In this document: one piece after another, positions 1-23,694 of the stretch
Layout: the number at the start of each line of letters is the position of its first letter
How positions within the stretch are numbered: position 1 is the stretch's first letter
NCBI GenBank assembly: GCA_964576475.1
Contig: CAZNVG010000015.1
Location: 1-23,694 of the forward strand
Reading direction: 5' to 3'
DNA length: 23,694 nt
From: an uncultured Candidatus Saccharibacteria bacterium
GTDB taxonomy: Bacteria > Patescibacteriota > Saccharimonadia > Saccharimonadales > CAZNVG01
Program-made: the position numbers and the translations under genes
The notes under the pieces: generated by a model
Told to the model about the DNA's origin: nothing
The model's input: only the letters and a program-made list of their open reading frames with translations
The model's database searches: none

Positions 1-271
1 GAGCAAGACATATCCTACAATACGGGACCAAGCTATAGTGCTGATGCGGTGCTGCACCCAGACAAACTTATTCCCTTCGTAGAGAAACACATGCGCTATC
101 TAAACAATCACCCTCAAACAAATCCTCGGCAATACCTTGCGAATCTCCGTTTGATGACAAAAGTTCGCAAATAGTAGGCGGTCTGCACAGTATATATCTG
201 GGCTTGTTGTTCGTTATATGCGGTAGTATCATTAGCATAACTACAATAAACAAATCAGGCGGTATTAGCAC

Positions 272-1603
272 GTGAGCAAAGTAACGAAGCAATCCCATGA
301 GAACATTGATGCATCTGCAACGCGTAAAAACAAACTAATTACCAAGATAGTACGGCATCCAGCAGTCCTCGCGGGAGTGCTTGTTGTGGTCGCGGTCGCA
401 ACCTTAGTTGCGGTGAATGCTGCAACAGTTCGAAAGAGTGTTCGCTTTGGGCTCGGCGGCGGTAGCCTCACTGGTACTGCAACTTCCCAACCGGATGGTA
501 GCGTTGCTTTTGCTTCAGGCGGCGGTGGTAGCGTTGCATCAGGTAAGTTCTATGTTGTCGGTAAGCAAATAGTAGATCCTGATGGAAATATATTTAGACC
601 AATGGGGGCTAATGTTGCGGTTAGACAGGCACCGTATCTCGAGAAGAACTTTGTATTTAACTACTTTGGAACAGCCAACGGTAAGAGCGAGGAAGTAAAA
701 GCTTGGGGCTGGAATACAATTCGTGTCAACGTAGCTTGCAACATAACAAGTAACCCATCGGTTAGCGAAACACTGGCTGGTCTTGATGAACTGATCAAGG
801 AATACACAGCCAAGAAACTCGTCGTGATGATCGACTGTCACGATGGCAACATTACTGTTAAGGACGTCAATTACGACAACCCATCGGTACAGAGCGCTAT
901 GAACTTCTTTGATACTTTAGCGAAAGCATACAAGAACAATCCTTATGTTTGGTTCAATACAGTGAACGAACCTTGGGGAAGTAGCAATATACCGCAGTGG
1001 TCAGATCTGCAAAACAAACTCTACGCACGCATTCGTGCCAATGCACCAGACAATATCTTCGTTGCCGACCTGTCAGGCGGGGGCAACGCTATAGAGAATC
1101 TTGTAGACGGCAACTTGCACGGCACGTATGGCGCCGGTAAGTGTAACCTTGTGTACGGATGGCATTCGTACGGCTTCATAAATGGTTTTGCTGATGACGC
1201 CAAGCACAAAGATTACATAAACCGACTTTCTGCTATGAATATACCTATGGTTGTAGGCGAACTCGGCGATCCTCTCAATGAGTTCGGTCAGCCACTCACA
1301 GCTCTTGGCTATCCAGGGGTGGCCGGCAACCCAACTCAAAACCGCATTGGTGCTAATGCGGTGATTAGTTACGCCGCACCCGCCGGGTATGGCTTACTGT
1401 GGTGGCATGCAACAGGTGATACAAATAGTTCGATTACGTATTCACTAACAACACGCAAGATTGCTCCATGGCTTGTTAACTCCTCTAACCTTAGCGAACT
1501 ATCTGCTACTGGTCGTCGTTATTGGGATGTGTCCCATCAAAACCATATACTCGGTAAGTTTACGGGCAATTTGAAAAACAGTAACTGTCCATCAGCTCCG
1601 TAG
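272..1603 (+). CDS. Membrane-anchored glycoside hydrolase family 5 (cellulase/mannanase-like)
   Basis: 443-aa ORF with a GTG start. Its N-terminus aligns residue-for-residue with the next gene (MSKVTKQSHENI vs MPKVSKQEHGSI), which supports the start. A basic stretch is followed by one TM helix. The GH5 acid/base NEP motif is present (FNTVNEPWG), as is the nucleophile GE (MVVGELGD). The ORF ends in a triple stop TAG TAG TAA. Confidence 0.7.
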   Translation: MSKVTKQSHENIDASATRKNKLITKIVRHPAVLAGVLVVVAVATLVAVNAATVRKSVRFGLGGGSLTGTATSQPDGSVAFASGGGGSVASGKFYVVGKQIVDPDGNIFRPMGANVAVRQAPYLEKNFVFNYFGTANGKSEEVKAWGWNTIRVNVACNITSNPSVSETLAGLDELIKEYTAKKLVVMIDCHDGNITVKDVNYDNPSVQSAMNFFDTLAKAYKNNPYVWFNTVNEPWGSSNIPQWSDLQNKLYARIRANAPDNIFVADLSGGGNAIENLVDGNLHGTYGAGKCNLVYGWHSYGFINGFADDAKHKDYINRLSAMNIPMVVGELGDPLNEFGQPLTALGYPGVAGNPTQNRIGANAVISYAAPAGYGLLWWHATGDTNSSITYSLTTRKIAPWLVNSSNLSELSATGRRYWDVSHQNHILGKFTGNLKNSNCPSAP

Positions 1604-1632
1604 TAGTAAATAATGCGAAAAGGCAATCTACT

Positions 1633-2874
1633 ATGCCAAAAGTTAGCAAACAAGAACACGGCAGTATAAATACAAAGCAAGCTCGAGCTAACGCTCGGGT
1701 AATGAGATATGCTCGCCATCCAATTACGATTGTTGTCATACTCCTGATAGTTATTGTTGGCGCAATTGTTGCAGTGCGTGCGGCGGGTGAACGCAAGAGT
1801 GTACGCTTTAGCTTGAGTGGCGGCTCAATCTCAGGTGGTGCGAGCGACACTGGAGGTAGTGTGGCGTTTGGCATTGGCACAACTAGCTGGTGGAAGCCGG
1901 CTCAGAATACGAAGTGGCAATGGGTGCTTAATGGAAAAGTAACGACTAATGAACTGGCTCGCTTTGACATGTACGACGTTGATCTGCAAAGCATGGTTCC
2001 GGCTCCTACCACACAAGAAGTAACATGGGCTAATGGACACAAGGCAACGATCACATGGCCAAAAGGTACCGAGAATCCAGGTATGATTCAAACCCTTAAG
2101 AGTAATGGCAAAAAGGTTATTTGTTACATCGACACAGGAGCGTTCGAAGATTATCGTCCAGACGCGTCATTGTTCCCGGGTAAATGGGGCGCGGCAAATA
2201 ATCGTGCACCAAGTGCCAACGGTGGCGGTCAGGACTTATGGGGTTCGACTGTTCCGTACGCTGGTCCGCCGCAATACGCCTCGCTTGATGTAATTGGTGG
2301 TGATTCAGAGGACAGCTCTGGTGCATCATTCAGTGGTGAATACTGGCTCGACCAACGAGAGCCAGCTTGGAAGGAAGTCTGGGGACCGATAATTTGGGCA
2401 CGGCTTGATCTTGCTAAAAAACTTGGTTGCGACGGTGTAGAGGGTGATCAGAACAACGCGTATGGCAATGACACGACATTTGGCGCCACACAGGCAATAA
2501 GCTTGCGGCTTTACCGAGAATTCTACTATCAAGCACACCTTCGTGGACTGACTGCAATTAGTAAAAACGGTATTGAGCTGACAGCTCAGCAAGTAACTGA
2601 ACCAGGCACGGCAGCTATTAGTTACTGTGCACCAGGGTTATGTGTTCCCGACGGAATACTTAACGAGGAATGTCAGCAATACAATGAGTGTGGTGACCTC
2701 GATCCGGCAACCAGCAAAGGTATGTGGGTAGGGCAGGTGGAGTACAAGGGCACGGCAACGTCAGTGTGTAGTGGCACAAATGGCGCAAATGCGAAAAAGC
2801 GTATGGCAATGAAAAAACCAGTTACCGATCCGGTTGATGAACGAATCTCGTTTGCCTGCTGGGAAACCCCGTAA
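1633..2874 (+). CDS. Membrane-anchored glycoside hydrolase family 114 (endo-alpha-1,4-polygalactosaminidase-like, PelA/Ega3 type)
   Basis: 413-aa ORF. An AAAGG Shine-Dalgarno sits about 10 nt upstream of the ATG. GH114 hallmarks from memory of the family: KWQWVL, KVICYIDTGAFEDYRPDASLFP, IIWARLDLAKKLGCDGVEGDQNNAYGND, ECQQYNECGDLDP...VGQVEY. It has the same N-terminal leader module as the GH5 gene. Confidence 0.7.
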   Translation: MPKVSKQEHGSINTKQARANARVMRYARHPITIVVILLIVIVGAIVAVRAAGERKSVRFSLSGGSISGGASDTGGSVAFGIGTTSWWKPAQNTKWQWVLNGKVTTNELARFDMYDVDLQSMVPAPTTQEVTWANGHKATITWPKGTENPGMIQTLKSNGKKVICYIDTGAFEDYRPDASLFPGKWGAANNRAPSANGGGQDLWGSTVPYAGPPQYASLDVIGGDSEDSSGASFSGEYWLDQREPAWKEVWGPIIWARLDLAKKLGCDGVEGDQNNAYGNDTTFGATQAISLRLYREFYYQAHLRGLTAISKNGIELTAQQVTEPGTAAISYCAPGLCVPDGILNEECQQYNECGDLDPATSKGMWVGQVEYKGTATSVCSGTNGANAKKRMAMKKPVTDPVDERISFACWETP

Positions 2875-2877
2875 CGG

Positions 2878-3648
2878 CTACAATCTTCCGTCAAGTATTA
2901 GCGTGCCGTCCATCGTTTCTATAAAGCCAACGATGTGCTCTGTAGTCTGAGTGGTTGATTCTATTGTCATACTAAGTGGAGCTGTCTTGTAAATATGTCG
3001 AGCTGTAGCTTCCTGTTCGGTGGAGCGCATTGTGCCGAGTTGAGTGTAGGTGTGCGATGGAAGTAATTCAGGTTTTTCGTTGTTCGCCCATATTGGACCG
3101 AACCACGTGTCGCGGAGAACTTCTGCACCTCCAGAATGCGGTTCGATAATTCGCAACATTATAGTGCGCATGTGGGAGCGAGCGGAAGGGTCGTCCACAA
3201 ACTGACGACTAGCCAGTCGCGGCCTCTTCGCATCAAACAGCCCAATTTGTATTGTTTCGTCGACAGCGAGTTTTCCGACATCTAAAAAGCCCCATGTTTT
3301 TACATCCATATCAATAGATCGTCTGTAGTTTTCGTTGGCCAACTCCATCTTGCGTAGGTCAAAGGAGTGTTGTAAATGATGCGCTAATTCATCGTTGCCG
3401 ACAATTTGCGCGTATAGAGCGGCAAACTCTACTGGAGAGAGTTCGGATAGACGTTCGGCAATCAAGGGTTCCGATACACGAACAAACGCTTCGGTGAATA
3501 CGGCATCGAGATTATCATCTGGCTGTGTCTCATCTTGCAAGCGGGCAGTAATATAGTCATGAATAGACTGCGCCATCTCTAAAGTGGTTTCGTCAGGCAG
3601 TATATCTGTCGGTGTTGGCTCGCTTGGTGAACGTTTTTCTCGTGCCAT
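2878..3648 (-). CDS. Hypothetical protein (no recognised domain)
   Basis: 256-aa ORF convergent with the GH114 gene. On the minus strand a GGAG Shine-Dalgarno lies 6 nt before the ATG, with TATAGT upstream. Coding-like composition. Confidence 0.6.
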   Translation of the reverse strand: MAREKRSPSEPTPTDILPDETTLEMAQSIHDYITARLQDETQPDDNLDAVFTEAFVRVSEPLIAERLSELSPVEFAALYAQIVGNDELAHHLQHSFDLRKMELANENYRRSIDMDVKTWGFLDVGKLAVDETIQIGLFDAKRPRLASRQFVDDPSARSHMRTIMLRIIEPHSGGAEVLRDTWFGPIWANNEKPELLPSHTYTQLGTMRSTEQEATARHIYKTAPLSMTIESTTQTTEHIVGFIETMDGTLILDGRL

Positions 3649-3933
3649 ATGTGACGCTCCGTTTTATAACTATACACATTCGTCGTCTACGACTCATCAG
3701 CATGGCTGGTTTCATCCATGGTGTGTAGGTGAGGGTGCTTGCTTGTAATGGTGTCGCGAACGACAAATCCAGAACAAGAGCACTCCTCACAGGAGATTAG
3801 CGGTCTCTCCCAACCGAGTGATTTTCACGAGTGCTCACAACGTGAGTGCCGTGCTGTACTGATCACTACTTCAGTAGTTCACTTTGACCCCATAGTAGGT
3901 CCTAGTGCGAACAAACTAGTTCATCGGACTGCT

Positions 3934-5937
3934 TCAGCTGTCGGAGGACTCCGGCTCGGCTGCGCCGACGGTCGCCAGTTCCGGCTTGTGGCCGTTGTCG
4001 TTGACCTGGCCGGCCGCAAGCGATGCCATGACCATGGCGCTGATCGCGTCGCCGGTACCGCCCGAGCTGCCAACCTGGATGTTCGGCGTGATCACGACAC
4101 GGCCCTTGGCGATGGCTTCGATGACTGCGACTGCAGCCGTCTGCGCCTCGCCGATGGCCTCCTTCTGAGCCTGGAAGCCCGCCGCGACCGCGAGACCCTT
4201 GGCCTTCTCGGCATCCGCCGTGGCGGTACCGATCGCCTTGATCTTGGCAGCTTCGGCATCGCCGACCGTGGTGGTCACCTCGGCCTTGCCCTTGGCTTCC
4301 GCGACGTTGGCTTCTGCCTCACGCGTCTTGATCTCGACCGAGACCTTCGCCTTGGCGAGGTCGCCCTGCATGTCGGCTTCACCGCGCTGCGCTTCGAGCG
4401 CGACGCGTGCCTGCTGGGCGTCCTGCTGAGACTTGAAGGTCTCCTTCTCCTGCGCCGCGATCTCGCGTGTCGTCAGAACTTCGACGAGCGATTGCGGGAA
4501 CACGACGTCCTGGATGTAGACACCGCGGACTTCGACGAGGTAGTCCTCGAGGTAGTCCTTGATGTACGTCATGGCGTCGGCCTGGACGGCGGTACGCGTC
4601 TCGATGAACTCCATGGCGGTGAGTTCCTGCAGCTTGTTCCGGAAGTGGTTGCCCACTGCCGACTGCAGGACCTCGTTGACCAGGTTCTCCATCGAGGCGA
4701 CGCTGCCGATGACGCGAGGCGCGTTGGTGTCGGGCACGTGGATCTGAACCTGCAGATCGATCTTGAAGCTGAAGGCCTCGCGGCTCTTGGCTTCGATCGG
4801 GCTGAGGTTCGCGTCCAGGCTGTGTGCCTCGCTCGTTGCGTTCGCCCAGTTGAGCGTCAGGATCGAGGTCGGCACGATCTTCGCCTGGTAGATGCGCGGG
4901 TTCAACGGGTACTTGCCCGTGCGCAGCGATTCCTTCCAGATGCCCCGATGTCCCGGCTGGACGATCGAACCATGCTTGTACGTCTCACCCGAGGTGTCGA
5001 GCGGCGGCAAGCCCACGTAGGACTTGATGACGCCGACCTCACCTTGGTTGACGACCAGCATCGGCACGATCTCGACCGAGAACAGGAACGGGTTCAGCAG
5101 GTAGGTGCCGTAGAGCAGCGGGTCGTGTTGCAACCCGATGCGTCCGCCGGCCTCCAGGAACGCTTCGAAGTCCTGGTAGTTGTTGTGGAGGTTGTTCTTC
5201 GTCCCCAACAACAGCTGGATGATCTCTGCGTCGCTGGCTCCCTCGGCTTCCTTGGCCGTGATGTCCTCGAAGCCACCCAGCCGGCATGCCATGTCGCCCG
5301 AGGGCAAAGGCGGTCCTTCGTTCGCCGTGACGATGCCGATGTAGTCGACCGAGTCGTCGTTCGGGTTTGGCCGAATGACGGTTGTCGACAACTGATCGGG
5401 CGTCAGACGAGAGATCGCTGCCGAGGTGCCCTCGGAAACGACCTTGCCGTAGGTGGCGCCGAGCGTTGCGACGGCGAAGGCGACAGGATGCATCGGGATG
5501 GTCGTGCCTGGAGGCAGAACCGGCCGTTGCACACCGCGCTGACCGCCGTTCGCCATGAAGGCTGGCAGATCACTGAAGTCACCGAGTGCCGGCGTGTATT
5601 CAGCGGTCTTCGCACCGGGAACGGTCGGGTTGCCGACCTGTGCGATGACCACGCCGATGCCGCCAGGAGGAATCTGCACCCAAGGGTACAGCTCCACCTT
5701 GTAGAGCGGCCACAGCTTGAATCGCCAGCCCGGCATCAGAACATCGGGTTGATAACCGGCTTCGCCCTTCTGGGCGATGAGCTGGTTCTCGCCCTTCTTT
5801 CCCCATGCCTTGGTGACCAGTCCGATCTTGGACGGGCCGATGTTGTGCAGGGAATTCGTGATGAACTTCCAGAGGAAGAGCAACACCACGAGTCCGCCTG
5901 CAGCGAATCCGATGAGTTTGAAAGGTACGTCGTCCAC
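3934..5937 (-). CDS. Flotillin / SPFH (band-7, YqiK-like) membrane scaffold protein. High-GC island 1.
   Basis: N-terminal TM helix (FKLIGFAAGGLVVLLFLW), then an SPFH domain, then a C-terminal Ala/Glu/Lys-rich flotillin repeat region ending ...KGRVVITPNIQVGSSGG. This matches the canonical flotillin C-terminus. Preferred start is GTG at 5937, preceded by AGGAGA (5946-5941). The spacing is only 3 nt, so the start is uncertain. The six-frame ORF runs on to TTG at 6003, and an in-frame ATG at 5994 would add 19 low-GC residues. Strong GC3 bias on the minus strand. Confidence 0.75.
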   Translation of the reverse strand: MDDVPFKLIGFAAGGLVVLLFLWKFITNSLHNIGPSKIGLVTKAWGKKGENQLIAQKGEAGYQPDVLMPGWRFKLWPLYKVELYPWVQIPPGGIGVVIAQVGNPTVPGAKTAEYTPALGDFSDLPAFMANGGQRGVQRPVLPPGTTIPMHPVAFAVATLGATYGKVVSEGTSAAISRLTPDQLSTTVIRPNPNDDSVDYIGIVTANEGPPLPSGDMACRLGGFEDITAKEAEGASDAEIIQLLLGTKNNLHNNYQDFEAFLEAGGRIGLQHDPLLYGTYLLNPFLFSVEIVPMLVVNQGEVGVIKSYVGLPPLDTSGETYKHGSIVQPGHRGIWKESLRTGKYPLNPRIYQAKIVPTSILTLNWANATSEAHSLDANLSPIEAKSREAFSFKIDLQVQIHVPDTNAPRVIGSVASMENLVNEVLQSAVGNHFRNKLQELTAMEFIETRTAVQADAMTYIKDYLEDYLVEVRGVYIQDVVFPQSLVEVLTTREIAAQEKETFKSQQDAQQARVALEAQRGEADMQGDLAKAKVSVEIKTREAEANVAEAKGKAEVTTTVGDAEAAKIKAIGTATADAEKAKGLAVAAGFQAQKEAIGEAQTAAVAVIEAIAKGRVVITPNIQVGSSGGTGDAISAMVMASLAAGQVNDNGHKPELATVGAAEPESSDS

Positions 5938-5974
5938 ATGTCTCCTTTGATAGTGTGCGTGGGCAATCAAATAT

Positions 5975-6003
5975 ACTATAAAACTTCGTTGCATAAATAG
6001 CAA
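5975..6003 (-). promoter_or_regulatory. Sigma70-like promoter TTGCTA-17nt-TATAGT upstream of the flotillin gene
   Basis: On the minus strand the -35 TTGCTA is at 6003-5998, the spacer is exactly 17 nt, and the -10 TATAGT is at 5980-5975. It is AT-rich, in the background style, and sits immediately upstream of the GC-rich CDS. Confidence 0.4.
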
Positions 6004-6113
6004 TGAATGACTATGAAATATTTACAAATCGTCAAAAACGTACATAGCACCATTGTCTGTAGATAGAAGTCGTTAGACTTGCGAGTGGAAGGTAAACCCT
6101 CTAGTCTAAGGTT

Positions 6114-7394
6114 ATGCCTAAACCAAAAATACTACTTAAGAAAGTCGCTGCAAAGCTTGGACTAATCGCTGCACAAACAGAAGCTAGAGCGGTTGACGAG
6201 GCGCTTGACTATATTGCTGATTATTGGGAGACGCTTAAGCGTGAACATATTGAAGACAGTGGCACAATTATAGGTTTGCCAAATCCGTATATTGTTCCTG
6301 CGACGGACAAGAAAGCTCGCTTTTCCTTTGAAGAGCAGTATTACTGGGACAGTTATTTCATAGCTTTAGGGTTAGTGAACACAAAACATCAGAAGATAGC
6401 CGAGGGTATGCTCGAGAACCTCCTGCATATATATAAACGATTCGACTTTATACCAAACGCCAGTCGAATGTATCTGATGAGCCGTTCGCAGCCTCCAGTA
6501 CTCACAAGTTTTATACGGCTCATATATGAAACTGGTAAGAAAGATCACCAATGGCTAAAAGATCATATGGCAGTTGCTGAGGACGAATATAGAAAAGTAT
6601 GGATGAATGATACGCACCCACTGTGGCATCGCGTTCATAAAGGACTTAGTCGATACTATGACGTAAATGTGTTGCACGATCTTGCAGAGGCTGAATCTGG
6701 GTGGGATATGACGCCGCGTTTTGAGAGAAAATGTCTTGACTACTTACCCATAGATCTTAACTCGTTGCTCTATAAGTATGAGATGGATTTTGCGTGGGGC
6801 GCACAAATATATGGCACAGCAAAGCAGGTGCATGCATGGCAGAATAGCGCGCGCAAACGAAAGAACGAAGTAGATAAACTCATGTGGCATAAACGTAAGG
6901 CCATGTATTTTGATTACAACTACGCTAAGTCGCAGCTTGGGGATGTCTGGTCGCTGGCTGGATACTTCCCGCTATGGTCGGGAATGGCCTCAGCAGAGCA
7001 GGCTGAGCGACTGGTACGTAATATTACCAAGTTCGAACAAACTGGAGGGCTTACGACAACGACGCGCCCTCTTATAGATACGAGTATCTTCGGATCGTTA
7101 AAGACACAGTGGGCCTATCCAAATGGGTGGTCTCCACTTCATTGGGTGGTTATTGAAGGACTTGAGAACTATGGCTATCATGACGACGCACAAAGAATCG
7201 CTCATAAATGGATTCACACCAATTTAGACTGGTATGAGCGACATGGGGAGTTTATTGAAAAATACAATGTCGTTAATCCACGAAAGCATCCTGTAGAAGG
7301 TGTTTATCCTAGTCAGAGCGGATTTGGGTGGACGAACGCAGTGTTTGCGCGCCTGGTAGAAAAATATCCGTTCGATCAAGTTAGCGAGCAGTAA
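6114..7394 (+). CDS. treF: Trehalase, GH37 (cytoplasmic TreF-like, no signal peptide)
   Basis: Trehalase signature 1: ARFSFEEQYYWDSYFIALGL (compare PGGRFxExYxWDxY). Signature 2: QWAYPNGWSPLHW (compare QWDxPNxWAPL). Also DLAEAESGWDMTPRF. 426 aa. Confidence 0.85.
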   Translation: MPKPKILLKKVAAKLGLIAAQTEARAVDEALDYIADYWETLKREHIEDSGTIIGLPNPYIVPATDKKARFSFEEQYYWDSYFIALGLVNTKHQKIAEGMLENLLHIYKRFDFIPNASRMYLMSRSQPPVLTSFIRLIYETGKKDHQWLKDHMAVAEDEYRKVWMNDTHPLWHRVHKGLSRYYDVNVLHDLAEAESGWDMTPRFERKCLDYLPIDLNSLLYKYEMDFAWGAQIYGTAKQVHAWQNSARKRKNEVDKLMWHKRKAMYFDYNYAKSQLGDVWSLAGYFPLWSGMASAEQAERLVRNITKFEQTGGLTTTTRPLIDTSIFGSLKTQWAYPNGWSPLHWVVIEGLENYGYHDDAQRIAHKWIHTNLDWYERHGEFIEKYNVVNPRKHPVEGVYPSQSGFGWTNAVFARLVEKYPFDQVSEQ

Positions 7395-7977
7395 AGTAGT
7401 CAACCCGTACGACCTGCGACATCGCCACCTGTCCAACTGTGGCTTGCGTATATGGTTGTTCAGACGCCCACTCAGTGCTGGCGCGCAGTGTCGGTAGATC
7501 AAGTATTCTCTCCCAACTCGCTACTATATGCGAATTTCTGGTCGTCATGTCCTCGCCAGCAGCGCGAGCCTGGTTATAGTCGGCATAGAATTCATCGTAC
7601 TCTGTCTCGCTGAGAGGCACTAGCGACGGATTGGAGCCGAGAAGCATGTGCCAGCTGTCGTAATCACTCAGAAGCACCTCGCTCTTTGGTGCACGAAAAT
7701 GTACCCGAACACCATCTGTCCCACGCTCTAAGTGGTATCTGTTTCTTAAATCTGGTTTTGGTTCAGCCCAGGCCCAGATGGGATAGTTGCCCTCATAATT
7801 GACGAGACGTTCGGTCATTTTTTGCATCAACCAACGATAGGCGGGCCTAAAATCAGTATGTGCAATACGCCTTCCATCTGCGCGAAGAACGCCTTTTGTT
7901 TCTGCTTGACGCCAAAATTCGAGCGGCTGTATTGTCCAAAGCTGCAGTTCGCTGGTCTCCATGGGTAGGTCACTCAT
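7381..7977 (-). CDS. Hypothetical protein, resembles DUF3841-type proteins (recollection only)
   Basis: 198-aa ORF. Its 3' end overlaps the trehalase gene convergently by 14 nt. Starts MSDLPMETSEL... TATACT lies 19 nt upstream of the ATG on the minus strand. Confidence 0.55.
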   Translation of the reverse strand: MSDLPMETSELQLWTIQPLEFWRQAETKGVLRADGRRIAHTDFRPAYRWLMQKMTERLVNYEGNYPIWAWAEPKPDLRNRYHLERGTDGVRVHFRAPKSEVLLSDYDSWHMLLGSNPSLVPLSETEYDEFYADYNQARAAGEDMTTRNSHIVASWERILDLPTLRASTEWASEQPYTQATVGQVAMSQVVRVDYFTAR

Positions 7978-8021
7978 ATAAAACTATTGCTAAAGTATAG
8001 CAAAAATGATCTTATAGTGAT

Positions 8022-8777
8022 ATGGAAATGCTTGTCGATAAACATCTCTATGACTTTGAACTCTGGGAACGAGAGCTCAAAACAATGAATAGCGACGAGT
8101 TACGTGAGCGATTCTTTCTTGATGTGCAATCATGGACTACATTTGAAGACAGAGCACAAATGTCGGCAGCGTTTGAACTTGCGGCATTCTTGCACGCAGA
8201 CGACCAGTACGGCAATGACGAATATACGAGACATACATTTAGAGTAGCGACTCGACTTGAGCATTATTATGGAGTGCGTGATGTTAATGTATTGACCGCA
8301 GCACCCCTGCACGACAGTGTTGAGGATCATCCAAAACTCATGGAGTTATTGTTGCCGAGCGATCTGCGTCGAGAAAACACAAATGCATCGGCGCTTCATT
8401 TTATTGAGCAGACTTTTAATGCAGATGTTGCATATCTGGTTGCAGGTATGACCAATCCTTGGTTTGGCGATAATCTCTCACTTGAAGAATTTCATGCAGC
8501 TTACCAACAATCGGTTTCCGATAAGATTCAGGGAGACCCCCGAAAAGCGGTTATCAAAGTAGCCGATATTGATGACAATGCACTCGGTCTACACCATGCA
8601 CCCAGCCTTGCGTTTCAGAAGCGACAAGTACCAAAATATGCGCCAATTCTGCCTATTATTAGACAGGAACTCCTGACTGGCATGCTACCGTCTGTTATGT
8701 CATCCGCGGCAGTGCCACATCTCCTTGCTAAGATAGACGCTGCTGAAGTGCGTTTTGCGGGAATTCTTTCGCGATGA
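8022..8777 (+). CDS. HD-domain metal-dependent phosphohydrolase
   Basis: The H...HD...D arrangement is present (RHTFRVATRLEH ... LHDSVEDHP). 251 aa. Its stop overlaps the next ORF start as ATGA. Confidence 0.65.
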   Translation: MEMLVDKHLYDFELWERELKTMNSDELRERFFLDVQSWTTFEDRAQMSAAFELAAFLHADDQYGNDEYTRHTFRVATRLEHYYGVRDVNVLTAAPLHDSVEDHPKLMELLLPSDLRRENTNASALHFIEQTFNADVAYLVAGMTNPWFGDNLSLEEFHAAYQQSVSDKIQGDPRKAVIKVADIDDNALGLHHAPSLAFQKRQVPKYAPILPIIRQELLTGMLPSVMSSAAVPHLLAKIDAAEVRFAGILSR

Positions 8778-8932
8778 GCGACGATCCGCTTACGTGTGCA
8801 GAGAAAATGGCATATGACTCACAACAGGAGGCGGAGGCTGCATCTACGACTCTTGCCTACCGGCATGGCGAAAAGTTGAAAGTGTATCTTTGCAGAGAGT
8901 GCCATCTTTGGCACATGAGTTCCAGAGGGTAG
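8774..8932 (+). CDS. Small (52 aa) Cys/His zinc-ribbon-like protein, translationally coupled to the HD gene
   Basis: Not in the ORF track because it is under 60 aa. The ATG at 8774 overlaps the upstream TGA at 8775-8777 (ATGA). Sequence: MSDDPLTCAEKMAYDSQQEAEAASTTLAYRHGEKLKVYLCRECHLWHMSSRG. It contains C8, C40-x2-C43, H44 and H47. It ends TAG at 8930-8932, 6 nt from the convergent gene. Confidence 0.4.
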   Translation: MSDDPLTCAEKMAYDSQQEAEAASTTLAYRHGEKLKVYLCRECHLWHMSSRG

Positions 8933-8938
8933 GGCTAC

Positions 8939-9676
8939 CTAGATAGTTTCTTCGTTTGCGGCAGGATGGGTGTAGTCTTCAAGTGCAAATACTTCTGCTG
9001 GTTCGGTATTTCGTTGATCGAGTAAATAGTCAATTCCTCGCTTGAAATAGACACCAGTTACACCGTAGCTAAAGGCAAGGGATCCAATAGCGGCAACGTT
9101 TGTAGCCGACCTGAGGTTTTCACTGGCTACTGGATAACTTTCTTCCATGGCTTTACTTGTTAAGTAGCCAGCCATCGTAACACCAGTACTGACGAACGCC
9201 CACCGTCCAGCCTCAATTGGCTTCACAGCCTCTTTGCCGAATACTTTAGCGCCTATCGTAGTGGTGCCAACCGTCAATGCTTCTCTAGCTATCATTGCTT
9301 GCACATAGGATGTTGGTGCAGCCTGTGTTTGAGCGAGACTCCTCGACGTATCTACGGCAAGAATTCGGTCTGCTGTGGCATCAAGAATCTGACCCCAAAT
9401 AGAAGCACCACCGAGCCATCCTTTCTTAGCCACATAGCCGTCAACTGTGTCGAGAGCAAATGCGCCGACCACCATAGCGCCTCCGCTCCAGTATCTTCCT
9501 TCTCGAATACGACGATTTCCATAGAAACCAAGCGCCATACGGCCAGCGGTAATAGCGTTGGCGCCAGTCAGTACTTTTTTAGAAGGATTTTTTTCGGTTC
9601 CGAGTGGCACTACTTTGTCACCACTTTCAGTATGTAATCGATAATTTGTAGGTTCTTGCATGCAGTCATTGTACAC
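8939..9676 (-). CDS. CDP-alcohol phosphatidyltransferase family protein (PgsA-like)
   Basis: Motif DTVDGYVAKKGWLGGASIWGQILDATADR fits D-G-x2-A-(R/K)-x8-10-G-x3-D-x3-D. 245 aa. A second Met at 9661 is an alternative start. Confidence 0.6.
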   Translation of the reverse strand: MYNDCMQEPTNYRLHTESGDKVVPLGTEKNPSKKVLTGANAITAGRMALGFYGNRRIREGRYWSGGAMVVGAFALDTVDGYVAKKGWLGGASIWGQILDATADRILAVDTSRSLAQTQAAPTSYVQAMIAREALTVGTTTIGAKVFGKEAVKPIEAGRWAFVSTGVTMAGYLTSKAMEESYPVASENLRSATNVAAIGSLAFSYGVTGVYFKRGIDYLLDQRNTEPAEVFALEDYTHPAANEETI

Positions 9677-9745
9677 AATGGCACTGCAAAAACCACAAGC
9701 AGTTCATTTGCGTTAACAGGGGTAGTTAGTGTACCGTGTAGTCAT

Positions 9746-10414
9746 ATGAATACCCGAACAATACATATTATTACGTTGTTCCCCGACATGGTGTCTGGTG
9801 TTCTAAACACGAGCATGATGTTCAAGGCGCAGGACAAACAACTCATTCGGTTTAACATTATTCAGCTCAGGGATTATGGTCTTGGTCCGCGTAAGCAAGT
9901 TGATGACACGCCTTATGGCGGTGGTGACGGCATGCTGTTGAAGCCAGAGCCGTTATTTTCAGCTGTTGAAGCCGCCAAGGAGATTTCTCCCAAAGCCGCC
10001 GTCTTACTTATGACACCTCGGGGTGAACGATTTGATCAGGCTTGCGCGCAATCAATTTGTGACGAAGGAAGAGATCTTATTTTTATATGTGGTCGATACG
10101 AAGGGTATGACGAGAGAATTACGCAAATAGTCGATGAGCAACTGTCGGTGGGCGATTATGTATTAACAGGAGGAGAATTGCCTGCATTGACAATCATCGA
10201 CGCCGTGGTGCGTTTGATCCCTGGGGTGCTTGGCGGAGAACAAAGTGCACAGATAGAATCTTTTTCTGACGGAGAGACGCTCGAGTTTCCTCAGTACACT
10301 CGGCCAGAGTCATTCAGGGGACAACAAGTGCCCGAGGTGCTACTGAGTGGTAATCATGCAGAAATAGAAAAATGGCGCCAAGCGCAGTCCAAAAAATCAC
10401 CGCCGCGAGTTTGA
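9746..10414 (+). CDS. trmD: tRNA (guanine37-N1)-methyltransferase
   Basis: Starts MNTRTIHIITLFPDM. Conserved TrmD features: ...PYGGGDGMLLKPEP..., GRYEGYDERI and YVLTGGELPA. The track's 9656 start would overlap the divergent gene, so I prefer the in-frame ATG at 9746. Confidence 0.9.
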   Translation: MNTRTIHIITLFPDMVSGVLNTSMMFKAQDKQLIRFNIIQLRDYGLGPRKQVDDTPYGGGDGMLLKPEPLFSAVEAAKEISPKAAVLLMTPRGERFDQACAQSICDEGRDLIFICGRYEGYDERITQIVDEQLSVGDYVLTGGELPALTIIDAVVRLIPGVLGGEQSAQIESFSDGETLEFPQYTRPESFRGQQVPEVLLSGNHAEIEKWRQAQSKKSPPRV

Positions 10415-10439
10415 CCCGCGTGGTCTAGTTTTGTATACT
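10411..10439 (+). promoter_or_regulatory. Sigma70-like promoter TTGACC-17nt-TATACT for the LysM-CHAP gene
   Basis: The -35 TTGACC at 10411-10416 overlaps the trmD stop. The spacer is 17 nt and the -10 TATACT is at 10434-10439. The 5'UTR contains the inverted repeat AAGTGAG (10447-10453) / CTCACTT (10475-10481). Confidence 0.4.
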
Positions 10440-10490
10440 AACGCTTAAGTGAGGTTTCTGCCACCTCTGTCAAGCTCACTTACAAAACCC

Positions 10491-11621
10491 ATGAAATCAA
10501 TTACTAACCTGCCCATAAAGAGCATTCTGACTAGAGAGGTACACGCACTCTCAAAGCGTTTGCGTCCGCTTATTTCGCGCTCAGCGCTTATTATTCATAT
10601 TGCTTTAATTTCTGGACTTTCAGTATTTGTTTACCAGTCATCACATCATCGTAGATTGAGCTCAGCGCCAATTGTGCCACGTACCGTAGAATCAGAGGCG
10701 CCGGCAGTCATTGACGAAGTTGCTTCTGCCGGGATTGCTGCTGTAGTTGCCAAAACGGGCGGGCTTACCGAAAAAGAAAACGTTGCCAACCAAGCAGACT
10801 CGCTTACTGCACAGGTCAACTTCGCTACAGTAGACGAGAACTACCTGGCGCGACCCCAGATCGTTGTGACAGATACAAAAACGCGCAAGGACATCATCAC
10901 TTATAAGACAGTAGGTGGAGACACTGTTGGCTCACTAGCTGCTAAGTTCAACGTTACTTCCGACACTATACGATGGGCCAATGGTCTAACTGGTGATGCA
11001 CTCGCGCCAGATAAGGAACTACAGATCCCACCAATTAATGGCGTACTTTACACAGTTAAAGCTGGCGATACGCCAGAATCACTCGCTTCCAAGTACAAGG
11101 CAAGTAAAGAACAGATTATTTTCTTCAATGACATCGAGCTAACGGGACTAAAGGCTGGCGAGAAAATCATGATCCCTGGCGGCTCTATTGAAGCTGTGGT
11201 CGTGCGCACTACTAGAACAAGTACCTCTACATCGAGTTCATCGGGCAGCTATGGCTTCGCATTTGGTACGGAACCGCTTTATGGTGGAAACGGCTACAGT
11301 CTTGGCTACTGTACGTGGCACGCCGCTAATAGACGAATACAGATAGGGCGACCGCTCCCAAGAAACCTCGGCAACGCCGTTACGTGGTATGCACTCGCAC
11401 AGCAAGCTGGTATCGCCGTCGGTAGTCAGCCGCAAGCAGGTGCCGTGTTATGGCACAGGGACCGTAGCGCTGGTGGCGGACTCGGACACGTTGCCTTTGT
11501 TGAGAAGGTAAACGAAGACGGCAGCATTCTAGTGTCAGATATGAACTATCCAATTTGGAATCGAATTACAACGCGCACAATACAGCCGAGCGAGTTTGGT
11601 CGATACGGTTTCATTTACTAA
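10491..11621 (+). CDS. Secreted/membrane-anchored peptidoglycan hydrolase with two LysM domains and a C-terminal CHAP domain
   Basis: N-terminal TM helix (ALIIHIALISGLSVFVY). Two LysM repeats (YKTVGGDTVGSLAAKFNV...; YTVKAGDTPESLASKYKA...). Ser/Thr linker (TTRTSTSTSSSSGS). The CHAP domain has a Cys in GYCTWHAAN and a His in GLGHVAFVE. The ATG at 10491 is preferred over the upstream GTG at 10449. Confidence 0.8.
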   Translation: MKSITNLPIKSILTREVHALSKRLRPLISRSALIIHIALISGLSVFVYQSSHHRRLSSAPIVPRTVESEAPAVIDEVASAGIAAVVAKTGGLTEKENVANQADSLTAQVNFATVDENYLARPQIVVTDTKTRKDIITYKTVGGDTVGSLAAKFNVTSDTIRWANGLTGDALAPDKELQIPPINGVLYTVKAGDTPESLASKYKASKEQIIFFNDIELTGLKAGEKIMIPGGSIEAVVVRTTRTSTSTSSSSGSYGFAFGTEPLYGGNGYSLGYCTWHAANRRIQIGRPLPRNLGNAVTWYALAQQAGIAVGSQPQAGAVLWHRDRSAGGGLGHVAFVEKVNEDGSILVSDMNYPIWNRITTRTIQPSEFGRYGFIY

Positions 11622-11659
11622 ATTGATAAAATTCACAAAATATGTCAATATATATCTAA

Positions 11660-12919
11660 ATGTTTGTAGATAAAGTCACAGTTTCAGTAAAAGCAGGGAA
11701 TGGCGGCAACGGAGCCGTCAGTTTTCGTCATGAAAAATATGTTGATAAGGGCGGACCCGATGGTGGTGACGGCGGAAATGGCGGCGATGTCATATTCGTA
11801 GCCGAACATAACCAGAGCAGTCTTGCGGCATTTCGCTTTCAACCTAAACTTAACGCAGAATCAGGTGTCAATGGATCAAAGCGCAAAAAGCGCGGCGCCA
11901 GCGGTGACGACCTCTTGGTTAAAGTGCCTGTCGGTACAGTTGTCGTTCGAGACGATCGTATAGTTGCAGATCTCACAGAAGAAGGACAGCGAGCAACAGT
12001 TGCAGAAGGCGGCCGCGGAGGGTTCGGAAACGCGCACTTTATTAGCTCAACGCGCCAGGCTCCACGAGTTGCCGAGCTTGGAGAAAAAGGTGATGACTAC
12101 ACCTTGATTTTAGAGCTTAAAATGTTAGCTGATGTTGGATTAATTGGACTGCCTAATGCCGGCAAGTCTACTTTTCTATCAGTCGTCAGTAACGCCACAC
12201 CAGAAATTGCTGACTACCCGTTCACGACACTAAAACCTAATCTTGGCGTAGCCGATTTTGATAGTCATTCACTTTTGATCGCCGATATCCCTGGTCTCAT
12301 AGAAGGAGCCAGCAAGGGTAAGGGGCTCGGAGTTGAGTTCCTTCGCCACGTGGAGCGTACCCAGGTGCTCTTGCATCTAATTGATGTCACGAGTAATGAT
12401 GTCGTAGCCGATTATGAAACCATTCGAAAAGAGCTTCGTGAATACGCAGTCGATATGACCAAAAAGCCACAGATCGTCGCCCTTACCAAGACCGACACAC
12501 TTGACGAAGAACTCGTAGCGATGCAGATGAAAGAACTCAGAGCGGTTTTGCCCGTTCGCACAAAACTTATTGCTATAACCGCTAAGAATAAACAGAGCTT
12601 ACTTGAAGTTCTCAGGGAAACATACAAGATTGTAGTCAGACAGAGGAAGAAGAAAACTGTCGCCATAGATCCAGATGCCGTACCAATCTACGAGCTACAG
12701 AATGATGATGCTTGGCGCGTTACAGTTACGGGAACGACGTACATAGTAAGTGGAAGAAAAATAGAGCGATTTGCCGAGAGAACAGACACTGAGAGTGAAT
12801 ACGGCGTACGTCGACTAAGAGATATCATGCGCAAAATGGGTATTATGCATGAACTGGAGCGCAAAAAAGCCGAACGCGGCACCGTAATTCATATCGGAAA
12901 CAAATCCATCAAATACTAG
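11660..12919 (+). CDS. obg: GTPase Obg/CgtA
   Basis: Glycine-rich Obg fold at the N-terminus (VKAGNGGNGAVSFRHEKYVDKGGPDGGDGGNGGDVIF). G-domain motifs: GLPNAGKST, DIPGLIEGA, TKTD. C-terminal OCT/TGS-like domain. Confidence 0.95.
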   Translation: MFVDKVTVSVKAGNGGNGAVSFRHEKYVDKGGPDGGDGGNGGDVIFVAEHNQSSLAAFRFQPKLNAESGVNGSKRKKRGASGDDLLVKVPVGTVVVRDDRIVADLTEEGQRATVAEGGRGGFGNAHFISSTRQAPRVAELGEKGDDYTLILELKMLADVGLIGLPNAGKSTFLSVVSNATPEIADYPFTTLKPNLGVADFDSHSLLIADIPGLIEGASKGKGLGVEFLRHVERTQVLLHLIDVTSNDVVADYETIRKELREYAVDMTKKPQIVALTKTDTLDEELVAMQMKELRAVLPVRTKLIAITAKNKQSLLEVLRETYKIVVRQRKKKTVAIDPDAVPIYELQNDDAWRVTVTGTTYIVSGRKIERFAERTDTESEYGVRRLRDIMRKMGIMHELERKKAERGTVIHIGNKSIKY

Positions 12920-12947
12920 ACAAATAAGCATAAATGTGTTAAAATTG

Positions 12948-12980
12948 CACCGAATTACACTTCGGTGTTTTTCGTTATTT
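12948..12980 (+). terminator. Rho-independent terminator of obg
   Basis: Stem CACCGAA (12948-12954), loop TTACAC, stem TTCGGTG (12961-12967). It is followed by the T-tract TTTTTCGTTATTT. Confidence 0.75.
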
Positions 12981-13000
12981 GACAGATAGCCAATTGAAGC

Positions 13001-13052
13001 GCTAGGTGAGGTACGTGTGCTTTTATGACAGAGCACACCTATCTCATCTAGC
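13001..13052. repeat. 21-nt imperfect inverted repeat (hairpin) in the leader of the island-2 gene
   Basis: Left arm GCTAGGTGAGGTACGTGTGCT (13001-13021), a 10-nt loop, right arm AGCACACCTATCTCATCTAGC (13032-13052). There is 1 true mismatch and 2 G-U-compatible positions. A perfect TTGACA lies at 12979-12984 just upstream. Confidence 0.5.
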
Positions 13053-13119
13053 AAATGGAAACACCCACTTGCAGCAATCAGAGATTGTCGGCATCAAGCC
13101 GAGTGAGAGAGAGGAAATC

Positions 13120-14001
13120 ATGACCTCGGTCATCACCCGCAAGTCCACCCACCCCTTCACCAACCTGACCATCAAGACCAAGACGAAGGTCTCGGGCTTC
13201 ACCGCCGGCACGGAGACGGTCATCAACGAACTGCTCACGCAGCTGTTCGGTGACTTCGTCTCCGCCATCGACCTCGTGGAGCCCAAGCTGCAGAAGCTCA
13301 TCACCGAGCCGATGCCCGGCCAGTTCACCAAGTCGCGAACCAGCATGGTCAGCGGCGTCAACGGTGTGCGCGTCGAGGTTCAGGTCGACGTCCAGATCGA
13401 CTCGATCGTCGATGCCGAACGCATCAACGAGATCGTGTCCTTCCTGTTCGAGCCGATCCTCAGCACGTCGATGTCGGCGATCGCACGTGGCGGTCTGTTC
13501 ACGCGCACGGACCTTCAGCGTCTGCGCAGCGAACACCTTCCGCCGTTCGCGGACATCGTGAGCCAGCTGGCCGGCTTCGTGGCGTCGACGTTCCAGTCGA
13601 TGGGCAGCAAGCGCACCGACTTCGGTTCGCGTCACAACTTCAGCGCCTTCGACAAGACGTTCATGCAGAACGAGAACCCGGATCGCGACCTCTACTCGCG
13701 CCTCGGTGATCTCGCCACGCGAGCACACCGCAAGGGTGCCGGCGCGCATCGTTCCGGAGCCGACACGTCCTTCTCGACCACGTCGGGTTCGATGTCCGGC
13801 GAGGACTTCCTCGAGCGACTCGGCGATCTCGATCGCTTCTTCGCTCCCGGCTTCGGTCTCGTCGACGCCATGGAGGAGAGCCCGCTCTTCGAGCGCATCG
13901 TCGGTGACGGCTTCGTGCTCGAGATGTTCGAGGTGGTCCCTCCGCCGTTCAAGACCTACGGCGACCTCAAGGATCGCCGACGCGACAGCGCCACGAGCTG
14001 A
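13120..14001 (+). CDS. Hypothetical soluble protein, no recognised domain. High-GC island 2.
   Basis: The ATG at 13120 is preceded by GAGAGAGAGG with 5-nt spacing. Strong GC3 bias on the plus strand (ACC TCG GTC ATC ACC CGC AAG TCC ...). No TM helix. 293 aa. The antisense ORF 13078-14055 is an artefact. Confidence 0.65.
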   Translation: MTSVITRKSTHPFTNLTIKTKTKVSGFTAGTETVINELLTQLFGDFVSAIDLVEPKLQKLITEPMPGQFTKSRTSMVSGVNGVRVEVQVDVQIDSIVDAERINEIVSFLFEPILSTSMSAIARGGLFTRTDLQRLRSEHLPPFADIVSQLAGFVASTFQSMGSKRTDFGSRHNFSAFDKTFMQNENPDRDLYSRLGDLATRAHRKGAGAHRSGADTSFSTTSGSMSGEDFLERLGDLDRFFAPGFGLVDAMEESPLFERIVGDGFVLEMFEVVPPPFKTYGDLKDRRRDSATS

Positions 14002-14016
14002 TCGTCGGGTGAGTAC

Positions 14017-14051
14017 GGGGCAGCAGCCACGAGAAAGAAGGCTGCGCCCCC
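14017..14051 (+). terminator. GC-rich stem-loop downstream of the island-2 gene (factor-independent terminator of high-GC type, weak T-tract)
   Basis: GGGGCAGCAGCC (14017-14028), an 11-nt loop, GGCTGCGCCCC (14040-14050). That is about 11 bp with one bulge, followed by ...GGGTCGTTTCC. Confidence 0.45.
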
Positions 14052-14174
14052 ACAAGGGTCGTTTCCAATCAATTCTTTCTCCTCTGGCTGTCTGTCCCCC
14101 TCACTTCAATGACTACTTTGTCATTCTGACGAGTCCTCTGTAAGGACGAAAAGCGAGGTATACTAAGGTCAGTT

Positions 14175-15548
14175 GTGATTTTAGATAATCCCAGAGCTTT
14201 CAGCCTAGATAAGAACCCCGCTCCTAAGCGAGGAGCTGTTGTGTACGTCATGAGCAGAGACCAGAGGGTCGCCGACAATCACGCCTTGTTGTTGGCGCAA
14301 AGCGAGGCGCTTCGCCTTAAATCTCCACTACTAGTTGTTTTTTTCTTGCAAAAGCAGACAGGAAACAGAGCGCAGGAGCACTAGGTGTTTATGCTCAAAG
14401 GCTTAGCTGAGATTGGCGTTGAGTTGAAGTCGTATCATATTCCGTTTTTGATCCGAACAGGCAATCCAGTTACCGTACTTCGCTCTCTTGAAAAACTACT
14501 TGATGTATCGACAGTGATCATGGACTTCAATCCACTGCGCGGTCCACAGAATCGTTTTAATACATTGCATGAAAAACTAACGAGCACAGTCATTGAAGTA
14601 GATACGCACAATATTGTTCCTGCTCGGCTGGTTAGCGATAAACAAGAGTACGGTGCACGAACAATACGTCCAAAAATCCATAAACTATTGCCAGAATTCT
14701 TAGCAGAACCCGGCTCACTTAGGGTTCATCCACACACTGCTAAGCTGCCTGATGAGCTACGCGCCGGTGAAAGTTTGCATCTGCCTCGAACAGTGAAGGC
14801 TAACGGCACGCATATAGTGCAGACATCTGGGGAGATGGCTGCTCGCGAAGCGCTAGATGTATTTATAAAGGAAAGACTCAAAGGCTATGCATCACGACGC
14901 AATGATCCCACACTCGACGGCTTGAGTAAGCTAAGTCCATATTTGCATTTCGGCCAACTTGCAAGTCTTCGGGCTGTGCTTGATGTTGAGATAGCGGCCG
15001 CAAATGATCAGACACTTAGAGTTGATGCTGACGCCTTCATAGAAGAGATAGTAGTGCGAAAGGAGTTATCAGATAACTATTGTCTGCATAATAAGAATTA
15101 TGATTCCTTGCGAGGCGCTCCAGGCTGGGCCCAGAAAACACTTCATGAGCATGCGGGCGATCCAAGAGAGCGCCTGTATTCTCTACCGGAGCTAGAAGGT
15201 GCACAGACGCATGACCCAGCATGGAACGCAGCACAGCGGGAGATGCGAGTGACGGGTAAAATGCAAGGGTATATGCGCATGTACTGGGCTAAGAAAGTGC
15301 TCGAGTGGAGTCCAGATGCTGCTACGGCAATTAAGCATCTCATGTATCTCAATGATTTCTATTCTATCGATGGCGGTGATCCCAACGGCTATGTCGGTAT
15401 TCTCTGGTCAGTCGCTGGCTTGCACGATCGACCTTGGTCTACACGAGATGTGTTTGGCTCTGTTCGCTATATGAACTACCAAGGGCTAAAAAGAAAATTT
15501 GATATCACTGCATATCAAGAACAATGGGCCGATTCTCTGTCTCTCTAG
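14175..15548 (+). pseudogene. phr: Class II CPD photolyase interrupted by an in-frame TAG at 14382-14384
   Basis: ORFs 14175-14384 and 14385-15548 are in the same frame. The N-terminal part (AVVYVMSRDQRVADNHALL...LLVVFFL) and the C-terminal part (VFMLKGL ... WAKKVLEWSPDAA...YLNDFYSIDGGDPNGYVGILWSVAGLHDRPW...RYMNYQGLKRKFD) together form a complete class II photolyase. The TAG falls where homologues carry Tyr/His (RQYEFML), so it is one substitution away from TAY. TAG is a genuine stop elsewhere in the window. Confidence 0.8.
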
Positions 15549-15566
15549 AAAACTATCGATTGTAAG

Positions 15567-15595
15567 TTGAATCGCATAAGTCAGTGATGTAGAAT
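15567..15595 (+). promoter_or_regulatory. Sigma70-like promoter TTGAAT-17nt-TAGAAT giving a near-leaderless transcript
   Basis: -35 at 15567-15572, a 17-nt spacer, -10 at 15590-15595. The ATG at 15604 is only 8 nt after the -10. Confidence 0.45.
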
Positions 15596-15603
15596 AGCTT
15601 CTT

Positions 15604-15975
15604 ATGCAAAATCCTAACGTCAAAACGTTCTCTATGCCTCATGTGTCTAAAGAAGAGTTTGTAGCTCAACTATCAATTGCCAGCGAGAGTATTGAGCGCT
15701 ATTATCTGGCTCCTCGACGAGCTTCTCTGCCTACAGCCGAAGTTTGCATAGGAGGGCTGACAATAATTGTGCGAGAAGTCAGAGCGGACGATCTGGTAAT
15801 TCAGGGCGACGCGCTTATTGCTGGCGTGCACAAAAACGCATGGGAGGAGCACTTGCTGCAATCCTTTGACACGGCTCGAAGCCCTATCCCACTGGCAACC
15901 TTTCGATTGGACGAAAATGCTGAGGTCGCAAGTGTGCGATGCGAAGTTGACATGAGAAAGACAATAATACACTGA
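15604..15975 (+). CDS. Hypothetical protein (123 aa)
   Basis: ORF with a strong promoter immediately upstream. No recognised motif. Confidence 0.5.
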   Translation: MQNPNVKTFSMPHVSKEEFVAQLSIASESIERYYLAPRRASLPTAEVCIGGLTIIVREVRADDLVIQGDALIAGVHKNAWEEHLLQSFDTARSPIPLATFRLDENAEVASVRCEVDMRKTIIH

Positions 15976-16014
15976 AATTGACAAGTGCTCCAGTAGTAGT
16001 ATCATAATAGTTAT

Positions 16015-17235
16015 ATGGAAAATGAACCACAGGCGCACATGACCGCCTCGCAGCAAATACCAAATCCTTTTAGCGGTGAAATGTTTCGTGTAACTATGGA
16101 ACAAAATCATCTGCACGACGTTGTAGTGCGCTTGAATGAGCATTTTGCTAATAAGTCATACGCAACTGAAACGCAGAGCACTAATATTGATGGTACAAAA
16201 CAAGATTGGTTAGTGCTGCCGGGTGTAGAAATTACGTTTAGCGATGGTCAGAAAGGCTATCTACAATTTGCACGTATGAATGATCGTGCTACGCGAAAGC
16301 TAAAAGATCGCTCTCATGATACCTACATTGTTGTTAATGGTGGCATAAGTAATCCGCTCGCGAAACTAGACGTTAACCCTGATGATAATCCTTCTGTAAA
16401 ACTCGTCGATCTTAGCGCTTTGAGTAATATCACCATAGACAGCCCAGAACAGATCAGCGTTATCGACACCATGCTTGAGACACTGGATAACACAGAAGCA
16501 ATGAGAAAACTACATGCTCAGCAGATAGCAGAAAAGGTTATTGCTGAACGAGAAAAGAAACAACAAGAACAGCAAAGGAAGCAAAAGGCGCGTCGCCAAA
16601 AGGCACGTCGATTCATAGGTTCTACCGTAGTGACAACCCTAGTTACAGTAACGGGACTCTCAGCGGTAGGTGCTGCAGCGTACGGAATTAGAGCTGGCGT
16701 AGTCTGGGCTAATCCAGATCAAGAGCAACTTGGTGAGCTGATGCCTAATGACAGCTTTGTGCCAATTGGCGAGGAATCGCGTTTGTATGAAATTGAAGAC
16801 GATGACGTCATGCATGAACTCATTCGCACGCTAGATACGGTCAAGAATGAGTCAGTTAATTCGGACGAGAAGCTGCCTAAGGAAGTGGGCTCAGTAGAGC
16901 CGCAAGGTCGGGTAGGTTCTGTCCTGTCATTTTATCTACCTGATGAAAAGGGAGAATGTGAAGCACTCCCAATACAGTCTCCTCGCGAGGACGACAGCTC
17001 TATTATAGGTGCGCGAGTGCTTACCAGTGCCGGAGCGCCGGGTAATTACTCAGTTAAACTGACCAATGTAAGAACAAAAGTAACTGGCGAGACAGTGGGT
17101 GACTACACGACTGATGTAGCTTGGTTACGAGTGTGCAAGACTTCAGATTTCCGCGACTCGACTCGTGTCGGTGATCAGAATGAAGTGTTTGTCCGTTTTG
17201 AAGACAAAGATACGCTTCCGGAAAATTTGCGATAG
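16015..17235 (+). CDS. Bitopic membrane protein, paralog A (cytoplasmic N-domain, basic coiled-coil, single TM, about 200-aa extracytoplasmic C-domain)
   Basis: The TM helix FIGSTVVTTLVTVTGLSAVGAAAYGI is preceded by KQKARRQKARR (positive-inside). The N-domain is clearly paralogous to the next gene (WLVLPGVEITFSDGQKGYLQFARMNDRATRK vs WLVSPVVETTFTDGEAIELRLARCIDRKVRR). Promoter TTGACA at 15978-15983, then CATAAT. The ATG follows the -10 by 6 nt. Confidence 0.65.
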   Translation: MENEPQAHMTASQQIPNPFSGEMFRVTMEQNHLHDVVVRLNEHFANKSYATETQSTNIDGTKQDWLVLPGVEITFSDGQKGYLQFARMNDRATRKLKDRSHDTYIVVNGGISNPLAKLDVNPDDNPSVKLVDLSALSNITIDSPEQISVIDTMLETLDNTEAMRKLHAQQIAEKVIAEREKKQQEQQRKQKARRQKARRFIGSTVVTTLVTVTGLSAVGAAAYGIRAGVVWANPDQEQLGELMPNDSFVPIGEESRLYEIEDDDVMHELIRTLDTVKNESVNSDEKLPKEVGSVEPQGRVGSVLSFYLPDEKGECEALPIQSPREDDSSIIGARVLTSAGAPGNYSVKLTNVRTKVTGETVGDYTTDVAWLRVCKTSDFRDSTRVGDQNEVFVRFEDKDTLPENLR

Positions 17236-17282
17236 GCCATAGTCGCTAATATTGCAATCATGGTGTATAATAGTTTTATTAT

Positions 17283-18527
17283 ATGAACGAACACTCTGCC
17301 AAACTCTCTTTTGATGGCCCAATGCCATTCACACACCAAACAGTTGAACAAGTTGGAAACGAAGCCAATTTGCACGAAGTGCGACTGCTGTGTGATGACA
17401 TGTTCGATGACAGTAATTTTGTGTCTCGAATAGAGCGGGTTGGTCCAGATAGTAAAAAGCACGTCTGGTTGGTGTCGCCTGTCGTTGAAACAACGTTTAC
17501 TGACGGCGAAGCAATTGAGTTGCGACTGGCTCGATGCATAGATAGGAAAGTTCGACGTGATCCAAACAGTCGATCTGATACCTTTTTGATAATAGGCGAA
17601 GCAATTGAATCGCCACTTGCTGAGTTGTCTGTTCAGACGCATATGCGACCATTTGAGAAAGTAATTGACCATAGCAATCTGGAATCCTTTGATGTGAGTG
17701 AGGAACAATCTAGTCTGCTCGAGCGAACAGCGCGCGAACTGGCTCGTCTTCGAGTCGAAAGTTTGGACGCAAACAAAGACGCCCAAGCGCAGACCGAAGC
17801 TGAGAAGAAAGCAATTAGGAACAGACGAATAGATATCGCCCAGAGGTTCGGACTGGGAGCTGTTGTCGGTGTAGTTGTCGTAGGCTCAATTGTAGGCATG
17901 GGTTTTGCCGTTATCAGCGAGGCTGAAAAAGTAGAGACTCCCGTGATTCATCCAGCCGCTCAAAAGGTTACCAAAGCCACAGAGGGAACGTTTACCGGCA
18001 TTGGGCAATCAGCGCTCGTTCTAGAGCGCGATGAGGAAACATATAGCGCTATCAGTGCAGAGCTTTCTGCCGATTTCAAAGACGCGAACATTACTGAAGA
18101 GTGGGAACAGTTTTATGTAGACGCGAAAAGCCAGCTTGGGCTTCCTAGTGAGGTCTCTGTTGCCAGCCTTAATGGAAGATATGACAAAAACGTATATGAG
18201 TGGTTAGCGCTACCTACGAAGGATTGTCACTTGGTAATGTTTGAATCTGCTACAACTGGCGAAGATCGTATTGTCGGAGTGGAGACAGTCACCAAAGACA
18301 GCGCAAGAGGCGACTACAGTGTTGATGTAGGAAAAAAAGAAATGCGTGTAGATCTTGAAGACGAAGCGGACTACAATGCGCAGATTGTTGCTGCCAATGT
18401 CTGCAAAGTCGGAAGCGTGAAAGACAATCCTTCAGAAGACACCTATGACTGGGCGATTATGCGTGCTGTTACAGCCGAGGAGGCTGGTAGATTAGGCTAT
18501 CCGCTACCACCTGAAACCGAAGGCTGA
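17283..18527 (+). CDS. Bitopic membrane protein, paralog B (tandem duplicate of the upstream gene)
   Basis: Same architecture. Basic stretch RNRRIDIAQR, then TM helix FGLGAVVGVVVVGSIVGMGFAVI. Its own -10 TATAAT (17266-17271) lies 11 nt upstream of the ATG. A shared upstream motif ATAATAGTT precedes both paralogs. Confidence 0.65.
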   Translation: MNEHSAKLSFDGPMPFTHQTVEQVGNEANLHEVRLLCDDMFDDSNFVSRIERVGPDSKKHVWLVSPVVETTFTDGEAIELRLARCIDRKVRRDPNSRSDTFLIIGEAIESPLAELSVQTHMRPFEKVIDHSNLESFDVSEEQSSLLERTARELARLRVESLDANKDAQAQTEAEKKAIRNRRIDIAQRFGLGAVVGVVVVGSIVGMGFAVISEAEKVETPVIHPAAQKVTKATEGTFTGIGQSALVLERDEETYSAISAELSADFKDANITEEWEQFYVDAKSQLGLPSEVSVASLNGRYDKNVYEWLALPTKDCHLVMFESATTGEDRIVGVETVTKDSARGDYSVDVGKKEMRVDLEDEADYNAQIVAANVCKVGSVKDNPSEDTYDWAIMRAVTAEEAGRLGYPLPPETEG

Positions 18528-18556
18528 GAGAAGTCTCTGTTACACTAGAAGGTATA

Positions 18557-19981
18557 GTGACGTTTTATTTTTATGACTTAGAAACGAGTGGTCGCGACCC
18601 GCGTACGCAGCGGATAATGCAGTTCGCGGGACAACGCACAGACGAGAACCTAAATCTCATTGGTGAGCCTTTCGTGACGTGTGTTCGATTGTCAGACGAC
18701 ATTCTGCCAGAACCAGAAGCTGTTCTCTTGACGGGCATTACTCCGCAACAAGCCAACGATGAAGGCATTACTGAACCTGAGTTTTTGCGTCGATTTTACG
18801 AAGAAGTTTTGCAGCCTGACACCTGTATCATGGGTTATAACACTATACGTTTTGATGACGAATTTATGCGTTTTACGCTGTGGCGGAACTTTTATGATGC
18901 CTATGAGTGGCAATGGAAAGACGGCAGGTTTCGTTGGGATTTGATTGATGTCGTAAGGATGACGAGAGCGCTCCGACCTGATGGGATTGTCTGGCCTGTA
19001 GACGATAGCGGAAAACCAATCAATAAACTGACCGATTTAACATCGAGTAATGGGCTTGACCATGAAAATGCCCATGACGCACTGAGTGATGTATTGGCCA
19101 CGATAGACATGGCAAAGCTGCTCAAGGATAAACAGCCCAAGTTGTTTGATTATATGTTCAGCAAATGCCAGAAGCGTGACGTCGCCGCGCTGATTAATCC
19201 AGATAAACCGCAGCCTTTTGTGCATACAAGCGGTATGCTACCACCCGAATTCATCAATACGTCAGTCATGCTACCGCTATTCGCAGATAAAAAACAATCT
19301 ACCAAAATTGTTACGTATGATCTTCGCTATGATCCTGAGCAATTTGTGGATTTAAGTGTAGAAGAGCTACGTGCGAGACTGTTTACGCGTCGTGATGAGC
19401 TTGGAGATGTCCAACGTCTACCGCTCAAGGCAGTACATACCAACAAATCACCGGCAATTGCGCCACTTGGAGTACTCGATGAAGCGACGCAACAACGCAT
19501 CGGAATTAGTATTGAGACGATTGAGCTACATAGGAATAAGCTACTGCGACTGAAAGATCTCATGGCGAAACTGTATGATGCATGGCACGCTGATCAGCGA
19601 GAGTTTGACGACAATCCTGACGTAGATGCTTCATTGTACGGCGGCTCTTTCCTAGGAGATGCGGACAAGTCTACTGCTTTAGAAATCCGCAACGCCGATC
19701 AGAAGACACTCGGCAATTACAATCCGAGTTTTCAGGATAGCCGACTATCAGAGTTACTTTTTAGATACAAGGCACGAAACTTCCCATCAGTATTATCTGA
19801 AGAGGAACATATACGATGGGAAAACTACCGTAGAGAAAAACTTCTCATTAAAGGTGAGCTGCAACGTTACGGTGAAACTCTGCAGAAATTGATCCGTGAA
19901 CAGTCCGGAAAAAGAGAAGCTGCGCTTATCGAGGATCTGAAACTTTACGCTGAGAGTATCGTTCCAACAGATGAAAACTGA
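18557..19981 (+). CDS. sbcB: Exodeoxyribonuclease I (ssDNA 3'-5' exonuclease)
   Basis: VTFYFYDLETSGRDP... aligns to E. coli SbcB STFLFHDYETFG. Also YNTIRFDDEFMRFTLWRNFYDAYEWQWKDGRFRWDLIDV, HENAHDALSDVLATIDMAKL, KLFDYMF and LFRYKARNFP. GTG start 30 nt after paralog B. No in-frame ATG is available upstream. Confidence 0.9.
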   Translation: MTFYFYDLETSGRDPRTQRIMQFAGQRTDENLNLIGEPFVTCVRLSDDILPEPEAVLLTGITPQQANDEGITEPEFLRRFYEEVLQPDTCIMGYNTIRFDDEFMRFTLWRNFYDAYEWQWKDGRFRWDLIDVVRMTRALRPDGIVWPVDDSGKPINKLTDLTSSNGLDHENAHDALSDVLATIDMAKLLKDKQPKLFDYMFSKCQKRDVAALINPDKPQPFVHTSGMLPPEFINTSVMLPLFADKKQSTKIVTYDLRYDPEQFVDLSVEELRARLFTRRDELGDVQRLPLKAVHTNKSPAIAPLGVLDEATQQRIGISIETIELHRNKLLRLKDLMAKLYDAWHADQREFDDNPDVDASLYGGSFLGDADKSTALEIRNADQKTLGNYNPSFQDSRLSELLFRYKARNFPSVLSEEEHIRWENYRREKLLIKGELQRYGETLQKLIREQSGKREAALIEDLKLYAESIVPTDEN

Positions 19982-20080
19982 TTGATTAAATTGCAATAAA
20001 CTGACATAATATGCGCCTACTGCACATGTGTGGTGGAACGTTTACAATTCATCCAACCATGACACCCTGGAGGTGCGCCC

Positions 20081-22372
20081 ATGCGGCGATTCATAGCAAT
20101 AATGTTCATGGCTTCGGTCATGTTCATTCCGATTGGACACGCTGGTGCCAGCATGCTCCAAACCGTACCTGACTGCGACGCAGTCGTGCTCTCGTACGGA
20201 GACAGTCCGTTTGACGCCGCCGATCAGTCGTTTCAAGCGGCAGTAGAGCGTCTGCGATCAAACGACATCGACCTGCATGTCTGGGTCGTGCCAACCATCA
20301 AGCAAGCTGACGATCTGGCGTGGAAGAACGCCATGGTGTCACAGTGTCCGAACTGGCGCGAAGGCGACGATCTCGCTGCACGTACGTTCGTGATGCTGGT
20401 GACCTTCGAGGGTCCTCGTGGCGAGCGTCCGATCGGAGCTCGGTGGGGCTACGATCTTAGGTCGCAGCTCAGCGATTCAGACTGGTATGCGACACGAGAC
20501 AACTACCTGATTCCGAACTTGCGCGAAGGAGACTTCACGCGAGCGGTGACGGAGAGTCTTGATCGTTTCAGCGACATCATCGAAGGTGTCGACGATTCGT
20601 TCGTGCCAGCACAAGACACCGACAGCATCGCCAACGAAGCAGGCGGTGTCGACTCGGGTGGAGTTTCTGTCCCGTGGGCTCGAATTCTGTCGTGGCTCGG
20701 CGCAGGTCTGACGCTCATCGCGGCCGTGGCGGCATCAGTTCTCGGCATCCGTCGATACCTCGCCATCAAGGCAGTTCGTGCTGAAGCGGCGCGTGACTTC
20801 GAAGAGGCTCGGACGAGCTACTTCGATGCCGCGACGTTGCAGGATCAGTTGCATCAGCGCGCTGTGGTGCGACTCGGCAAGCTCGAAGCCAGCGAGGCGG
20901 CAAGCCTTGTTGACATTGAGCGAGCCGCATTGGCTCAGATGAGCGAGGTCACGCCCAGAATCGACGAGTTCGATAGTCGGATCAAGCAGCGTCGCTCCGG
21001 CGATGACTGGTCGACGTTCGGAGACGAAGTCGAGCGGTTTCGGGCTGACGTAGCCGGCACCAAAAGTGCGTTCGGTGACCTGCAAATTCGGCTCGACGAG
21101 CTGGACAAGTGGGAAGCTGAACTGCCGGCGATGCTCGATGATCTCGATGCGCAAGTGCCAAAAGTCGTTGCAGCAATCAAGCGGCAAAGCGATGCGGGTT
21201 TCCGTGTCGATTATCCGCAGCGTGTGCTGGATGACGGTCGTGCCATACTTCAGCAGGCGCGTGAGAAATTGAGCTCGAACGCCTTTGGCGCAGCCTGCCA
21301 GTCGGTGATGGAGTGCAGACTCGTTCTCCAAAAGGCGACTGAAGAGGCTGACGGGCTTCCGAAGCGATACGCCGATCTGCAGACTTGGATCGACGATCTG
21401 CAGGACGAACTCAAGCTCAACGTCGCTGCCCAGCAAACGGTCTCGCAAACACTGCACAGGCTTGTCGAGGAGTACAACCTGGACTCGCTCACCAGTGTGA
21501 GGGGGAACGATGTCACGGCGTCCGACAACAACGCCCAGTCTGCCAAGCTTCTCGATCTGGCAACTCGCCTGAGCGACATGAAGCAGCAGGATTGGGATGG
21601 TGCTGAAGGTGCGTGCCGGCAGGCCGAGACGTTGATCGACTCGACCAAGTCCATGCTCGAGGCGACGACTGCGCTGGATGTCAAGTTGCGTAATGCGCAT
21701 ACGCAAGCTCCCGGAACTCTCCGTGAGCTGACGCAGAACGCACAAGCTGCGCAGAGCTACGTCGACCAGCATCGTGGCGATATCGACACGAGCGTTGACC
21801 GATCCCTTCGAGAAGTCGAAGGTCGGATTTCGCAACTGGAGACGGAGCTCAGCAGGGAGAAGCCGGAGTACTTGTCCGTCTTGGACGAGCTCGCCAGCAT
21901 CAGCCAGGCGATCGAGTCGGCTCAGCAAAGCGCAGAACGCCAACACCAGAACATGGTGCAAGCGGCGTCAGTTGCTAAGTCGGCAATCGATGAGGCAGCT
22001 AGCTACATCTCTCGGAACTCAGGCATCGTGGAGAGCTCGGCTCGTAGCCAGCTTGATACCGCCCGAACCGAGTACAGCAACGGGCAGAACGCTCGTGGTC
22101 CAGAAGAGAAGCTGGCATATTTCCAGCGAGCTGCCAACGACGCCCAGTCGGCGGAATCGTCAGCTCGTTCAGACGTTGCCGCCGAAGAGGCACGGCTTCG
22201 TCGCATCGAAGAAGAGCGACGTCGTCGCGAGGACGAAGAGCGTCGTCGCCGGCAGCGCGAAGAAGACGATCGGCGTAGCTCCTCCATCAGCTCAAGCTCA
22301 AGCAGCTTCTCGAGTTTCGACTCGGGTGGCAGTAGCGGAGGAGACTCCGGTGGCGGGGGTGGCAGCTGGTAG
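20081..22372 (+). CDS. TPM-domain (TLP18.3/Psb32/MOLO-1-like) membrane protein with a long coiled-coil and a C-terminal Arg/Glu then Ser/Gly low-complexity tail. High-GC island 3.
   Basis: GGAGG lies 7 nt before the ATG. Signal peptide MRRFIAIMFMASVMFIPIGHAGAS. TPM-like core (DLHVWVVPT...FVMLVTFEGPRGERPIGARWGYDLRSQLSD). TM helix ILSWLGAGLTLIAAVAASVLGI. About 450 aa of heptad-rich sequence. Tail RRIEEERRRREDEERRRRQREEDDRRSSSISSSSSSFSSFDSGGSSGGDSGGGGGSW. Strong GC3 bias. Confidence 0.7.
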   Translation: MRRFIAIMFMASVMFIPIGHAGASMLQTVPDCDAVVLSYGDSPFDAADQSFQAAVERLRSNDIDLHVWVVPTIKQADDLAWKNAMVSQCPNWREGDDLAARTFVMLVTFEGPRGERPIGARWGYDLRSQLSDSDWYATRDNYLIPNLREGDFTRAVTESLDRFSDIIEGVDDSFVPAQDTDSIANEAGGVDSGGVSVPWARILSWLGAGLTLIAAVAASVLGIRRYLAIKAVRAEAARDFEEARTSYFDAATLQDQLHQRAVVRLGKLEASEAASLVDIERAALAQMSEVTPRIDEFDSRIKQRRSGDDWSTFGDEVERFRADVAGTKSAFGDLQIRLDELDKWEAELPAMLDDLDAQVPKVVAAIKRQSDAGFRVDYPQRVLDDGRAILQQAREKLSSNAFGAACQSVMECRLVLQKATEEADGLPKRYADLQTWIDDLQDELKLNVAAQQTVSQTLHRLVEEYNLDSLTSVRGNDVTASDNNAQSAKLLDLATRLSDMKQQDWDGAEGACRQAETLIDSTKSMLEATTALDVKLRNAHTQAPGTLRELTQNAQAAQSYVDQHRGDIDTSVDRSLREVEGRISQLETELSREKPEYLSVLDELASISQAIESAQQSAERQHQNMVQAASVAKSAIDEAASYISRNSGIVESSARSQLDTARTEYSNGQNARGPEEKLAYFQRAANDAQSAESSARSDVAAEEARLRRIEEERRRREDEERRRRQREEDDRRSSSISSSSSSFSSFDSGGSSGGDSGGGGGSW

Positions 22373-22408
22373 TCGGTTACCGCAAAGTGGTTGGATGAAG
22401 TAGGGCTT

Positions 22409-22468
22409 GGTGTCCAGAGTCGTGTGTGGTGGAGAAATCCATTGCTTTATACACCCACTCTGGACACC
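22409..22468. repeat. Perfect 12-bp inverted repeat between convergent genes (possible bidirectional terminator or protein-binding palindrome)
   Basis: GGTGTCCAGAGT (22409-22420) and ACTCTGGACACC (22457-22468), separated by 36 nt. No clear T-tract on either side. Confidence 0.4.
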
Positions 22469-22540
22469 AACCCTACACATCGAATCTAGGAATAGACATG
22501 AGGTCCTACTGATGAGTCGCAATAACGACGAAATTCGATT

Positions 22541-23371
22541 CTATACTTGGTAGCTACCGAGCAGCTGTATATCCCAGCCGATAGCCTTAATTTTCTCTAT
22601 TGCTTGCATACCTTCAGGAGATTTGGCCGAAACATCAAAATCAATATAAAACGCATACGCTCTTTCACTGCCAGGCAGAGGGTGGGAATCAAGTTTGCTC
22701 AAATTTATCCCGAGTTCCTTAAATACTCGAAGAGCTTCAAACAATGTTCCAGGGCGGTCACCAGCAGGTTCGGTCATGATAATACTGCTACGATTTGCTG
22801 CATCTGTCTCTATTGGTGTGTTGCTCAATACTATAAAGCGTGTGTAGTTTTCTGGGTCGTCATTTATTGGGCTCGCAATGATCGTTCCATCGTATTCTTC
22901 AGCAGCTTCTTTACCGGCAATCGCGAGTAGATGTGGGTTGTTCTCATTTACAACTCGACGCACAGCTTCTGCTGTGTCTGAAGTCTCCGTTCGCTTTGCG
23001 AGTGGTAAGTGCTCATTGAGCCAACCATCGCATTGTTCTAGAGCTGGGATCTGTGATAGAACTTCGGTTGAGTTGGCGTTAAGTTTGCCAAGATCGCCGG
23101 GAGCGCTACCAATAAGGTTCATGACGATATGTAGTCTGACTTCACCACATATCCATAGTTTTTCTTCAGCAAGCAATCTGTACACAGGATTAATGGATCC
23201 ATGCAAGGAGTTTTCAATAGCTACAATGCCTCGCTCAACAACGCCTTCACGTACCGCACCAAAGACATCTCTAAAAGTACGACACTCGAGTAATGTTATC
23301 TCCTCTCCAAGTAGCGTGCGAGCAGCTTGGTGATGAAACGAGCCTTTGATTCCTTGTATTGCGACTTTCAT
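22541..23371 (-). CDS. pheA: Prephenate dehydratase (PDT catalytic domain plus C-terminal ACT regulatory domain)
   Basis: MKVAIQGIKGSFHHQAA... The PDT signature ENYTRFIVLS (ESxTRF) is present, with an ACT-like C-terminus. The ATG at 23371 is preferred over TTG at 23392. TTTACG-18nt-TATACT lies upstream on the minus strand. Confidence 0.85.
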   Translation of the reverse strand: MKVAIQGIKGSFHHQAARTLLGEEITLLECRTFRDVFGAVREGVVERGIVAIENSLHGSINPVYRLLAEEKLWICGEVRLHIVMNLIGSAPGDLGKLNANSTEVLSQIPALEQCDGWLNEHLPLAKRTETSDTAEAVRRVVNENNPHLLAIAGKEAAEEYDGTIIASPINDDPENYTRFIVLSNTPIETDAANRSSIIMTEPAGDRPGTLFEALRVFKELGINLSKLDSHPLPGSERAYAFYIDFDVSAKSPEGMQAIEKIKAIGWDIQLLGSYQV

Positions 23372-23454
23372 AACAGGTACCAAGTATAGCAATAGTCTCG
23401 CTGAGACGTAAACGATATGCTACGCTTTATTCATAACGAGTTAGGAGCAGCCTA

Positions 23455-23694
23455 GTGGGGAGAAGAAACAGTAACGTACGTGCTAGAGGAAACTTACGCT
23501 CCGAAAGCAAACCTGTTCATCCCGCTCTTGGCGCTCTTCACCCCGTCATATATTCTGAAGAACTCGACTTTTTCTATTCCGACGTTGACACGGCTCTAAC
23601 TAATGTCGTCGAGCCGCTCATAAAGGCTAATGATCACGGCAGAGTTCATTCACGGCCCGGCTTTAAACTATTCGATGATGTTAGCAAAGCGGGT
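23455..23694 (+). CDS. Partial CDS (5' end only, runs off the window), unknown product
   Basis: AGGAG at 23443-23447, then 7 nt, then GTG at 23455. An open frame of 80 codons runs to the window edge (VGRRNSNVRARGNL...). Divergent from pheA. Confidence 0.35.
   Translation, partial: MGRRNSNVRARGNLRSESKPVHPALGALHPVIYSEELDFFYSDVDTALTNVVEPLIKANDHGRVHSRPGFKLFDDVSKAG

Follow-up and report, generated by a model that had tools for sequence, protein, structure and literature searches.

A tagged N-terminal leader module on unrelated secreted polysaccharide-degrading enzymes of Candidatus Saccharibacteria

Several described systems mark many exported proteins with one common signal. The YSIRK-G/S (TIGR01168) and KxYKxGKxW (TIGR03715) signals of Gram-positive bacteria are Sec signals with a conserved, lineage-restricted signature, are found on many exported proteins that are otherwise unrelated, which they presumably direct to a particular site or pathway. 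Their signature lies in the n-region or early h-region and ends at the cleavage site, and their cargo consists of LPXTG adhesins. In surface lipoproteins of Bacteroidota, the LES, a short motif at the mature N-terminus comprising about 5 acidic residues after the lipidated Cys, decides the surface display of many glycan-degrading enzymes and is followed by a flexible linker. LPXTG/sortase, PEP-CTERM/exosortase and T9SS CTD signals (motif, helix, basic cluster) are likewise common to many cargo proteins and co-evolve with their reader; they lie at the C-terminus and have known processing enzymes.

Saccharibacteria are monoderm, ultra-small episymbionts living off host bacteria and their surroundings. 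To our knowledge, the export and retention of their enzymes is largely undescribed. The leader module reported here is carried by most secreted polysaccharide-degrading enzymes, and also by exported esterases, of the Saccharibacteria-labelled genomes sampled. It differs from YSIRK-G/S and KxYKxGKxW in that the cargo consists of enzymes and the signature is strongest past the putative cleavage site, in a tag of ~33 residues, to which a mid-helix Gly is added. In contrast to the LES, the tag has no lipobox Cys and spans about 30 residues, whereas position, type of cargo and adjoining linker are alike. Compared to the C-terminal systems, the module lies at the N-terminus and its order is mirrored (basic cluster, helix, motif). 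Neither Pfam nor NCBIfam holds a model for it, and searches of both with window and canonical leaders at E ≤ 10 returned noise only. No description was found in the literature, and the module is apparently an address tag undescribed so far.

The window, i.e. the whole stretch of DNA analysed, comprises 23,694 nucleotides of an uncultured Candidatus Saccharibacteria bacterium and contains a GH5 and a GH114 gene, which are located on the same strand and 29 nt apart. The features of the pair are as follows:
272..1603, + strand: GH5 gene, 443 aa, GTG start; leader, then GH5 catalytic domain
272..358, + strand: n-region of the GH5 leader, residues 1-29, MSKVTKQSHENIDASATRKNKLITKIVRH; 7 K/R, 2 D/E
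359..421, + strand: helix of the GH5 leader and putative signal peptidase I site, residues 30-50, PAVLAGVLVVVAVATLVAVNA, then A51; -3 Val, -1 Ala; aligned to the canonical h-region and A-A site
422..511, + strand: post-helix tag of GH5, residues 51-80, ATVRKSVRFGLGGGSLTGTATSQPDGSVAF; net charge +2
512..541, + strand: Gly/Ser linker of GH5, residues 81-90, ASGGGGSVAS; then the conserved GKFYVVGK as start of the GH5 domain
1604..1632, + strand: intergenic gap between the GH5 and GH114 genes, 29 nt
1633..2874, + strand: GH114 gene, 413 aa; leader, then GH114 catalytic domain
1633..1719, + strand: n-region of the GH114 leader, residues 1-29, MPKVSKQEHGSINTKQARANARVMRYARH; 7 K/R, 1 D/E
1720..1782, + strand: helix of the GH114 leader and putative cleavage site, residues 30-50, PITIVVILLIVIVGAIVAVRA, then A51
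1783..1869, + strand: post-helix tag of GH114, residues 51-79, AGERKSVRFSLSGGSISGGASDTGGSVAF; net charge +1
1870..1887, + strand: short linker of GH114, residues 80-85, GIGTTS
nt 1888: start of the GH114 catalytic domain, WWKP, residue 86

The family assignments of the preliminary description held. ORF 272-1603 matches PF00150 (GH5) with 87.9 bits (gathering cutoff 23.5, E 1e-24, residues 132-336) and ORF 1633-2874 matches PF03537 (GH114) with 132 bits (gathering cutoff 27, E 2.6e-38, residues 94-385), the latter also passing a fold check. The GH5 ORF contains the motifs NEP at residues 232-234 and GELG at residues 329-332; in the GH5 homologue P0007, E226 and E321 are invariant in a 38-sequence alignment. 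By motif position and established GH5 knowledge, the Glu of NEP was taken to be the acid/base and the Glu near the end of strand 7 the nucleophile. Both catalytic glutamates of clan GH-A are, judging by these motifs, present in the window GH5. Its closest solved relatives are the Streptomyces beta-mannanases 4fk9 and 3wsu (E 2e-12 to 2e-8). For GH114, the AF2 model (pLDDT 88) has the endo-alpha-1,4-polygalactosaminidase Ega3 (6oj1) as best Foldseek match (E 3e-18, target-normalised TM 0.82, 21% identity in the fold alignment), with the Fusarium GH114 9ep6 also among the best matches; Ega3 is the closest PDB match by sequence too. The solved enzymes 4fk9, 3wsu and 6oj1 resemble the window pair in their catalytic domains, but do not carry its leader, and the low identity does not allow a transfer of specificity. 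The substrate or target of either enzyme is not readable from the sequence. Since the gap is 29 nt and no terminator-like site was found on the + strand between the genes, the two are probably co-transcribed. The suggestion in the preliminary description of a matrix-degrading operon, possibly directed against the biofilm of a host, is neither supported nor contradicted by these data.

The preliminary description had noted that both enzymes begin with nearly the same sequence, and all motifs listed there were recovered. In a MAFFT alignment, the leaders of GH5 (residues 1-86) and GH114 (residues 1-85) are 46% identical with 39 invariant columns, including M-x-KV-x-KQ-x-H-x-x-I, R-H-P, V-A-V-x-A-A, RKSVRF-x-L-x-GGS and GSVAF. 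BLASTP of the two proteins aligned residues 1-59 (44% identity, E 4e-10) and gave nothing significant downstream; the catalytic parts diverge after the leader, as had been stated. Significance was determined with 5,000 composition-preserving shuffles per leader part, and all parts scored above the shuffles: z was 9.0 for the n-region (0/5000 shuffles as good), 3.9 for the helix (9/5000) and 7.8 for the post-helix G/S-rich part (0/5000). Six-frame HMM scans placed the module within the window in the GH5 and GH114 ORFs only. Because a CHAP+LysM hydrolase (10449-11621) and a TPM protein (20081-22372), two other exported proteins of the window, are without the module, the leader is not a generic signal peptide, which supports the earlier claim.

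Across Candidatus Saccharibacteria, orthologous GH5 and GH114 enzymes carry a canonical module at the same position. It consists of a basic tail, a hydrophobic helix with an invariant Gly, the sequence [ST]-x-A-A-T-P, the tag and a linker rich in S/T/G/P. The tag of ~33 residues reads S-I-E-P-E-x-G ... D-x-T-A-S-G-G-x-A-V-x-F-G, its start varying as S-[ILV]-E-x-E-x-G among the GH5/GH114 orthologues. Among 1.84 billion representatives, a 56-position profile of the module matched 1,828 protein clusters at E ≤ 1e-3, while 285 passed E ≤ 1e-10; all matches listed lie at about residues 2-94 and are thus N-terminal. The ordinary signal peptides of other GH114 proteins scored <10 bits. Conservation was counted in 148 matches. 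At the site resembling that of signal peptidase, Ala occupies -1 in 148/148, S/T occupies -3 in 125/148 and Ala occupies +1 in 124/148; the mid-helix Gly is present in 145/148. In the tag, the two Glu of E-x-E are kept in 141 and 145 matches, D in 138, A-S in 145 and 147, and F in 144. Median lengths are 18 residues for the n-region, which has a net charge of +5, and 18 residues for the uncharged run. S/T/G/P/N/A make up 61% of the 25 residues after the module vs 48% of the remaining protein. As cargo, GH16 (9 proteins), beta-helix (8), GH26 (6) and alginate lyase (4) were found in 116 matches, besides GH5, GDSL esterases, metallophosphoesterases, GH114, GH12, GH99 and PL14. Nearly all of 49 genome loci with the module belong to Candidatus Saccharibacteria or Saccharimonadales MAGs.

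In alignments, the window leaders correspond column by column to canonical leaders from GH5/GH114 orthologues, and Gly43 of GH114 falls in the column of the invariant h-region Gly. The post-helix tag of GH5 is located where orthologues have the canonical E-x-E...ASGG-x-AV-x-F tag, but the charge is reversed, from acidic S-I-E-P-E to basic RKSVRF...GSVAF. R-F-G/S stands where the canonical form has E-x-E, and G-S-V-A-F where it has ASGG-x-AV-x-F; of the canonical signature, D and the final V-x-F are all that is left. Since E-x-E and A-S-G-G are missing, the window leaders were filed as a variant and not as a canonical member. The canonical-only profile gave 10.5 bits for the GH5 leader and 6.3 bits for the GH114 leader vs shuffle maxima of 7.5 and 7.9, respectively. 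A mixed profile gave 31-32 bits, which is circular as it includes the window leaders. The variant tag is thus linked to the canonical one through position, architecture and orthology, and not through a significant sequence score. On this basis, the window leader is taken as a diverged form of a module widespread in the Saccharibacteria-labelled genomes sampled. The term lineage-specific, used in the preliminary description, applies to this sequence variant, but not to the module itself, whose canonical form extends across those genomes.

A third enzyme family, DUF1996, carries this kind of variant in related genomes, and the variant type is known from only three lineages, about 80 kb of sequence. 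With the variant on DUF1996 and the canonical form on about 1,800 clusters, the module is not a partial duplication private to the window pair, the case which had been named as speaking against the earlier claim. A metagenome scan for the variant of one related locus (L052) re-found the same GH5/DUF1996 pair only, on a 127-kb contig. Relatives of the window variant were found neither in GTDB species genomes (M[SP]KV[TS]KQ[SE]H and similar patterns) nor in JGI metagenomes (patterns AA[TG][VE]RKSVR and S[QD][PT][DG]GSVAF). A word index of 5.8 billion proteins gave 349 candidates for the window leaders, 0 of which reached E ≤ 0.01, with a short, biased query that is underpowered and missed the window's own proteins. 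In the loci sampled, variant and canonical forms never occur together.

Leaders follow the genome and not the enzyme. Within a genome, leader identity is 47% (window), 44% (L051) and 53% (L052), and leaders of orthologous enzymes in different genomes are 19-38% identical. The window GH114 and its homologue P0047 are 70% identical as proteins, but their leaders only 23%. For 101 canonical leaders from about 30 MAGs, identity is 55% between non-homologous enzymes of the same genome vs 42% between different genomes, a difference that 0/1000 label permutations reached. Every genome examined has the same flavour of leader on unrelated enzymes. Codon identity at conserved leader residues, observed over expected from codon usage, is 16/12.6, 11/12.8 and 17/15.8 for the three genome pairs, and synonymous sites are saturated in the leaders of all three. 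A recent duplication or gene conversion of the leader was excluded, as codon identity equals the expectation from codon usage. Because the synonymous sites are saturated, any exchange of leaders would be old and the sequence held by selection. Judging from the codons, it is protein-level selection, rather than recent exchange of DNA, that keeps leaders alike within a genome.

We consider it somewhat probable that the leader is a specialised export-and-sorting leader whose tag is read by a factor common to each lineage. A cytoplasmic tail rich in K/R would be followed by a Sec-type hydrophobic helix and a site of the signal peptidase I type (window V-x-A|A, canonical [ST]-[RHK]-A|A-T-P). Following cleavage, the mature enzyme would begin with the tag of ~30 residues, which a flexible linker of Gly/Ser/Thr/Pro would connect to the catalytic domain. 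The reader of a lineage could be a surface receptor or a wall polymer which keeps the enzymes attached to the very small cell; alternatively, it could be a dedicated processing step. We infer one common reader per lineage, and with it a role of the tag in sorting or retention, because unrelated enzymes share the flavour of leader and this is kept by selection on the protein rather than by recent DNA exchange. Window and canonical leaders have the positive n-region, the uncharged h-region and the small residues at -1 and -3 of a Sec signal peptide cleaved by signal peptidase I; in the window, 7 K/R in residues 1-29 precede 19-24 uncharged residues, and the sites are V-N-A|A and V-R-A|A. Cleavage of the leader is quite probable. 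Other signal types were rejected for the window leaders: there is no R-R pair for a Tat signal, no Cys for a lipoprotein signal, and no match to an NCBIfam signal model at E ≤ 10 for a YSIRK-G/S or KxYKxGKxW signal. Several points do not favour this export-and-sorting reading. AlphaFold gives the tag no confident fold, no conserved partner gene stands beside the arrays of module genes, and a receptor outside the cell does not explain why the cytoplasmic n-region, too, is conserved within a genome. Moreover, ancient exchange of whole leaders combined with ordinary constraint could give the likeness within a genome without a common reader.

The hydrophobic run of 18-24 residues would also suit an uncleaved signal anchor and can span a membrane. 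The proteins would then be type II membrane enzymes that the helix holds at the cell surface; the tag would serve as a juxtamembrane spacer, and the Gly/Ser/Thr/Pro part as a stalk crossing the wall. A tether is sensible for a very small epibiotic cell, AF2 predicts one continuous helix for residues 30-52 of the window GH114 (pLDDT <50 for residues 57-82), and the unusually conserved h-region (F-A-x-[IV]-G; Gly in 145/148) could mean packing of helices in the membrane. However, cleaved signal peptides typically have a Gly in mid-helix, the invariant Ala at -1, the near-invariant S/T/V at -3 and the bulky or charged residue at -2 form a signal peptidase I pattern needless for an anchor, and the tag is conserved as strongly as the helix. 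We therefore regard the anchor as a doubtful, if serious, candidate. Of the sorting, anchoring or processing module suggested in the preliminary description, the shared leader module stands; the signal anchor is less likely, as the residues at -1 (Ala) and -3 (S/T/V) fit a signal peptidase I site. It would also be conceivable, though improbable, that the tag goes back to the first strands of a CBM35-type module and is a shortened element binding carbohydrate or calcium, which targets a polysaccharide (substrate or wall) and not a protein receptor; the window variant would do the same job through basic residues. In the canonical tag, E-A-E-x-G ... SGG-x-x-V is similar to the opening strands of CBM35/CBM6, the sole PDB matches of the tag profile, none significant (E 0.11-1.3, 20-28 residues), are 2wz8 19-38 and 7bys 305-332 (SYEAENGQRGGSSTILSGSGFSGGKAV), which are presumably N-terminal strands of CBM35 modules, the cargo is nearly all carbohydrate-active, and the charge reversal from E-x-E/D to R-K-x-x-R would suit the binding of an anionic polymer, be it directly or via a bridging cation. 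Yet about 30 residues, only ~1/4 of the module length, are too few for a beta-sandwich of ~120-130 residues, no Pfam CBM matches even at E 10, and the window variant is without E-x-E and ASGG. AlphaFold models (window GH114, canonical GH5 homologue) show neither a confident tag fold nor clear docking onto the catalytic domain, and the tag of the canonical homologue is at most a hairpin of moderate confidence (pLDDT 63-70). A single fixed tag on enzymes of many substrates further speaks against substrate targeting. A complete CBM35 module was rejected on the length of ~30 residues, the lack of a Pfam match at E ≤ 10 and the PDB E-values of only 0.11-1.3.

In another reading, the leader would have no special function, being a relic of partial duplication, gene conversion or cassette shuffling that serves as ordinary Sec signal peptide. 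The window genes are adjacent, module genes are often found in tandem arrays, where recombination is easy, and the entire leader including the cytoplasmic tail is in common, as expected of a copied cassette. Against such a relic, synonymous sites are saturated in 3/3 genome pairs, which places the exchange far back with selection since, and the tag past the cleavage site is conserved over about 1,800 clusters. Furthermore, two other exported proteins of the window use unrelated signals, and the tracking of the genome is also seen in 101 leaders of about 30 MAGs. This explanation is very unlikely. A more far-reaching form of the export-and-sorting reading is an N-terminal sorting system of Saccharibacteria's own, which we consider unlikely but worth stating. 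Basic cluster, helix and motif would be the mirror image of the C-terminal sortase/exosortase signals. Once the signal peptide is removed, the tag would dock the exo-enzyme repertoire on a lineage-specific receptor or wall polymer, possibly via strand addition or a calcium bridge. Tags would be re-coded in step with the reader, so that a change of the reader would re-code all tags of a genome; the window lineage would represent one switch from acidic to basic.

The tag permits a direct listing of the secretome of uncultivated members, including tagged proteins without a recognisable domain, and could serve as a handle in pull-down or fusion searches for the reader. Canonical and charge-reversed lineages form a natural co-evolution experiment, in which the genes that switched with the tag can be sought. 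As the leaders are now invisible to Pfam and NCBIfam, the module deserves an annotation profile of its own.

Tandem arrays of module-bearing genes are common, with 10 consecutive genes in L002, 8 in L003 and 7 in L019; no recognisable domain was found in 8/10 tagged genes of the L002 array. The 803 ORFs of the fetched loci were clustered, which gave no convincing reader or partner gene next to the arrays. Besides module genes, the neighbours that recurred most were a Big_7/fn3 surface protein, present in 9 genomes, and, in ≤ 5 genomes, housekeeping genes or an LCP enzyme.

The N-termini of the GH5 and GH114 proteins were compared, and the shared leader proposed in the preliminary description was confirmed as written. 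The two genes lie 29 nt apart on the same strand:

272-1603, + strand: GH5 ORF, 443 aa, GTG start; PF00150, 87.9 bits, residues 132-336
1633-2874, + strand: GH114 ORF, 413 aa; PF03537, 132 bits, residues 94-385

Using BLASTP, only the N-termini aligned (residues 1-59, 44% identity, E 4e-10). Over the first 85-86 residues, a global alignment gave 46% identity with 39 invariant columns, and all motifs described before were recovered. Each part of the leader was above 5,000 composition-preserving shuffles, i.e. the cytoplasmic tail (z 9.0), the helix (z 3.9) and the Gly/Ser-rich post-helix part (z 7.8). The enzyme assignments also held, since both Pfam matches far exceed the gathering scores. The GH5 protein carries the clan GH-A motifs NEP (232-234) and GELG (329-332), and its closest solved structures are Streptomyces GH5 beta-mannanases (4fk9, E 2e-12; 3wsu). 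For the GH114 structure model (pLDDT 88), Aspergillus Ega3 (6oj1) was the top fold match (E 3e-18, TM 0.82 by target), ranking above the PelA hydrolase domain. Named homologues of both enzymes belong to Candidatus Saccharibacteria. Co-transcription of the two genes is plausible, as no terminator-like site was found on the + strand between them.

In six-frame HMM scans, the module was limited to these two genes within the window. Unrelated N-termini were found on two other exported proteins, a CHAP and LysM wall (peptidoglycan) hydrolase (10449-11621), which has an N-terminal membrane helix, and a TPM-domain protein (20081-22372). As the preliminary description had judged, the module is thus more than the plain local signal peptide, and only some of the exported proteins carry it.

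The N-terminus has the same build in nearly all homologues of GH5 and of GH114 from Saccharibacteria, with a conserved tripartite leader (tail, helix, tag) followed by a linker. The order of parts in this common, canonical form is:

K/R-rich tail
hydrophobic stretch with Gly at its centre
[ST]-[RHK]-A-A-T-P
tag of ~33 residues, x-A-S-[ILV]-E-[PA]-E-x-G-T-x-S-x-x-A-x-V-x-D-x-T-A-S-G-G-x-A-V-[KQR]-F-G
short linker rich in S/T/G/P, leading into the catalytic domain, which begins with GKFY[IV]VGK in GH5 and WWKP in GH114

Median tail length is 18 residues, with a net charge of +5, and the uncharged run has the same median length. In the 25 residues past the tag, S/T/G/P/N/A make up 61%, versus 48% for the remaining protein. 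With a 56-position profile, canonical leaders scored 45-72 bits, and other GH114 proteins, which have ordinary signal peptides, <10 bits. Of 1.84 billion cluster representatives searched with the leader profile, 1,828 matched at E ≤ 1e-3, 285 of them at E ≤ 1e-10; among the matches listed, the location was N-terminal in 150 of 150. Conservation is far above that of a generic signal peptide: relative to the x-A-A site, Ala at -1 is present in 148 of 148 hits, S/T at -3 in 125 and Ala at +1 in 124; the mid-helix Gly was found in 145, the two tag Glu in 141 and 145, the tag Asp in 138, the tag A-S in 145 and 147 and the terminal Phe of the tag in 144.

One genome per GTDB species was searched with two narrow peptide patterns, which gave 49 loci with a canonical leader, nearly all from MAGs labelled Candidatus Saccharibacteria, Saccharimonadales or Saccharimonadia. 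A few contigs come from bins of other phyla, namely L018 (Chlamydiae), L033 (Limnocylindrales) and L043 and L046 (Parcubacteria). L018 and L033 are complete contigs of just 3.9 and 5.6 kb and may have been mis-binned; L043 sits on a 54-kb contig, so genuine canonical leaders may occur outside Saccharibacteria.

A Pfam scan of 116 module-bearing hits showed mainly carbohydrate-active or esterolytic cargo: GH16 (9), right-handed beta-helix (8), GH26 (6), alginate lyase (4), three each of GH5, GDSL esterases and metallophosphoesterases, and one each of GH114, GH12, GH99, PL14 and others. DUF1996, a family of unknown function, also occurs among canonical-leader cargo. Many tagged proteins have no Pfam domain. 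Tandem arrays of tagged genes were common in six-frame HMM scans of the loci (ten consecutive genes in L002, eight in L003, seven in L019 and five in L037); the window pair is such an array on a small scale. In L002 (266-12434), two of the ten genes in a row have a Pfam domain (GDSL esterase); the catalytic parts of the other eight are without annotation.

The E-x-E and ASGG signature is missing from the window tag, RKSVRF-x-L-x-GGS...GSVAF, which carries a net charge of +1 to +2; that of the canonical tag is about -1 to -2. A canonical-only profile scored 10.5 and 6.3 bits on the window leaders (shuffle maxima 7.5 and 7.9), so the link between the two forms lies in position, architecture and intermediate forms and not in a significant sequence score: the variant probably derives from the canonical module, as judged from the same placement in orthologous enzymes. 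The variant HMM had no match in the 49 canonical loci, nor the canonical HMM in the window or in L051-L055, the contigs of related lineages; the two forms were never found together in the sampled loci, of which the variant lineages make up a small sample (~80 kb).

The leaders track genomes and not enzymes. The closest GH114 homologue, P0047, shares 70% identity with the window GH114 in the enzyme part, but its leader is of the canonical form and only 23% identical to that of the window GH114, whereas the leader of the adjoining, unrelated GH5 is 47% identical to it. In two related lineages (L051 and L052/L055) the GH5 orthologue lies near a DUF1996 gene, adjacent in L052 and L055 and, in L051, separated by two genes and on opposite strands. 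These DUF1996 genes have the variant leader:

L051, 10690-11985, - strand
L052, 9946-11265, + strand
L055, 11243-12610, + strand

The DUF1996 leader matches the flavour of the nearby GH5 leader, down to the cytoplasmic start, which reads MPTQK in both genes of L052. GH5 and DUF1996 leaders of the same genome are 44% (L051) and 53% (L052) identical, versus 19-38% for orthologous enzymes across different genomes. For 101 canonical leaders, drawn from some 30 MAGs, mean identity was 55% between non-homologous enzymes of the same genome (358 pairs), 42% between different genomes (4,212 pairs) and 46% between homologous enzymes in different genomes; the observed same- versus different-genome difference was reached in 0 of 1,000 label permutations. 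The tracking is visible by eye in the L019 array (1248-10345, contig CAVUEQ010000001.1, 829 kb), all seven members of which have a genome-specific n-region ending R-[RK]-L-S-R-R-Q-A-[LA], loosely like the twin-arginine motif S-R-R-x-x-L; the R-R pair is absent from the n-regions of other genomes, including the window. Recent DNA exchange between leaders was rejected as the source of the likeness, since identical codons at conserved residues (16 in the window, 11 in L051, 17 in L052) are as codon usage alone predicts (12.6, 12.8 and 15.8). The leaders are thus under purifying selection. Of the proposed lineage specificity, the sequence form of the window leader stands as a sub-variant; the module itself, apparently undescribed, is widespread in Saccharibacteria-labelled genomes, and the window leader is probably a local form of it.

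As to function, the helix would be a Sec signal cleaved by signal peptidase I after the first Ala of x-A-A, which the -1/-3 pattern and the mid-helix Gly fit. Less probably, it may be an uncleaved anchor, which an uncharged run of 18-24 residues would permit. After cleavage, the tag would form the mature N-terminus and serve in sorting or retention, not catalysis, as it occurs on many enzyme families with a flexible linker behind it and no predicted packing on the catalytic domain (pLDDT <50 for the window GH114 tag; a hairpin at most, pLDDT 63-70, in a canonical GH5 homologue). One shared factor per lineage would read the leader, and this would account for all leaders of a genome changing together and for how an entire lineage might pass from an acidic tag to a basic one. 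The cytoplasmic tail is also conserved within a genome, which a receptor outside the cell would not account for. No partner gene recurring beside the tagged arrays was found. Searched against the PDB, the tag profile matched only the first strands of CBM35 modules in 2wz8 and 7bys, without significance (E 0.11-1.3). These matches are a lead on a possible origin of the tag; as a CBM35 module itself the tag is far too short, and Pfam gave no CBM match.

Like the leader, YSIRK-G/S and KxYKxGKxW are signature-bearing signal peptides; the Bacteroidota lipoprotein export signal shares the post-cleavage position of the tag, and C-terminal sorting signals (motif, helix, basic cluster) are its mirror image at the other terminus. 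Judged by its motifs, the leader belongs to none of these: the window copy has no twin arginine, lipobox or YSIRK motif, and no NCBIfam signal model matches. Neither Pfam nor NCBIfam holds a model for the module, and no description was found in a full-text literature search. The module thus appears to be a specialised sorting leader, with the window copy as a putative lineage-specific sub-variant.

The remaining window genes have housekeeping roles usual for a small genome (Obg, TrmD, exonuclease I, prephenate dehydratase, a trehalase-like glycoside hydrolase). A few kb separate the last of these (PF01204) from the GH5 gene, both in the window (6114-7394) and in the related contigs L052 (1960-3198) and L053 (2262-3500), so the neighbourhood may be conserved. 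Three GC-rich islands (GC 0.58-0.67, background 0.40-0.49) could stem from biased coding composition or foreign DNA:

3934-6003: SPFH/Band7 protein with an Ala/Glu/Lys-rich C-terminus
about 13100-14100: long ORFs on both strands, 13006-14001 (+) and 13078-14055 (-), no Pfam match
20081-22372: the TPM-domain protein, 763 aa

Tandem paralogues at 16015-17235 (406 aa) and 17283-18527 (414 aa) share 24% identity (E 6e-26), have no Pfam domain and carry a hydrophobic stretch at the centre; a 123-aa ORF (15604-15975) lies ahead of them.

Follow-up and report, generated by a model that had tools for sequence, protein, structure and literature searches.

A foreign-looking single-gene islet in a Saccharimonadia genome with a probable hairpin-plus-hammerhead 3′ end

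A GC-rich gene lies between obg and a photolyase gene in an environmental member of the Saccharimonadia (TM7), the genome of which has a GC content of 47%. Where does such a gene come from, and how does its transcript begin and end? The original prediction saw a foreign gene wired to a local promoter, with a leader hairpin and a GC-rich terminator of its own. In the window, i.e. the whole 23,694-nt stretch of DNA analysed, the gene forms the second of three GC-rich islands. It is probably a horizontally acquired ORF equipped with a phage-like module of hairpin and ribozyme, which provides its 3′ end and insulates it from the next gene.

The island 2 ORF (plus strand, 13120..14001) starts with ATG and is preceded at 13110-13115 by AGAGGA, the GAGG-type Shine-Dalgarno sequence originally proposed. 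Its GC content is 0.634 (0.58/0.44/0.88 at the three codon positions), as against a GC3 of 0.37-0.50 (median 0.44) in native genes. RSCU correlates with that of Acidimicrobiia genes (r = 0.90) and not with that of native genes (r = -0.12), and the flanks are native, in line with the foreign composition noticed at the outset. Codon usage, which is the only guide to the donor because the protein has no donor homologue, suggests a high-GC lineage of the Actinomycetota type. Among the marks of a horizontally acquired islet, deviant composition and absence from the orthologous interval (in relatives of at most 63% Obg identity) are found here, and a donor-lineage homologue is found for sibling island 1 and not for island 2. 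In general, high-GC codon usage points to no particular donor.

The locus itself is an insertion hot spot. Over 131 Saccharimonadia loci the obg-sbcB gap varies from -2 to 5,639 bp, the largest being that of the window; the two genes are adjacent, with a gap of <265 bp, in 57 of these loci, and obg lies next to the photolyase gene in L031, L042 and L067. As expected for the arrival of a foreign gene, the island 2 gene is absent from the obg-sbcB/photolyase interval of ∼130 other Saccharimonadia loci, and none of 160 Saccharimonadia loci has a homologue of its protein near obg. When GTDB genomes and JGI metagenomes were scanned with Obg as anchor, the relatives recovered had at most 63% Obg identity and no closer empty site came to light; therefore, the island boundaries cannot be mapped by alignment. 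The same junctions occur in independent assemblies (L001, L136 and L137) at 3-5% divergence, which excludes a chimeric assembly.

The 293-aa product is an orphan. As predicted, it is soluble (maximum 19-residue hydropathy 1.26, with neither Cys nor Trp) and unfamiliar, with no match in Pfam, NCBIfam, PHROGs, PADLOC or PDB sequences. Homologue searches covered 5.8 billion proteins by word indexing and 1.84 billion representatives by exhaustive HMMER, and the sole homologue was the sister-strain copy (P0001, contig L136) with 92% identity. Nothing was found by tblastn in GenBank phages or PLSDB plasmids, nor by back-translated scans of IMG/VR and JGI metagenomes. One apparent homologue (P0003) was a false match driven by repeats, and no hidden homologue emerged among the neighbours of Acidimicrobiia SPFH genes. 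A weak motif match involves P0002, an unrelated high-GC protein with three copies of DFLxRLGDLDRF that shares the repeated RLGDL motif. The full-length AlphaFold model is unusably poor (pLDDT 43). The N-terminal 140 residues, with few changes between strains, are modelled as a compact bb-a-bb-a domain (pLDDT 70). Likeness of this domain to CheC/CheX/FliY was defined as a pseudo-symmetric alpha/beta sandwich together with the phosphatase motif D/S-x3-E-x2-N-x22-P.

The protein evolves almost neutrally. Comparison with the sister copy gives a dS of 0.061 and a dN of 0.041 (26.5 non-synonymous and 12.5 synonymous changes). The resulting omega of 0.67, a noisy estimate because divergence between the two strains is mosaic, is indistinguishable from neutral, and the protein may do nothing. 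It is thus possible, if doubtful, that the ORF is a decaying or neutral passenger, imported and tolerated, with a functionless product, and that only the RNA structures, if anything, are maintained. The much lower dN/dS of native genes (0.01-0.12), the lack of any homologue beyond the sister strain in the billions of proteins searched and a C-terminal half modelled at pLDDT <50 would fit such a passenger. Against it stand the little-changed and compact N-terminal domain, the RLGDL repeat common to the unrelated P0002, and an ORF that is intact in both strains with its Shine-Dalgarno sequence and ATG; this last point is weak evidence of function, since stop codons are rare in GC-rich DNA. A dS of 0.06, compared with 0.27 for obg, might suggest an island younger than the strain split. 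This idea was dropped because divergence is mosaic across the region and most of the photolyase gene also has a dS of 0.065.

If the ORF is foreign, the signals that surround it need an explanation of their own. At the 5′ side, the original prediction relied on a perfect -35 hexamer. TTGACA is indeed present (plus strand, 12979..12984), but it has no acceptable -10 partner at 16-18 nt and was not reported by the promoter scan. Local promoter wiring has a better candidate in a sigma-70-like site, TAGACA-17 nt-TAAAAT with a TG extension (plus strand, 12917..12945), which overlaps the obg stop codon. It is the sole promoter-like site found by the consensus scan on the plus strand of 12700-14500 and is kept in the sister strain, with TAGAAT as the -10 element. 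Its role as a promoter is plausible from these features. A terminator scan places a terminator-like hairpin of obg, GCACCGAA...TTCGGTGT followed by a T-run, immediately downstream (plus strand, 12947..12974). A transcript starting ∼7 nt past the -10 (12945) would not include the 5′ arm of the hairpin, which it would thereby escape.

The leader that follows contains the inverted repeat with 21-nt arms that had been predicted (plus strand, 13001..13052; arms 13001-13021 and 13032-13052, 10-nt loop). The arms match at 18/21 positions by Watson-Crick pairing and at 20/21 with G:U pairs on the plus strand, and the leader (12985-13125) folds at -51.9 kcal/mol, with z = -5.6 relative to shuffles (z = -3.4 for the minus strand). 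Both arms are kept in the sister strain, where one G:U pair becomes A:U, while most loop positions are changed and one indel occurs. The rest of the leader (plus strand, 13053..13119), with three small hairpins in the fold and the Shine-Dalgarno sequence, is identical in the two strains. No Rfam family matches the leader better than chance. Two roles originally considered for the hairpin do not hold up well. An attenuator or RNA thermometer is unlikely because the hairpin ends at 13052, 58 nt before the Shine-Dalgarno sequence, and has neither a U-tract nor an Rfam family; sequestration of the Shine-Dalgarno sequence or start codon and a known aptamer, the hallmarks of a thermometer or riboswitch, were not observed. 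A MITE-like element is rejected, and an insertion-sequence remnant is not supported, since the arm sequence is single-copy in the window (by chance, none would be expected) and occurs in the sister contig at the orthologous site only, and since no direct repeats flank the island.

At the 3′ side, the GC-rich stem-loop previously taken for a terminator exists (14017-14028 paired with 14040-14051; 12-nt arms, 83% complementarity), but it has no U-run and is merely the inner part of a longer hairpin (plus strand, 14017..14098; -48.3 kcal/mol, z = -4.3), itself without a T-run, which differs by one substitution in the sister strain. The idea that the gene arrived with its own 3′ hairpin fares better. 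The GC-rich block runs ∼60 nt past the stop codon and includes the inner hairpin, which therefore probably came along from the donor.

The 3′ end of the long hairpin borders directly on helix III of HHR2, as the type III hammerhead ribozyme motif that follows (plus strand, 14099..14158) is named here. Its presence changes what the 3′ end of island 2 is. The core criterion adopted was C3 U4 G5 A6 N7 G8 A9, G12 A13 A14, an A15.1-U16.1 pair and an unpaired H17. All these elements are present, with CUGACGA at 14126-14132, GAA at 14148-14150, C17 at 14107 and A14151 paired with U14106. Helix I (14108-14113 and 14120-14125) has 6 bp, helix II (14133-14137 and 14143-14147) 5 bp and helix III (14099-14106 and 14151-14158) 7 of 8 bp, with a C:A mismatch; loops close helices I and II, helix III is open, and the cleavage triplet is UUC. 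From this anatomy, site-specific self-cleavage is predicted after H17 at 14107/14108, i.e. 106 nt past the ORF stop codon and 67 nt before the start of the photolyase gene. The canonical three-way junction is the minimum-energy fold of isolated 14098-14159; in that of the whole 3′ UTR, part of the core pairs with 14002-14013 instead. The local match to Rfam RF00008 scores 19.7 bits, below the gathering score of 48.5. A covariance model built here from bacterial and phage hammerhead examples (CM R1) gives 61.4 bits, HHR2 being one of its training members. A compact hammerhead descriptor matches four times in 1.42 Mb, HHR2 included, and never in 30 shuffles. Differences from the sister strain are confined to N7 and loop 2, in a comparison with one sister lineage and three substitutions only.

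The motif is not isolated. An unfiltered covariance-model scan of the window yields three hammerheads and no more, each GC island being followed by one; the score of the next candidate drops to 10 bits. In island 1, HHR1 (minus strand, 3673..3727) lies downstream of a GC-rich SPFH gene (minus strand, 3934-5937), with 24 nt separating it from the gene that follows. It scores 16.9 bits with Rfam and 59 bits with CM R1 as a training member, has the canonical junction fold and shows a U15.1-A16.1 variant. In island 3, HHR3 (plus strand, 22479..22539) lies behind a GC-rich TPM-domain gene (20081-22372) and a long hairpin (22394-22478). It reaches 43.9 bits over the full RF00008 model (E = 9e-9 in local search; <48.5, the gathering score) and 50.9 bits with CM R1 though left out of training, and differs from the sister strain in loop 1 only. 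The original prediction had missed HHR2 and its recurrence behind all three islands. In 2.1 Mb of DNA from 163 Saccharimonadia loci, the only other hammerheads are those of L056 and L177/L208/L214, which likewise follow a GC-enriched ORF (GC3 0.88, 0.73 and 0.63, compared with medians of 0.46-0.52) and a long hairpin. By GC content, the 300-nt stretches preceding the hammerheads rank at the 87th-99th percentile of their own locus. Helix I covaries from A-U to G-C between L177 and L208. The cassette ORFs show no similarity to each other. Every hammerhead in the 2.1 Mb thus stands behind a long hairpin and an ORF that is GC-enriched and mostly an orphan, an unusually clean association. A cassette can do without the module: that of L046 is strongly GC-rich and has a long hairpin and a terminator but no hammerhead. 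Collectively, the recurring gene-hairpin-ribozyme layout points to a ribozyme-based packaging of imported genes.

These data bear on a simpler reading, i.e. plain horizontal transfer of a gene with its own GC-rich terminator, a TTGACA promoter and a leader hairpin that serves as attenuator, operator or RNA thermometer, with a hammerhead-like motif that is irrelevant or inactive. The foreign composition and native flanks are real, the GC-rich hairpin does lie inside the GC-rich block, HHR2 scores far under the Rfam gathering score and the L046 cassette does without a hammerhead. Against this, TTGACA is without a -10, the 3′ hairpin is without a U-run and the leader hairpin is remote from the Shine-Dalgarno sequence and belongs to no Rfam family. 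Moreover, the ORF-hairpin-hammerhead layout holds for 3/3 islands in the window and for all other hammerheads in the 2.1 Mb, with a chance expectation of zero. Plain transfer is therefore unlikely.

On the preferred reading of an acquired ORF with a hairpin-plus-ribozyme 3′ end, island 2 would be a foreign single-gene cassette of ∼1.2 kb, with a core (∼13110-14060) made of the ORF and the short GC-rich 3′ hairpin. Transcription would initiate at the local promoter at the end of obg and yield a ∼165-nt leader whose 21-bp hairpin may stabilize the 5′ end, be a site for a double-strand RNase or bind a protein. The ORF would be translated from the AGAGGA sequence. Read-through transcripts would fold the ∼80-nt hairpin and then the type III hammerhead, which would cut itself at 14107/14108. 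The cassette mRNA would keep a hairpin-protected 3′ end with a 2′,3′-cyclic phosphate, and the photolyase mRNA would be freed with a 5′-OH, headed by the ribozyme body. The hairpin-plus-hammerhead unit may thus act as a terminator-independent 3′-end and insulator module, of a kind common in phages. The testable hypothesis that follows is that imported genes receive their 3′ ends, and their insulation, from the ribozyme.

In prokaryotes, hammerheads are frequently located beside small ORFs that are not conserved, and they have a link to phages; their biological role in bacteria is an acknowledged open question (PMC6155905). The motif of island 2 resembles prokaryotic and phage type III hammerheads (RF00008) in its core, its three-helix topology, its intergenic location and its position beside a relative-less ORF. 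In many phage contigs of IMG/VR, as in the window, helix III of a type III hammerhead is immediately preceded by a stable hairpin. In contrast to the phage cases, the motif lies among housekeeping genes on a Saccharimonadia chromosome and not in a recognisable prophage, each ORF has a single ribozyme, always 3′ of it, and the ORFs are of foreign composition (GC3 up to 0.88 in a 47% GC genome). GC-rich upstream ORFs were checked as a feature of phage hammerhead contexts and are not one. A literature search found no paper that ties hammerheads to Saccharibacteria or Patescibacteria.

Phage ‘moron’-like islets combine a promoter, an ORF and a terminator with a deviating composition. Island 2 shares with them the appearance of an autonomous unit between conserved genes, the deviant composition and the absence from relatives. 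Unlike in these islets, its GC shift covers the ORF and ∼60 nt only, promoter, leader and ribozyme having native composition, and its 3′ end is a ribozyme motif, not an intrinsic terminator. In synthetic insulators of the RiboJ type, a hammerhead is placed between parts of a transcription unit. The element of the window is natural, but it has a comparable position, 16-24 nt upstream of the start region of the next gene (the photolyase gene in island 2, a gene for a 256-aa protein in island 1), where cleavage would make the downstream mRNA independent of the sequence before it. Insulation of a downstream ORF cannot be the sole role, since the gene after the island 3 hammerhead is convergent with it.

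A further possibility is that the hairpin-plus-hammerhead element is itself mobile and moves or captures ORFs, either via an RNA intermediate, as with retrozymes and circular RNAs, or by site-specific recombination of the attC type. The occurrence of one 3′ module behind unrelated ORFs, at various sites and in more than one genus, the obg-sbcB hot spot, and the hammerheads of L056 and L177, which have the loops GUGU and AAAA in common and different ORFs, are compatible with this. So is the long imperfect hairpin 3′ of each ORF, reminiscent of attC. In integron cassettes, too, a single and often orphan ORF precedes a long imperfect hairpin, but here integrase, attI and tandem array are all missing, the cassettes, each with a leader of its own, are dispersed among housekeeping genes, and their hairpins have no common sequence. 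Domain searches identify no integrase, recombinase, reverse transcriptase or transposase among the ORFs of the window, and island 2 has neither flanking direct repeats nor repeated ends. Furthermore, no ORF has a second hammerhead upstream, the three hammerheads of the window are not recent copies of each other and cassette positions are identical in both strains. Mobility of the unit is therefore quite improbable.

The hairpin-plus-ribozyme reading also bears on how ultrasmall epibionts acquire genes from Actinomycetota hosts. Cultured Saccharibacteria parasitize Actinomycetota (PMC10943839), and network analyses link Ca. Microthrix to Saccharimonadia genera. In keeping with host-to-epibiont transfer, the nearest relatives of island 1 are found in Actinomycetota (Acidimicrobiia), the best homologues of its SPFH protein (60-66% identity) being in MAGs of Acidimicrobiales, Ilumatobacteraceae and Microthrixaceae; in contrast, the island 2 protein is without a donor homologue. 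It is tempting, though the odds are against it, to propose that Saccharimonadia routinely fit genes of Actinomycetota hosts with a phage-derived hairpin-plus-hammerhead 3′ module, so that the ribozyme marks host-to-epibiont capture. The ribozyme may even take part in capture, for instance by fixing where the RNA of a transfer or recombination intermediate ends, or by rendering foreign ORFs expressible and insulated in permissive hot spots such as obg-sbcB. If this were true, hammerheads would offer a practical handle on imported genes, and hence on hosts, in uncultured Patescibacteria, and prokaryotic hammerheads would have a concrete biological role.

The ORF on the opposite strand (minus strand, 13078-14055, 325 aa), which the original prediction considered as the possible real gene, is intact in both strains, longer than its counterpart and the choice of the gene caller in the public annotation of the sister contig L136, but it is scarcely credible as the true gene: the plus frame shows the classical high-GC pattern (GC3 0.88 > GC1 0.58 > GC2 0.44), an RSCU correlation with high-GC genes of 0.90 as against 0.55 for the minus frame, and a Shine-Dalgarno sequence with ATG, whereas the minus frame (GC1 0.85, GC3 0.58) mirrors the GC3 signal of the plus strand and has an Arg/Leu/Gly/His-rich product resembling antisense translation. 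The same artefact occurs at the SPFH island, where a 753-aa antisense ORF faces a gene with thousands of homologues. The coding frame supported is thus that of the plus-strand ORF. Since public gene callers choose the antisense ORF in such GC-rich islands, for example in L136, protein databases lack the true proteins, which may therefore look more orphan than they are. Finally, the gene downstream of island 2, for a class II-type DNA photolyase (plus strand, 14175..15548; Shine-Dalgarno TAAGG at 14163-14167, GTG start), contains an in-frame TAG at 14382-14384, where the sister strain has TAT and an intact gene of 457 aa.

The island 2 locus (GC-rich ORF 13120-14001, plus strand) is best read as a cassette made of a foreign orphan gene and a 3′ module of hairpin plus hammerhead, and is one of a recurring set. 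The original prediction, of a GC-rich gene that arrived with its own 3′ end and was wired to a local promoter, was confirmed as an observation and supported in part as an interpretation. Within the window (mean GC ~47-48%), three GC-rich stretches have sharp borders, and each holds one long ORF with strong GC enrichment at third codon positions. They encode an SPFH/Band 7 protein in island 1 (3934-5937, minus strand, GC3 0.83), the 293-codon ORF of island 2 (GC3 0.88) and a TPM-domain protein in island 3 (20081-22372, plus strand, GC3 0.66); GC3 of the remaining genes is 0.37-0.50. Homologues of the SPFH protein number in the thousands, and the best matches (60-66% identity) carry the names Acidimicrobiales, Ilumatobacteraceae or Microthrixaceae. 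No donor homologues were found for islands 2 and 3, and we infer a putative donor of island 2 from codon usage alone. Cultured Saccharimonadia are parasites of Actinomycetota, and in network analyses Ca. Microthrix is connected with Saccharimonadia genera (PMC10943839). Downstream of the SPFH gene, a low-GC gene of 256 aa (2878-3648, minus strand) is homologous to the SPFH-following gene of Acidimicrobiia genomes (L085:10069-10821; 29% identity, E = 8e-34). Therefore, the two form a conserved pair, one member with donor-like GC, the other with native GC and a hammerhead in between, which suggests a two-step history or the replacement of one gene only.

The minus-strand ORF is not the real gene: this 325-aa antisense frame is a mirror artefact, the order GC3 > GC1 > GC2 holding in the plus frame (0.88/0.58/0.44) and not in the minus frame, and codon usage correlates with that of Acidimicrobiia genes at r = 0.90 in the plus frame and 0.55 in the minus frame. 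The encoded protein matches no curated family and, by sequence, no solved structure. A word-indexed search of 5.8 billion proteins and an exhaustive HMMER search of 1.84 billion representatives gave one real relative, the sister-strain copy P0001 (92% identity), whose 1.4-kb contig has the same obg-leader-ORF layout. A 45.8-kb contig of its sister population (L136) is syntenic with the window over the whole region. The public annotation of this contig calls island 2 as the antisense ORF (2997-3974, minus strand), which partly explains why the protein is nearly invisible in protein databases. Island 1 too has a longer antisense ORF (753 aa; window 3739-6000, plus strand). Callers trained on a low-GC genome can miss true island proteins, so that orphan status is exaggerated in protein databases. 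The sole other lead is a 150-aa protein on a 72% GC contig, with a thrice-repeated DFLxRLGDLDRF motif that residues 226-240 of the island 2 protein (EDFLERLGDLDRFFA) resemble; a partial copy lies at 191-199 (LYSRLGDLA). The full-length structure model is poor (pLDDT 43), and the bb-a-bb-a sandwich predicted for the N-terminal 140 residues (pLDDT 70) is a lead only. Between the window and the sister strain, the gene has dS = 0.061 and dN = 0.041, and its omega of 0.67 is indistinguishable from neutrality (39 substitutions), compared with 0.01-0.12 in native genes and 0.19 in island 3. Since divergence across the region is mosaic, the low dS does not indicate that the gene arrived recently.

Sequence reading and a repeat search recovered every predicted feature of island 2 in its place, and the ORF carries the Shine-Dalgarno AGAGGA. 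The arms of the upstream inverted repeat (13001-13021 and 13032-13052) are complementary at 18 of 21 positions, two of the three mismatches being G:U on the plus strand. A search of the window found the repeat to be single-copy, with none expected by chance. The leader as a whole folds far more stably than its shuffled versions (z = -5.6 for the plus strand, -3.4 for the minus strand). The loop of its hairpin (window 13023-13031) differs from L136 at most positions and by one indel, and the 200 nt that follow are identical; the loop is a local hypervariable spot. The TTGACA hexamer put forward as a -35 box is present (12979-12984) but has no usable -10. The sole promoter-like site, TAGACA-17-TAAAAT (12917-12945), overlaps the obg stop codon and directly precedes the terminator-like hairpin of obg (12947-12968). 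Likewise, the GC-rich stem-loop at 14017-14051 exists, but as a terminator it lacks a T-run and lies nested in a longer hairpin (14017-14098).

Behind this hairpin, a weak Hammerhead_3 match in an Rfam scan (14106-14151) corresponds to a complete type III hammerhead motif read from the sequence at 14099-14158, which the original prediction had overlooked. On the plus strand it consists of helix III (14099-14106 with 14151-14158, 7/8 pairs), C17 (14107), helix I (14108-14113 with 14120-14125), the core CUGACGA (14126-14132), helix II (14133-14137 with 14143-14147) and GAA (14148-14150). The minimum-energy fold of the isolated motif is the canonical three-way junction. The predicted cut (14107/14108) falls 106 nt past the stop codon, directly behind the long hairpin, and the photolyase GTG (14175) follows 67 nt later. 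Sister-strain changes are restricted to N7 and loop 2. When the whole 3′ UTR is folded, its minimum-energy structure pairs nucleotides 14002-14013 (UCGUCGGGUGAG), just past the stop codon, with parts of 14100-14132 that belong to helix III and to the CUGACGA core. This may be an alternative structure that inactivates the ribozyme; the pairing is weaker in the sister strain, where the core is CUGAUGA.

The motif recurs behind both other islands. A structural descriptor located a second one (22479-22539) downstream of island 3 and its long hairpin (22394-22478). This hammerhead scores 43.9 bits over the full Rfam model and differs in the sister strain in loop 1 only. The third (3727-3673, minus strand), a U15.1-A16.1 variant, lies behind island 1, 24 nt before the next gene. 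A compact descriptor gave four matches in 1.42 Mb and none in 30 shuffles. A covariance model trained on bacterial and phage examples recovered the left-out island 3 copy at 50.9 bits and, scanned unfiltered over the window, found exactly three hammerheads, the next best score being 10 bits. In 2.1 Mb (163 Saccharimonadia loci), the only other matches are in L056, behind a membrane-protein ORF (63% GC, GC3 0.88), and in the orthologous set L177/L208/L214, behind a 97-102-aa ORF (GC3 0.73 and 0.63) between obg and sbcB. In each case a long hairpin precedes the hammerhead, and L177 and L208 show covariation in helix I. By GC content, the 300 nt before each hammerhead fall in the 87th-99th percentile of their own locus. 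The association with GC-rich cassettes is not absolute, since a GC-rich orphan cassette directly after obg in L046 (11530-12540) has no hammerhead. Its order is TTGACA, a leader hairpin with 24-bp arms (11549-11603), a 235-aa ORF (GC3 0.88), a long 3′ hairpin and an intrinsic terminator; TTGACA followed by a long inverted repeat is common to L046 and island 2.

Many phage hammerheads in IMG/VR contigs are of type III with the same helix II sequences, and a GC-rich hairpin often directly precedes them, as in the Saccharimonadia cassettes; unlike the window islands, they lack GC-rich upstream ORFs. Each of the IMG/VR phage contigs L095, L104 and L124 has four hammerheads of type III in a stretch of ~1.8 kb, where they flank short ORFs. 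Prokaryotic hammerheads often flank small non-conserved ORFs and have a phage link, their role being an open question (PMC6155905); no paper was found that ties them to Saccharibacteria or Patescibacteria. The ORF is of foreign type, but the window hammerheads and leaders are low in GC (0.37-0.47) and phage-resembling. Therefore, the cassette is a chimera, in which native or phage-like RNA modules enclose a foreign ORF and its short 3′ tail.

Beyond this anatomy, we infer how the locus might be expressed. The promoter at the end of obg would start transcription near 12952, omitting the 5′ arm of the obg terminator hairpin, so that the transcript would escape the terminator. The leader hairpin could act as a 5′-end stabiliser, a double-strand RNase site or a protein-binding element, and the ORF would be translated from its own Shine-Dalgarno. 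Read-through RNA would be cut by the hammerhead just past the long hairpin, yielding a cassette mRNA with a hairpin-protected 3′ end and a separate photolyase mRNA with a 5′-OH.

The window Obg is at most 61-63% identical to those of Candidatus Saccharibacteria and Saccharimonadales MAGs (GTDB genomes, JGI metagenomes), which places the window in a sparsely sampled environmental lineage of Saccharimonadia. The class-wide backbone comprises a CHAP/LysM hydrolase, obg, sometimes photolyase, sbcB and sometimes pheA. In the 131 loci where one strand carries both obg and sbcB, the gap that separates them ranges from -2 to 5,639 bp, is <265 bp in 57 and is largest in the window and sister strain. 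Unrelated inserts, often GC-enriched, directly follow obg in L003, L005, L046, L139-L141 and L177. This variable gap, with unrelated inserts in different lineages, marks the obg-sbcB interval as a class-wide insertion hot spot. None of 160 obg loci of relatives encodes a homologue of the island 2 protein. In L139 (7590-8340), as in L140 and L141, obg is followed by a block that reaches 70% GC, in which no ORF is convincing and the hairpin GGCGGCTTCGGCCG occurs three times; either a degraded insert of foreign DNA or a non-coding element could explain it. An in-frame TAG (14382-14384) lies in the window photolyase gene (14175-15548), whose sister-strain counterpart reads TAT (Tyr) at this codon and is intact (457 aa); the TAG is either a sequencing error or a nonsense mutation that makes the gene a pseudogene. 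Two tandem paralogues (16015-17235 and 17283-18527; 24% identity, E = 5e-25), found in none of the other Saccharimonadia loci examined, encode proteins of ~410 aa that have a transmembrane segment in the middle and match no known domain; the first has the highest dS of the region between the two strains (0.43).

Follow-up and report, generated by a model that had tools for sequence, protein, structure and literature searches.

A putative bitopic scaffold of the PspA-partner family and a predicted hammerhead ribozyme at the 3′ end of its gene

The closest described system to the locus considered here is the pspA-ydjGHI (samGHI) operon of Bacillus subtilis, in which YdjH (SamH) has been shown experimentally to be a membrane anchor: it interacts with both PspA and the SPFH protein YdjI, and deletion of ydjH abolishes their membrane foci (PMC8581546; bioRxiv 10.64898/2026.02.06.704340). 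A PspA partner of the type "TPM + long coiled coil" was noted by Ravi et al. 2024, and a long helical region is known from EzrA, which has five triple-helix repeats (PMC4243239). Here we describe a gene for a protein with a TPM domain and a long helical region, which we term TPM-long, within a window (the whole stretch of DNA that was analysed) of 23,694 nucleotides. On balance we favour a reading in which the product is a bitopic scaffold of the PspA-partner family, present as a laterally acquired, stand-alone copy with a hairpin and a predicted hammerhead at its 3′ end.

Domain order and predicted topology of the protein

The gene and the parts of its product are as follows.

20069..20073, + strand: Shine-Dalgarno sequence GGAGG, 7 nt 5′ of ATG 20081, read from the sequence
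20081..22372, + strand: open reading frame of the TPM-long family protein, 763 aa, GC 0.59, GC3 0.66
20081..20152, + strand: signal-peptide-like N-terminus, residues 1–24, MRRFIAIMFMASVMFIPIGHAGAS, from hydropathy, a positive N-terminus and small end residues
20168..20590, + strand: TPM domain, about residues 30–170, predicted extracytoplasmic, carrying the Cys pair C32/C89
20684..20752, + strand: transmembrane helix, residues 202–224, from hydropathy, with the basic RRYLAIKAVR next to it
20753..22198, + strand: conserved helical domain, residues 225–706, predicted cytoplasmic, about five EzrA-like triple-helix (spectrin-type) repeats
22199..22270, + strand: Arg/Glu-rich helix RRIEEERRRREDEERRRRQREEDD, residues 707–730, closing the last modelled helix (674–728)
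22277..22369, + strand: disordered Ser/Gly tail ending GGGGGSW

The 763-residue start was preferred over the NCBI call of the same product (756 aa, P0397) because of the Shine-Dalgarno sequence in front of ATG 20081. The N-terminal hydrophobic segment covers residues 1–24 by hydropathy, ends in HAGAS and would be cleaved as a signal peptide. Pfam PF04536 (TPM) matches the protein with 26.8 bits against a curated cutoff of 22.1 (E 5.7e-6), and the TPM alpha/beta fold is present. The preliminary description is borne out as regards the TPM domain, the long helical extension, which is conserved, and the Gly-rich tail, and its quotation of the Arg/Glu tract and of the Ser/Gly tail ending in W matches the sequence exactly; as a whole, that account is confirmed in part as an observation and supported in part as an interpretation.

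The hydrophobic helix 202–224 is followed by RRYLAIKAVRAEAAR, and in the AlphaFold model one continuous helix runs from residue 203 to 265. Because the transmembrane helix and the positive stretch precede the long region, and the Cys pair lies in the TPM domain, the TPM domain is predicted to be outside and the C-terminal ~540 residues cytoplasmic. The protein, earlier called secreted, would by this topology be a bitopic membrane protein. In the model the tail has pLDDT below 50 for residues 725–754, and the last six residues form the only strand outside the TPM domain; pairing of this strand with the TPM domain, if real, would contradict the predicted topology.

The long region had been described as a heptad-rich coiled coil of great length. 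Most of its 56-residue windows show only weak Fourier power at period 3.5, the region contains 8 Pro and 18 Gly, and AlphaFold resolves it into 11 helices of ~20–63 residues each with short loops between them (pLDDT >90 across the region), so that the description as one rod does not hold. A canonical long dimeric coiled coil was considered and rejected, as the uninterrupted heptad helix over hundreds of residues was not found. The weak matches that the region gives to tropomyosin, keratin and SMC are due to its helical composition.

The best non-TPM structural match is EzrA, which is also the sole natural one with ~400 aligned residues and in which a transmembrane anchor likewise precedes a linear series of triple-helix (spectrin-like) repeats. 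As modelled, the helical region resembles these spectrin-like repeats more than a heptad rod. A profile-to-sequence match to EzrA has an E-value of 3.6e-7 and is composed of weak stretches; the NCBIfam EzrA model gives 17.8 bits with the window protein (cutoff 556), Pfam EzrA matches none of the 41 aligned family members at E ≤ 0.1, and Pfam holds no model over the helical domain (residues 225–706, ~480 residues).

These data bear on the earlier proposal of a coiled-coil filament or spacer, formed by the long helical region outside the cytoplasm and spanning the envelope. The region is indeed long and helical, and a C-terminal strand docked on the TPM domain would place both ends on one side of the membrane. 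The signal peptide, single transmembrane helix and basic stretch nevertheless put the C-terminal ~540 residues inside, the conserved cysteines are in the TPM domain only, the heptad signal is weak with the 11 helices in bundles, and the usual genomic neighbour, PspA (see below), is a cytoplasmic protein, all of which makes an envelope filament highly improbable.

Relatives, pspA linkage and foreign composition

The TPM-long family comprises 259 cluster representatives of ~770 aa, collinear with one another, from metagenome-assembled genomes (MAGs) whose labels cover at least seven phyla. An exhaustive search with the query lacking its tail gave 142 of these proteins at E ≤ 1e-10; a word-indexed search with the whole protein gave the 95% orthologue only, the low-complexity tail being the probable cause. 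Among the 150 matches listed, nearly all are 745–850 aa long and aligned end to end, typically query 30–705 to target 25–710, with the order signal peptide, TPM, transmembrane helix, long helical region and Gly-rich tail ending in Trp, and the proposal that homologues share this order has proved right. Conserved columns are distributed over the entire length of the family, the Cys pair C32/C89 and the terminal Trp are near-invariant, and PF04536 is matched by 41 of 41 aligned members (best E 6.4e-16). The named relatives carry the MAG labels Chloroflexi/Dehalococcoidia, Patescibacteria, Acidobacteria, Gammaproteobacteria/Pseudomonadota, Caldisericota, Coprothermobacterota and Methanomassiliicoccus; the link to Actinobacteria drawn in the preliminary description is not seen among them.

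Family loci were scanned with a subset of 8 sequences, without the window's own subfamily, as the 41-sequence alignment had no sufficiently conserved stretch. In 23 of these 30 loci a pspA-family gene lies downstream, as an ORF of ~230 codons 60–370 nt away on the same strand, and the Pfam PspA_IM30 cutoff is passed by 5 of 6 partner ORFs tested (40–54 bits against 33.9). No other neighbour is conserved in more than 5 of the 30 loci. It is this family that Ravi et al. 2024 noted as the "TPM + long coiled coil" partner of PspA.

The copy in the window has no adjacent pspA: no pspA-like ORF occurs within ~10 kb in the window or in the related sequences L001 and L109, and the partner-PspA profile, even unfiltered, gives zero matches in all three. 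This copy deviates from the consensus at 26 of the family's 73 conserved columns, among them the beta1 Asp of the VVD motif, which at least 90% of the family carry and which is Ser38 in the window protein and in P0001. The reading frame is nonetheless under purifying selection (dN/dS 0.185 against L001), and orthologues of ~95% identity are found in four other assemblies.

Conservation of this kind has to be weighed against the idea of a chiefly enzymatic protein, a TPM phosphatase or nucleotidase outside the cytoplasm for which the remainder is just an anchor. TPM is the sole recognised domain, and phosphatase or ATPase/ADPase activity is reported for some TPM proteins (cited in PMC11237479). 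We regard an enzyme as very unlikely, given a conserved, collinear cytoplasmic domain of ~480 residues under selection and the replacement of the family's beta1 Asp in this copy; other TPM proteins are assembly factors, one of them described in PMC13456599 as without metal and nucleotide binding. The earlier preference for a scaffold over a simple TPM enzyme fits the appearance of the protein.

A second possibility is a functional analogue of EzrA, with a cytoplasmic arch that, instead of acting with PspA, regulates or tethers FtsZ or another cytoskeletal polymer and so links division to an extracellular TPM sensor. The best structural match, the shared layout of a transmembrane helix and then about five repeats (PMC4243239) and the lack of a nearby pspA in the window all speak for it. 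Family synteny is nevertheless strong with pspA and not with division genes, and sequence models give no membership of the EzrA family. The gene is moreover probably lateral and specific to a strain lineage, missing from the related contig L108, where ExoI stands without a TPM-long gene after it, and is therefore unlikely to be a core division factor. An EzrA analogue is thus, in our judgement, unlikely.

The composition of the gene points to its origin. GC3 of the reading frame is 0.66 against 0.37–0.50 in neighbouring genes, and the gene lies 12 GC points above its flanks here, compared with mostly 0–7 points above in other genomes and one locus below. It is one of three compositionally foreign, GC-rich islands in the window; a gene for an SPFH protein lies 14 kb away in a separate foreign island. 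The background is 44–50% GC, so the earlier statement of a low-GC genome does not apply. The window copy was probably acquired laterally by a mid-GC recipient, which is probably a member of the Saccharibacteria. Flank motifs, repeats or a mobile-element signature common to the three islands were sought, and only the ribozyme core described below is shared. In Actinobacteria the SPFH gene is flanked by a partner ORF; the protein of island 2 was considered as a counterpart of that ORF and was rejected, as there is no similarity. The preliminary description had made no mention of the pspA linkage, the foreign composition or the hammerhead that follows the hairpin.

Returning to the scaffold that we favour, the protein would be anchored in the inner membrane, with a signal peptide that can be cleaved off, a TPM domain that lies outside the cytoplasm and is probably disulfide-stabilised, and one transmembrane helix. 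Its cytoplasmic part would consist of ~480 residues of EzrA-like triple-helix repeats, the charged Arg/Glu helix and the disordered Ser/Gly tail ending in Trp. Most likely, members of the family act as a membrane anchor and curved scaffold that organises or holds PspA-type, and possibly SPFH-type, assemblies at the inner face of the membrane, while the TPM ectodomain may bind or report on something outside. The window copy, without pspA, would be retained by purifying selection.

The flanks of the gene, the 3′ hairpin and the hammerhead motifs

Five further features flank the reading frame.

19982..20048, + strand: two overlapping sigma-70-like promoter candidates, from a consensus scan, within the 99-nt upstream spacer
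20048..20059, no strand: left arm of a perfect 12-nt inverted repeat, TTCATCCAACCA, partner 22388–22399
22388..22399, no strand: right arm of the 12-nt inverted repeat, TGGTTGGATGAA, partner 20048–20059
22400..22476, + strand: long stable 3′-UTR hairpin, 77 nt, dG −48.2 kcal/mol, z −8.3
22479..22539, + strand: type III hammerhead motif HHR-3, Rfam RF00008 43.9 bits, also found by descriptor search

The promoter candidates (TTGATT-17-CATAAT with an extended TG, and TGCACA-16-TACAAT) may drive transcription of the gene, judging from their sequence. Both spacers are well kept in strain L001, the upstream one at 100 of 102 and the 168-nt downstream one at 166 of 168 positions, against a dS of 0.14–0.37 in neighbouring genes. 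The arms of the 12-nt repeat bracket the GC-rich part, with a chance expectation of ~1e-3 for the two spacers of this gene; the left arm has one mismatch in L001. A different 12-bp inverted repeat, reported earlier at 22409–22468, is real, and its size was understated: it belongs to arms of 17 nt (22404–22420 and 22457–22473) within the 77-nt hairpin. No T-run or terminator-like T-tract follows this hairpin.

Directly beyond it, HHR-3 matches the full RF00008 model (1–54) with 43.9 bits and E 9.8e-7 in a search of the whole window with all families. The RF00008 gathering score, 48.5, exceeds this value, and nothing in the window passes Rfam gathering thresholds. Stem III is AUCGAAU/AUUCGAU, stem I UAGGA/UCCUA and stem II GUCG/CGAC followed by GAA, the core is CUGAUGA, and cleavage is predicted after C22486. 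Only 1 nt separates the end of the motif from the stop codon of a convergent pheA-like gene, and there is no downstream gene on its own strand.

HHR-3 is one of three such motifs. A descriptor search was used instead of a covariance model because MAFFT misaligned the stems of the three ribozymes; it required a CUGANGA...GAA core, a base other than G at the cleavage site (position 17) and three stems, of which stem III is open, and it returned exactly three sites in the window and none in 300 shuffles. HHR-2 and HHR-1 score 19.7 and 16.9 bits against RF00008, as local matches that omit stem III, and the minimum-energy fold of both is a three-way junction. The A15.1-U16.1 pair is present in HHR-3 and HHR-2; HHR-1 has U15.1-A16.1, a natural variant with less efficient cleavage and low activity (PMC3088659). 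A hammerhead lies downstream of each of the three GC-rich islands, each is of type III and each is preceded by a strong hairpin. HHR-1 stops 24 nt short of the next gene's start codon, and HHR-2 is found immediately 5′ of the longer start of the photolyase gene (as called in L001). HHR-3 is kept in L001, L002 and L109 with a single change, in loop 1. No hammerheads were found in 465 kb beside SPFH relatives and other TPM-long family members, the actinobacterial relatives of the SPFH gene included, and a metagenome scan for HHR-3-like sequences gave no matches.

Whether the hairpin and hammerhead belong to the TPM-long gene can be weighed from these positions. They might instead be a relic of a delivery vehicle that carried phage-type ribozymes, or a processing signal for resident genes: hammerheads in bacterial prophages often flank single genes (PMC3088659), viral contigs commonly contain ribozymes with an identical stem II, some of them arrayed in fours, HHR-1 and HHR-2 lie close 5′ of the next gene starts, and the GC of the ribozymes is host-like, unlike that of the foreign ORFs. 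Against this, the window is devoid of phage or integrase genes, relatives of the TPM-long family are absent from the IMG/VR viral collection, the three ribozymes have the core alone in common, their changes, in every sister strain covering each site, are confined to N7 and the loops, and HHR-3 has no same-strand gene downstream of it. We therefore consider a detached origin doubtful. If the two elements do belong to the gene, the TPM-long transcript would carry a highly stable hairpin with a type III hammerhead behind it, and self-cleavage after C22486 would leave an mRNA end just beyond the protective hairpin and remove read-through RNA.

More tentatively, it is possible that in this probable Saccharibacteria lineage lateral genes are installed as single units of ORF, strong hairpin and type III hammerhead, with cleavage setting the mRNA 3′ end and insulating the packed resident genes; or else that the ribozyme marks an undescribed form of gene-cassette capture, the TPM-long scaffold and the SPFH protein being membrane-maintenance parts taken at least partly from Actinobacteria. 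The function of hammerheads in bacteria is a long-standing question, for which three distinct hammerheads behind three foreign genes offer a small testable case. The closest relatives of at least one island are in Actinobacteria, the phylum to which, according to PMC10633639, the hosts of cultured Saccharibacteria belong; if the host here is a member of the Saccharibacteria, the islands record that genes for membrane maintenance were taken up.

Comparison with known systems

The scaffold role proposed here would most likely parallel that of YdjH/SamH, to which TPM-long is likened by domains and linkage; B. subtilis YdjH is the one protein of this type for which physical binding to PspA or an SPFH protein is known (PMC8581546). 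Both are TPM membrane proteins genetically linked to pspA; TPM-long differs in its conserved ~480-residue domain of EzrA-like repeats and in forming a two-gene unit with pspA only, and the window copy differs further in standing without pspA and with the SPFH gene 14 kb off in a separate foreign island. What was formerly a one-line genomic observation gains a concrete predicted fold and topology, and a cytoplasmic EzrA-like arch points to a possible way of keeping ESCRT-III-type PspA polymers at the membrane. EzrA itself (B. subtilis 4UXV, S. aureus 4UY3) has no ectodomain, whereas the window protein has the TPM domain; the genomic partner of the family is pspA and not division genes, and HMMs do not place it in the EzrA family.

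TPM proteins of the YgcG/COG1512 type share the layout of signal peptide, TPM, transmembrane helix and Gly-rich tail, and the closest distant homologue is named "uncharacterized membrane protein YgcG" in IMG. Their tails probably also end in an aromatic residue. The family described here has in addition a helical domain of ~500 residues inserted between transmembrane helix and tail, which the common short YgcG-type forms are not known to carry. In TLP18.3, Psb32 and BA41-BA42 the solved matched chains are 140–404 residues long, none aligned beyond the TPM domain and membrane segment, and their roles in the assembly of photosystems or respiratory complexes are not applicable to a Saccharibacteria-like cell.

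A hammerhead placed between genes yields single-gene transcripts, a property exploited in RiboJ, a synthetic ribozyme insulator, of which ribozyme-defined 3′ ends in this window would, if real, be a natural counterpart. The prophage hammerheads of Perreault et al. 2011 likewise have canonical cores between genes, and their cleavage gives single-gene transcripts. Those of the window differ in being chromosomal with no phage genes near, all of type III with a preceding hairpin, and associated one-to-one with GC-rich foreign ORFs.

Domains and predicted topology of the TPM-long protein

The TPM-long gene, third of the three GC-rich ORFs (islands) of the window, encodes a protein whose outline matches a preliminary description of this DNA.

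20081-22372, + strand: TPM-long ORF, 763 aa, GGAGG 7 nt before the ATG

The hydrophobic N-terminus (residues 1–24, with HAGAS at its end), the second hydrophobic helix (residues 202–224, followed by RRYLAIKAVRAEAAR), the Arg/Glu tract and the Ser/Gly tail with its final Trp are all present, and the TPM domain is recovered by HMM, with Pfam TPM_phosphatase matching residues 57–164 at 26.8 bits against a cutoff of 22.1.

The long region after the second helix had been described as a coiled coil of ~450 residues. An AlphaFold model using a 41-sequence family alignment as input (mean pLDDT 84.6, above 90 through the helical part) instead contains 11 helices and no single long one.

Helices of the helical region (AlphaFold, residues)
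Helices 1-6: 203-265, 270-303, 310-371, 377-398, 402-464, 476-497
Helices 7-11: 505-563, 570-590, 597-645, 652-670, 674-728

Long helices alternate with short ones at a spacing of ~90–100 residues, the ~3.5-residue hydrophobic periodicity is weak in most windows, and the region holds 8 Pro and 18 Gly; the coiled-coil description is thus wrong. Foldseek agreed on the TPM domain and returned EzrA with a probability of 0.85, and the family profile matched an EzrA sequence at E = 3.6e-7 via several weak stretches. Because Pfam EzrA matched none of the family members searched and the TPM-long protein falls far below the NCBIfam EzrA cutoff, we name the fold EzrA-like and claim no homology.

The signal peptide, the single transmembrane helix with basic residues behind it, and a Cys pair that is near-invariant in the family alignment and confined to the TPM domain predict a topology with the TPM domain outside the cell and the last ~540 residues inside. 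A cytoplasmic C-terminal part would conflict with the envelope spacer proposed earlier, which places it in the wrong compartment; the accompanying view of the protein as a scaffold and not a simple enzyme appears correct. One oddity of the model with respect to this topology is that the terminal GGGGSW (residues 757–762; 22349-22366) is drawn as a beta strand, all other strands being in the TPM domain, predicted across the membrane from it. Mean pLDDT is ~35 in the tail before it, 53 for residues 751–760 and 80 for residues 761–763.

The TPM-long family and its PspA neighbor

An exhaustive HMMER search, with the low-complexity tail removed from the query, returned 259 cluster representatives at E ≤ 1e-3, 142 of them at E ≤ 1e-10. 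Of the 150 listed relatives, nearly all are 745–850 aa long and align end to end at 20–29% identity, so the architecture is indeed shared among homologues. Conserved columns occur from one end to the other, among them the terminal Trp and motifs such as VRGNGTEA and KPDYL, and a Pfam search of family members found no model for the helical domain. The 30 family loci taken from species-representative genomes carry the MAG labels Dehalococcoidia, Chloroflexia, Patescibacteria, Acidobacteria, Gammaproteobacteria, Pseudomonadota, Caldisericota, Coprothermobacterota and Methanomassiliicoccus, and the suggested link to Actinobacteria is not borne out.

A homologous ORF of ~230 aa lies on the same strand 60–370 nt downstream of the family gene at 23 of these loci, and PspA_IM30 scored above the Pfam cutoff in five of six such ORFs tested. 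The PspAs adjoining TPM-long genes (loci L009–L031) are a tight subfamily, with 300–400 bits against their own profile versus 40–54 bits against Pfam PspA_IM30, which suggests a dedicated, co-evolving partner. The pairing with pspA is an association noted by Ravi et al. Bacillus subtilis YdjH is likewise a TPM membrane protein with PspA as a partner; it is reported to bind both PspA and YdjI, an SPFH protein, and to be needed for their membrane foci (PMC8581546; bioRxiv 10.64898/2026.02.06.704340). Proteins of this kind are known but have hardly been described, and the TPM-long protein of the window is a divergent one.

Divergence and retention of the window copy

Of the 73 conserved columns of the family, 26 have a non-consensus residue in the window copy, the beta1 Asp column among them. 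The nearest relative of this copy beyond its own lineage, among the matches listed, is 26% identical. The gene has 59% GC against a background of 44–50%, and a GC3 of 0.66 against 0.37–0.50 in neighboring genes. Family genes in other genomes mostly exceed their flanks by 0–7 GC points and in one locus lie below them, versus +12 in the window. At least four other assemblies carry an orthologue of ~95% identity at the same site, flanked by the genes for exonuclease I and prephenate dehydratase, and dN/dS against the sister-strain locus L001 is 0.185; on these grounds we call the copy functional. The copy stands alone: no pspA-like ORF was found within ~10 kb in the window, L001 or L109, a second sister-strain locus.

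The copy is also specific to its lineage: in a more distant relative (L108) the LysM-CHAP, Obg and ExoI genes are consecutive and all three islands are absent. This contig (ENA NODE_1, 197.5 kb, ~57% GC) has no hammerheads, and also lacks the photolyase and three hypothetical genes that the window has between Obg and ExoI; its Obg call is 562 aa long and contains a duplication of the N-terminal part. Saccharibacteria is a tentative host, since the only named match among the listed relatives of the window Obg is 'Candidatus Saccharibacteria bacterium' (60% identity).

We propose with fair confidence that the gene, laterally acquired and kept by selection, encodes a cytoplasmic scaffold of EzrA-like type with a TPM ectodomain, a member of the PspA-partner family. 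The preliminary description was largely right in what it observed and partly right in how it interpreted it.

Hammerhead motifs downstream of the GC-rich islands

The inverted repeat noted earlier behind the TPM-long gene is real and proves to be only part of a larger 77-nt hairpin, beyond which the spacer scores as a type III hammerhead (HHR-3) in a permissive Rfam scan.

Islands 1 and 2, hairpins and hammerheads (bit scores of hammerheads, Rfam Hammerhead_3)
3934-6003, - strand: island 1, SPFH/Band 7 gene, 688 aa, Pfam 68.7 bits, GC3 0.82
3727-3673, - strand: HHR-1, 206 nt after the SPFH stop, 16.9 bits
13006-14001, + strand: island-2 ORF, probable start 13120, GC3 0.84
14017-14050: GC-rich hairpin before HHR-2, dG -22.2 kcal/mol, z -5.0
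14099-14158, + strand: HHR-2, 97 nt after the island-2 stop, 19.7 bits
22400-22476: 77-nt hairpin, dG -48.2 kcal/mol, z -8.3
22479-22539, + strand: HHR-3, 106 nt after the TPM-long stop, 43.9 bits

The HHR-3 match spans the entire model (E = 9.8e-7 when the whole window is compared with all 4227 Rfam families). The core and stems I–III have canonical form, and the predicted cleavage site, after C22486, lies 10 nt beyond the hairpin. The downstream spacer is identical to that of L001 at 166 of 168 positions, compared with a synonymous divergence of 0.14–0.37 in neighboring genes. A separate, perfect 12-nt inverted repeat (20048-20059 and 22388-22399) brackets the GC-rich part of island 3, its left arm directly after a -10-like box and its right arm directly before the long hairpin; in L001 the left arm carries a single mismatch. 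This repeat could be a 5'/3' UTR pairing or an insertion remnant.

Searched with a simple structural descriptor, the window has exactly three hammerhead motifs; 300 dinucleotide shuffles gave no match. All three lie downstream of one GC-rich ORF each, on its coding strand, and no Rfam family scores higher than Hammerhead_3 in any of the three spacers. The hammerhead junction is the minimum-energy fold for HHR-1 and HHR-2. HHR-1 has U15.1-A16.1, reported as a natural variant of low activity (PMC3088659), and ends 24 nt ahead of the start codon of 2878-3648, the next minus-strand gene. The three motifs have the core alone in common; all are kept in L109, and HHR-2 and HHR-3 in L001, where island 1 is not covered, with strain differences limited to N7 and loops. 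The HHR-1 sequence is identical in L109. In HHR-2, stem III contains a single A.C mismatch and the core reads CUGACGA, which differs from the CUGAUGA of the sister strains at variable position 7. High GC is restricted to the island ORFs: untranslated regions and ribozymes have 41–59% GC, and only the 97 nt from the island-2 stop to HHR-2 exceed 52%. Five of the six spacers above ~55 nt are island flanks in an otherwise tightly packed window. Neither 465 kb of other family loci nor the surroundings of the SPFH gene's relatives yielded a hammerhead.

All listed relatives of the island-1 SPFH protein are 57–66% identical, and its named best matches, from Acidimicrobiales, Ilumatobacteraceae and Microthrixaceae MAGs, point to transfer from Actinobacteria. 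Since PspA of B. subtilis has known partners of both the SPFH and the TPM type, islands 1 and 3 might act together. The island-2 ORF has no match in Pfam or NCBIfam, and its dN/dS against L001 (0.67) is well above that of its neighbors; the ORF opposite it looks like a shadow. In L001 and L109 the gene callers chose the minus strand here. HHR-2 lies directly upstream of the longer photolyase start called in L001. The photolyase-like ORF (14385-15548, after 14159-14384) encodes 387 aa in the window, 385 aa in L109 and 457 aa in L001, and its Pfam match begins at profile position 50; immediately behind HHR-2, some strains may thus have a disrupted N-terminus or a different start.

Hairpin and hammerhead together most simply read as a ribozyme-defined mRNA 3' end, which would also insulate the transcript. 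The most novel element is that each foreign gene is paired with one hammerhead, a pattern seen in three cases over ~32 kb in one lineage; this ribozyme-tailed island architecture is a new variant and merits follow-up. Viral loci L050, L063 and L086 carry arrays of four hammerhead-core matches 200–850 nt apart, with the stem II of HHR-3 (GUCG/CGAC); these phage-contig arrays have the known prophage layout, in which ribozymes flank single genes.
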